Origin: Felis catus
Lineage: Eukaryota
Direction: 5' to 3'
Length of the DNA stretch: 64,000 nt
Assembly (NCBI RefSeq): GCF_018350175.1
Contig: NC_058368.1
Location: 62,001-126,000, forward strand
The notes below the pieces were generated by a model. It ran no database searches. It saw nothing but the letters and a program-made list of their open reading frames with translations, and was not told where the DNA came from. The position numbers and the translations under genes are program-made. Positions 1 to 64,000 of the stretch are shown here, one piece after another (the first letter of the stretch is position 1; every line of letters starts with the position of its first letter).

Positions 1-138
1 GTAGAAGTAGGAGAGGATCTGAAGCGGGCTCTGTGCTGACAGCAGAAAGCCCAATGTGGGGCTCAAACTCATGAATAGTGAGATCATGACCTGAGCCAAA
101 GTTGGACGCTTAACTGACTGAGCCATTCAGGTGCTCCC
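1..138 (-). mobile_element. Can-SINE (carnivore tRNA-derived SINE), partial at window edge
   Basis: Reverse complement of Can-SINE head: GATCATGACCTGAGCCAAAGTTGGACGCTTAACTGACTGAGCCATTCAGGTGCTCC. Confidence 0.9.
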
Positions 139-1066
139 ATATACAAGTTTTTAGAAACTTATGAGTAGAATCCTATGAGTGTAGCCATATGCTTAACCTA
201 TTGAAACTACACTGTATATAATGCATCCTCAACTAATAACTTTCATTAAGGTATAAATGTTTGTAATCCTATGTTATAATCACATGGGACTCTCTGTATT
301 CTTCATCTATTGACACTACCCTGTGTATAAACCATTGTTCAAGTAATGTCTTCTTTCACTTAGGTATATGTTTTGTAAAGGTATGTGTATAAGCACATGG
401 GTATAGTCCTGTGCTTATCTCATTGAAATATTTCTGTATGTAAACCATATTTTCACTCATTGAAAGTACACTATGTATAAACCTTCTTAAAAGTGACAGC
501 TTCTTTTATTAAAATAAAAGTGCTTTAAAACTTATACGGAGCTCCCTATGGGAAGGCTGCATACTTAAGTCATTGAACATACAGTGTACATGAACAGCTT
601 TCCAAATAACAACACTTTCATTAGGATATAAGTTTTTGTAGACATATGGATATAAGCATATGGGAGTAGACACATGCCTAACTCATTGAAACTATACTGT
701 GTATAAACCTTCTTTCAGTTAACATCTTCTTTTATTAAGATATGTGTTTGAAAACATGCATAGAACCCTGTGATCACTCTTTGAAACTACACTGTGCATA
801 AGCTTTCAAGCAACATCTCCTTTCATTAAGGTATAAGTGTTTGTAAAGTGATGTATAGAAGCATATGGGAAAAACCATACTTTAACACATTGACACTACA
901 TTGTGTACAAAGGGTTTTTTCAAACAACATCTTCTTTCATTAAACATCAGTGTTTGTAAATTTATGTGTACGAACATGTGGGTATGGGTGTATACTTCAT
1001 TCACTGAAACTACACTGTGTGTAAATTGTCCTTTAAGTAAAATCTTTCATTAAGGTATATATGTTT
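139..1066. repeat. AT-rich ~110-bp tandem satellite, left part
   Basis: TTGAAACTACACTGTGTATA-like motif recurs at ~203, 312, 425, 462, 575, 688, 783, 892, 1006, together with TTTCATTAAG and GCATATGGG motifs. Confidence 0.85.
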
Positions 1067-4000
1067 GGAGATGGAAGATGGTGGCGTAGGAGGACTCTGG
1101 GCTCACTTTGTCCTGCTGATCACTTAGATTCCACCCACATCTGCCTAAATACCAGAAAGCCACCAGAAGACTAGCAGAACAGACTCCGGAGCCAAGTGTA
1201 GACAAGAGGCCCAGAGAAGAGGGTAAGAAGGGCAGAGAGGCGGTGCGTGCTACACGGACTGGCAGGAGGGAGCTGGGGCGGTGGAGGGGCAGCCCTTACC
1301 ACAGGCAGAGCCCCTGAAGTCTGGCTTGCAAAAATGGAGGGGCCGGACTACGTGAGTTCTGACAGCCAGCAGGACTTAACATCTGGAATGTTAAAAGTCA
1401 ACAGCTCTGCTTGGAGAGCAGGAGGGCGAGAGGACACCAGGAGGGAGAGTTGGTGAGCCCCAGAAGACAGAAGTCAGCTTGGGGTAGGGGGAACAAAGGT
1501 GCTAGCAAGCACCATCTCCCTCTCCCATCCCCCAGTCAAAATCCCAAAGGGAACCAGTTCCCCTCACCGAACTTGCTTGCACAATGCAAACACCCAACAC
1601 TGTGCTTCTGTGGATCCATCCCTCCGACGGGTCTACCTTCCTCCTGGTGCTGCAGGGCCCCTCCTGCAGGGGACCACTGTCAGCAAAGAGAGCTAAGCCT
1701 GCCCTTCCTGCCCCTATATACCTTGTGGATCCACCCCAGCTAATACGCAAGATCCCATCAAAGCAGGACCACAAGCCTGGCAGTGTGCAAGTAGCCCAGA
1801 CAGGGGCCACACCAATCCACAGTGAGTCCTGCCCCTGAGACAGGGGAAGATAAGGTACACACCAGTCTGACTGTGGCCCAAGCAGTGGGCTGGAGACAGA
1901 CATTGGGTCTGACTGTGGCCCCATCCACCAACACAAGTTACTCCAGACAGCACAGGGGAAGTGTCCTGCAGTTTGGAGCCACCCCAGGGACTACCCAAAA
2001 TGAGGAAATGGAAGAACTCTCTTCAAAAGAAACTCCAGGAAGTAGCGACAGCTAACGAATTGATCAAAAATGATTTAAACAATATAATGGAACAAGAATT
2101 TAGAATAATAGTCATAAAATTAATCACTAGGCTTGAAAAAATCAGAGAATGAAAATGCTTGAAAAAAAGCAGAGAATCTATTGCTACAGAGATCAAGGAA
2201 CTAAGAAATAGTCATGAGGACCTTAAAAATGCTATAAATGAGCGGCAAAATAAAATGGAGGTGGCCATAGCACGGATTGAAGAGGCAGAGGAGAGAATAG
2301 GTAAATTAAAGATAAAATTATGGAAAAAGAGGAAGCTGAGAAAAAGAGAGATAAAAAAAAATCCAGGACTATGAGGGGAGAATTAGAGACCTAAGTGATG
2401 CAATCAAATGGAACAATATCCGTATCATAGGAATTCCAGAAGAGGAAGAAGAAGAGAGAGAAAGGGGCTAAAGGCTTACTTGAACAAATCATAGCTGAAA
2501 ACTTCCCTGATCTGGGAAAGGAAAGGGGCATTGAAATCCAAGAGGCACAGAGAACTTCTTTCAGACGTAACTTGAATTTATCTTCTGCGTGACGTATAGT
2601 GAAACTGGCAAAATACAAGGATAAGAGAAAATTCTGAAAGCAGCTAGGTATAAACAGGCTCTAACTTATAAAGGGAGACCCATAAGATAGTGGCAGACCT
2701 TTCTACTGAAACTTGGCAGGCCAGAAAGGAAGGAATGGCAGGAAATCTTCAATGTGATGAACAGAAAAAATATGCAGCCGAGAATCCTTTATCCAGCAAG
2801 TCTGTCATTCAGAATAGAAGGAGAGATAAAGGTCTTCCCAAACAAACAAAAACTGAAGGAATTCATTGCCACTAAATCAGCCCTGCAGGAGATCCTAAGG
2901 GAGATTCTATGATTTAATGTTGCAAGTACCACAAAGTACCAGAGACATCACTACAAGCATGAAACCTACAGACATCACAATGACTCTAAACCCATATCTT
3001 TCTATAATAACACTGAATGTAAATGGACTAAATGCGCCAACCAAAAGACATAGGGTATCAGAATGGATAAAAAAACAAGACCCATCTACTTGCTGTCTAT
3101 AAGAGACTCATTTTAGACCTGAGGACACCTTCAGATTGAGAGTGAGGGGATGGAGAACTATCTGTCATGCTACTGGAAGTCAAAAGAAAGCTGGAGTAGC
3201 CATACTTATATCAGACAAACTAGCCTTTATATTAAAGGCTGTAACAAGAGATGAAGAAGGGCATTATATAATAATTACAGGGTCTACCCATCAGGAAGAG
3301 CTAACAATTATAAATGTCTATAAACCGAATACGGGAGCCCCAAATATATAAAACAATCACAAATATAAGCAACCTTATTGATAATAATGTGGTAATTGCA
3401 GAGGACTTTAATACTCCACTTATAACAATGGATAGATCATCTAGACACAGGATCAATAAAGAAACAGGGGTCCTGAATGATACATTGGATCAGATGGACT
3501 TGACAGATATATTTAGAACTCTGCATCCCAAAGCAACAGAATATACTTTCTTCTCGAGTGCACATGGAACATTCTACAAGATAGATCACATACTGGGTCA
3601 CAAAACAGCCCTTCATAAGTATACAAGAATTGAGATCATACCATGCACACTTTCAGACTACAATGCTATGAAGCTTGAAATCAACTACAGGAAAAAGTCT
3701 GGAAAACCTCCAAAAGCATGGAGGTTAAAGAACAACCTACTAAAGAATGAATGGGTCAACCAGGCAATTAGAGAAGAAATTTAAAAATATATGGAAACTG
3801 AAAATGAAAATACAACAATCCAAACGCTTTGGGATGCAGCAAAGGCAGTCCTGAGAGGAAAATACATTGCAATCCAGGCCTATCTCAAGAAACAAGAAAA
3901 ATCCCAAATACAAAATCTAACAGCACACCTAAAGGAAATAGAAGCAGAACAGCAAAGACAGCCTAAACGCAGCAGAAGAAGAGAAATAATAAAGATCAGA

Positions 4001-7000
4001 GCAGAAATAAACAATATAGAATCAAAAAAAAAAAAAACTGTGGAGCAGATCAATGAAACCAAGAGTTGGTTTTTTGAAAAAAATAAACCAAATTGATAAA
4101 CCTCTAGCCAAGCTTCTCAAAAAGAAAAGGAAGATGACCCAAATAGATAAAATCATGAATGAAAATGGAATTATTACAACCAATCCCTCAGAAATATAAG
4201 CAATTATCAGAGAATACTACAAAAAATTATATGCCAACAAATTGAACAACCTGGAAGAAATTGACAAATTCCTAAGCACCCACCCACTTCCAAAATTCAA
4301 ATAGGAAGAAATAGAAAACTTGAACAGACCCATAACCAGTGAAGAAATTGAATCAGTTATGAAAAATCTCCCAACATATAAGAGTCCAGGACCAGATGGC
4401 TTCCCTGGGGAATTCTACCAGACATTTAAAGCTGAGATAATACCTATCCTTCTCAAGCTTTTCCAAAAAATTGAAAGGGAAGGAAAACATCCAGACTCAT
4501 TCTATGAAGCCAGCATTACTTTGATTCCTAAACCAGACAGAGACCCAGTAAAAAAAAGAGAACTACAGGCCAATATCCCTGATGAATATGGATGCAAAAA
4601 TTCTCAATAAGATACTAGCAAATCGAATTCAACAGCATATAAAAAGAATTATTCACCATGATCAAGTACAATTCATTCATGGGCTGCAGGGCTGGTTCAA
4701 CATTCACAAATCAATCAACGTGATACATCACATTAATAAAAGAAAAGAAAAAAGCCATATGACACTGTCAGTAGATGCAGAAAAAGCATTTGACAAAATT
4801 CAGCACCCTTTCTTAATAAAAACCCTTGAGAAAGTCAGGATAGAAGGAACATACTTAAATATGACAAAAGCCATTTATGAAAAGCCCACAGCTAATATCA
4901 TCCTCAGTGGGGAAAAACTGAGAGCTTCCCCCCTGAGATCAGGAGCATGACAGGGATATCCACTCTCACCGCTGTTGCTTAACATAGTGTTGGAAGTTCT
5001 AGCATCAGCAACCAGACAACAAAAGGAAATCAAAGGCATCAAAACTGACAAAGATGAAGTCAAGCTTTCACTTTTTGTAGATGACATGATATTATACATG
5101 GAAAATCCGATAGACTCCACCAAAAGTCTGCTAGAACTGACACATGAATTCAGCAAAGTTGCAGGATACAAAATCAATGTACAGAAATCAGTTGCATGCT
5201 TACACACTAACAATGAAGCAACAGAAAGACAAATAAAGAAACTGATCCCATTCACAATTGCACCAAGAAGCATAAAATACCTAGGAATAAATCTAACCAA
5301 AGATGTAAAAGATCTGTATGCTGAAAACTATAGAAAGCTTATGAAGGTAATTGAAGAAGATATAAAGAAATGGAAAGACATTCCCTGCTCATGGATTGGA
5401 AGAATAAATATTGTCAAAATGTCAATACTACCCAAAGCTATCTACACATTCAATGCAATCCCAATCAAAATTGCACCAGCATTCTTCTCGAAACTAGAAC
5501 AAGCAATCCTAAAATTAATATGGAACCACAAAAGGCCCCGAATAGCCAAAGTAATTTTGAAGAAGAAGACCAAAGCAGGAGGCATCACAATCCCAGACTT
5601 TAGCCTCTACTACAAAGCTATAATCATCAAGACAGCATGGCATTGGCACAAAAACAGACACATAGACCAATGGAATAGAATAGAGACTCCAAAATTGGAC
5701 CCACAAAAGTATGGCCAACTAATCTTTGACAAAGCAGGAAAGAATATCCAATGGAAAAAAGACAGTCTCTTTTACAAATGGTGCTGGGAGAACTGGACAG
5801 CAACATGCACAAGGTTGAAACTAGACCACTTTCTCACACCATTCACAAAAATAAACTCAAAATGGATAAAGGACCTGAATGTGAGACAGGAAACCATCAA
5901 AACCCTAGAAGAGAAAGCAGGAAAAAACCTCTCTGACCTCAGTCGCAGCAATTTCTTACTTGACACATCCCCAAAGGCAAGGGAATTAAAAGCAAAATGA
6001 ACTATTGGGACCTCATGAAGATAAAAAGCTTCTGCACAGCAAAGGAAACAATCAACAAAACTAAAAGGCAACCAACGGAATGGGAAAATACATTTGCAAA
6101 TGACATATTGGACAAAGGGCTAGTATCCAAAATCTATAAAGAGCTCACCAAACTGCACACCAAAAAAACAAATAATCCAGTGAAGAAATGGGCAGAAAAC
6201 ATGAACAGACACTTCTCTAAAGAAGACATCCAGATGGCCAACAGGCACGTGAAAAGATGCTCAACGTCACTCCTCATCAGGGAAATACAAATGAAAACCA
6301 CACTCAGATATCACCTCACGCCAGTCAGAGTGGCTAAAATGAACAACTCAGGAGACTATAGATGCTGGAGAGGATGTGGAGAAACGGGAACCCCCTTGTA
6401 CTGTGGTGGGAATGCAAACTGGTGCAGCCGCTCTGGAAAACAGTGTGGAGGTTCCCCCCAAAATTAAAAATAGATCTACCCTATAACCCAGCAATAGCAC
6501 TGCTAGGAATTTACCCAAGGGATACAGGAGTGCTGATACATAGGGGCACTTGTACCCCAATGTTTATAGCAGCACTTTCAACAATAGCCAAATTATGGAA
6601 AGAGCCTAAATGTCAATCAACTGGTGAATGGATAAAGAAATTGTGGTTTATATACACAATGGAATACTACTTGGCAATGAGAAAGAATGAAATATGTAGC
6701 AACGTGTATGGAACTGGAGAGTGTTATGCTAAGCGAAGTAAGTCATACAGAGAAAGGCAGATACTGTATGTTTTCACTCTTATGTGGATCCTGAGAAACT
6801 TAACAGAAGACCATGGGGAGGGGAAGGAAAAAAAAAAAAGAGGTTAGAGAGGGAGGGAGCCAAACAATAAAGACTCTTAAAAACTGAGAACAATGAGGGT
6901 TGATGGGGGGTGGGAGAGAGGGGAGGGTGGGTGATGGGTATTGAGGAGGGCACCTGTTGGGATGAGCACTGGGTGTTTTATGGAAACCAATTTGACAATA

Positions 7001-7020
7001 AATTTCATATTAAAATAAAA
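1067..7020 (+). mobile_element. Near full-length LINE-1 (carnivore/felid L1), ORF1 and ORF2 disrupted
   Basis: 5'UTR starts GGAGATGGAAGATGGTGGCG; ORF1 coiled-coil fragments ~2000-2900; ORF2 endonuclease (LSIITLNVNGLNAPTKRHR), RT ([43 protein letters not shown]) and C-terminal ([16 protein letters not shown]) fragments in shifting frames with stops; 3'UTR and A-rich tail ending ~7020. Confidence 0.97.
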
Positions 7021-7574
7021 GATATATGTGCTTGTATGTATGTGTAGAAGCATATGGGATTGGCTCTATGATTAACTCTTTGAAACTGCATTGTATGTAA
7101 ACCATCTTTCAACTGACTTCTCCATTTATTAAGATACAAATGTTTATAAATGTATATGCAGAAGCATATGGGAGTAGCCCTGTGCTTATCTCAGTGAAAC
7201 TACACTGTGTATAAACCTCCATTCAAGTAATATCTTTTTGATAGAAGTGTTTGCAAACATATGTAGAAGCGTATGGGAATAGCCATATGCTTTTTAAAAC
7301 TACACTGTATATATTTCATCCTTCAACTAGCATCTGCTTTCATAAAGATACAGGTGTCTGGAAACCTATAGGTAGAAGCTATGGGCATACCCATATGTTC
7401 GCCTCATTGAAACTGCAATGTGTATAATATGCCCTTCAACTAAAATCTTCCATTAAATTATGTTTTTAAACATATGTGTAGGGGTATGTGGGAACAGCCA
7501 CATGCTTAGCTCAATTATACTACACTGTGTGTAAACCATTGTTCAAGTAAATTTTCTTTCATTAAGATACAAAT

Positions 7575-7795
7575 GGGGGTGCCTGGGTGCCTCAGTGTCA
7601 GTTAAGCATCTGACTTCAACTCAGGTCATGATCTCACAGTCCGTGAATTCAAGCCCCGTGTTGGGCCCTGTGCTGACAGCTCAGAACCTGGAGTCTGCTT
7701 TGGATTCTGTGTCTCCCCCTATCTCTGCCCCTCCCTCTCTCACACTCAGTCTCTCTCTCACTCTCAAAAATAAATAAACATTAAAAAAATTTTCT
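7575..7795 (+). mobile_element. Can-SINE
   Basis: GGGGTGCCTGGGTG head, CT-rich region, AAAATAAATAAACATTAAAA tail; TSD TAAGATACAA(A/G)TG. Confidence 0.92.
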
Positions 7796-8413
7796 AAGAT
7801 ACAAGTGTTTAAGGTATGTATGTATAAAAGCATTTAGGTATAGTACTCTGCTTAACTCATTTGAACTTACACTGTGTATAAACCTTCTTAAAAGTAACAT
7901 CTTCTTTCCTTATGATATAAGCATATGTAAACTTGTGTGTAAAGGCAAATGAAAATAGCCTGATGCTTAACTCATTGAGAGAACATGGTGTATAATCCTT
8001 ATTTTAAGTAACATGTTATTTCATTAATATATGTATTTATGAAAGAATGTGTGGAAGTATATATGACTAGCTGTATGCTTAACTTATTAAACCTACACTG
8101 TTTATAACCTTCCTTCAAGTAACATTTTCTTTCATTAAGATATTTGTGTTTGCAAAGGTATGTTTGAAAAGGCTATTTTGGAATAGCCCTGTGTTTATCT
8201 CATTGAAATTATATTTGTATAGTCCATCTTTCAAGTAATACCCACTTTTATTAAAAGTGTTTGTAAACTTCTGTGTAAACCAAATGGAATTAACTGTATG
8301 CTTAACTCACTGAATATACACTGTGCATTAACCTTCTTAAAATTAACATCTTTCCTTAAGAGACAAGTGTTTGGAAACTTATGTGTAGCAGCCTATGGCA
8401 AAAGCTGCATTCT

Positions 8414-8623
8414 TTTTTTTTTTTTTAATGTTTATTTATTTTTGGGAAACAGCGAGACAGAGTGGGGGAGGGGCAAAGAGAGAGGGAGACACAGAATCTG
8501 AAGTAAGCTCCAGGCTCTGAGCTGTCAGCCCAGAGTCCAACATAGGGCTTGAACCCACAAAGCCCAGGATCATGACCTGGGCCAAAGTCAGATGCTCAAC
8601 CGACTGAGCTACCCAGGCATCCC
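8414..8623 (-). mobile_element. Can-SINE
   Basis: Poly-T then reverse-complement body; TSD AAAAGCTGCATTCT on both sides. Confidence 0.92.
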
Positions 8624-10162
8624 AAAAGCTGCATTCTTAACTCATTGAAACTAAATGGTGTATGAACAGTTTTCCAGGTAACATCTTCTTTAATTAAGAT
8701 ATAAGCAATATATGGGTACAAGTATATGGGAATAGCTGTATGCTTAATTCATTGAAACTACACTGCATATAATACTTCCTTCAAGTAATATTTACTTTTA
8801 TTAAATTACGTGTTTGTAACATTATATATAGAAGCATTTGGGAATAGTCATATCCTTCAATCATTGAAACTAGACTCTGTAACCATCCTTAAAGTAACAT
8901 ATCCTTTCATTAAGATACAAGCGTTTGTAAATGTATGTGTAGAATTATATGGGAATAAATCTATGCTTAAGTCTCTGAAACTACACTGTGTATATACCTT
9001 CTTTCATGTAACATCTTTTATTAAGTCATAAATGTTTGCAAACATATGCTTCACTCATTGACACTACACTGTGTATAAACCATTGTTCAAGTACCATTCC
9101 TTTCATTAAGGTGTGTTAGTAATGTTGAGAAGCATATGGGAAAGTCCATATACTTAATCTTTGAAACTACACTATGTATAATGCATCCTTTAATAGACAT
9201 AAGTTTTCATTAAGTTACAAGTGTTTGGAGACCTGGAAATGGAAAATCATTTTGTTCTGTTTTGTGAGAGTACAATTCATCCTTTTCTTGAGAACTTGAA
9301 TTGCTGATGCCAAATAAATATGTACTCGATAAATGTTTCACTTCTATTTTAAAAAGTTATATGTATTTGCAAACCTGTGTGTAGAAGAAAATGAAAATTG
9401 CTATATGCTTAACTCTTTGGAAGTGATATGTGTGTTTTGTGTGAGGTATATATGTTGTGTGTGTGATGCATGTGTGATGTTTGTGTGTTTTTTAAGTCTT
9501 GTGTGTCTTGCGTATATGGTGTGTGGTGAGTGTGTGGTTTATGTATTTTTTGTGTGTTGTGTGTGGTGCATGTTAGTAACATATGTGGTATATATGTGAT
9601 GTATGTATGGTATTTGGTATATATGTAGTTTGTGTGTGGTGAAAGTGTGTCTATGTTTGTGTGGTATATGTGTGCTATGTGTGGTTTGTATGTTCTGTGT
9701 ATGGCATACATGTGGTGTGTACAAGTTATATGTAGTGTGTCATAAATGCGTGGTAAGGATTGGTGACTTTGAGTTATGTGTGTGGTATATGTGTAATGTG
9801 TGTTTAGTGACATTGTGGTACATGTGGTATGTATGGTGTATGTGTTTCATGCCTTTGTGTGTGTGGTATGTGTCTGAAATATGTATTTTATGTGTGATGT
9901 TGTGTGGTGTCTGTGTGGTGAAAGTGTGTTTGTATTGTGTATATGTGTGTATATGTATGGGGTGGTTTGTGTGTGGTGTATAGTTTGCTTGGGTGTGCAT
10001 GTTATATGTATTTTGTTTATGGCATGTGTGTGTGGTACATATGCAGTGTGTGTGTGTTGCATGTGTCATGTATGAGTAGTGTATTTGGTAAATGTATCAT
10101 GTGTGTGAATGTGGTATATGTGTAGTGTTTGAGTGGTTTCTGTGGTGTATATGTCTGTGAAA

Positions 10163-10193
<31 letters not shown>

Positions 10194-10213
10194 CACACAC
10201 ACGTGCATGCATA

Positions 10214-10978
10214 TAGTAGACTCTGGGTCTGGAGTTCTCTCTTGTTCAGAAAGAAAGCAGGATGCAGGATTAAAAACGCAAGAGAGGCTAAGGTCCAGGA
10301 GAAGACAAGAGCCCTGAGTAAGGGTCCTTGTTCCATTTTTATTAGGATCAGAAGGCTCACAAATGTGGTGATGGGCATGCACAAAGAGACAATGAAATTG
10401 TGAACATAACTCAGGGTGTGAGGGAAAGGGGATTTTAAAGATATGCGGTGTTAGGGGTTTGGATCAATGCAAAACAAAATCCTGGCACTGGGCAGAAGGC
10501 TGTTTACAGCAGATGTGAGGCACCAACCCTGTTTACCTAAACTGGTCTAGGGGACAAGAAAGACAGAGCATGCTACCTCTCACAATAAGACACCTTTCTT
10601 TTGCTAATTAGCTCTGCTCTGGGACGTCCTATAGCGGTCTATAGCCCTATTTACTGGTTTACCTAATTTGGTGCTTCCTTCCTGTGAAAGCAGCTTTCTG
10701 CTATTGTACTAAGTTGGGGGGTATTTCCAACCTGAATACCTAATCTTGTTTACCTCATCTTGGATGTTTTCATCCTGAGATTCCCTATTCCTATACCTTT
10801 GTCTTATACTAGGACCTTTGCCCCACTTTACCTATTCTGGGAGCCTTTGCCTCATTTACCCAATCTTATTTACCTAATCTTGTCTATCCAAACTTGGGTG
10901 TGTACATCCTATGGCTTTTTATTTCTTTATGCCTTGTTAACCCATCAGTTCAGGGAATTCCTAAGCTTATTCCCCACA
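10214..10978 (-). mobile_element. Solo ERV LTR
   Basis: Complex island in the TG tract; minus strand begins TGTGGGGAATAAG; AATAAA on minus strand at ~10338-10343; repeated TTTACCT(A)A motifs. Confidence 0.65.
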
Positions 10979-11807
10979 TATGTGTGTGTGTGTGTGTAGG
11001 GGCTATTTTTATGGCAGTCTGTTTTGTAGTATATGTGTAGTTTGTGTGTGTGTATATGTGTGGTTATTGTGAAGTGTATGTGTAGTGTGTGGTATGTATC
11101 TGTTGTGTGTGGTATACCTATGATCTATGTTTAGTGTATGTATATTGTGTGTAGGGCTTGTGTACATGAGCATGGTGTATGTGTGATGATGTTTCCTATA
11201 TCTGTGGTATGTGTGTTTGTATGTGATATTTTTGTTCTGTGTGTGTGGATTCTCTGTGGTGTGTGTGGTATATGTGTTGTGTTTATTATGTGTGTGTGTG
11301 TGGTGTGTGTCTTGAGTATGGGTTGTGATGTGTGCTGTGGGTTGCTATTACATGTGTGGTGGTTGTGTGGTGTATGTGTCATAGATATGTGCTGTGTGTG
11401 TGTAGTATATGTGTAGTCTATGAATGTTATATGTTTGTTTTGGGTGGTGTATGAGTTGTGTGGGTGAAATGTATGTGTTGTCTGCTTATGTTGAGTGTGG
11501 TAGGTATGTGTGGTATATGTATGGAACGTGTGGTGTACTTATCTCCTGGGTGTGTGGTATGTACGATTTTGTGTGTTGTATGTATGTTGTATGTATGTTG
11601 TGTATTTGTGTGTTGTGGTATATGTATGGTTCTTGTGTGGTGTGGGTGTGTGTTTGTGGTATATGTTTGTGAAGCATGGTGTATGTTTGGAGTGTTTGTA
11701 ATATATGTGTGGTCTGTGTTTAATGTGTATGTGGCGTGTGTGTTTGTGTTTGGAATGAGTGGTAATGTGTGATATATATATATATATGGATATGGATGTA
11801 TACACCC

Positions 11808-11861
<54 letters not shown>

Positions 11862-12592
11862 TGTGTGTGGTATATGTGGTATGTGTGGTATGTGTGTATG
11901 TGTGGTATATGTATGGGGTGTGTATTGTAGGTATGTTGAGTGTGTGGTATATCTGTGGAGTGTGTGGAGTAGGTTTGTCATGTTTGTGGTGTATTTGTGG
12001 TTTGTCTGTGTGTGTGACGTAGATGTGATGAGTATGAGTATGTTACATGTGTTGTGGGTATGAATATTATAAATATGTGGTTATTGTGTGGTATATGTGT
12101 GGTGTGTGTTTGTGGTATATATGTGTATGGTGTATAAGTGTGCTGTATTTAGGGTGTGTGAAATGTATGTGTGGCATATGCATGGATACATGTGGTGAGG
12201 GTATGATGTGTGTCATGTATGTGATGTATGTGTAGTGTATGAGCAGCATGTATATTTGGTATATGTGTGGTCTTTGAGTGTATGTGGAATGTGTATGCAT
12301 GTAATAATATATGTGTTTTCTATGTGATGCATATGCGATGTGTTTGGTGTGTGAAGTATATGTGTGATGTCTATGTGGTGTAAATGGTGTGTATCTGGTA
12401 TAATTATTGTGTATTGTGTGATTATTGTGTGGCATAAGTATATATATATGTTGTTATGTTGTATGTATACAGCATGTATATACATGCTGTATGTATAGTG
12501 TATGTGTTGTTTGTGGTATGTGTGTGGTGTGTGTGTGCTCCTTGTATACTGCATTTGTGTGGCATTTGTGTGGCATGTGTTGTGTGGTGTAT

Positions 12593-13204
12593 TGTGGGGG
12601 GCCGGGCCCCGGTGCCAGGCTGAGACCAGGTTGAGCAATGTTCCCTGTTGACTCAGCCAACCTGGCGGTTCCCCCTCTCATTCATGTGGGAGGCCGGGCC
12701 CCAGCACCAGGCTGAGACCGGGTCGAGCAACGTTCCCTGTTGACTTAGCCAACCCGGTGGTTCCCCCTCCCATTCCCCCACTTTCAAAGGCATACGAAAG
12801 CCTTGTCAAGGCTGAGAACATTAATTCCTGAAGCCTGTGGTCTGCAGGTGTTGGCAGTAATGCTACCCTTTTTCTACCCCGAGTCAGATAGAAACAAACA
12901 TGGGAACTGTGTTTTGCTAGCAATCTATCAACAAGGTCTTGTGACCCGTTCAGAAAGTTCACAAGGTACACAGAACTAAATGTTTTGGCTGGCAGTGATC
13001 ATGTGAAACCTGTTTATTCTTAGAATGACCTGATCCATAAGAGTCTTATATTATAAAAGATTGTGTACAGCAACAATAAAGTCGTCACTTGGGCCATCAG
13101 CCCAGGGGATCCTCCTGTTCCCAAACTTTCTCTTCTCTCTTTTTTTCTTACATTCCCCTACCCTCAGGACCCTGATCTCGGTGTTTGTTGTGCTGGTCGC
13201 AACA
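12593..13204 (+). mobile_element. Solo LTR, probably class II (ERVK-like), with duplicated first 92 bp
   Basis: TG...CA ends; 6-bp TSD GTGTAT (12587-12592 and 13205-13210); TATAAAA at ~13053; AATAAA at 13075-13080. Confidence 0.8.
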
Positions 13205-16200
13205 GTGTATGTGTGGTGTTTGTGTGACATGTATGTATGTGGTATATGTGTGAATTATCATTGTGTTTGTTGCATATGTAGTGTATGTGTGGTACACGTA
13301 TTGTGTGTACATGATGTATATTCAGTGCATGTGTATTGTATATGTGTGGTGTGTATGGTTAGTATACATGTGTTGTATGTGTGTTGTTTGTGTGTGGAAT
13401 AAATGTGTGGTGTGTACGTGGTGTAAAAGTGATGTGTGTGTGCAGAATAATGATAATAATAATAATAAATGTGTATGTGGTGCATGTGGTGTGTGTGTTG
13501 TGTTGGTGTGGTATTTGTGTGATGTATGGTGTGTGTGTGGTGTATCTGTCCTGTGTGGTATATGTGTGGTGATTTGGTGCAAATATGTGTGATGTTCACG
13601 TATATATGTATAGTGTGTGCACTATGTATGTGCACGGTGTATGTGATGTGTTTGTGTGTGGTATATGTGTGGCATGTTTGTAGAGTATGTTGGTGTGTGT
13701 ATTGTGTATATGTGTTGTATGTGCGGTGTATGTTTGGTGCCTCTGGTACTTTTGTGGAGTGTCTGTGGTATGAATATGTTGGTTTTTTGGTATATGTGTG
13801 TTGTATGTGCTGTGTGTGGTCATTTTGTGTGAGGAAGTATGAGTGTGTGGTGCATGTGTGATCTATGTTGGATATTTTTGTGGTATAAACAAGGTGAATG
13901 AGTATCGTATATGTGGTATGTGTGTAATGTATGTATGATGTATATGGTGTATGTGTGGTATGAGTGTGTATGTGGCACTTGTGTGGCAACTGTGGCTTGT
14001 GATATGTGAGTTGTGTGTGGGGTGCATGTGTTAAATGTGTGATGAGTATGTTGTATGTGTGGTTGTATGTGCTGCATGTTTGATAATTGTGTTAGTTTGT
14101 GTTATCTGTGGTGTGTGTTTGTGGTAGTTGCATGTTGTGCGTGGTAGTTTTGTGTTTTGTATCTGTGCTGTGTTTTGGCATATGTGTGGTGTGTGTACAG
14201 TGTATGTTTGATGTCTATGTGTTGTATGTTTAGTTTGTGTTGGTATATCTGAGGTTAGTATGCATTTGTGTGGCATAGTTTGTTACATATAGTGTGTATA
14301 TGGTGAGTGTGTGATATGTCTGGTGAATGTGTGCTCTGAGTGTGCTGCCTGTGTGGGGTTTGTGGGTTTTCTCTGTGTTGTATGTGTGCAGTATGTGTTG
14401 AATGTTTTGTATGTATGTGTGTGCGGTATGTGTGGGATGCATAGGGTTTATGTATGGTGTGTATGTGTGTTGCTTTCCTTTGGTATACATGTGGTGTTTG
14501 GACAAGTGTTATATGTGTGGTGTCTTCAGGGTATCCATGTTGTGTGTTTTGGTGGTATATTTATTACGTGTGTGTTGTGTATGTTTTTTGCGTGTGCTGT
14601 ATGTTCAGTGTGTATGTGAGGTGTATGTGTGTTTCTGTGTGGTGTATGTAAAGTATGTGTGTTGTTTATATGATGTGTGGGTGTGGAGTTTGATGCATAT
14701 GTGTTATATGTGTGGTTAGTGCTTGTGCATGTGTGGTGTGCATAGTATGTTGGTAGTGTGTTGTGAATGTGTGGTTACCATGTGGTGGATGAATTTTGTT
14801 TGTGTGGTGTATATGTAGGTAATATATGCATGGTGTATGTGTTATGTTGTGTGAAGTGAGCGTGGTATGTGTCATGTATGTGTGCTGTTAGTGATATACG
14901 TGTATGGGTCTTGTGTTTTATATGTGCAGGATTTGAGTGGTACATGTGTGTTGTATGTGTGGTATGTATTTTTGGTTTGTATAATGTGTTGTGTGTGTTT
15001 GGCATGTATATAGTGTCTGTGTAGTATAAGTGACATTCATATATGGTTTACATGCACTGTAAGAGTATATATGTTGTGTATATGTGGTGTATGTGTAGTG
15101 TATGTGTGGTGTGTGTTGTATATGTGTGATCTGCATGTTGTGTTTCTGTGTTTTATGTGTGATGTGTGTATAATATGTGTGTTGAGTTGTGCAGCATATG
15201 TATGGTCTTTAAGTTGTGTATGTGTGGGTTGTGTAGTGTCTTTGTGGTATGAGTGGTATACAGGTAGTGTGTTTTATGTGGTATAAATGTTCTGTGTGTA
15301 TGGTTAATTTGGGTTATCTCTCTGTGTATATGTATATGTGTGTATGTGTGTGGTGTGTCTGTGATGTGTGCAGTGTATGTCTGGTGTGTGTTGTGGTATG
15401 TGTACAGTGTGTATGATGTGTGTGAGGAGTTTCTGTCTATGGTATCTGTGTGGTGTCTGTGTGGTGTGTGTGGTATATGTGTCATGTTTCTGAATGTGAT
15501 GGTGGTATATATCTGTAAGTTTTATAGCTTATGTGTAGTGGGCTTATATGGTATATGAGGTGTGTGTGATGTGTTTTGTACATGTGTGGCATATGTGTGT
15601 CTCATGTAGTGTAGGTGTTGTGTATATGTAGTGTGTGTATGGCATGTGTAGAGTGTTTTTATGTCTGCTTTGTGTGTGATGTATGTGTGAAATGTGTGCT
15701 GCATCTCTAGTTTATGGTGTTTGTGTTTGTGTGGTTTGTGTATGTGACATATGTGGTGTGTATGTGGTGTGTGTGAGGTATATGTGCGGTGTATGTGTGA
15801 TGTGTGTGGTGTGTTTAATTGTGGTTGAAGTGTGTTGTATATGTAGGATGTGTAGTATATTTTGGCATGTGGTTTTATATATGTGTGGTGTGTTCGTGGT
15901 GTAATTATGATGCACGTGTGGCTTATTGTTGTATGCGCATTTTTTCTGTAGTTTATGTGTGGTACCTGTGTGGTATGTGCCATATGAATTGTGCATGTGG
16001 CATATGTGTGCTGTGAGTAGCATGTTTGGTTTGTGTGTCTTCTGATGTATATGTGTGGTTTGTGTTTTTGGCATATATGTGCACATTTTGTAGTGTATGT
16101 GTGGTGTATGTGGTATATGTGATATGTATGATGTGTGTTTGATGTATAAGTGGTGTGTGTGGTATATGCATAGTTAATGTGTGGTGTATATGTTGTGTAT

Positions 16201-17544
16201 GTGTGGTGTGCTTGTGGTGTGAATGCAGAGTATCTGTGTTTGGTATGTTTATGGTGTTTATGGGAAAAACGTGTGCTGTATCTGTAGATTTTTTCGATGC
16301 CTGTGAAGTTTGTGTGTGTGTGTGGTATATGTGTGCTAATGTGTGTGATGTGTAGTATATGTGTTGTGCATGTGTGGAGTAGGTGTGATTTATGTGCAGT
16401 GTGTGACATGTGTGAGTGTGGTGAAATTGTGGTGTATACATAGGTGTGTGTGGTGTACATTTGTTGTGTGTGACATACATGAGTTGTATGTGTGGTATAA
16501 GTCTGTTACAAGTGTGTTCTTTGTGTGTTGTGTGTTTGGTATTGTGTGGTGTGTTTATGATGCATCTTTGGTGTGTGGTATATATGTGCTGTGTGTGTAT
16601 GGTTATTTGTGGTGTTTTTGGGGTATATGTGGTGTGTATGTGATATGTATGGTATGTGTTTGGTATGTGTGGTTGGTGTTTGTTGAAAGTGTTTTTTGTG
16701 TGGTGTATATGTGGTTTTATTGAAGTGTGTGTGTGTGTGATGTGTATGTGTGGTATATATATTATGTGTAGTGTAGGTGAGTGTGTAGCTTATGTGTTTG
16801 TGTGTATTGAGGGAGTGGTATATGTAAGTAATATACACTTGTCATATGTATGGTGTATGTGAGATGTCTATGCATTATATGTGGTGATTGTGTGGTATAT
16901 GTGTATTTTATGTCTGGTTATTGTGTGTGATGTGTATGCTGTGCAGTGTATGTGTGCTATTTGTGTTGTGTTTAGTTTGTGTGACATGTGTGTAGTGTAT
17001 GCATGGTTTGTGTTTGTGGTATATGTGTGCATGTTTTGTGACATGTGTGGTATGTGTGTTTGTGTATGTTATTTGTGTTGTGTGTGTGGTTAGTGTGTGG
17101 TGTCTGTGTTGTGTATCTCTTATGTGTATGTTATGCATGTTTGTGTAATATACATCTTGTATGTGTGGTGTGTATATAGTGTTTGTGGTATATGTGTAGT
17201 GTTTCTGTCATATATTTGTGGGATGTGGGAGCTATATCTCTAATATATGACTGGTACTGTGTATTGTGTGTGGGGGAGGTTATGTGAGATTTATATGCTG
17301 TGTATGTGTAGTGTGTGTTTGGCCTGTGCATGCAATGTTTTTCTGTGTGGTATATGTGAATTGTGTGTGTGGAATGTGTGTGCGATTTGTGTGTGTGTGG
17401 CAGATGTGGTGTGTGGGGGTGGTGTACGTGTGGTATGAATTGGTGTGGGTGTAGTGTATATCTGTGGTATTTGTGTTGTGTATGGTGGTGTGTAGGTGTG
17501 TGTAGTTGTGGTATATGTGTGTATATGAGTGGTGTGTATGTGTG

Positions 17545-20500
17545 TAGAATATATAATTGCTCATAATATTCTCTTATTGTTTGTATTTCTGTGGTGTTGG
17601 TTGTGATCTCTTTCATTCATGATTTTATTTTATTTGGGTCCTTTTGTTTTTCTTTTTGATAAATCTGGCTAGGAGTTTATCAATTTTGTTAATTCTTTCA
17701 AAGAGCCAGCTCCCGGTTTTGTAGATCTGCTTTTTTTTTTTTTAATCATTGGTTTCTGTTCTAATCTTCATTATTTCCCTTCATCTGCTGATTTTTGGCT
17801 TTATTTGCTGTTCTTTTCCTTGCCCCTTTAGGTGAAAGGTTAGGTTGTGTATTTGAGACCTTTCTTCTTTAGGAAGGCCTGGATTGCTATATACTTCCCT
17901 CTAATGACCATCTTTGCTGCATCCCAGAAGTTTTGGACTGTTGTGTTTTCATTTTCATTTGCCTCCATGTTATTTTAATTTCCTCTTTAATTTCTTGGTT
18001 AATCCATTCATTCTTTAGTAGGATGTTCTTTAATCTCCAAGTATTCATGGTCTTTCCAAGTTTTTTCTTGTGGTTTATTTACAGTTTCATAGTGTTATGG
18101 TCTGAAAATATACATGGTATTGTCTCAATCTTTTTGTACTTGTTGAGGACTGACTTGTGACCCAGTTTGTGATCTACTCTGGTGAATGTTCCATGTGCAC
18201 TTGAGAAGAATGGGTAGTCTGTTATTTTAGGATGAAACGTTCTGAACATATCTGTCCAGTGTGTCATTTAAAGCCATTGTTTCCTTGTTGATTTTCTGCT
18301 TAGATGATCTGCCCATTGTTGTAAGTGGGGTGTCGAAGTCCCCTACTATTATGGTATTATTATCAATGAGTTTCCCTATGTTTGCCATTAATTTATTTAT
18401 ATATTTGGGTGCTTTCAAGTTGGGAGCATAAATATTTACAAGTTAGATCTTCTTGGTGGATAGACTCCTTAGTTATAATGCCCTTCTTCACCTCTTGTTA
18501 CAGTCTTTGTGTTAAAATCTAGTTTGTCTGATATAAGTATGGGTATTCTAGCTTTCTTTTGATGTCCATTAGCATGGTAGGTGGTTCTCCATACCCGTAC
18601 TTTCCATCTGCAGGTGTCTTTAGGTCTGAAATGAGTCTCTTGTAGACAGCATATAGATGGATCTTGTTTTCTTATCCATTCTGATACCCCATGTCTTTTG
18701 ATTGGAGAATTTAGTCTATTTACATTCAGAGTGATTATTTAAAGATATGAATTTAGTGCAATTGTGTTATCTGTAGAGTTGGTGTTTCTGATGATGGCCT
18801 CTGGTCCTTTCTAGTCTTTATTGCTTCCCTTGTAGGTTAAGGACTCCCCCCCCCCAACCTTGCTGCTTTCTTAATTCATTCCTTGTCAGTGTAATTTGTA
18901 AATTTGACTATGATATGTCTTGGTGAGGTAGGTTTTTGTTGAATTTAATAGGTCTTCTCTATGCTTCTTGGATTTTGATATCTGTGTACTTCCCTAGATT
19001 AGGAAAGTTTTCTACTATAATTTGCTCACATAAAACTTCTGCCCCATTTTCTCTTTCTGCATCATCCTATGATTCTAATGTTATTCCTTTTTAATAAGTC
19101 ACTGAGTTCTCTGTCTTGTATCATGATCTTTTGCCTTTGTTTCCATCTTTTTTCTGCTTCATTATTTTCCATAATTTTATCTTCTATCTCACTGATTCAC
19201 TGCTCTGCTTCATCCATCCTTGCTGTCAAGGCATTGATTTGAGATTGCTTCTCAGTTATAGCATTTTTAATTTTGGCCTGACTAGATTTTCATTATTTTA
19301 CCTCCACAGAAAGGTATTCTCTGGTGTCTTCTGTTTTTTTCAACCCTCGCTAGTATTATTATAATCATGGTTTTAAATTCTAGTTCAGACATCTTACATA
19401 TCTCTGTATTAAGTCCCTGGCCATCATTTCTTCCTGTTCTTTCTTTTAGGGTGAATTCTTCCATCTTATCATTTGGAGGAAGAAAAAAATAAATAAAAGA
19501 AGAAATAAAAAATTTAAAAATTACAAACAAAACAAAATAAAATCAGATCAAGGAAGCTATATCCCTGGTGCGTTTCAGTCTGCTTGATGAAAGAAGCTTG
19601 ATAGAATAGAGAAAAAAGAGAAAGGAAAGAAAAAGAAGCTTAAAAAATTAAAGAGTAAAATAGAATAAAATGAAATAAAGAAAATAGAATTAAGTTTTTA
19701 AAAAATTAAAAAAATAAAAAAGAATTTGCTCATTCTGTATCCAAGAAAGGGAAAAGAAAGGAAGAAAGAAAAAAAAGTAAGAAAACAATTTAAGCAAAAA
19801 CAGAAGCAAAGAAAATGAACAAATGAATGAACCAGCAAACACAATGAAACCCAAATGAAGTTATATCTAGTTTTCCCTAGAATTGAATCTTTGAAGCACA
19901 ATATAGTCCATCGATGAAGCAGATGGAAGGATTTGTGCTGGTCTTCTGGGGGATGTGTCTGGAGGTTGCAGTTGGGCAGGGCTTGGTGTAATGGCTCTGT
20001 TCTCCACTTGGTGGTGCTGCTTAGCTTACTGGAGTGGATTCATGTGTTTGAGTGTGAGTGGATGTGCAGGCAGGGTGTGTGCAGGGATGAAAATGCCCTC
20101 ACCCAGCTCCCTAGTCTCTGGCATAGGAACTTTGCACTATCATAGACCTGTGATCAAGCACCTCTCCTCTGTCTCAGGCCTCCATCCACTCCAAGCTGTC
20201 CACCTGCCAGATGGTGCCTCTCTCCAGAGTTTTATCTCAGACAGGGGTGTCTTCAAAACCCCACACTTCTGAGACCCCCACAGCTTGGTCCTGTGCTGAT
20301 TCCCTGGGGGAGAGTCTTGCTGAGCAATGGCCAGGTGCCAGTTTGCCCCAGAAATGTTTGCACAATTGTGCAGTGGCAAAGGTTCAGAGTTTATGGCAAT
20401 CACAACACATACCTGGTGCCAGGTCTCACTGGACTCTTGCATCTTTGTCCCAATACCAGCAAACATGGCTACTCTCCAGGGTCCACTGAGACCTTGACCC

Positions 20501-21013
20501 ACAGGGAAGCCATATGGCCTCTACCAAATGCACTCCAAGCAGGGGAACCACTTATTCCAATGTGGCACATGGACTCCTGAGACCATGATGCCTGCTCCTG
20601 GGGTTTCACCCTACTTCCTCACCAAAGCACCTGAGCTCTGAACCTTCAGACTCTGCACTCCACTGTTTATATACTGATGGTATTGAAACCCTCTCCTTTC
20701 TCCCCCACAGTGGTTTTGGGAAACAGATTTCTTGTCCAGTCCCCTGCGAATGTTTTCACTCTTTCTCTCTCTTTTTCTCCAGCTACTTTTGGGGGAACTG
20801 CTTTTCCCTCCATAGCTCCATGGCTTTTCTCTCCCCCAATTCACCTCTCCACACCACATACCTGCCAACTTCTGTGGCTCAAATTATGCATTTTGTTTCA
20901 TTAATCCTCAGATCAGTTTCCTAGGTGCATCAAATGGTTTGATGCTGATCTAGCTGTGTTTCAGTGACAAGACGAACTCAGGGTCCCTGAGCTGCTTCGC
21001 CATCTTAACTCCT
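17545..21013 (-). mobile_element. Older L1, 5' portion only (5'UTR, ORF1 remnants, ORF2 endonuclease to tower region), internally deleted
   Basis: Minus strand starts GGAGTTAAGATGGC; translated fragments TIIVGDFDTPLTTMGRSSKQKINKET, FFSSAHGTFTRVDHKLGHK, EITTNTTEIQTIREYYEQLY. Confidence 0.9.
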
Positions 21014-21072
21014 ACATCTATCTATTACTCTTTGAAAGGATAAGACTTGTTGTTAATGATGAAGAGACTCAT

Positions 21073-21296
21073 GGGGTACCTGGGTGGTTCAGTCAGTTAA
21101 GCATCTGACTTTGGCTCAGGTCATGATCTCATGATCCATGGGTTTGAGCCCTGTGTCAGGCTCTGTGCTGACAGCTCAGAGCCTGGAGCCTATTTCGGAT
21201 TCTGTGTCTCCCTCTCTCTCTCTGACCCTCCCCCACTCTCACTCTGTCTCTTTCTCTCTCTCTCAAAAATAAATAAACATTAAAAATTTTTCTTCA
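21073..21296 (+). mobile_element. Can-SINE
   Basis: GGGGTACCTGGGTGGTTCAG head; TSD AAT(G/A)ATGAAGAGACTCAT. Confidence 0.92.
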
Positions 21297-22022
21297 AATA
21301 ATGAAGAGACTCATTGCTTACAAAACTTTCCACAGAGTATTCAAATCCATTCATTTAGGATCCTGAAACAATTCTATTTTAGTCCATTTGCTTATTAATG
21401 GGTTTAAACAAGCTGCACTTCTTTAAAGCCAATAAAACATTAAAAAGTAAAACAAACAAACAAAAACTACTAGTTCTCCAAACCATTTAGCACTCTGGTC
21501 CCTAAGAAATGTTTAACATCAATGCAAACCTCTAAATGGAATACCATCAACTCATAAAAATTATGTGACTAAGCATATATACTAGCAGGGAAAATTTTTA
21601 AAAAATAACAAAAACCAATATAACCAATAAAGTATATTAAAATAAGAATATGAATAGTACTACTTTTATTGTGGAGTTTAAACTGAAGGGAAAAATGCAA
21701 ATCCTATAATCCATACAAGAATCCATCCAATATCTACAATTTATATAGTAGATAATGAATCTAACACACAACTTGCTTGAAATATTTGGTGCCAACATTA
21801 GAAAGACTCCATATACTCTAATCTTTGGGTCACACATTGTACAACACAGCTTTGCTTTTCCTATATTTTCACAATCCCAGTCACTACCCACCAGACACAA
21901 TCACTACCTTAGTGTTCAAACACACAAGTTCACACTTAGTGTTCACATCAGGTGATGGCAGGCCAACCAATCCAAATCTCCTTTAGCATCAGTTAACCAT
22001 TGATCAGAACTATCAAGGTTAA

Positions 22023-22222
22023 GGGCACCTGGGTGGCTCAGTTGATTAAGCATGACTCTGGATCTCACCTCAGGTCATGGTCCCAGGGTCCTGGGATTGA
22101 GCCCCTCTTTGGGGCAGAGCCTGCTTGGGGTTCTCTCTCTCCCTATCTCTCTGCCTCACCCCTGCTGTCTCTCTCTCAACATAAATAAATAAACATTTAA
22201 AAATAAAATAATAATAAATAAA
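22023..22222 (+). mobile_element. Can-SINE (older subfamily)
   Basis: GGGCACCTGGGTGGCTCAG head, CT region, A-rich tail. Confidence 0.85.
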
Positions 22223-22470
22223 AGGGAGGCAGATTGAAGAACTATCAGCCTACACTATTGTCATAGTACTGCTACAGACTTACTAATAAGCATCATTCTT
22301 TCCCCTTTGTGTATGTAATTCTCTGTAAAGACACAAAATTGTTTTCCATACATGCCCACTTATCTCACTGTGTACTACAATAAAGGACCCTTCTCTTGAA
22401 GCATAAAATATGACCCACCTGAGAAGTGTTTAAGCATTTTTAAGCATAACTTTAAAACACAATAAATGTT

Positions 22471-22692
22471 GGGGCACCTGGGTGGCTCGGTCGGTTAAGC
22501 ATCTGACTTCGGCTCAGGTCATGATCTCACAGTCCGTGGGTTCGAGCCCCGCGTCGGGCTCTGTGCTGACAGCTCAGAGCCTGGAGCCTGTTTCAGATTC
22601 TGTGTCTCCATCTCTCTCTGCCCCTCCCCTGTTCATGCTCTGTCTCTCTCTGTCTCAAAAATAAATAAACGTTAAAAAAAATTAAAAAAAAA
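22471..22692 (+). mobile_element. Can-SINE (young, CpGs retained)
   Basis: GGGGCACCTGGGTGGCTCGGTCGG, B-box GGTTCGAGCCC; TSD AAAACACAATAAA(T/C)GTT. Confidence 0.93.
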
Positions 22693-23561
22693 CACAATAA
22701 ACGTTTACTTTTCTTAAAAAAATATTCCATCCTCCTGAAAATAAAAGCACTACTTTTATGCAGCTCTGGCATAACAGATAATAAAACTTCCAGTGGGTCC
22801 TGGGTATGTGGACACTGACTGGATCACAGAAGCATGGCAGCTACTTTCCTATCTAATCAACACCTCCAATGATGGTGTCCCTTGGAAAGGGGGAAGACAT
22901 ACATTTTCCTTTGCCCCCGCCCATAGTGGAGATGTCGAAGGGTAACAATTCTCCAGCATGATCAGCATCCTCTTACAGTATCCAATAACTATCATTATTT
23001 ATTCTTATAATTTGGATGTAACAATATCTTGCTTTACTAACTACCATTTATCAACTGAGAAAAGAGGCAGAAATGAAGTAAAACAGAAGCATTTATTTAG
23101 GGTCTTACAATTGCAATTTGAAGCACAGATTCAAATAGCAACCCAAATTGTGTCACATTAGGGAACAAAGTTAAGGGCTCTCAAAGACAAAAGGAAATGC
23201 TTGTATACATTGTTTACAAATAATTGTGATTGGTGTTGCTGGCAGAAAACTAATCTCAGCTAAACAGAATAAAGACCATCACTGAGCAAAAGTCCATTAC
23301 TTTTGCAAGTTGCGGGTGTTCCTGAAGAATCCCTGGAGTAGTCATAGTTTGGTTCTGTTCAAAGGTTCATGGCCTACCCACTGAGGACATTCATAAGGCC
23401 CACCTCCTTAATGGATTCCTGGCTCCATTTTAAAATCCCTTGACATAAATCACCCCATTTTGTTTCACCTTTCACACATTTCAAATGATTAGAAGCCATA
23501 TTTGCCACATATTTATACTTTTAATATAAAAAAGACAGGATATTTTTATTAAACAATTTTT

Positions 23562-23755
23562 AAAGTTTCCTTATTCTGAGAGAGAAAAAGCACAGGAAAG
23601 GTGGAGAGAGAAGGATAGAGAGAGCGAATCCCAAGCAGGGTCCACACTGTCAGCATAGAGCCTGACACTGGACTCGAACTCATGAACTGAGAGATCATGA
23701 CCTGAGCCAAAACCAAGAGTCAGACGCTTAACTGACTGAGCCACCCAGATGCCCC
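23562..23755 (-). mobile_element. Can-SINE
   Basis: Reverse-complement head ends CTGAGCCACCCAGATGCCCC. Confidence 0.88.
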
Positions 23756-24204
23756 AAGACTTAGAATGTCTTCAGTCACTAAAATTGTATCCTATAGCTA
23801 TCATGTCACAGGCAATACTTGTTTCTTCCTACTGGTCCCTTAATGCTAAATTTTATTCACATTAGATTATTACTTATAATGCAAAAGTAGGGATGAACAG
23901 AGAAGTATGATTTTCTATTTCCTTTATCTCTTATTTTATTGCCAATAAATTTGTATTTAGAAACTCAGTTACTATATCATTGCTATTTCAAAATCAGTTG
24001 ACAAAAATAGAAATAGATATACTCTCAACACAAGCTCTATCAAAGTATCATTCTATCTTCACCATTGATTCAATCACACTTCAATCAAAATAACTAATTT
24101 CAACTAACCAAAACTGTTAGTAATTTTCTACTTTACATTCAACTGGTATTAGTTACCAATAGAAAGCCTAGACACCCAAGTTGGCTGTTTAAAATAATGG
24201 TAAA

Positions 24205-25220
24205 CAAGATGGCTAACCGACACATGAAAATATTCTCAACATCACTCATCATCAGGGAAATACAAATCAAAACCACAATGAGCTACCACCTCACACCTGT
24301 CAGAATGGCTAACATTAACACCTCAGGCAACAACACATGTTGGCGAGGATGCGGAGAAATAGAATCTCTTTTGCACTGCTGGTGGGAATGCAAACTGGTA
24401 CAGCCACTCCGGAAAACAGAAAGGAGGTTCCTCCAAAAATTAAAAACAGAACTACCCTACGCTAGCAGCGCTAGCAACAATAGCCAAAGTACAGAAAGAG
24501 CCCAAATATCCATTGACAGGTGAATGGATAAAGAAGATGTGGTATATATATATACAATGGAGTATTACTTAGCAATCAAAAAGAACGAAATCTGGGGCAG
24601 CTGGGTGGCTCAGTCGTTAAGCGTCCGACTTCGGCTCAGGTCATGATCTCGCCATCCGTGAGTTTCAGCCCCACGTCGGGCTCTGTGCTGACAGCTCAGA
24701 GCCTGGAGCCTGTTTCAGATTCTGTGTCTCCCTCTCTCTCTGACCCTCCCCCATTCATGCTCTGTCTCTCCCTGTCTCAAAAATAAATAAATGTTAAAAA
24801 ATTAAAAAAAAATAATGAAATCTTGCCATTTGCAACTACATGGATGGAATTGGAGGGCATTATGCTAAGGGAAATTAGTTAGAAAAAGACAAATATCATA
24901 TGACTTGGAACTGGAGGGTATTATTCTAAGCAAAATTAGTCAGAGAAAGACAAATATATGACTTCACTCATATGAGGAATTTAAGATACAAAACAGATGA
25001 ACATAAGGGAAGAGAAGCAAAAGTAATATAAAAACAGGGAGGGTGACAAAACATAAGAGACTCTTAAATACAGAGAACAGACAGACAGTTGCTGGAGGGG
25101 TCGTGGGAGGGGGGATGGTCTAAATGGGTAAGGGGCATTAAGGAATCTACTCCTGAAATCATTGTTGCACCACACGCTAACTTGGATGTAAATTAAACAA
25201 TAAATAAATTAAAAAAAAAA
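24205..25220 (+). mobile_element. 5'-truncated L1 3' end with nested Can-SINE (24594-24812)
   Basis: [23 protein letters not shown]...[13 protein letters not shown]1 3'UTR and A tail at ~25195-25220. Confidence 0.9.
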
Positions 25221-25639
25221 GATTATTCCTGTGCAAAGTGACTCACCTAAAGAAAAATTAATAAATAAAAATAAAAAATAATGGTAAATAAATATTCCTA
25301 AAGACCTCAGTATACTTAGTGCCCATCGTACTGACTGGCACACAGCAAGCACTGAGTAGACAGGTGTGGGCAGGCTGACAGAGAGCAGATGATGATTGGA
25401 CAGAATCAAGTAAGCAGGTGAGGAGGCAGAAAAGGCAGAAGGAGGTGAGAAAGAAGACCCAAAGGGTCCTTAAATCCAAGAAACATATGTGAAATGATAC
25501 AGATAGTAAGTATGGAGACATGCGGACGGGGCCAGTTAGGTCTAGCTAGTAAAGATATGAGAAGATATAGGAGTTCAGTAAGCCCTCTCAGACACTAGGA
25601 GAGACAAGTAGTGTGCTCCAAGAGTGTCTGCACTGTGTC

Positions 25640-27160
25640 AGCCAGCAGAGTTTGGCTGCTGTGCCCTCCAGGCCTGTTGGGCTCAAACCAGTCTCCCAAA
25701 CCTGTAGAGTCCCCACAGTGGGCAGTGCCCACTCCCTGAAAATCTTTCCGAAATGGCAGCTTTAAACTGACACAGTTACCCCCAACTTGGACTGGCTGCC
25801 TGATGGGGTCCCAGGCTTACCAGTAATCAAGGCTGTCAGGTATCTGTTACCAGAAGGTATCTCAATCCATCTCACACTGCCCTGCCCTGAGAAGGCAGCC
25901 CATATTCCTCCAGTTGTGTCATCAGGGGGAATATGCACATTTGTTCAGATTAGCACTTAGAATTAGGCAGTGGTCAAGTCCCCCAAGTAACCCACTAACG
26001 GAACCCAGCCTCTCCCTACAGATGCCCTGGTTCAGATCCCAGACTCCCCTGACCTGTGCCACCAATGCATGTGTAACATGTATTCTGTCAGCTGTCCTTT
26101 AGCTCTTGGGGCCCTCCAGGTCTGTTGAACTGAGGCTGATCCCCAAAACTTGCATATCATTCAGGGTGGACAGTGCTCATTCCCCAAAAATCTTCCTGAG
26201 ATGGCAGCTTTAAACTGGACACTGTCAGTACCCATTTGGACTGGCTGTCTGATGGTGTCCTGGGCTTACCAGTAATCAAGTCTCCCTGGTGTGCCTTAAT
26301 AAAGGATGACCCAGCTAACTGGCTGGGCTGATGCTGACAAAGCAGTACAATTTCTTCTATCCCAGCCTTCACGGGTAACATGCACATGTGTGGAGAGTAG
26401 AGCTTACAGTTAGGCACACTCCTGGCCTTGCAAGAGCTGGATCCTGTGCCCTGGCATCTATAGACCCTTGCCTGTTCCAGATCCCTGCCATCCCTGATTC
26501 CCAGTATACACTCCTTAAGCAGGTCTTGGACACTGGGGAGTTGATGCCTGGCCCCAAATGACTGCATAGTCTATAGGGTGGTGGAAGCCCAGCCACCCAA
26601 ATCACTCAGGCAGCAGCTGTAAATTGGTGACAGTCAGTCCTGTTAAGGTTCCAGGTGTCTCTTACTGGAGAATTCACCAATAAGAGGACTCCTGCCTCAC
26701 ATTAAGAAGTCCACTATCCTCCAGCTCTGCCTACAGAGGAAATGTGCACATTTGTCCATGCTAGGGCTTGTGAATAGGCGTACCACTTATTCCCCCAAAG
26801 CTATCTCCTATGACCTGCAATCTGCAGACTACTGCCCTGTTCCAACTCCCTGGCAACCCAGACCTGCATAAACCACCATGCTCTGTTCACACTCCTTCAG
26901 GAGGTCTTGGTTAGATAAGGTGCTCCACTCCTGTGCATCCAGGGCCTGAATCCAAACACCTGCATAGTGGTGTAGTGGGAGCTCACCTCCCAAAAATTTT
27001 TCTGAGGCAGTAAAACTGCAAATTGGCCACAGTCAGTCCCCATTTGGACCTGCAGCCTGATCTGGTCCCAGGTGTCCCTGTACCCGGGCTCCTGGGTGTC
27101 AGTTATTAGAGGAAATACCAGCCAGCCACCCAGTCCTGATCCGAATAGTCACTGCTAAGG
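25640..27160. repeat. Diverged ~400-450-bp tandem repeat (about 4 units)
   Basis: Anchor GGCAGC(TT/TG)TAAA(C/T)TG...CAGTCAG...TTGGAC recurs at ~25755, 26203, 26612, 27010; ATGCACAT(T/G)TG-like motif at ~25932, 26379, 26744. Confidence 0.75.
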
Positions 27161-28194
27161 TGAGAGATGCTGGGCTTCCAGGTTAGAAAAGGCTTTCACA
27201 GGTCAAGCAGGCCTATGTCTGTGCCTCATTCACATACAAAGTTTGAGCCCTGTGGTCACAAAAAAATGTCATCTCACAGCCCCAGTGATGTCCATGGCTA
27301 TGTCTGTCTTCTCCCAGGCCATGCAAAAGGGCCCAAGGCTTGAGTGCTCATCCCAGGCTTGTCAGTAACTGGCCCCGTGGCTTTAGCTGGCCCCTCAGTC
27401 TCTGTGAGCCCACCACCCCTCATCTGTAGGAGGTGGCACTAGACTCAAGGGATCTCTGAGCTCCCAGCTGCCTTGCCCCTCCCTCTCCTCATTAAGTGAG
27501 CTGGACATGAACTTCACAGGGACTTCCCTGCACCGTGACCTCTCTGTCCTACAACAGGCTGTTTCTACACGTGCATGTTTCATGCTCGGTGCTTCTGTTT
27601 CTGAGATGTCACAGAAGCCATTGTTTTGCTCCAAGTGAACGGGGGAGTGAACTGGCTCCCAAAGCGGAAGTGTGGGATCCGGACAGAGGCTCTGAGCAGG
27701 GCCATCATCACCCAAAGTGATGGGGAAGCTCTCCCTCTAACCCGGTGGCACCAGAGGCTCTTCAGGATGGCAGCCCCTCCCCTCAGCTCATCCTCCTGAG
27801 GGGCTGTCACTGAGCCCCTGGCCCTGCGACCACCCAGCGCTCACTGCAGCTCAGGGAGCCACCAGCAGGGCCTAACAATGGACTCACCTTATTGCATTTT
27901 TGTCTCCAGGTGAAGTCCCTTAGGGCTCTGCCAGGCACCCCAGTCTTGTGACCCTTGCCTTCCAGGAGTCACTCAAGAGGAGGAGCCTCAAGAGGACCCT
28001 CAAGCATCAGGAAGGATGGGCCCACCCCCCTGTTGTGTAGATCCCACCCGCTGAGGAGACCTGGGCCCCACTCCTCCACACCTGCTGGAGGGTCCAGGAG
28101 TCAGAGGCGTGGCCTGGTGCAGGAGGGCAAAAGGCAGAGGGCCTCTCCTACAGTTAAGGAACACCATCAGCCAGGGTGCACTTGGTCCAGTCAT

Positions 28195-28653
28195 GAGCAA
28201 AACATGCATATGAATAGACACTTTTCCAAAGAAAACATCCAGAAGGCTAACAGACACATGAAACATGCTCAACATCACTCATCATCAGGGAAATACAAAT
28301 CAAAACCACAATGAGATATCACTTCACACCATTCAGAACGGCTAAAATTAACAACACAAGAAACAACAGGTGTTGGTGAGGATGCGGAGAAAGTGGAATC
28401 CTCTTGCACTGTTGGTGGAAATACAAACTGGTGCAGCTGCTCTGGAAAACAGTATGGAGGTTCCTCAAAAAGTTAAAAATAGAGCTACCCTGTGATCCAG
28501 CAATTGCACTATTAGGAATTTACCCAAAGGATACAAAATTACAGATTTGAAGGGGTACATGCACCCTAATGTTTATGGCAGCATTATTAACAATAGCCAA
28601 ACTATGGAAGGAGCCCAAATATCCATCAACTGATGAATGGCTAAAGAAGATGT

Positions 28654-28697
<44 letters not shown>

Positions 28698-29078
28698 TAT
28701 ACATATATATACACACACACACATATATATATACAATGAAATATTAGTCAGCCATCAAAAAGAATGAAATTTTGCCAATTATAACATGGATGGAAATAAG
28801 TAAAATAAATCAATAAAAGAAAGACTTTAAGAAACAAAACAGGGAAACATATGGGAAGTGAGTAAAGAGAAGAAAAAGAAGCCACAAGAGACTCTTAATA
28901 ATAGAGAACAAACAGGGTTGATGGAGGGAGGTGTGTGGGAGATGGGATAGATAAATGATAGATATAAGGGAGGGTACTTGTGATGAACACTGGGAGTTCT
29001 ATGTAAGTGATGAATCACTGAATTCTACTCCTGAAACAAATACTGCAATGTATGTTATATAAAATTTAAATTAAAATA
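28195..29078 (+). mobile_element. 5'-truncated L1 3' end containing (TA)n(CA)n microsatellite
   Basis: [19 protein letters not shown]1 3'UTR; TA repeat ~28657-28733. Confidence 0.9.
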
Positions 29079-29164
29079 GATTTTAGAGCATAAAAACCCC
29101 TTTACCTCAGATCAGTGAATGATTGCCATGTGTATTCTTACTCCAACGGAAGTCTAAGGTTTTA

Positions 29165-29470
29165 TTCTCTGTAGATGTCTCTGAACTGCACAAGGGCAAA
29201 CCCTAACCCTAATCCTAACCTTAAACTTAATCCTGACACTAAGCCTAAATCTACCCTTAACTGGTAACTCCTAAACTCTATCCCTAATCCTAAGTCTAAC
29301 CCTAAACCTAACTTCTGGAGAGTTCTCTTAACTGAAGAATAGGAGGCACATACCCTCACCCTAACCCTACTCCTAGCTCTAAATTTAATCCTAACCCAAC
29401 CCCTAACCACTAATCACTAACCCTAACCCTTATTCTAGCCCTAATCTGAACCCTAATCTTAGTTCTGAAG
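29165..29470 (-). repeat. Degenerate telomere-like hexamer array ((CCCTAA)n on + strand)
   Basis: CCCTAACCCTAATCCTAACCTTAA... and CACTAACCCTAACCCTTATTCTAGCCCTAATCTGAACCCTAA in two blocks split by a ~35-bp spacer. Confidence 0.85.
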
Positions 29471-29499
29471 GGAAAAAAAATTGGTAGATAGACAGATAG

Positions 29500-30090
29500 A
29501 TGGAACTAGAGTTATTATTCTGTGCAAAATAAGTGAGTCAGAGAAAGACAAATACCACATGATTTTGCTCATATGTGGAATTTAAGAAACAAAATAAGGG
29601 AGGAAATGGTAAAAAAAAAAAAAAAGAAGAAGAAGAAACAAACAAACAAACAAACAGGCAAACGAAAAAAAAAAAAACAGACTCTTGGGATGCCTGGGTG
29701 GCTCAGTTGCTTAAGTGTCTGACTCTTGATTTCCACTCAGGTCATGATGTCACAGTTCTTGGCATCAAGCTCAGAGTCTGGCTCCGTGTTGACAGTGCAG
29801 AGCATGATTAGGATTCTCTCTCTCCCTCTCTCTGTGCCCCTTCCCCACTCCTGCTCTTTCTCAAAATAAATAAAGTGAAAAAAAAAAAGCCAGACTGTTA
29901 ACTATAGAGCACACACTGATGGTTACCAGAGGGATGGTTGGTGGGGGGATGTGTTAAATAGGTGATGGGGATGAAGGAGTGCACCTGTCATGATGAGCAT
30001 CAGGTGTTGCATGGAAGTGTTGAATCACTACACTGTATGCCAGATTCTAGTATTATCTAATGTTAACTAATTGAAATTAAAATTAAACAA
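29500..30090 (+). mobile_element. L1 3'UTR fragment with nested Can-SINE (29687-29888)
   Basis: AGTCAGAGAAAGACAAATACCACATGATTT...; GGTTACCAGAGGG; SINE head GGGATGCCTGGGTGGCTCAG. Confidence 0.8.
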
Positions 30091-30094
30091 AAAG

Positions 30095-30505
30095 AACACA
30101 CATTTATTATCTTACAGTTCTATGGGTAGGAGTCCAACAAGAATTTTATGAGACTAAAATCAAGGTGTCAACCAGGCTGCCTCCCTTCTGGAGCCTCTAA
30201 GGGACAATCTGTTTCTTTGCCTTTTCCAGCTTTTACAGGCCCTTTACATTCCTGGCTGGGGGCCCCTTCCTCCATTTTCAGCAGTAGCAACAGCAGGTAG
30301 AGACCTCCTTTACTGCCTCCTCCAGTTTTAAGCACCCCCCCCCCAGGGGGCCGCCCAGATAATCCAGGATGATCTCCCTATCTCAAGGTCCTTCACACAA
30401 GCACCTCTGCCGAGTCCCTTTTGCTGTATGATGTAACATATTCACAGGTCCTGGGATTAGACTGGGGACCTCCTAGACAAGGGGCATCATTCTGCCAACC
30501 ACCAC
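30095..30505 (-). mobile_element. MaLR LTR (MLT1-like)
   Basis: ATTTATTATCTTACAGTTCT...AAAATCAAGGTGTCA...TAATCCAGGATGATCTCCCTATCTCAAG...ATTCTGCCAACCACCA, typical MLT1 reverse complement. Confidence 0.75.
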
Positions 30506-30579
30506 ACTATCAACTCAGGCGACAACTAATGTTGGATGCCCCCTACCCCCAAATCTTTTCGTTTTTAATTTTTTTTTAA

Positions 30580-30787
30580 GTTTAAAATTTCTTATTTATT
30601 TTTGAGAGAAACAGAGACAGCACGAGTAGAGAAGGGGCAGAGAGAGACGGAGACAGAGAATCCCAAGCAGGCTCCACACTGTCAGTATAGAGCCAGATGC
30701 GGGACTCGAACTCACAAAACCGTGAGATCATGACCTGAGCCGAAAACAAGAGCCCAACACTTAACTAACTGAGCCAGCCAGGCGCCC
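30580..30787 (-). mobile_element. Can-SINE
   Basis: T-rich tail then body ending CCAGGCGCCC. Confidence 0.9.
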
Positions 30788-31686
30788 TTTTCTAATTTCA
30801 GCAGTTTAGTAAAAGTCAAACACACCTGAAGGCACAATCGAGACAAAGGCAAATCAGAAACCAGAGCTCGCGGGACAGGGCCATAAAATTGCCCAAGGAC
30901 TAGTCTCTTCCGAGTAGGTGCTGCTTTGTTTTACCAGACCTGGCTTTTTCCGGACTTTGCTGGCGGATATCTCCTCCAAGGGGAAGCGCGCAGTGATGGA
31001 GGAAGGGAAGGCGGAGGCAGAGTGGAGCGCCTGAGACCTGGCTAACCCCTGCTGTGAACTCTGGGGGCGGGGGGAGGAGGGTCTAAGAGAGCAGAAGGAA
31101 GGTTTCCATGGGACAGGCCCTCGCCTCAACCCGGGGATCCTGGTGCGCCTCCTCCAAGGCGGCCACGAGGGGGCGCCGCGGCCGCGCCTGCGAACTCACC
31201 TGTGCAGAAGCAGGCACGCGGCTGTTCTCAGCCGGCGGGATCCAGCGGGCAGGTGTGGGTTCGAGCGCGCAGAGCTTCCTGATTTTCGGTCCCCCAGCGC
31301 GGGTGTCCAGGCCCGGGGGGTGGGGTGACTGGCTTGGGGGCTGAGCCCCTCAGGTGGAGCCATCGCACTGTGTCTCCTTGAAACCAGGCTCTGAGCAGAG
31401 AGAGACACAGAGATGTGTGGGCGCTTCTCCGGCTGGGGGACGTCCTCCTGCGTGTCACTCTCAGGCGGGCGCAGCCGGCCCGGTGTTGACCGCCGCGTGG
31501 GCGCCCCGACGGGCGGAGGGAGAGGGAAGACGAGCGGTAAGCAAATCAGTGTGGAGGGGAGAAGACGGAGGAGACCTCCGGCAAGGAGAGGAAGGAAGCG
31601 GAGGGGGGAGGCGGGAAGAGGAGGAGAAGCATCAGACCTGAAATCCGAGGTGGGAGGGGAGCTGGGGGCAGGGAGACCGGGTGTGT

Positions 31687-31938
31687 GGGGCGGGTGGCGG
31701 GGCGGGGGTGAGTGAGAGGAGGCCGTTTGCGGCCTGAACCGGGGAGGCCTTATGAAATGAGGCAGCGGTGGGCGCGGTTCTCGGCGGTAGAATTCCACGG
31801 GCTGTGGAAATTCCAGGGCTGTTGCTTGGATTGCCTGAAGAAGACGTGTGTGTCGGGTTAGGGTGGTTGAGACAGGAGTGGGTGCAGAGGGTTCTGGGGT
31901 GCGGGGAGGCAAGTGACCGTGTGTGTACAGTGTGAGGC
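31687..31938 (+). promoter_or_regulatory. U1-type snRNA Pol II promoter, copy A (GC boxes, DSE-like, PSE)
   Basis: GGGGCGGG boxes 31687-31708; TATGAAATGAGGCAGCG at 31751 (human U1 DSE recalled as TATGTAGATGAGGCAGCG); PSE AAGTGACCGTGTGTGTACAGTGTGAGGC at 31911-31938 (human U1 recalled as AAGTGACCGTGTGTGTAAAGAGTGAGGC). Confidence 0.85.
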
Positions 31939-31965
31939 TGCATTGGGGCGGCGTGAAAGCAAGTC

Positions 31966-32105
31966 ACGCTAATCTGGCGAGAGAGATCATGGTCGGGAAC
32001 GTACTTTTTTCCAGAGTGAGGCATGTGTGTTCCGCCGAGGACCTACTGACCCTCTGTGATTTTCCTCAAGTATGCGCAGTTCGGCTGCGCTTGTGCTCTC
32101 TCGAG
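31966..32105 (+). ncRNA. Divergent U1 snRNA-derived gene or pseudogene, copy A (Sm site deleted)
   Basis: ACGCTAATCTGGCGAGAGAGATCATGGTCGGGAACGTACTTTTTTCCAGAGTGAGGC...CTGACCCTCTGTGATTTTCCTCAAGTATG...TCGGCTGCGCTTGTGCTCTCTC is collinear with U1; follows a PSE; 3'-box-like GTTTAAAGCATCAAAC at 32115-32130. Confidence 0.75.
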
Positions 32106-33027
32106 GTAACTGGTGTTTAAAGCATCAAACGCGTTTTGGTGTTTTGCTGTATCTTTGTTTTGCTTGTCCTTTTAGTTTAAGAGTTTTGCCCCAGCATCTC
32201 AGAGATACTTGTGAATAATCACCAAAATGGCCCTTATTTTGTATATTTCGTTTACTTGTTCCTTTTTTATTTGTAGTTTGTGGTTCATTCTTAGTTTTTC
32301 TTGTGGTTTATGTGCAAGATAACTTAGAGTAACGTTCCTGATGGAGTTTGGAGTGTATTTAAATGATTCGAGTTAGTTTTTCCCTGGTCTTGGTAAAGGA
32401 GATTTTGCGTTTTTGCGTATTTATTTCTGGGGAGGGGGGCGCTAGCTGGTTGGCTGGCCCATGCGCAGGTGCGAGTCAGTTGTAGGTTTGAAAGAAAGGA
32501 GCCAAACGTTTGGCGGGTGGGCAGGCTGAAGCACGTCTCAGGATCCCCTCCTACAGCTCCATCCCGGGGTGGAAATGTCATGGTAAAAATGTGGCTTCCA
32601 CGGGGAGATCTTCCTTGATCATTGGCCCCCATCCGTTCTTTCTTTCGGACATCCATGGTGGGCCCCCTTAGGGCCAGAGCCCTGGCCAGGGTTAGGGTTA
32701 GGTCCCAGGGGGCTCCAGGCGCCGAATCCCCACAGTGCAGTGGTCTCCCCGGAGTGCTGAGTGCAGGACGCGTGGGAGGTTGCTGGTCAGGCTTTGTCTC
32801 CACGCTCAAGGGCCCATCTAGAGTGTGGGTCACGCATAGGTCCGGCCTCATTTTCCTCCTGGCGCAGTCGACGACGCTGCTTTGGAAATGGCCTGGAGAT
32901 CTTCCCAATTCCACGCGGAATCATCCCGCGCTAGTTTTGGGGGGAAAAAGATAGGAGACGGACGATGGGGGGGTGGGGCGGGGAGGAGGAGGAGAGGCCT
33001 GTTGAGTCCTGATAGGGGCCTGGCCTT

Positions 33028-33182
33028 ATGTAAATCAGGCGGTTCTGGGCGGGGCAGTGGAAGTCCCAGAGCTGTTGCATGGATTGTTTTAGGAAGACGT
33101 GTGTGGGGGGTAAGGATGGTTGAGACAGGAGTGGGTTTTGGGGTGCGGGAATGCAAGTGACCGTGTGTGCACAGTGTCAGGC
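33028..33182 (+). promoter_or_regulatory. U1-type snRNA Pol II promoter, copy B
   Basis: Octamer-like ATGTAAAT at 33028-33035, GC box GGGCGGGG at ~33047, PSE AAGTGACCGTGTGTGCACAGTGTCAGGC at 33155-33182; alignable to copy A over ~200 bp. Confidence 0.85.
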
Positions 33183-33217
33183 ATGTGAAGCTATGGTGGT
33201 GGGAGGAAATTAAGGTT

Positions 33218-33364
33218 ATGCTAGCCAGTCAGGAAAAATATTAAGACCGAAAGTAGTAGTTTTTCCAGGGCTGGGCTTCTCCGTTGCGTTTTGTTGTGCT
33301 AGTTATTTCCTCACTTGGTTGTGTGTTTTGTGACAGAAGTGTGCTGGGTTCGTGCTGTTCTTTG
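33218..33364 (+). ncRNA. Divergent U1 snRNA-derived gene or pseudogene, copy B
   Basis: ATGCTAGCCAGTCAGGAAAAATATTAAGACCGAAAGTAGTAGTTTTTCCAGGGCTGGGCTTCTCCGTTGCG...TGTGCT...ATTTCCTCA...TTTTGTGA...CTGGGTTCGTGCTGTTCTTTG is collinear with U1; starts 61 nt after the PSE GTGACC, as in U1 genes. Confidence 0.7.
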
Positions 33365-33899
33365 GTTGTCAAAGAGTTGGAGATCAAATTTTGTGCTGTA
33401 AAGTTGTTGAATTTGGTTTGTGCTTTATTATTTTTTGACAGCAAAGAAAACAGATCCACCTTTAAGAGGAAAGAAAGTGTAACTTTGGTGAAGTTGTTGT
33501 GTGTCTTCCTCTTCCCAGGGAAGAGAAGTTAGTTGGGGTTGGGTGTTACCTGTACAACAATCCCCCCAAAAATCTCAAGACAAAACCCAGACTTCCTATC
33601 AGGCCACTGCATTCGTGTTGGGCCTTCCTTAAAAGACTTTCAGGAGAATACGATTCAATGAGATTGACACACCTCTAAAGAGGCATGGCCACGCGCACAC
33701 AGGATGGGTTTTCACCATCAGCTCTGGGACAGAAGGTGGTGGGCCCTGTGCTTGCTCTAGGGCTTAAGCAAAACCTGTCCTTACAATGCTGCCTTGATTT
33801 GTAAATATATGTTTTAAGGGTTTTCTGGCTTTGTTTTCACTGGGGCTCTGGCTTTCACTCTGTAAAAGTCTCTATTGAGAATTTACATTGATGTTTTCC

Positions 33900-35345
33900 A
33901 ACTTTGGTTTTCACTTAGGGGAGCCACACCATTATGGACTCACAGGAACTGGATTTATTCTCTTGTCTGAAACAATAAAACAAAACCACACAAGATACAC
34001 AAAATGCAGATTTCCAAGATACTGGGCATCAGGCAAAAGAGGACAGCAATTCCACACTTGGAAACACACAGGTGAGCCAAGCCCTACACAATATATGTGC
34101 TGCCTCGAGACAGTTTCCAAGCAAGGTGCAGGGAGGGGAAACTGAAGAGGCCAGTGGACTATGTGGAGTTGAGGACACTGAGCTGAGAGTCCACAGGACA
34201 ATGTGATGGGGAGGGCAGAGCTGTGGAAAATCAATTAGCAAGAGCTGTTGGGGGGCCCTAAGTATGCAGCACAGTCCTGCTCTGTGCCTCCATGGGAGGC
34301 AACTCCAGCAAGTCAGGGGGCAATCTTGTGAAAGGGTTAGAGGGAACAGAGCCTGTACCTCAGCACTGGAAATACAGCCTGTTGCCAACAGATAGACTGA
34401 AAAAAGTAACCCTCCTAACTCAGCAGGCAGAACTCAGGGAGGTCTTGCCACAATGTTGGGAACTCCTAATTAGCCCTCTGCTAGCGAGCACTGCTCAGGA
34501 CCACTGAACAAATCATTAAAGCAATACCAGAAATGATCAAACTTTCCAAGTAAATAAATGCATCCCTGGGCAAAGCTCAAAATTAAAGAAAACACAAAAA
34601 AATATCCAGCAACCAAACAAGGTAATATTCACACTGGCCATTCCATCCAAGATTTTGAGGTATGCAAAGCAACAGGAGAAATGACCCTTAATGAGGAGAC
34701 AGTTCAGTCATCTGAAAATGACCCAAAGCTGACACAGATGGGAGAATCACCAGAGGAAGACATTAAGGTGTTTCTTATAACTGCATTCCATCGGTTCAGA
34801 ATGTTCAACAGGTAAATGGAAAATGTGAAAAAGACCCAATCTCCTGTTAAGTGATGAAAACCACAATGCCTGAAGAGAAATATCCTGCAAGGGGTTGACA
34901 GCAACAGAAAATGCAGGAGAAGAACATTTCATAGGACTTGTTTTGAATCTGCAGACCCCTTTGGTTAGTATTGCCCCCCTCACTCTGTAAAATCTAATCC
35001 ATAAACACAGGATGTCTTACTGTTTCTTTAGTTTTCTCTAATCTCTTACAGCAGTGTTCTATAGTTTTCACTGTAAAGGTCTTTGCCTCCTTGAATCAGT
35101 TCATTTCTAGATATTTTATTGTTTTGAGTGCTATTATAAGTGCAGTTGTTTTCTTAATTTCCTTTTCAGATTGGTCTTTGTTAGTGTAGAGAAACACAAC
35201 TGAATTTTGTCTATCTTGTCCTCTGCAACTTTACAGAATTAGTTTATTGACTCTAGTATTTTTGTTTGTGAAGTACTTGGGATTTTTCTCTAGATAGGAG
35301 GATGCCTTCCACAAATAGAGATAATTTTATTTATTCCTTTCCACA
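33900..35345. mobile_element. Ancient L1 fragments (5'/ORF1-like on +, ORF2-like on - from ~34990)
   Basis: GACCCAAAGCTGACACAGATG...GACATTAAGG ORF1-like; TTTCTAGATATTTTATT...TTAGTGTAGAGAAACACAACTGAATTTTG matches reverse L1 ORF2. Confidence 0.6.
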
Positions 35346-37299
35346 CTACTTTTGCTCAACTTCAATTCTAAAATATATTTGGGCTGGGTGTGGAAGCCTA
35401 TACCTGCCACAGGCCACCCGTGGATTTTTGGGTCAGAGATGAACAGTGACAGGAAGTTGCCTATTTTGGGTCACCTCAGCCCGGGGTCTTGGATAATCAC
35501 ACAGAGCCTGGCCAGGGAATTAGAGACCAGCAGGAGTCCTTGTTCTTTGCAACCACCTCAAAAGGCAAGGACCAAAAGACCCCTTGAGGCCCCTACAGGG
35601 AGGGTTTCTGCCCTCCCCCCGACCTGGGAATGGCCCAGAAGTGAGAAGTCAGAAAAGGGAAGGGGACTGGGGTGGCTGCTGACTCCAGGCCATGGGTGCC
35701 CCTGAAAGCCGTGCCTCATTCCACCTGTAGAGAGCTCATTCAAGCAGGGGCCTGGGTCAAGCAATAAAGCAAGCAGTTAAAAATAATGCAGCTGGGAGGT
35801 ACTGCCAGGACTAGCATCAGCTGATACCTCAGAACTGACAATACTTAGAAACAGGAGGGGGGGGCAAGACTGATTAAATCCCTTTAAAAAGGGGTGGATT
35901 TTTGCAGCAAACTGTCAAACTCTTCAGACATGACCTCTCTATGTTGGACCACTTCTAAAAGGCAGCTGCCTCCAAAGGCTCTGCCCACTTGATCCTCAAA
36001 CAGAACTGAGATCCTTCACTGCTTGAACATAATAAGCAGTAAGTGCCACGAGCTGTCCTGGACCGGACCAAGGCCAGAAGGACTGCGTGCCCACAGACTG
36101 ACTTCTACAACTTCTATTACCTTGTTTGTTGTGTGATTTGTCTTATGTTCTGCTCTGTGTGCTGGGTTAAGAAGCCAAGTTTAATCACATGGTGAAACTG
36201 AATTTGGAACCCTGAAAGTGCTTTATAATTGTGACTAACTTTGCTTTATGATCGAATAAAGCTGACATTGTGGAAAGACACAGTTCTCTGTGTGTGCCTT
36301 ATTAGTGTGCTCATGACACTACCTCACCCTCCTGCTCCTCAGGCAGAGAGGGGAAGCCACCAAGCCCAAAAGGCAGCATCACACACACTTGCATAGGGAG
36401 CTCTTTCTCTGTTATAATTTGAATTCAAATCCAAGCTACCAAAGTTCCAAACCCCACACCAGTTCTTCCATGACCACTGCGTCCCCCCATGATCTTCAGT
36501 GCTATAATTGAGTCTCAGCACTTGAGATTAGTAGCAGCTAGAATTGAACCAATCTCTCCCTCTCTACCTTCCTTCCTCCCTCTTTCTCTCCTCCTTCCCT
36601 CCCTCCTTCACTCTGCCTTTTCTCTGTCCCTTTCTTTCCCTCCCTTGCTCTCTCCCTCTCCCTCCTACTCATGGTTGCCTACCCTCACCTTCTTTCTCCT
36701 TTTCAACTTTCCCATTTACTCCTCTCCTTGCCACCAGCACACTCAGACTGAGGCTGCTGCACTGCCATGGGTGGAGTAGGAAACCCACTGTCTTTCCAGG
36801 TGAGGCCCTCTAGATATCTATAGAATTTTTACCTGGTTCTAAACAGCTGCTAGAACAGTTGTTAAGAACAGCCAATTTGAAAGACTTTTCACCGACCCCA
36901 TTCCAGGGTTCCTTTAGGACTTAAGAGTCTGCAGTAGAGCTCATAGTACTCTACCCCAGGCCCCATGGCAGACTGTATCCTTTATGGAGCATTTATGGGT
37001 GCCTACCTGGTGATAGGCCCTGCTCTGGCCACATGGTGAGCAAACCCTAGGTCCTCGCACCATGAAGCCTCCACTGGAGGCCTGAGGGTGCTGCAGTGGG
37101 GGCACAGCTGGTTAGTTCCTTCCCACTAGGGGGCCCATGCACCCCAACTGGGGGAGACTTGCTGTGAACAAAAAATGGATGAAAGCCAACCAAGAGTGGG
37201 AAATGTGTGATTTCAGCCTCAGCCTACGGGCTTCATCCGGAGCTCATCTGCTTGCAAGACATCTCAGAGGGCTTGCAAGGTAGGGAGTGCCTTGGGCCC

Positions 37300-37620
37300 T
37301 GGATTTCAGTTCACAGTCCCCAAGTCACTCCCTGAAAATCACCCTGAGGCAGCAGCTGCAAATTGACGACAGTCAGCTATTTGGATTTGTTGCCTGATTA
37401 GGTCAAGTACTCTTCCGAATTAGAGAACCCAAGAGACTCTTATTGGAAAAATCACTGCCTAGCTGACCTGTACTGCTCTGGAAATACAGTCCAGTATCTT
37501 CCAGCTTTGCCTTCAGGAAAGATATGCTCGTTTATGCAGATTATCCCTTGAGGTTAGGCGTATCCCTTATCACCCTAGGCAGTGATCCTATGACTCAGCC
37601 TCCCTCACTAGATTATTAAC
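37300..37620. repeat. Orphan copy of the ~400-450-bp repeat unit from 25.6-27.2 kb
   Basis: CACTCCCTGAAAATCACCCTGAGGCAGCAGCTGCAAATTGACGACAGTCAG...TTGGATTTGTTGCCTGAT...TCTTCCAGCTTTGCC...AGGAAAGATATGCTCG. Confidence 0.7.
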
Positions 37621-37944
37621 TCCTCCAGAGAAGGGGTTCTCATGTTTACCCAGTCCTGGATGATAAACTTTGCATTTGAGACATCTGATAAACATTTGCA
37701 GAATTACATGTGCCTGCCTTGGTTTTGATGGAACCCATGCTTAGGAGATTACTTCCTGTAATTGAGAGGTTGTGCCTCCCAGGAGAGTGAAGAGAAGGAA
37801 AGAAAAGAAGTGGGAGGTGCAGTGGACAGGGATGTGGGGAGACCCCTGTGGATTATTACTGGGCAGCATGCTGCCCCCTTGTGGCCTACCAGCTACAGGA
37901 CAGCCCATGACATTCCTTGGATCCCAATTCTTATACTTTCGGCT

Positions 37945-39030
37945 CTCAAGACCCTTTTACACTAAAAAAAATTGACACCACAGAGCTTTTGTTTATGCGG
38001 GTTATGTGTATTAATATGTATAATATTAGAAATTTTAAAGTTAAAATACTGATTCACTTAAAGTAGTAATAAACCCATATTAACACATTTTTTAAATGAA
38101 AAATACTATTTTTAAAAAATTTTTTTAACGTTTATTTTTGAGACAGAGAGAGACAGAGCTTGAACAGGGTAGAGTCAGAGAGAGAGAGGCAGACACAGAA
38201 TCTGAAGCAGGCTCCAGGATCCAAGCTGTCAGCACAGAGCCAGACGCAGGGCTCAAACTCACAGAATGTGAGGTCATGACCTGAGCCGAAGTCGGATGCC
38301 TAACCGACTGAGCCACCCAGGCGACTCTGAAAAATACTATTTTTTAAAACAAATGGGTGATATCATTTTTTACATTTTTGTATACCTCTTTAATGCATAG
38401 GTGAAAGAAGACCCCTGGATTCTCATATCCATTTCTGCATTCGATGTGTTTTCTACGTTGTTTTGGTTGAAGATATGAAGAAAACCCAGCCTCACACAGA
38501 TGAGTAGTTAGGAAGGGAGGAATATATTAATAGTCTTTAAAAATCAGTGTGGATATTCTTCTTTGATAAGACACCAAAACTTAACAAGTAGAGGTTTCTT
38601 AAGGTTAGTTGCAATGTAGAATCTGAAACCTTATCGATGAGTCCTTTGTATTCTGTTACATTAAAATCCATTGTCTATTGTGAAATTTGAATGGGTCTTT
38701 TGAATAAAAGGCATCATTTTGTAAGTTCAAATATTGGTCATTGAAAAATATTGATAAAGTATTAGGAGATTTTCAAGTTCGTGGTAGCCAACACAAATTT
38801 TCCAAAATTCTAATTTTGTTTGAAAGCTCCAATTTCATTATTGCTAACAAATCTCATTGGTTGTTTTCCTTGAAGTAAAAGGTACACTCTTCATTTGAGA
38901 TACTCCTCCATGGTTTGGCTGTTAATTGTTCTTTTAATATACTTGAAATGGTGCTACATGAAAAAAAGTGGTGTGGCTCGTTCAGCCCACCATGCAGTCA
39001 CACAAGCACTTTTTCCTGAGACAACCATGT
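37945..39030. mobile_element. hAT-Charlie DNA transposon relic (Charlie1-like) with nested Can-SINE (38115-38326, minus)
   Basis: GACCCTTTTACACT...CAGAGCTTTTGTTTATGCGGGTTAT...TATTAGAAATT resembles a Charlie1 end; SINE TSD TGAAAAATACTATTTTT. Confidence 0.65.
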
Positions 39031-40019
39031 TGAGAGAACATTCAGGAAAAGGAGCTGCTCTGGCCAAGAGAGGTGAGTGTGGCTGTGGAGGATGACTGGA
39101 CCTGGGTCATTCAGAACCTTAGCATTTAGTCCTAAGTGCACAGAACCAGAGAGGGACAGCCCACATTCTTCCTCCCTCCTGATGCCATCATATAGAATGT
39201 GCCCCTTAGCCTTAAGAATTTGCTGCCTGAGTGCTATTTGCTACCTCTGGGCAGCCACCGCCTAGTATTCCCATCCCTCCTTCACCACCCAGGATTCCAA
39301 TCCCATCCCTGAAGTTCGCAGGGCCCACCTGTAGAAGGGGACCAGTCTCCTCAACTGTGAAACTAGATGAGCCAGAGGTGAGCTTCTCATTGCAAGAACT
39401 TTATTACTAGTCAAGGTGGGGATTGGAGAGGCAAGGAGAAACAGAAGTCAGCAAAGTTTGGGAAACTGATCGGGTCCCTATAGCTAAAGCAGCCCCCTGC
39501 TCTCCTTCACACTGCTCCTGAGGCCTTTCTCCCCGGCCCTGGGTCTTGTTGGTTAAATGAGGAGAACAGAATTTGGAAGTGGCTCATTTGTGCCCCCCCC
39601 CCTTGAGGGGGCTTTTCTGGATCCCACAGGCCTGAGGGTAAAACTGCAGCCCCACTAAGGGCCACCTGTCTGGATTTGGGGCATTCCCTCAGAAGCGTCC
39701 TTTTTGCAGTCTCAGGAGGCTACCCCTTGGGAGGTGAGAGCTGTGCAGGTCTTTGTGGAGATACTCACCTCGTGGGAAGTGAGCTTGGAGTGGTGAGGGG
39801 CCAGGCGTTCTTGGTGGGGGTGGTGGGTGCACGAGCCAAAATAAGTACTAGTGATGATAGCGCATTATGTGCTGCCTTCTGGAATGTACCTTTCTGTTCC
39901 TCTGCCTCCATCCCATCTGTGCATGTGGCCCTGGTGGAAGGAGGGTAGGGCAGGGTGGGGTATTGGTCAGTGGCCCCCATCCACAGCCTTGACACTCCTG
40001 GAGCAGGTCTTGTCTTGTT

Positions 40020-40361
40020 GGGGATGAAAACAGTTTTCCTCTGCCTTTCAAAGTTCTTTAGATGGACTAAAAATTAAATTGACATGAGACAGATTAACAG
40101 GAGAAAATCAAGGAGATCTTAAGAAATTGTATACTTCCAGGGCGCCTGGGTGGCTCAATCGGTTGAGTGTCTGACTTCAGCTCAGGTTGTGATCTCATAG
40201 TCTGTGAGTTAAACCCCTGCGTCAGGCTCTGTGCTGACAGCTCGGAGCCTGGAGCCTGCTTCGGATTCTATGTCTCCCTCTCTCTCTGCCCCCTGCCCTG
40301 CTCACACTCTGTCTCTCAAAAAGTGAATAAACATAAAAAAAAGAAAGAAATTGTATACTTC

Positions 40362-40392
<31 letters not shown>

Positions 40393-40423
40393 TGTATAGA
40401 TAGATAGATAGATAGATAGATAC

Positions 40424-40478
<55 letters not shown>

Positions 40479-40900
40479 CAGATATAGATATATGGCAGAG
40501 CCCCAGAGCCCCAGGAAAACTGAGTAACTCCCTTAAATAGCCAAAGCCATCACCTTAAATACCATCATTAGCTAAAGACAAAAGATGTTGAGGACAGGAA
40601 GTCAGTTGTGGGAGGTCCCCAGGAAAAGCACAGCAAACAAGGGCAAAGTTAAGCATATATAAATTATTGCTTTCTCCAGTGATAGCAGCTTCTGGAGATT
40701 GACAGTCATACCTGCATCCTGGTGCTGAAGGAGACACCCTTACAAGTGGAGATTTCCCCTATTCATGTGTCTCTTACAAAAGGGTGACTTCTTGGTTTTC
40801 AGAACTTCTCGCGGTTCTTGTGTATTTCCTTAAAAAATAACCAGCTCAGAATAACCAATATGCCAAAGAGGCATATCTTGGGTTGGTGAAGTTTGACCCC
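40020..40900 (-). mobile_element. MER34-like ERV1 solo LTR with nested Can-SINE (40139-40342) and (GATA)n microsatellite (~40398-40490)
   Basis: Minus strand AGGGGTCAAACTTCACCAACCCAAGATATGCCTCTTTGGCATATTGGTTATT at the 5' end; TTTTCTCCTGTTAATCTGTC at the 3' end; homologous to 55331-56100. Confidence 0.7.
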
Positions 40901-41982
40901 TGGATTTGGGGCATTCCAAGAATTCCCAGATATTGGGTTGACTGGGTTTCCCAAAGCCTGGGGATGAGGAAGTAGCTCGGGGAGACTTGGGCAATCATGC
41001 CCTTTCCCAGGGAGGCGGTACCTGGGCTTATTCACAGGGTGAGGCCTTGCTTTCAGCCTGAGTCTGGTCTCTTCCAGTTACTCTGGGTGGACAGAACCTG
41101 TGGGGAGCCTCAGAACTCTGCCCCCTCTCTACCTTCTGTTAGGAATCCAGGTGTTCTTCTTCTCTCCAGAGAGCCAGAGCCCAGGTGCTCCCTTACCAGG
41201 GAGGGAGTGCCTTCTGGTGAAAGGCATCCTAAAGGCCTAGGAGGTGGCAGCTGGAGAAGGAGGGCAGGGCCAGAAGCCAAGTCTGAAGGAAGGAACTTCC
41301 AGCCAATGAAAGGGGAACTGCCTGCACCCTGACCTGTGGAACTGGGACAGCACGGGACCCACAGGTATTTCTGAGTGTGGGTGTGAGTGTGTTTCTTGTT
41401 GAGAAGCCTCTCCCTTGGAAGAGGACTGTACCACATGGAGTGTTAAGACCATATCTCCTCTGCCCCAGAACAGGGGACCCCCTGCTGACTCTTGTCAGTA
41501 CCCTCTTGTGCCCTCCCTCACCCTCACACCATTCCCAACTGGGAAGGAATTCTCTGCACAAGACCCATCCATGTGTGTTTGGATTTCTGAGTTCTCTTAT
41601 TGCTGGAGCTTGCAACTCTTTTCTATAAGAATGGGGGTTAACAATCCTACATTGCACAGTTAGTATAAGGATTAAATAAGGTTGCTTGTGTGAGTGTCCA
41701 TACTGGCTTTGTACATAGTAGCCACTCAATGAAATCTAGTTGCCCAGGAAAACAGGATGAGGGTGTTTACCCATCCAAGGAGCACCTGATATGTGCTGGG
41801 GACCCTGAGAGTCCCACTCAGGCACTGGCCCACAGGAAGCCCATAGTTTGGCAGGGAAGCAGACAGGGGTTCCATGCATTGGGATGGGTGCCCTGTTTGA
41901 GGAGTAAAGCACAGTTGGGTTAACTGTCAGTGTCTCTCCCAGGGCCAAGGTCCACACTTTCTCATCCGTGTCCTGGGACCAC

Positions 41983-42031
41983 ATGAGAATGCTGCTGTGG
42001 CTTCCTGTCTTGCTGGGTCTTGGGAGCTGGA
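41983..42031 (+). CDS. PGLYRP4: PGLYRP4 coding exon 1 (signal peptide MRMLLWLPVLLGLGSW)
   Basis: Acceptor CTCCCAG| before 41943; ATG at 41983 (or 41989); donor A|GTGAGT. Confidence 0.85.
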
Positions 42032-42882
42032 GTGAGTTTTCTTTTACTGGAACAGTGGGTAACTAAGAAGGATCATCTAATCTCACAGCAGAGAATGTGC
42101 TTTCTCCTTAGGGAGAAAGAATAACTTTGCATTTAGAACACAGAATTTGGACTCTGTAAACCTATTTCAAATCCTTGACCTGCCTCCAGCAATGATTTTA
42201 AGCAAACTACTCAGTCCTTGAAACCTTAATTTTCCCAGCTGAAAATGAGATAATGTTATGATTTCCCAAAGTTTTTGAGGATTAAATGAGATAATGCACA
42301 TGAAGGACTTTGCACTTGCACAACGGGAGCAATGGTTCTGTCTGTATGATTTCTATGTCAATCAGAGTCAATCAGGGGTTTATGCTTTTTTCAATAAGAG
42401 AAAGTCCTCGGAGATAGGGATGTCAGTTCCACACACAGGAGCTTGGGCACAGCACATGCCCCCAAATCAGCCCTGGAGGAACAGACTTGATTTGTGCAAG
42501 TAATTCTAATCCCTTCTCCATATCATCTTCCCATTGTTTCTATTCAGTAAAATCCATACAAAAGAGGACCTTGTCCTTTTGAGATGCTTGGACACATTTA
42601 TTTCCAGGTTGCATTTTTCCCCCAATTATGTGTATAGATGTAGCTCATGAGAAACGGATATATTTCCAACTTCCTGCTCTTGGCTATTTAACTATGTTCT
42701 GGGATATTCCCTGGAGTTGGTGTTGGAGAAAAGCATGCACATGTTGCTACTGGAGGTAGTCCTTCTGACAGCCTAATAGGGTCTCCTGGAAGGGCCTCAG
42801 TGATCTGGCCTGAGTCTGTCACTGAGATGGCTAGTACTGGGGTTCTCTGAGGACTGATGCAAAATTGAATGTTTCTCTGCAG

Positions 42883-42990
42883 GTGCTTTCTCCTGGAATG
42901 AAACACAAGCCAAACGCATATCAGAGGGCCTTCAGGACCTGTTTGGCAACATCTCTCAGCTTATTGATAAAGGAAGACTTGGTCTCAATG
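42883..42990 (+). CDS. PGLYRP4: PGLYRP4 coding exon 2 (SAFSWNETQAKRISEGLQDLFGNISQLIDKGRLGLN)
   Basis: CTGCAG| acceptor, G|GTGAGG donor; resembles the PGLYRP4-specific N-terminus (human recalled as SSWNKTQAKQVSEGLQYLFENISQL). Confidence 0.88.
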
Positions 42991-43788
42991 GTGAGGAGGC
43001 TTAAGGATAGCTGGGTATCTGCTGTGACCAGTGCTTCTGAGGTCTGCACTGCCCCTTGTGGCTGGTATGAGAATGCATGGGGCTGAGACAGTGGACGGAG
43101 CAAACCACCTGCTAGGATGCCACAGGCCTTGGGGGTCCAGGTGTTATTGGGAGAGGGCAGAAACCAGGACAGGGAGATTCATCCTCTTCACTAAGGACCC
43201 CCTCGCCTGAGGGTGGAGACCTACACCCTGCCCTCAGGGAGTCGTCCAACTGAAAGGGAGAGTCAGGCCATACCTTGAGAGAGTCCCTAGGCTGAGGAGG
43301 AGATATAGTCCCTTCAGGAATCACTCAGAACAGGACAAAGGACACAGAGCCCCAGAGCAAACTGTCAGTGAACATAGTGTGCACTGGGGGCATTAGTGCT
43401 GCCCAGATGGGCCTCTCAGGCTTTCCCCGGGGAAGCAGTGGGAAGGAGCTGCTTCCTGAAAGCAGGGGTCCTAGAGCAGAGCAGGGCAGGAGCTGCAGGA
43501 TGGAGTCTGTCCCAGGTAGGGATGCCCTGTATGAGGGAGCAGAGCATCCAGGCTTCTCTGGACAGGTGCATACTCTGCAATGGGAACAGCGGAAGGGATG
43601 TGGAGGTAAGAAGCAGAGGGTGTGCCTGCCTGCTGAAGGCCTCCTCCCAGGACTCTTCTATCCTCAAGAAGCAGACTCAGCCCAGAATGGCACCCATGGC
43701 CCAGGGGGTTAGTGAGACAGTGATGGAGCAGGATGCGCCGAGTGATAACCTCCTCACCCTTGTGGTTACCCCACTGATGTCTCCACAG

Positions 43789-43978
43789 TGGTCTCTCACA
43801 AGGAGTGGGGGGCAGAAGCTGTTGGCTGCAGCACTCCACTGACCAGGCCTGTGGATTTCTTTGTCACGCACCATGTCCCTGGACTGGAGTGTCACAACCG
43901 GACTGCATGTAGTCAGAGGCTGTGGGAACTCTGGGACCATCATGTGCACAACAACAGCTGGTGTGACGTGGCCTACAA
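43789..43978 (+). CDS. PGLYRP4: PGLYRP4 coding exon 3 (PGRP domain 1 start)
   Basis: VVSHKEWGAEAVGCSTPLTRPVDFFVTHHVPGLECHNRTACSQRLWELWDHHVHNNSWCDVAYN; in-frame acceptor CCACAG|, donor AA|GTAAGA. Confidence 0.88.
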
Positions 43979-45383
43979 GTAAGAGACAAGGGATATGTGA
44001 GAGTACGTGATCAATGATACTGCTTGTGACACTTCTCTTGGCCTTACTCATCTCTGCTCTCCACTTACCAGGTTGAGGTTATATTGGGTTGATATTGAGT
44101 AAAATATTAAACCCCTACAAAATTCCAAATCCTTTTGAATTTTCTGTGAGATCTAAAAGAAAGCAAGGAAGGTTAAGTAATAACTATACGTATATGCCCC
44201 CCCAAACCTAGTTCACATAACACATTGACAGTTACAAATGACTACTGTGTGCATGAATTCATTTGCTCCACCAAGGTTGGTCAGGCATGCATTACTATCC
44301 CCATGGTCCAGGTGAGGGGACTAAGGCAAGGACGTTGTTTGATTTGCTCAGAGTCACACAACTGCAAAGTTGTGGAGCCCAGACTGGCTCAAAACTGGCT
44401 CTTTGCCTGCTGCATGTCCCACTTCACCACATTCAGGGGGCTCCCACTTTGTGAGACATCTCTTACCCTAGTGGCCACTCCAGTGGACCCTTTTAGTGTC
44501 CAGGACCACGTGCCCTTGGCTTATCTCTGACCTCACCCAGTTATGGACAGTCCCTATGCATGGTAATGGCTTCTCACTTCCAGTACCCTCTGCATCTCTC
44601 TGCTTTTCCACTTCAGACTTTCATCATCTCTGATGGTGAAGGGGAGTTAATACCCCCCTGGCAGGCAGGGGTTGTAGATAACTTCCTCAGCCCCTGGCCC
44701 TTCTCAGGGACAATCTTAGGTCCATGTACTCAGTTCCTTGGAAGTTCACCCTGTCTGGTGGTGGGTGGTGGGTGGTGGGGAGTGGGTAATGATTCTAAGC
44801 CCCAGGTGGCCATTGTGAAGCCAGCCCAATTGCATTGCACATGCTTTGTTGGGTTTCTTGCTTCTGACTTGCTCTCCTTGCTCCCTCACTCTGGCTTCTG
44901 GGACCCCTTATCAAATAAACTGCCTGTGTCCGTGTGCTTTTCTGAGGAGCTACTTCCTGAGAAATTTGTGTAAGATAGATCTATGTAAGAGAAATCACAT
45001 GAGCAGCTTACGTGGAGATGACACAGGTAGCATGCATTTTAGAGGAAGGAAAGCCATGTTTGAGGCTGAGAAGAATCTCACAGTGTAATTGAGTCTGTGT
45101 TAGTTACTGTGATGGCACCAGGACCTCTCCTCCTCCTGAGTGTGTAGAATGATTTACATAAAACCTAGGCATTTGAGCAAAGAAGGTAGGCAGTGTGGGG
45201 GTAGTTTCTGAATTCTAAGGGAATATAAATGACTTGGACTATCCATTGTCTGGGACAAGTCCATGAAAATTCCCTGTAGTGAGCACAGCTTGAGCACTTC
45301 TCCCTTTGGAGGTTGGTAAGTGGTTCCTCTTGTGGGATACACCACGGTGCCAGCCACTCAGCCTGTATCTCCCTGCTTCACAG

Positions 45384-45502
45384 CTTCCTGGTTGGAGACG
45401 ATGGCAGGGTGTATGAAGGTGTTGGCTGGAACATCCAAGGCATGCACACCCAGGGCTACAACCACATCTCCCTGGGCTTTGCTTTCTTTGGCACCAAGGA
45501 AG
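45384..45502 (+). CDS. PGLYRP4: PGLYRP4 coding exon 4
   Basis: FLVGDDGRVYEGVGWNIQGMHTQGYNHISLGFAFFGTKE; CACAG| and G|GTAATG. Confidence 0.95.
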
Positions 45503-46744
45503 GTAATGGTCATTCCAGCTGCCCTTCTCCGAAGAGTTACCCACTTCTTTGTTTCCGCACTGACTCTTCGACCTCCTACTTCCCCAATGATCCACTCTCC
45601 TGGAGTTCCCCTCTCCTTTGGCTTCCATGAATGAATGGTATTAGTTCTCTTCCTCCTGCTCTGGTTTCCTTCTCAGTCTCTGAGTTGGCTCCTTTCCCTC
45701 TGACAGTCTCACAGAGGAGGTGCTGTCCAGAGTTCTCTCTGCAGCCTTGTCACCATTATGCACTCATCATGGAGGAATGTGGGCTTCTGCTCTCTTCTAT
45801 CAGTGACTCACATCTTCCTCTCTGGCTCTCACCCTTCTTCAGTGCCAGGCCCTGTTTCCCATTTCTTGCCAGGAACCTCCTCCTCCCATCTCTCTTATCC
45901 CAAGATTTTCTGTATAATTTTTAAAACCACTCTGAGGCCTCCAATCCCTGAGTCCTTTCCACTTTCTTTTATTCTTACTGCTGCCCATTCCCCCCAGCCC
46001 ATGTCCTAGCATACATGCTCCAGGACCATTCCACTGAGTTTGTGCACTCTTACTATTAAAATTCTTGCTCAGATAGTTTCTCACTGTCCCCTCACAATAC
46101 TCTGTGAGAAAATCCAGACAAGTTTCCTGGTTGCTGTTATACAGAGTACAGCCTGAGCTCCAGAGAGGAAGTGACCCAAGGAGAAGAATCAGAAGGCAAG
46201 GCCACACTTTTCTTTTCTAATTTCAGGGTGGTTTCCAGCATGCCAGAGGACTGTGTGTTCAGCTTGGTTTGTTTTTGTGACCACTTATTGCTATCTCAGT
46301 GTCACCCTGTTTCCTCTGGGGTCTTGAGCACATTACATTTTGGAGCCTCAAGTTCCTCTCTATAAATATGGGGCTAATAATAGCATCCACCTCAGAGGTT
46401 TGTGGTGAGGATCAAAGAAGTTAATACAGGTAAAGAGGCTGGCACATGCCTGGAAGGGTGCCTGCCAATGGGAAACCCTGGCCCAGCCAGCTGAGCACTC
46501 CAGAGCATAGTGCTGCCTTCCAGCTCTCCACGGAGAAAGAGCAAAAAATGAAGTCTTATCAGGTCACTGGGAAAGGTCTTCATCCTAGACCAGGTGGATC
46601 CTTGACTTTTAGGCTTTCCAACCTGGGGGATGAGCCAGTTCCCCTCCAACAGCTACGTAGGGGCTGGCAGGGCCTCTCATCCTTCTCCCACAATACCCTG
46701 AAACTCAGGCCAGACCCAGGTTACCACAGATAGCTCTCTTTCAG

Positions 46745-46897
46745 GCCACAGTCCTAGCCCTGCTGCCCTGTCAGCCATGGAGGGTCTGATCTCCTATGCA
46801 ATCCAGAAGGGCCACCTGTCCTCCATGTATGTTCAGCCACTTCTTGTGAAAGGTGAAAACTGCCTGGCCCCTCTGCAGAAGGCAAGTCCTAAGAAAG
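46745..46897 (+). CDS. PGLYRP4: PGLYRP4 coding exon 5
   Basis: GHSPSPAALSAMEGLISYAIQKGHLSSMYVQPLLVKGENCLAPLQKASPKK; TTCAG| and G|GTAAGA. Confidence 0.95.
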
Positions 46898-47547
46898 GTA
46901 AGACTTTCAACCCTACCGGGCCTCCCTTTAAACCTACTCCCCACCCCATGCCCTTATAACTTCCAAATGCCATTGAGAGTGACTTTTTTAGCCAAGCTCT
47001 CATTGGATCCCTTCTGATAGGCAACTGGTCATCCAACTCTGAAACTTTGGGGCTGGTACAATTTGAGACGGACTCTCCAGGTCACCCCTTTATACCTCAG
47101 ACTCCGAGAATGATAGAGCTATGGCATTAGCCTGGTATAATATATGTGTACTAATTTCTTGAGTCAGTCAACAATTAGTCACTGAAGAGATATCATGGAA
47201 TAAAACACATAAGCAGTAGCCTTATAAAGTTTCAACCTAGAGAGTAGAAAAAGACAATAAGCAAATAAGCAAATAAGCAAGTAAAATATTTGATATGTTA
47301 TAAGGTGAAAAGTACTGTGGAGGAAGAAAACATGGAGAGGGATAGGCATCTAACACAGACAAGCACAAAAGCACAAATGCGCATCTTTCTGAATATAAGA
47401 GCCTGAATAACATTGATCGATTGAAGTGCTTAAGTCACCACCTATACTGACTTCAGAGGAAGGGGTTAGTGTAATTCAGGTAATAAACACTAGATAAAAG
47501 GTATATTTGGGGTTTAACAAATTACAACATCAAAACCAGTATAGTTA

Positions 47548-47875
47548 AGGGGCAACTGGCTGGTAGAGCACGTGACTCTGGATCTTGGGGTCATGAGTTC
47601 CAGCACCATGTTGGTAGTAGAGTTTACTTCAAAAAAAAAAAAAAATAGGGGCATCTATGTGGTTCATTTGGTTAAGCATCTGACTCTTGATTTAGGCTGA
47701 GGTCATGATCTCATGGTTATGAGATTGAGTCCCCATCAGGCTCTGCGCTGGGCGTGGACCCTGCTTAAGATTCTCTTTCCCTCCCTCCGTCTCCCTCCCT
47801 CTGTCCCTTCCCTGCTTATGCTGTGCAAGGGTGTGCTCTAGCCCTCTCTCTCTCACTCTCTCTTTCAAAGAAACC
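47548..47875 (+). mobile_element. Two tandem Can-SINEs (short 47548-47646; full 47648-47875) in a PGLYRP4 intron
   Basis: GGGGCAACTGGCTGG...poly-A followed by GGGGCATCTATGTGGTTCA...CT-rich tail. Confidence 0.8.
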
Positions 47876-48439
47876 CAAAACTGACAGTGTAGTTAATAAC
47901 CACTTTTGGCCTTTTCCTGGACTTAATAAGGTTTTAAAGATAATTAGCTCTATTATGTGAAAGCTCTGAGTAAATCTGATCTCTGTCTTTGGATTAGCCA
48001 TCTGCTAATATTAATAATTGCTTACACTGACAGAGTTTTAGGGCTTACAAGTGAGTCTCAAAGACATGCTTTCAGATGAAAATTCAACTGATTTGTCCAA
48101 AAGACCCTGTTATGCATGTACATCCACATATACACAAGACAATCATACAGATAAATAAGTACCCTTTGCTCTTGGGAATGAGTATCCATGTACCCTTAGG
48201 ATCAACATTCACACACTCCTCTGGGTTCTATTTTAAGGTTAGATCCCATGTCTATGATTCCTGCCTTTTGAATCCAATCCTACCATGCAGATATACCCCA
48301 CTACCAGGTGGGCTTTCCTGAGTTCCACAGTCAGGGTTAGGTCAGGATGTCCAGATGGCATGGGGATGTTCAGTATTGAGGTGGTTGGCATGAGTGGGCA
48401 CGAGTCCACACGTTGATGTTTTCTGGCTCCCCTCCCCAG

Positions 48440-48638
48440 CTTGCTCCAACATTGTCCCTCGATCTGCATGGGAGGCCAGGAAGACGCACTGTCCCAAGAT
48501 GAACCTCCCAGCTAAGTATGTTGTCATTTTCCACACCGCTGGGAGAACCTGCATCATGTCTGATGAGTGCCACCTGCTGGTCCAAGATATCCAGTCCTTC
48601 TTCATAGACAGACTGAATTCATGTGACATTGGGTATAA
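48440..48638 (+). CDS. PGLYRP4: PGLYRP4 coding exon 6 (PGRP domain 2 start)
   Basis: ACSNIVPRSAWEARKTHCPKMNLPAKYVVIFHTAGRTCIMSDECHLLVQDIQSFFIDRLNSCDIGYN; CCCAG| and AA|GTAAGT. Confidence 0.95.
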
Positions 48639-48861
48639 GTAAGTGGACCTGAGGATATATAGGCTTCTTTTACCTCGGAGCAGACTCTGAACCTTCGAAT
48701 GGGAGACAAAGGAAAGTAATGTTTACTGAGTGCCTGCCATATGAAAGGTGCTCCATCTATGACCATGTTGATTTTTCACACAACCCTAGGTGAGCCTTAC
48801 TTAGGATATAGCTAATGGGGTGGTCATTCTCCTTGAATATGTTCTCAAAATGTGTCTATTT

Positions 48862-49069
48862 TTTTAAAGTTTATTTATATGTTTTTAGAGAGAGTGAGCG
48901 AGCATGAGTGCAAGTGCAGGAAGGGCAGAGAGAGAGGGAGAGAGAATCCCATGCAGGCTTTCCACTGTCAGCAGTGCCCGTCAAGGGGCTGGATCCCACG
49001 AACCATGAGATCATGACCTGAGCTGAAATAAAGTCAGATGCCTTACCAACTGAGTCACCCAGGTGCCCC
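48862..49069 (-). mobile_element. Can-SINE
   Basis: T-rich tail, body ends CCCAGGTGCCCC; TSD TCAAAATGTGTC. Confidence 0.88.
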
Positions 49070-50406
49070 TCAAAATGTGTCATTTTTAAAGATTGTATAT
49101 AGATATGATGGAGGTCAAGACTGCTGGCAAGATATTAGAAGTCATACACATGCAAGATTGTGAAGCCTATAGAGAATACTTCCTGTCTGAAGGCAGGGGG
49201 AGGCACCAGATAATATCCTCTGATTGCTCTAATGCCAAGATCTGTAATCCTTTAATAAAAAGCACACTGACCTAATGGGAGAATAGAAACTTCTTGCAGC
49301 GTGCTTTCCAAGTTCACAGGTAGGTTAGATACCATCTCATATCCATCAGAAACAATCACACTGAATGTTAAGTCTCAGGATGGACTAGCATAGATAGCAC
49401 TAGCCTAGATAGCATATTTGTACACATTAATCAAGGAGGCCCTTCCTCTAGAGACTTTATGGATTAGCTAGTGGAGCTGGATTTTAGTCCTTCCTTGCCT
49501 CCTGGCCAGGCACTCTGTGCAGGGTGCAAGAAGCATAGCTGTGTGCAATGGCCCTTCCTTAGCTGGATTTACCATTACTTAGTATGTGATTTTGGGGTGA
49601 TGGCCTCTCCTCTCTCCATCCTGTTATAGTTACAACCCTTTCAAAATAGGAGAAAGCTTCCTCCAACACCTTTCATCTGTTAAGACTTGTCAAGTGCTTT
49701 TATAGATCCTGCAATGCAGGATTATTCACAGGGTTGTTCTCTTTGGTCATAATAGATACCTGAATATTGACTCTATGTTTTGAACCTAACCTCGAAAGTG
49801 ATGGGTGCTGAGAGAGGACCTTTCCCTTTTCCCATTCAGGTTTCAGTAGCCAGTTTCCTGTCCCTTGACTTTGACCTTTATTGTATACCTTGTGCCATAA
49901 CTTTCATGACCCTGCCATTTTCTCACCCTGAGGTGAGAAAGATCACCGGTGATCTGTAGTCAGGAGTAAATACCCACTTGCTATAAATTAATTCACTGAG
50001 AACACTGAGTGCCTACTCTTTGTGGCATGAGGCTACACTCTGGGGACACTAGCAGATGTAGCACAGATATGGTTCTTGCCTTGATGGAGCTAAAACTGCT
50101 GAAGGAGAAAGATAACTAAATGAATAAGGCCTAATAGAGTGCATTAAGTGTTATTATAGAGGGTGCAGAGTGTAAACAGGAGACATTTTTACCTCTTGGT
50201 AGCTTGCGGGGGAATTGGGTGTGAAGAAAGCACTACTCAAGAGATGACATATCAACTGGGATCTAAGAAATGAGTGAGCTCATCGGAGGAGGGGGAAGAG
50301 TGTTTTGGGCAGAGAGAAAGGACCTCTGTGGAAAGTCCTGGATGCCAGCCTGATAATGGTGTCTTTGAGAAGCTGAGGGAAGTTTATCATAATAAAAATA
50401 GATGCT

Positions 50407-50625
50407 GGGATGCCTCGGTGGTTCAATCAGTTGAGTGTCCAACTTTGGCTCAGGTCCCGATCTTGCAGTTTGTGAGTTAGAGCCCTGCATCAGGCTTGCT
50501 GCTGTCAGTGCACAGCCTACTTCCATCCTCTTTCCCTCTTTCTCTGCCCCTCCCCAGCTTGCATTCTCGCTCTCTCAAAAATAAGTAAACATTTAAAAAT
50601 TTTTAAATAATAATAATGATAAAAA
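50407..50625 (+). mobile_element. Can-SINE
   Basis: GGGATGCCTCGGTGGTTCAATC head; TSD AAAA(T/C)AGATGC. Confidence 0.88.
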
Positions 50626-51840
50626 CAGATGCCAAAGAGAGGGATGGTGGAAGGTAAGGAGGCAAACAAGGGGCATATTATGAGGGATCTTCTCACTTAA
50701 TCTGGGGAGTGTGTGCCCACTGTGTGCCAAGGGCATAAAAGCAGGTTTGAGATAAGATTTGTATCAGGAAGATCATTCACAGCTTCAGGAATGGAACAGA
50801 AAAGGACAAATCTGCAGGTGGTGAGATCAATTCAAGCAAGACCAGGGTGGTGATGAGGCTGTCATGGGGAGAAGCAGACAGATCTAAGAGGTCAGTGGAG
50901 ATTAGTGTAATGTTGGTGATGAGGATGCCAGGGTTGATCAGGGACAGTGGTTGCAAGATGCGGTGGACAATCCATGGTTACTGAGGGATGAAGCGGTGGG
51001 CTCATACTCATATTCCTGGCTGGGACCAATGGAAGGACAGGAGGTGGTGCCTTTCACTAAGACGGGGAGCCTGGAAAGGGGAACTGGTGGGGAAGAAGGT
51101 GGCACAGGTGTGGACACATGAATTTTGCTCAATGGCAGTTGAAGTTATCTTCAAGGAGGTAGATGGGTTTGTCCTGGGCAGCATCTTGAGGTACCCCACA
51201 TTTAAGGAAAGGACACAGGGAGACAAGGTGCAGAGGAATGAGGGACAGCCACAGAAGACAACTGGGAGAGTGGGGTGTGATGGAAGTAAAGGGGAGAGAA
51301 TGTTTGAGGATACAGAGGGATCAGCAAGGTAGGGCTGGAGAAGTGTATTTTGTCTTTAGTGGTAAGGTGGCCACAGATCACCGGGGAAACACTGGCAAGG
51401 TATGAGGAAAGCCAGGTTGCAGGGATGGCAGCTGTCACTCTTTTCTCCCTAGTCTGTGAGCTCCTTGGGGAAGCAGCAGTGTGCTAGACCTGGATGCGCT
51501 CATGAGAGGGGATCCCTGGGAGATCCAGGAATTTTGTGAACCTTTGTTAAATCACTGGTGGATTAAAATCAGCCATGGTGGGAGTTTTACACCACAGAAA
51601 TCAATAAAGGGCATAAACCAGGGCTTCCTGCCCTTCCCCTTTTCTGATGACAGCTGGTTTACCAGCACACCTCTGGCAAAGACTGTCTTTTTTGTAACTC
51701 AGTGCTTAGAATTTAATGACTAATCAGTGTCTGCTAAGTAAAGGCATGAGTGATTGAATGAATGAGTGATTGGATGAATAAATGAAACAATTGCAGAGTG
51801 CCTGTCATGCTGATTTCCTTCTCCTGTCATGGTCCTTTAG

Positions 51841-51959
51841 CTTCCTTGTGGGGCAGGATGGTGTCATTTATGAAGGAGTGGGCTGGAATGTCCAAGGCTC
51901 CCGTGCTCCTGGCTACAATGACATTGCCCTGGGCATTGCCTTCATGGGGACCTTCTTGG
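51841..51959 (+). CDS. PGLYRP4: PGLYRP4 coding exon 7
   Basis: FLVGQDGVIYEGVGWNVQGSRAPGYNDIALGIAFMGTFL; TTTAG| and G|GTAAGT. Confidence 0.95.
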
Positions 51960-52551
51960 GTAAGTGGATGCTTTGGGCAGTGACAATGACCTTTCATGGT
52001 ATGGTGTCTGAAAGAGTGTGTCTCACGTGGACAACAACAGCATCAAACTCAGGCATCACTGAGAGCCTGCATATCTTGGACTTACTGAGCTTCTGATTTG
52101 ATGTTTGACGAAGCTAAGTGTGACCAGGAATGACCCCCATCCCCCAGGCATAATGCCCACACACATCCAACCAAATGCCTCTCTCTTCTGACAAGACAAG
52201 AGGAAAATATCTTTGTGCATATGTTTTGCTAAGTTTTTTATGATGGCACCAATGTAGGGACCCTTGCCTTATTTGCCACAGCCCTGAATGAGCCCCTGTC
52301 TCTGCATCCAAAGTGTACACTGAGAATTGTCATTGCTCCCAGCTCTTGACCAGGGTTTGTTTAGACTCCGAGGCCTTTTGCTGAACCTCTGGGAAGAGGA
52401 GACTTTGCCACTTGGGGCTGGTTCAGGCTGATACTAAAATGGACACTGAGTGGGGCGAGGGGTGACCCAGGAAGGTACCTGCAGATGGGGCTGAGCATAT
52501 GAAGGTGCAGGAAGCATATCTGTGGCCAAAGCAAGGTTTCTCAGCTTCAGC

Positions 52552-52745
52552 ACTATTGACATCTTGGATCAGGTAATTCTTTGTATAGGGGCTGCCCTGT
52601 ACATTGTAGGACGTTTAGCAGCATCCCTGGCTTCTGCCACCAGATACTTGTATCACCCCTTGCCTAGCTGTGACAACCAAAAAATGTCTCTACACAGTGC
52701 CAAATATCCTATGGGAGGCTAAATTCCCCCAGTAGGGAACTATCA
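52552..52745. mobile_element. MER20-like hAT MITE
   Basis: GTTTCTCAGCTTCAGCACTATTGACATCTTGGATCAGGTAATTCTTTG...GTGACAACCAAAAAATGTCTC...GCCAAATATCC. Confidence 0.75.
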
Positions 52746-53006
52746 GGCAGGCCTATTTACAGCAGACAAAGGCTCTTTACATCCCCAAATGATTGTATGT
52801 TTTATCCCAGACTCTGCTATTTTCATTTGGGAAGAACTTTGGTGCTGAGAAATCTGAGTCTTGACTTGGTTTTCTGTCTACAGGATGGCAATAGTGGAAT
52901 ATATTAGCTTGGTGGTAGGGGTGGGTTAGGGGTGATTCTGGAATGGGTCCTTCCTTAGGCAGGGTGCCCTGGAATCCTAGAACAGATGGATAACTCTGTT
53001 TTGCAG

Positions 53007-53185
53007 GTACCCCACCCAATGCTGCAGCCCTGGAGGCAGCCCAGAACCTGATCCAGTGTGCAGTGGACAAGGAGTATTTAACTCCCAACTACCTGCTGGT
53101 GGGACACAGTGATATTGTCAATACACTGTCTCCTGGGGAAGCTTTGTACAACATCATTAAGACTTGGCCTCATTTCAAACACTGA
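53007..53185 (+). CDS. PGLYRP4: PGLYRP4 last coding exon
   Basis: GTPPNAAALEAAQNLIQCAVDKEYLTPNYLLVGHSDIVNTLSPGEALYNIIKTWPHFKH then TGA; Ser (LSPG) in place of the amidase Zn-ligand Cys, as in non-amidase PGRPs; exon lengths sum to 1116 nt = 371 aa + stop. Confidence 0.95.
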
Positions 53186-53777
53186 AGGAACCCCTGCTCC
53201 TTCTGAGACTGCTTGTCCCGCCTGGCTGCTGGGCCTCCCCTGTTCTCACCCTCCATCCTGACTCAACACCTTGTGTCCCCTCCATGTCAGCCCCATCCTG
53301 CCCCTCCTTTCTCAGGTTAGGATGATTCTCTCCTGCTAGCACCACCCCCCAGCAGCCCCAAACCCTGGAGCTGGGCATTACCAGCCCTTTGAGTGAGCCC
53401 CACCTTCCTCACTCCTCATCTTCCCGTCCCCTGGGCACCCAGCTCCTAAGCCAGGTGGGAAGATGGGCTGATCCTTGTTTGACTTCTCGTTCCCTCTCTG
53501 GCTGCCCCTCTGCCCCATGTACTTCCCCTGCCGTCTGCCCAGCAGCCCCCAAGCCTCACACAGGACCCAGGTCAAGGCCCAAAACCCCTCTCTGCTCACA
53601 CAGCCACTTGTCCCCATGTGGATGCAGCCCTTATTTCAGGGCTCATTGCTTACAGGTGTGGTTGTTCTCTCCACTGGATTGTGAGGGTTTCCAGGTTTAT
53701 TTGCCCCCATGTCCTTGATTCCTCAGCAGAAGCTGGAGTCTTGTGTGTGCTATAGATATTTGTTGGAGATGTGGATG

Positions 53778-53783
53778 AATAAA
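53778..53783 (+). terminator. Probable PGLYRP4 polyadenylation signal AATAAA
   Basis: First AATAAA I found after the stop codon, ~600 nt downstream. Confidence 0.6.
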
Positions 53784-55330
53784 CAAATATGTGGGTCGAG
53801 TCCCTGCTTCCCTTTCCAGTCTGTTCCACCACCCCCTCTCTTTGGGGACACCTTCTGGGACTGTCCCCCATCCTGCCATTTTCTCTCTGTTCTTGCCTCT
53901 CCCAGTCTGAGGCTCAGAGCCAGCTCTGGTCACTTGTCTGTAATGGTTGATGTGCCTCTAGGCTCCTGTGTCCTGTCCTCCCCAAGTTCCCCGAGGGCAG
54001 AGACAGTACTCCTCCAGGTCCAGCTGGGCTGTGTCCACACAAGCCACCAGTGCCTGCAGCCTTCCCTTGCCCAGCTGTGCCCACTGGCCTTGGGGATCAG
54101 CGGGGACCCAGAGCATAGCACTCTGCAGCCCTTCTGGCCCGGTCTCCTGCTGCCCAGAGGGAAGCCAGATACTTTCAGTTGGGGGAGACAGTATTTTGCT
54201 GTTCACTGGAAGTATATCAGCTAGATCTTGTTTCTCCTGATCTGGAAACAAGGCGGGGGGGGGGGGGGAGGGCGGACAGGAAGAAGAAGGGGAGGGATAA
54301 ATAGAAGTAGCCAGAAATAGGGACTTCCGCACCCCTCACCTTTGTACTGTGTCCTTGCCCTTAGAGTGTTTTACATCTCTTCAACAAGGCAGGTTTTAAC
54401 AACCTCTCATTTTTACAGTCTTTTTTCTTTTCAGAGACTGTCTGTGATGTTACTGGATTTTCTGTCCTTTTGTCATTTGTCCTCAGGCCACCTGGCATGT
54501 AAGCAGAGGAAGGAATTATTTATCTGAAGTGTCAAGTAGGCCCAGTGCCCCTTCCTGACTTACCCAGCCATCAGAGGTAGCTCCAGGAGAACCCCCTGGG
54601 CTCTCTCTTCTAGAGGCTCCTTCCTTGGGGGCACAACTTCCCAGAGGAACATAATGTTTCTCTATCTCTTAAAACATTGAGGATGAGTTTCCCAGCCGTC
54701 ACACAGGGAGGACCCAAAAAGGTGGATATAAGATGCTAAGAAATAGTCTCACAATAAAAATTATCCTTCAAATTTCTTGACTTTTCTTACAATCCTCCCT
54801 TTGACTGAGGAAGGGTCTTGTGCCTTTGCTTCAAACCTGATCCCCAGGCCTCAGAGTCTCATTGGCCTCCCCTACACCCTACCCCAGGCAGGCTGTGAAC
54901 AGGGCTGTTGACTTCCCCATCTCCCCCAGCACTCATCAAGGTCTCCTCAAATCAACAAAACTGTGTGGTCTGGATTACTGTCTCCTCCATATTATTGACT
55001 TTTATTGGCCTCACCCACACAATCTGAGTAAAAGCAGAGCACTCAACTGTCAAATGCTTTTTTAAAGGCAAATTCTGAGGCAGCCCATTCTGTGCAGTTG
55101 GCACTTCTGAGTCCTCAGTATAGAAAAATTCTTCCCAACTCCCCTCAATCATGTAAAGTGGGGTTCATAGTGCCCCTTGCCACATCAGAAGATTGCTGTG
55201 AGGATTAAGTGAATTAAAATGTGTTAATGTCTTAGACCTCATGGTTGGCATGTGATAATGTTTCCATTAAAGTTTGTGGAGCTATGGTTATTCTTGTTAT
55301 TGCTGTGATTTTGCACCAGGCAGTAGCTTG

Positions 55331-55578
55331 TGTAGGGGTCAAGAGCAGGCTGCCCCAAAGTGTGCCTCTTGGGCATACCGATTATTTTAACTGAAAGTCC
55401 CGTCAGGGTGCCTGGGTGGCTTAGTCCCTTAAGCGGCCGATTTCCCCTCAGGTCATGATCTCCAGGTTCGCCTGTTTGACGTCCTGCATTGGGCTCTCTG
55501 CTGTCAGCATGGAGCCTGCTTGGGATCCTCTGTTTCCCTGTTTACCTGCCCTTCCCCTGCTTGTGCGCTTGCTCGCGC

Positions 55579-55612
<34 letters not shown>

Positions 55613-56100
55613 AAAAATAAATAAACATTAAAAAAGTCACTTCAGAGACAGTCTGTGCAAGAAGGACACTCAAACCCTCCTCCACCCCCCTGAGAGAAGG
55701 AATACATATCCCATGTGAAAAGGGATGCAGGAGGGAAAGAGACACCCTTATCACCAGAGGTGGGAAATTTAGAAAAGAGGAGGCTGTATAACAACCCTTG
55801 TTACTTTTTACTAATTTACTACCCCAGCCCAAAATCTGTTTAAAATCCCTTATGAATTGAAGCCTCCCAGTGTTAAGTTTTCTTTGTCCTGTCAATACCT
55901 CACAGACTTATTGTCTATTTGTCTGAAAAGTATAAAAACTGCCTGCCTGGTCACTTCTTTGGTCTTAATTTCATTCCTGGGCCTCTGTGCACATTTAATA
56001 AAACTTTGGTTTTTTTCCTACTGTTAATCTGTGTCCTGTAAATTTAATTGCTCGTCCAGCGAAGACCTTCAGGGTAGAGAAGAACTTTCTCTTTCCTTCA
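55331..56100 (+). mobile_element. MER34-like ERV1 solo LTR with nested Can-SINE (55406-55635)
   Basis: TGTAGGGGTCAAGAGC...GCCCCAAAGTGTGCCTCTTGGGCATA start; TATAAAAA at ~55931; AATAAA at ~55997; ends ...TTCCTTCA. Confidence 0.72.
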
Positions 56101-58954
56101 GTATCTATTAGTCCTATTTGCAACAGGAAGGATGTGCCTTTGCAGGCACCAGCTGAGGCAGCCCCTGGGAGTCTGGCACTCCCTAGGAGAGCAGGCTGGC
56201 CTGAAGTTTGCTGAGCACAGGTCTTGGCAGGTCTGAAGGAGCCCATGATGAAGGAGGGACACCTTTTTCACAGTCCCTGGCTGTCAGGTTGTGAGGGACT
56301 CTAAAGGTCATCTTGACAGTTGTTTTCAACAACTGTAAGCTTGGGGGAAAAAAAGCCAAATGAAGTTTTCTTTGATTCCAGAACAAAATACTAATCTGGC
56401 TAATGCCCCACATGTTATTAAAAACTGAACCCAAGAGGGCCAGACGACCTGTTCAAGTTCACTCTGTGAGTTAAAGAAAGGAAGGAGCATGGCACCATTT
56501 CTTTCATACCTCTGGTCAAAATCATTTTATGGTCCCTCCTTTCTGACAGGGTAATGTAAACAACTCAGCAAGCACAGCAACCAGGGCTTTCTACAATCTC
56601 ACTCCAAGTTACCTTTTCCCATAGAATGAGCCCAAGTGGTCAAGGTATGGGCTTGCTTCTTGGGTTTGCCCATCTTGGAGCCTTTGCCCACGCTTTCCCT
56701 TCCCTGCTCTTGACTACTGCAATTCCACTAGCTTTTAAGACACTTATCCAGGCTAGTTCTTCCAGAAGGCTTCTTGCTTCTTCAGACCAGAAATCACATT
56801 TTCCTCCCCCAAGTGCCCAGGAACTTTACCTGGGCCTCTTGGTGACTCGTCACGGCTCCCCACACCCCCCCCCCCGCAATCTCCCTCCCAACCCTGACTC
56901 TCCAGGCTGTGCCTCACCTGTCAGGGCTCAGGATATCCAGGAGCACACTGAGGGCATCTTTTTGTCTGCGCAAGAAAGGAAGGGCAGGAGCCACACCGGG
57001 GCAGGGCTGAGTGAACACAGGCAGCATTCCCAGCCTGGGAGGGTGGCTGCTCTTCCCTCAGCTGGGCTTGAGATATTTCTCAGACTGGAAAATCCCCATG
57101 TCTTCACACTGACTGAAACTACCCACTGGTGCAGCCCTGTGATTTCTCACAGGCTGGTTCCATCTTCTTTCCAGGCCATTCATTGCTCCCACCTTCCAGT
57201 GCCCCGTCCCCATCAGTGAGAGTTGGGGAAAGACATTCTTCACCATCAAAGTTCCCTTGCCACTCTTGGAGGCTTTTGTGCCCTTCTCACTGTGGAGGCC
57301 ACAGCCAGGGTTGGGGGCACCACTCCCCTGCCTAACCCCTACCTGTGCTCCCTGGCTCTTCCTCTATCTCTTTGGCTTCTTTCTTCCCCACTTTGGCTGT
57401 GTTTCCTCTCTCTCTTTTGTATGTCTTCCTCCCACCAGTGCCTGTCTTTCTTTTCTCCTTCTCTCATGCTGCCTCCCCCTCTCTCCTCAGTGCTTCTCAT
57501 TTTCTGTCTCTTGCTGCGCTTCTACTTCTGTGTCTGCCCTGATTTTGCCCTTTCTCTTTTGCTTTCTCCAGCATGCAGAATACGGCAGCATGAAAGAAAC
57601 AGCCAAAAGGGGTCTGAGACTGTAGACCCCTGCCACTTCACCCCACCTTGCCCCAGGGCTTCCAGGTGGCTCTGGGGAATGCACACATTTTCCAGAGCTT
57701 AGAGCCACAAAGAAGCAGAGGTGGGACAGGTGTTTCTGGCCCAGCAGGTTCTTCCTGGCAGGTCTGACTAAGGGCAAGGCCTTAATTAGAAATGCTGGCT
57801 GGGAGAGAAGGGAAGGTGTTATTATCTGGGAAGAGTGTAGGTGGGGTGGGAGGTCCTGTGAGGTGTGGCAGGGACTTCTGGGGGACTTTCTGCAGAAGCT
57901 AGAGTAAGAAGTGCCTCTTCATGGTAGGGAGCTGGAGGATCCTTCACAGGGTGTCTGGGAGCACTTTGGTACCCAAGAGTGATGCAGCTGTCTGCATGTG
58001 CGGCGAGCTGGGAAATTTCTTAACTCATCCTCCAGGCTCAGCTCGTGAGTTCCTTCTTCTCAGAATCCATCTCTTGAGGCCCCAGAATTAGGATTCTCCT
58101 ATTCAGTTCTTCTTTGGCACTCTGTTCATCTGTAATTATTTTTTACATAATTATAAATCTGTGTGTGTACCCATGTGTATATATGTTTTATATGGTCTGA
58201 CCCACTAGATTCTGAGTGTTATGAGAGTGGGGACCATGTTTCCCCCATTCATGTCTCTATCTCCTCCTGGTGCATAGTAAGTGCTCGGTAAACATTTTAG
58301 ACATGGAGAATTCCAAGGGGGAACAAGTGCTGTGATTGTTTAATGACTTGTCTTGGAACAAGTGGCAAGTGCAGTTTGTTTGTCTGGTCTGTCCTGGATG
58401 GGGTCCCTTCCACTGGCTCATCACATGGAGGATGGGAGAGGGAGAAGGAGCCAGGGTGTGAAGATGGGGGGATCAGAAGGAAACTGACCTGGGTCAAACC
58501 AGATCACAGCAGAGCCACAGAGTGGACACCCATATGTGGATAATTGAGATAGCTGAGTGCCTAATATACTCAGTGGTCTTTTCTTTATGCAGACTCTGTT
58601 GGGCACATGATATACATGATTTCATTTAATCTTCAAGACAGCTCTATAGGGCTCTTTGACAGCTGAGGAAATTGAGACTGGGCTTGGAGAGATTATGTCA
58701 CCTTCTTAAGGTCACATAGCTAGTGCATGCCAGCACTGAGGTGAGTCTCTGTTCTCCAGGCTGTTCTCTAGGTTGCTCACATTCCTTTTACAATGGGTGG
58801 AAAAAATACCCAGGGGTCCCTTACTCAGACAAAGTTCATTGGAACAATTACTTCCCTTGATCCAACAATATTCTTTAATTTATAAGGTGATACCTGAAAA
58901 ATCCTGTGTAAGTGGTGTAGTATTGAATTCATGTTGTAATAGTGATAGCAATAG

Positions 58955-59272
58955 CAAACAAAAAAACAAACAGACTCTTATACAGAGAACAAACTGGTAG
59001 TTGGCAGAGGGGAGATTGGTGGGGGAGTATGGGTGAAATATATAAAGGAGATTAAAAGGTACAATCTTCCTGTTCTAAAGTAAATAAGTCACAGAGATGC
59101 CAATACAGCATAAGGAATATAGTCACTAATATTGTAGTAACATGTGGTGACAGATGTTGACTATACTTACTGTGGGGAGCCCTGAGTAATGTACATAATT
59201 GTTGAATCACAATGCTGTATACCCGGAACTAATATAGCATTGCATGTCAATTATGCTTCAATAAAAAAATAA
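58955..59272 (+). mobile_element. Old L1 3'UTR fragment
   Basis: ACAGAGAACAAACTGGTAGTTGGCAGAGGGG...AGTCACAGAGATG...GAACTAATATAGCATTG...TCAATAAAAAAAT. Confidence 0.7.
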
Positions 59273-59919
59273 TATTAGCAATGCATTCCAAGACTGCCTT
59301 TTGGTTACACCATCTGGTCCACTGGCCCAGTGGGTCTTTCCATCACAACTGCTACTAACCCACCTCTTACCCCTTCATGCCCTCATCAGGCCCATTTTTC
59401 AACCTAAATGTGGGACTCCAGTTTGTCCTGATTTAGTATAATAGCAGTATTTCCTCATAGTTAAAATCTATTGAAATCTTTTGGATTTTTATTTCATCAT
59501 TTTCTATGAGTCATAGCTCCTTCTTCTTCTTCAGCATTTTATTCAAATCCTTCATGGTCACCTCCCAGACATCCACAGGCATTGTACAACCAGATCCAGG
59601 CACTCCTACATACATTGCCCCATTTTACCTTTGCAAAGAGGTGCAAGGAGGACACTGTGCTCCCATTTCCCAGATGAATAAGTGAGGAGATGTGGTCAAG
59701 AACCTAGATTGAGGCCCCTCCCCCTGCACCACCATTGCCTTGTATAGTTTTTCCAGAAATCTACCTTAAAGATGATTAAGCCATCTAGCAGTCATCTTCT
59801 AGCCACAAATCTCTGCTGTTTGTTGCAGAAACTACAAATATGATAGATAGCAAGTGCTATTGATCATTCATTCCCTATAATTCTGCAAATGCTAAAGGGA
59901 GACACAAATTGTGGCTAAA

Positions 59920-60173
59920 GTGTGTGCATGTGTGTGTGTGTGTGTGTGTGTGTGGTGTGCTGTGTGTGGTTCATGGGGTGTGTGTGGGGTGTGTGTGTGT
60001 GTGGTATGGTGTGGTATATACGTGTGTGTGTGGTATGTGTGTGTGGTGTATGTGTGGTGTATATGTGTGTGTAGTATGTGGTATATGTGGGTATGTCTGG
60101 CGTGTGTGTGGAAGATGTGTGTGGTGTGTGTGGTATGTGGTGTGTGTGTGTATGTGTGTGTGTGTGTGGTGTG
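59920..60173. repeat. Degenerate (TG)n/TGTGG microsatellite
   Basis: Directly visible; same composition as the 9.4-17.5 kb tract. Confidence 0.9.
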
Positions 60174-60700
60174 ACAATGTCATTGTTCATTCCTATCAAT
60201 TAGTCCATTTCATTATGGAGCACCCACAGACATTATTTCATTTTATGTCAGCATTCTTATGAACCCCAATATGGAATTTTTATTCTTGTTTTTTACTAAA
60301 TTAAACTCCATTCTTAACTATTCTCCCTTCTTATTCTTTTTACATACATGTCATGAGTTCACATTTTAGGTGTGCATCTTCCAGTCTGGTGGCCATGGAT
60401 CTGGATGTGGCCCCTTAACTCTTCAAGTTATCTTTGGGTACCCCAGCATGTTACTGACCCAGGCACACAGGGAATAGTGTATGTATATAGTAAGCCAGAA
60501 ATGACAAGTCCAAGGACTTTTCTGAGTGATGTGTGGTTTGTGGAGGGTGGATAGAGCTTCATGATCTGTAGACTTCTGGTGTTTGAGGAAATTAAAGGTA
60601 TGTTGCTACTTAAAATCAGAGACTCTTGGTTTGGATTCTAGCCCAGTGAAGCCAAGGATACTTTGTTGAACTCTTTCGGTTTGTTACTCTGTCAGATTTA

Positions 60701-62987
60701 TTTGTTTGTTTGTTTTGTTTGTTTATATTTATTTTTATATGAAATTTATTGTCAGATTGTGTTCCATACAACGACCCAGTGCTCATCCCAACAAGTGCCC
60801 TCCTCAATGCCCATCACCCACCCACTCCTCCCTCCCCCCCCATCAACCCTAAGTTTATTCTCAGTTTTGAAGAGTCTCTTATGGTTTGGCTCTCTCCCTC
60901 TCTAACTTTTTTTTCCTTCCCCTTCCCCAGGGTCTTCTGTTAAGTTTCTCAGGATCCACATAAGAATGAAAACATATGGTATCTGTCTTTCTCTGTATGA
61001 TTTATTTCACTTAGTGTAACACTCTCCAGTTCCATCCACGTTGCTACAAAAGGCCATATTTCATTCTTTCTCATTGCCAAGTAGTATCCCATTGTGTATA
61101 TAAACCACAATTTCCTTATCCATTCATCAGTTCATGGACATTTAGGCTCTTTCCATAATTTAGCTATTGTTGAAAATACTGCTATAAACATTGGGGTACA
61201 AGTGTCTCTATACATCAGCACTCCTGTATCCCTTAGGTAAATTCCTAGCAGGGCTATTGCTGGGTCATAGAGTAGATCTATTCTTAATTTTTTGAGGAAC
61301 CTCCACACTGTTTTCCAGAGCGGCTGCACCAGTTTGCATTCCCACCAACAGTGCAAGAGGGTTCCCGTTTCTCCACATCCTCGCCAGCATATATAGTCTC
61401 CTGATTTGTTCATTTTAGCCACTCTGACTGGCATGAGGTGGTATCTGGGTGTGATTTTCATTTGTATTTCCCTGATGAGGAGTGACGTTGAGCATCTTTT
61501 CATGTGCCTGTTGGCCATCTGGATGTCTTCTTTAGAGAAGTGTCTATTCATGTTTTCTGTCCATTCTTCACTGGATTATTTCCTGTCAATTGATGCAGAA
61601 AAAGCGTTTGACAAAATTCAGCATCCTTTCTTAGTAAAAACCCTCGAGAAAGTTGGGATAGAAGGAACATACTTAAACATCACAAAAGCCATTTATGAAA
61701 AGCCCACAGCTAATATCATCCTCAGTGGGGAAAAACTAAGAGCTTTCTCCCTAAGATCAGGAGCACGACAGGGATGTCCACTCTCACTGCTGTTGTTTAA
61801 CATAGTGTTAGAAGTTCTAGCATCAGCAATCAGACAACAAAATGAAATAAAAGGCATCCAAATTGGCAAAGATGAAGTCAAGCTTTCACTTTTTGCAGAT
61901 GACATTATATTATACATGGAAAATCCGATAGACTCCACCAAAAGTCTGCTAGAACTGATACATGAATTCAACAAAGTAGCAGTATACAAAGTAAATGTAC
62001 AAAAATCAGTTGCATTCTTAAACACTAATAATGAAGCAACAGAAAGACAAAGAAACTGATCCCATTCACAATTGCACCAAGAAGCATGAAATATCTAGGA
62101 ATAAACCTAACCAAAGATGTAAAAGATCTGTATGCTGAAAACTATAGAAAGCTTATGAAGGAAATTGAAGAAGATATAAAGAAATGGAAAAACATTCTGT
62201 GCTCATGGATTGGAAGAATAAATATTGTTAAAATGTCAATACTACCCAAAGCAATCTACATATTCAATGCAATCCCAATCAAAATTGCAGCAGCATTCAT
62301 CTCGAAGCTAGAACAAGCAATCCAAGAATTTGTATGGAACCACAAAAGACCCCAAATAACCAAAGTAATATTGAAGAAGAAGACCAAAGTGGGAGGCATC
62401 ACAATCCCAGACTTTAGCCTCTACTACAAAGCTGTAATCATGAAGACAGCATGGTATTGGCACAAAAACTGACACATAAACCAATGGAATAGAAAAGGGA
62501 TTCCAGAATTATACCCACAAAAGTATGGCCAACTAATCTTTGACAAAGCAGGAAAGAATATCTAGTGGAAAAAAGACAGTTTCTTTAACAAATGGTGCTG
62601 GGAGAACTGGACAGCAGCATGCAGAAGAATTAAACTAGACCACTTTCTTACACCATTCACAAAAATAAACTCAAAATGGACAGAGGACCTGAATGTAAGA
62701 CAGGAAACTATCAAAACCCTAGAGGAAAAAGCAGGAAAAAACCTCTCTGACCTCAGCCACAGCAATTTCTTACTTGACACATCCCCAAAGGCAAGGGAAT
62801 TAAAAGCAAAAATGAACTATTGGGACCTCATGAAGAGAAAAAGCTTCTGCACTGCAAAGGAAACAGTAAACAAAACTAAAAGGAAACCAACAGAATGGGA
62901 AAAGATATTTGCAAATGACATATCAGACAAAGGGCTAGTATCCAAAATCTATAAAGAACTCACCAAAGTCCACACCTGAAAAACAAA
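60701..62987 (-). mobile_element. 5'-truncated, 5'-inverted (twin-primed) L1
   Basis: 60701-61580 is the L1 3' end on the minus strand with T-rich tail at left; 61581-62987 is ORF2 RT region on the plus strand; 16-bp TSD TA(C/T)TCTGTCA(G/A)ATTTA at 60685-60700 and 62988-63003. Confidence 0.92.
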
Positions 62988-64000
62988 TATTCTGTCAAAT
63001 TTAGGTAATGAAATTCTCTGGGTTGGTATTTAAAAGAGAAAAGAGGAAGAACTTGCAATGTTACAACTAAGTGGAAATATAAAACACATATTCTCACACT
63101 TGAGTAACCTCACTTACGGAGGTTTCCATCTGGAGATAGGAGGAGGGGGGGATACACTAAGGAAATGACATGAGTTGAGACAGGATCCTACTGGTCATGG
63201 GCTGTGGTTCTCTGGGCCTTCTCTGCCTGAAATGTTCTCCCACACCCCCCTCCATTTTTTTTTTTTTTGGCCTGGCCAATTTTTATACATTCTTTAGTTC
63301 CTTGTCTAAACATCATGTCTTCAGAGAGGAACTCTCTCCCTACCATCCACTAACCACATACTCTTTCAGAACTTGCTACTTTCCAACACTGTATGATTTG
63401 GGACTATATTTTTAATTCTGCTATCTTCATTTTATACTGTTTTCCTCACTAGACATTAGTTTTACAAGGCCAGGGACCTCCCCAGTGTATCCCTAGCTCC
63501 TGAGACAGTGTCAGGTACAGTAGCACATAATGGCAGTCCAACATGTATTTGTGGAATGAATGAATATTCTTGGTATCTTCTCTGCAGCTGTGGGGTTGAA
63601 TTAGGTGACCCCGGTATTTTCCAGTTATAAGGGTCCCAGTGTGTGCTCTGACTCCAGTAGAGGTTAGGGTAGAAGGTGGGTGAGGGAACAACAGCAGAAG
63701 GGAGCTGGAATCCTGCCCCAGCTTGACCAGGAAGGGGTGCAGGCGGGCTGGCTCTCTGGCCAGGGCGGGGGCCATGCCAGCCCTGGTGGGTGTGGAGTTG
63801 GAGTACCTGGTGCCAGCGTATGGGTCCTGGCAGGCACAGGCGCAGGCACAGGGAGGAAGGGAGAATGGTTGGAGATGCGTGCAGACTTCCTGGGCCAGTT
63901 GCTACAGGGGCCTATCACGGTGTATCACGTGTTGGCATCTCGTACTTGTGGCCACAAAACTTCTTGGCACATCAGATGACTAGTGGCAAGGTGGCCTTTC

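Follow-up and report, generated by a model that had tools for sequence, protein, structure and literature searches.

The window (the whole 64-kb stretch of cat DNA that was analysed) carries two plus-strand units about 1.25 kb apart, each made up of a promoter block followed by a body collinear with U1 snRNA. The best reading of the pair is a very old tandem remnant of a U1 gene duplicated at the DNA level, by the class I pseudogene route. From sequence comparison, the snRNA-type promoter appears to have evolved at about a quarter of the rate of the RNA body. The account as a whole, in which DNA-copied U1 remnants with dead bodies, a lasting promoter and a lasting CpG island give rise to an unstable non-coding RNA, is one we hold to be reasonably probable.

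Layout of the two units and their CpG island

A repeat finder gave direct repeats at 31799–31883/33052–33136 (85%) and 31886–31938/33130–33182 (89%), with a spacing of 1244–1253 nt. When unit A was compared with the whole window by BLAST, its sole match besides itself was the promoter block of unit B, and the spacer (32130–33010) was not homologous to the sequence preceding A or to that following B. Both results bear out the paired, 1.25 kb-spaced arrangement described in the first-pass annotation. Units A and B can also be aligned in the DSE region and in the 3′ flank.

The conserved promoter block of unit A spans about −167 to −28 (31799–31938, plus strand) and includes the PSE at 31910–31938. 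That of unit B lies at 33052–33182 on the same strand, with its PSE at 33154–33182. The two blocks are identical at 113 of 131 aligned bases (BLAST E 8.5e-34); the alignment has 140 columns and an identity of 80.7% with its 9-nt gap counted. A PSE pattern derived from both copies has exactly two matches in the window, at 31913 and 33157 on the plus strand, and none of 100 shuffles reached two. Within the block, GGAAATTCC and GGAAGTCCC may be kB-like or ZNF143-like elements.

From the start of the PSE to the body there are 56 nt in A and 64 nt in B, distances that we counted as agreeing with an expected value of about 55 nt. A TATA box between the PSE and the start site would make such a promoter Pol III; the TATA motif is absent from this interval in both units, which fits a Pol II type promoter. 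A generic PSE consensus is matched at 9 of 12 positions, a level that does not discriminate because it is reached 313 times in the window. The sequence used for comparison with human was a primer printed for a human U1 cassette, taken as human U1-promoter sequence (the printed primer being the part of PMC10047704 drawn on). PSE A agrees with it at 19 of 21 bases and is the only site in the window that matches it with three or fewer mismatches (0.01 expected by chance), while PSE B agrees at 17 of 21 by our own count. The earlier figure of 26 of 28 bases for PSE A in common with human U1 could be followed over the 21 bases of the primer, where the agreement is the 19 just given; the full 28 extend beyond it. 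The window's PSE pattern had no match in the metagenome, genome or viral contigs searched, a 21-nt stretch of the promoter block had none in the viral contigs searched, and a literature search with a 13-nt piece of the PSE returned only an unrelated plant paper.

Further upstream, at about −190 to −215, lie GC boxes and an octamer-like element. The DSE-like region of unit A (31687–31765, plus strand), which aligns to that of unit B, contains GC boxes, including a full Sp1 consensus at 31699–31708, and the 7-nt octamer-like ATGAAAT at 31752–31758, one base short of an octamer. In unit B (32967–33036, plus strand) there is a GC box, the G-rich element of the region being GGGGTGGGGCGGGG, and the octamer-like ATGTAAAT at 33028–33035 (7/8). 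At the other end of unit A, 3 nt past the body, GTTTAAAGCATC (32115–32126, plus strand) agrees at 10 of 12 positions with the 3′ box consensus GTTYN0-3AARRYAGA, as it is worded in the part of PMC5493778 used here. This is weak evidence, since 169 matches of at least 10/12 occur on the plus strand of the window over the four spacings. No match at this level follows body B, and the only one, at 33325, sits inside the body. The promoter elements had been described as intact, which is overstated: the octamer falls one base short in A and is 7/8 in B, no 3′ box match of at least 10/12 is in place in B, and the PSEs agree with the generic consensus at only 9 of 12 positions.

CpG islands were called with minimum values of 200 bp for length, 0.5 for GC and 0.6 for CpG o/e. 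The main part (30801–32140; 1340 bp, GC 0.62, CpG o/e 0.74) covers a G-rich upstream region and the promoter and body of unit A, and second and third parts that satisfy the same thresholds (32361–32660 and 32701–33120) extend over the spacer and the upstream portion of unit B. Elsewhere in the window, whose overall CpG o/e is 0.16, there is no island. The retention of CpGs noted earlier is thereby confirmed, and it extends to body A, which has ten CpGs and an o/e of 0.97. That a body so much changed (it departs from U1-invariant positions at 36 of 105) has kept ten CpGs argues for a long unmethylated state of the island. The richest part of the island sits upstream of the U1-like units, and it is possible that the upstream half (31000–31700), or else an exon on the minus strand, is the true promoter and by itself maintains the open island. 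A consensus 5′ splice site, CAG/GTGAGT, is found on the minus strand within the island (31195–31203, donor at 31201) and marks a possible divergent first exon.

The orthologue of PGLYRP4 begins about 10 kb downstream of the pair on the same (plus) strand, with exons at 43749–43979, about 45.4 kb, about 51.8 kb and 52994–53182. S100A9 was sought upstream: the EF-hand loop pattern was absent from all six-frame ORFs of at least 25 aa, and an S100 domain was found in none of the 110 minus-strand ORFs of 17.5–31.2 kb, which gave only L1 pieces.

Decay of the U1-collinear bodies

Control searches with true U1 sequences scored 147–169 bits against the Rfam U1 model (RF00003), for which the gathering cut-off is 69.5 bits. 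At the gathering threshold there were no hits in the 64-kb window. In E-value mode, body B (33218–33364, plus strand) scored 15.3 bits across the full model (E 0.93), body A (31966–32112, plus strand) gave no U1 hit at E values up to 10, even in a 251-nt search, and the whole window contained no further U1 relic. Judged by the covariance model, the U1 identity proposed for the two copies was upheld for B only at a score below threshold, and was not for A. By lenient global alignment the bodies are 67–69% identical to a true vertebrate U1 (L001), a score reached by none of 300 shuffles. Stricter gap penalties leave both bodies indistinct from the rest of the window, and the lenient ones give an unrelated site near 43.7 kb a score equal to theirs. 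A search with nhmmer, using a profile of six true U1s, recovered only the 5′ half of B (33221–33288), as the best hit in the window, at E 0.25. The likeness of the bodies to U1 thus appears faint and weak. The U1 5′ motif identified nine loci in metagenome contigs (L001–L009), whose U1s look fish-like and none of which carries the window's PSE; it had no match in the genome or viral contigs searched.

The 5′ ends of the bodies are altered, reading ACGCTAAT in A and ATGCTAGC in B where U1 has ATACTTAC. The end that pairs with the 5′ splice site, ATACTTACCTG in the six true U1s, is replaced by ACGCTAATCTG in A and by ATGCTAGCCAG in B. Alignment to true U1s agrees in this with the first-pass annotation, which had pointed to an altered 5′ end common to both copies and had suggested that divergence set in before the duplication. 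The latter is borne out by 14 of 105 comparable positions that are derived in both copies, indicating that decay began before duplication; for at least two of these the fish-like reference is probably responsible.

Bodies A and B agree at 59 of the 105 comparable positions and differ at 46, and 22 positions (~21%) are changed in A alone. Each has its own deletions, 25 columns in A, which include the Sm site, and 13 in B, where the Sm region is a degenerate U-rich stretch. Folding of the two bodies is no better than that of shuffled sequence (z −0.55 and +1.50). In the Rfam alignment of B, positions that fail to pair are numerous; a U-rich stretch resembling an Sm site is retained, as is a hairpin-like terminal part. 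With the 5′ end altered, stem-loops lost and the Sm site deleted or degenerate, both bodies are, by their sequences, dead as U1 snRNAs.

Promoter retention and its possible causes

The difference in conservation between promoter and body, 113/131 against 59/105 identical positions between A and B, is significant (Fisher odds ratio 4.9, p 3.4e-7), so the earlier statement that the promoters are better preserved than the bodies was right. In sliding comparisons of 40 columns, identities number 32–36 in the block and 15–26 in the body and 3′ flank. Both mismatches of PSE A to the human primer are also present in B, leaving A with no change of its own in 21 bases.

What has lasted is the snRNA-type core promoter with its PSE, at about −167 to −28, together with a CpG-island state that is probably unmethylated. 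It is probable that the promoter continues to open chromatin and to initiate non-coding transcription: SNAPc would bind the PSE, and Pol II would start on the plus strand near 31966 in unit A and near 33210–33218 in unit B. Since 3′ box cleavage and Sm assembly are expected to fail, the products would be 3′-extended, unstable non-coding transcripts, as opposed to a stable small RNA. Read-through may extend to the first AATAAA that follows the two units (33974–33979, plus strand), a possible end for such transcripts. Any function would reside with the promoter and the open chromatin around it, acting as an lncRNA promoter or regulatory element, and not with the RNA sequence.

Sequencing runs were screened for the share of 253 sampled words from about 2.5 kb present in each, a measure that does not place reads. 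Genomic-looking runs contained 0.98–0.99 of the sampled words, five runs labelled RNA (two studies) 0.51–0.74, and nine runs guessed to be RNA (five studies) 0.43–0.61, some of the latter listed at only 47–134 million letters. That the share stays close to one half suggests enrichment of a defined part, about 1.1–1.5 kb long. In the runs labelled RNA the stretch may be present as DNA, and the runs of small size may come from chromatin assays. Little weight was given to the shares in metatranscriptome runs X1–X3, X10 and X11 (0.8–1.9 thousand million letters), because much host sequence in general may be present in them.

How the promoter came to be kept can be read in more than one way. Selection may have maintained the snRNA-type promoter pair for some 100 million years after the death of its U1 genes, the pair having been co-opted, an alternative already named in the first-pass annotation, as a CpG-island promoter of an lncRNA or as an element regulating the PGLYRP/S100 cluster of innate-immunity genes; we advance this only tentatively, as a rather unlikely case, in which other mammals would be expected to carry orthologues of the pair ahead of PGLYRP4. 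To be set beside it, and in our view just as doubtful, is a neutral history, in which a dying pair of U1 pseudogenes had its block refreshed tens of millions of years ago by a gene-conversion tract (from A to B, or from a nearby true U1), the island being kept by an unrelated promoter at 31000–31700 or by the minus-strand exon. The 140-nt block is kept fairly evenly, beyond the known motifs, its 18 mismatches being scattered along its length instead of falling only in the spacers between motifs, and this even retention, like the size of the block, also fits a conversion tract. The damaged octamer of A, the missing 3′ box of B, the minus-strand donor at 31201 and the upstream position of the richest island part all favour the neutral history as well. 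However, an exchange between A and B cannot explain an ancestral PSE in A, where 0 of 21 positions have changed on their own compared with 22 of 105 in the body, and a conversion in which a true U1 gene was the donor should have refreshed the body as well.

The first-pass annotation had also suggested a lineage-specific, non-spliceosomal small RNA, and this suggestion did not find support. That each unit gives a stable, non-spliceosomal RNA of about 150 nt with a function of its own would be in keeping with a PSE lacking a TATA box at the right distance from each body, the 3′ box-like motif after body A, the 5′ alteration common to both bodies and the Sm-like stretch and hairpin-like part retained in B. 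We nevertheless regard it as highly improbable in view of the 46 differences in 105 positions and the separate deletions, that in A taking the Sm site, of folding no better than shuffled sequence and of the many non-pairing positions in B. Two 150-nt RNAs would moreover account for a word share of about 0.12, far below the half or so of the 2.5 kb present in the runs. Nearly as improbable is that the units form an upstream alternative promoter and first exon of a spliced transcript, for example PGLYRP4. That gene is on the same strand, with coding exons from about 10 kb downstream, and there is no other CpG island near it, and at the end of body A there is a donor-like GAG/GTAACT (~32106). The site is weak, however, and snRNA-type promoters are described in the part of PMC5493778 used here as giving intronless, non-polyadenylated transcripts.

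Relation to known U1 copies

The origin of the pair by DNA-level duplication of a true U1 gene, as proposed earlier, stands: the units carry U1 promoter sequence and no A-rich tail follows either body. Homology to U1 in the flank, in the form of the PSE match to the human U1 promoter sequence, and the lack of retroposition marks place them in class I. Retroposed U1 pseudogenes of classes II and III, which are reported in the part of PMC3561869 used here to have no flank homology to U1 genes, resemble the cat units in their decayed U1-like bodies; the cat units differ in carrying the U1 promoter and in having no A-rich tail.

According to the same part of that study, human class I U1 pseudogenes (vU1) are DNA-level copies that have kept the DSE and PSE, many of them binding SNAPC1 and Pol II (PMC3561869). 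Like these (RNVU1, 1q12-21), the cat units combine 5′ and 3′ flank homology with imperfect bodies that show base changes and deletions. The cat bodies are far more decayed (15.3 bits or no hit against a cut-off of 69.5), making the contrast between promoter and body much stronger, and A has lost the Sm site, which is given in the portion of O'Reilly et al. drawn on as the only motif conserved across vU1 groups. Human U1 pseudogenes are reported, in the part of PMC13573567 used here, to be transcribed, with inefficient cleavage at the 3′ box and degradation of the transcripts by the NEXT-exosome. With true vertebrate U1 genes the cat units share a collinear order of GC boxes, octamer-like element, PSE, body of about 147 nt and, in A, a 3′ box-like motif, and they differ from them in covariance score (15.3 bits or none against 147–169), in the altered 5′ end, in the lost stems and in the lost or degenerate Sm site. 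A further parallel is provided by SNAPc-bound human Pol II loci termed 'U1-like' or 'Unknown', of which seven were novel among about 70 SNAPc sites in the part of the report drawn on (James Faresse et al. 2012, PMC3499247). These too have snRNA-type promoters at loci other than canonical snRNA genes; they were defined by ChIP occupancy, whereas the cat units are recognised here by their sequence.

Pseudogenes of this kind are already known; here the promoter may have outlived its gene. Among U1 copies, the presence of a promoter goes with a good covariance score, as stated in the portion of Hoeppner et al. 2018 (PMC5967550) used here. If the block is under selection, the locus would be an outlier to this rule, would indicate that the core promoter of an snRNA gene can be put to new use once the RNA itself has decayed, and would offer a natural test case for SNAPc-driven transcription where 3′ box and Sm site no longer work. 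Should the block be no more than a conversion tract, the pair would be one more example of class I-type U1 pseudogenes, and even then such copies would exist outside primates, adjoining the PGLYRP cluster. Human PGLYRP4 is at 1q21.3, in the same chromosome arm region as the vU1 genes (1q12-21).

The shared promoter block and its elements

The two probably U1-derived units, copies A and B, lie on the + strand about 1.25 kb apart, a tandem arrangement proposed in the first-pass annotation (30950–33370) and confirmed here by direct repeats and BLAST. The repeat finder paired 31799–31883 with 33052–33136 (85%) and 31886–31938 with 33130–33182 (89%). When each unit was compared with the whole window by BLAST, the promoter block (A, 31799–31938; B, 33052–33182) was the sole cross-unit match, with 113 of 140 columns identical, one 9-nt gap and an E-value of 8.5e-34. 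In a global alignment of the units, A/B likeness upstream of the block is weaker and gappy, reaching into a + strand region of GC boxes and octamer-like motifs (A, 31687–31765; B, 32967–33036), and weak, gappy likeness continues downstream through the bodies (A, 31966–32112; B, 33218–33364) and some 70 nt of 3′ flank. By BLAST, the inter-unit spacer shows no homology to the sequences on either side of the pair (upstream of A, downstream of B).

Each block ends in a PSE-like element, and the two-copy PSE pattern has exactly two matches in 64 kb, a count reached in 0 of 100 shuffles. For the human U1 cassette, PMC10047704 prints a qPCR primer that sits within the U1 promoter; copy A is identical to it at 19 of 21 bases and is the only match in the window at ≤3 mismatches (0.01 expected by chance). 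Copy B agrees at 17 of 21 (counted by hand) and also carries both of A's mismatches. The earlier figure of 26 of 28 nt between the A PSE and the human U1 PSE is upheld only over the 21 bases that this printed primer makes checkable. The generic PSE consensus of the review PMC5493778 is matched at 9 of 12 positions, a level that occurs at 313 places in the window, so that this match proves nothing by itself.

Octamer-like motifs are present in B (ATGTAAAT, 7/8) and A (ATGAAAT, one base short), along with a full Sp1 consensus at 31699. Three bases past the end of body A is a 3′ box-like GTTTAAAGCATC (10/12); no such match is in place after body B, and neither unit has a TATA box between PSE and start. 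Inside the conserved block, GGAAATTCC (A, 31805–31815) and GGAAGTCCC (B, 33058–33067) are sequences that we take to resemble NF-kB sites, B's being alternatively a ZNF143 site core. The 31805–31815 segment of A also has a 24-nt local duplication.

The PSE pattern had no match in metagenome, genome and viral contigs. A search with the U1 5′ motif gave nine metagenome loci, where the U1s score 147–169 bits and have a fish-like look; the window's PSE was found at none of the nine. Three of these contigs (L004–L006), from an aquatic eukaryote source, carry dense snRNA gene clusters, with U1, U2, U5 and U6 inside 1.8 kb on L005 and U6 plus a tRNA on L006.

Probable U1 descent and decay of the bodies

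Both bodies resemble U1 only faintly. An Rfam search at the gathering cut-off returned no match in the window. In E-value mode the covariance model aligned at full length to B (33218–33364) with a score of 15.3 bits (E 0.93; cut-off 69.5), and A was unmatched even with 251 nt searched alone, leaving the proposed U1 identity with sub-threshold backing in one copy. An nhmmer profile from six true U1s likewise had its best window match in the 5′ half of B (E 0.25), beginning where U1 base 1 falls (33218), and had none in A. Lenient global alignment gave both copies 67–69% identity to true U1, a score equalled by none of 300 shuffles and none of 995 real segments taken from the window; in a sliding scan, however, an unrelated, very gappy site at ~43.7 kb scored as high, and with stricter gap penalties neither copy stood out. 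The case for U1 descent therefore rests on position: both weak matches are on the right strand and start 56 nt in A and 64 nt in B past the start of a human-U1-like PSE.

Decay was scored at the 143 columns that are invariant among six true U1s. Among the 105 present in both copies, 45 are unchanged in both and 14 have the same derived base, including the altered 5′ end previously reported as common to the pair; a further 20 are changed only in A, 24 only in B, and 2 differ in both. At least two of the 'shared' changes presumably reflect the fish-like reference, judged by the mammalian U1 sequence. Copy A lacks 25 columns, which take in the Sm site as well as the last stem's 5′ side, and B lacks 13.

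Possible constraint, estimated age and putative transcription

The copies agree at 113 of 131 positions in the promoter but at only 59 of the 105 body positions that can be compared (Fisher odds ratio 4.9, p 3.4e-7); with multiple-hit correction, the block changed about 4 times more slowly than the body. Changes peculiar to A number 0 in the 21 bases comparable with the human primer versus 22 of 105 in the body. Exchange between A and B cannot account for these unchanged bases; the A PSE has either been constrained or been renewed by a true U1 gene. Preservation is fairly even over all 140 nt, beyond the known motifs too, which would also be the look of a conversion tract. Constraint on the promoter is judged slightly more probable than its absence.

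CpG islands occur at three places in the window and nowhere else in it, 30801–32140 (GC 0.62, o/e 0.74), 32361–32660 and 32701–33120, and 127 of the window's 498 CpGs fall within the 2.4 kb of the pair, bearing out the earlier report of an island with retained CpGs. Body A keeps 10 CpGs (o/e 0.97) though 36 of 105 comparable positions differ from U1, and this retention points to a probable long unmethylated history. With ~2e-9 substitutions per site per year as the neutral rate, the divergence of the bodies would represent some 100 million years or longer, so that, barring unusually rapid change in the bodies, the relic should be older than the carnivores. Long purine and G runs occupy 31540–31720 on the G-rich + strand, and the GC skew of that strand is strongly positive (0.33–0.53) at 31400–32100 and 33000–33500, over both units and immediately upstream of them. 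The island also contains, on its minus strand, an exact match to the 5′ splice-site consensus (CAG|GTGAGT, 31195–31203; donor at 31201), and an open frame with an ATG start, running from 31363, precedes it; these may mark a divergent non-coding first exon.

A run search on 30950–33450, with 253 words sampled, listed 24 sequencing runs, 19 with part of the stretch. Five RNA-labelled runs (two studies) contained 0.51–0.74 of the words, nine guessed to be RNA (five studies) 0.43–0.61, some of only 47–134 million letters, and five of unstated kind, probably genomic, 0.98–0.99. That the share stays near one half even in small data sets suggests enrichment of a defined part of the stretch, a putative RNA signal. 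The segment from the start of A to the query end makes up 59% of the query; two 150-nt RNAs would give a share of only ~0.12. Present activity of the promoter is put at slightly better than even. A lineage-specific functional small RNA, suggested in the first-pass annotation, is unlikely; the folding of either body is no better than that of its shuffled versions (z −0.55 and +1.50).

Related pseudogenes and genomic neighbourhood

The units very likely arose at the DNA level from a U1 gene. They fit the class I U1 pseudogenes (vU1 genes), described in PMC3561869 as DNA copies with DSE, PSE and flanks, many of them transcribed; compared with these, the A and B bodies are further decayed, so the promoter stands out more sharply. 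According to PMC13573567, cleavage of class I RNAs at the 3′ box is poor and the NEXT-exosome removes them, and PMC3499247 places SNAPc also on a few loci other than canonical snRNA genes.

Downstream on the same (+) strand is a PGLYRP4 orthologue (42800–53185), of which the exons located do not include the first coding one, with N-terminal PGRP domain exons at 43749–43979 and ~45400–45510, a C-terminal domain exon at ~51842–51967, nearest to solved PGRP-I-beta (68 bits vs 57 for I-alpha), and a last exon at 52994–53182 ending ...WPHFKH*. Human PGLYRP4 is at 1q21.3 beside S100A9; a search of the window for S100 exons found none. PMC3561869 places the human class I U1 pseudogenes at 1q12-21.

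A carnivore-type tRNA-derived SINE, read from the sequence, lies just upstream at ~30700, and the window looks like carnivore DNA. Degenerate telomere-like arrays, (AACCCT)n and (ACCCTA)n with 63–65% matches, at 29199–29456, ~1.5 kb upstream from the island, have the look of an interstitial telomeric remnant. Degenerate simple sequence rich in CA/TG fills about 8 kb at ~9400–17600; it has six-frame ORFs of long H/T/Y or C/V runs and weak, below-threshold Rfam matches to the repeat-derived miRNA families mir-297 and mir-466. LINE-1 ORF2 and ORF1 fragments, with endonuclease- or reverse-transcriptase-like ORFs, occur at 3300–6850, 18470–19070 (−), 24100–24520 and 61130–63000, and Pfam matches fall on minus-strand LINE-1 pieces.
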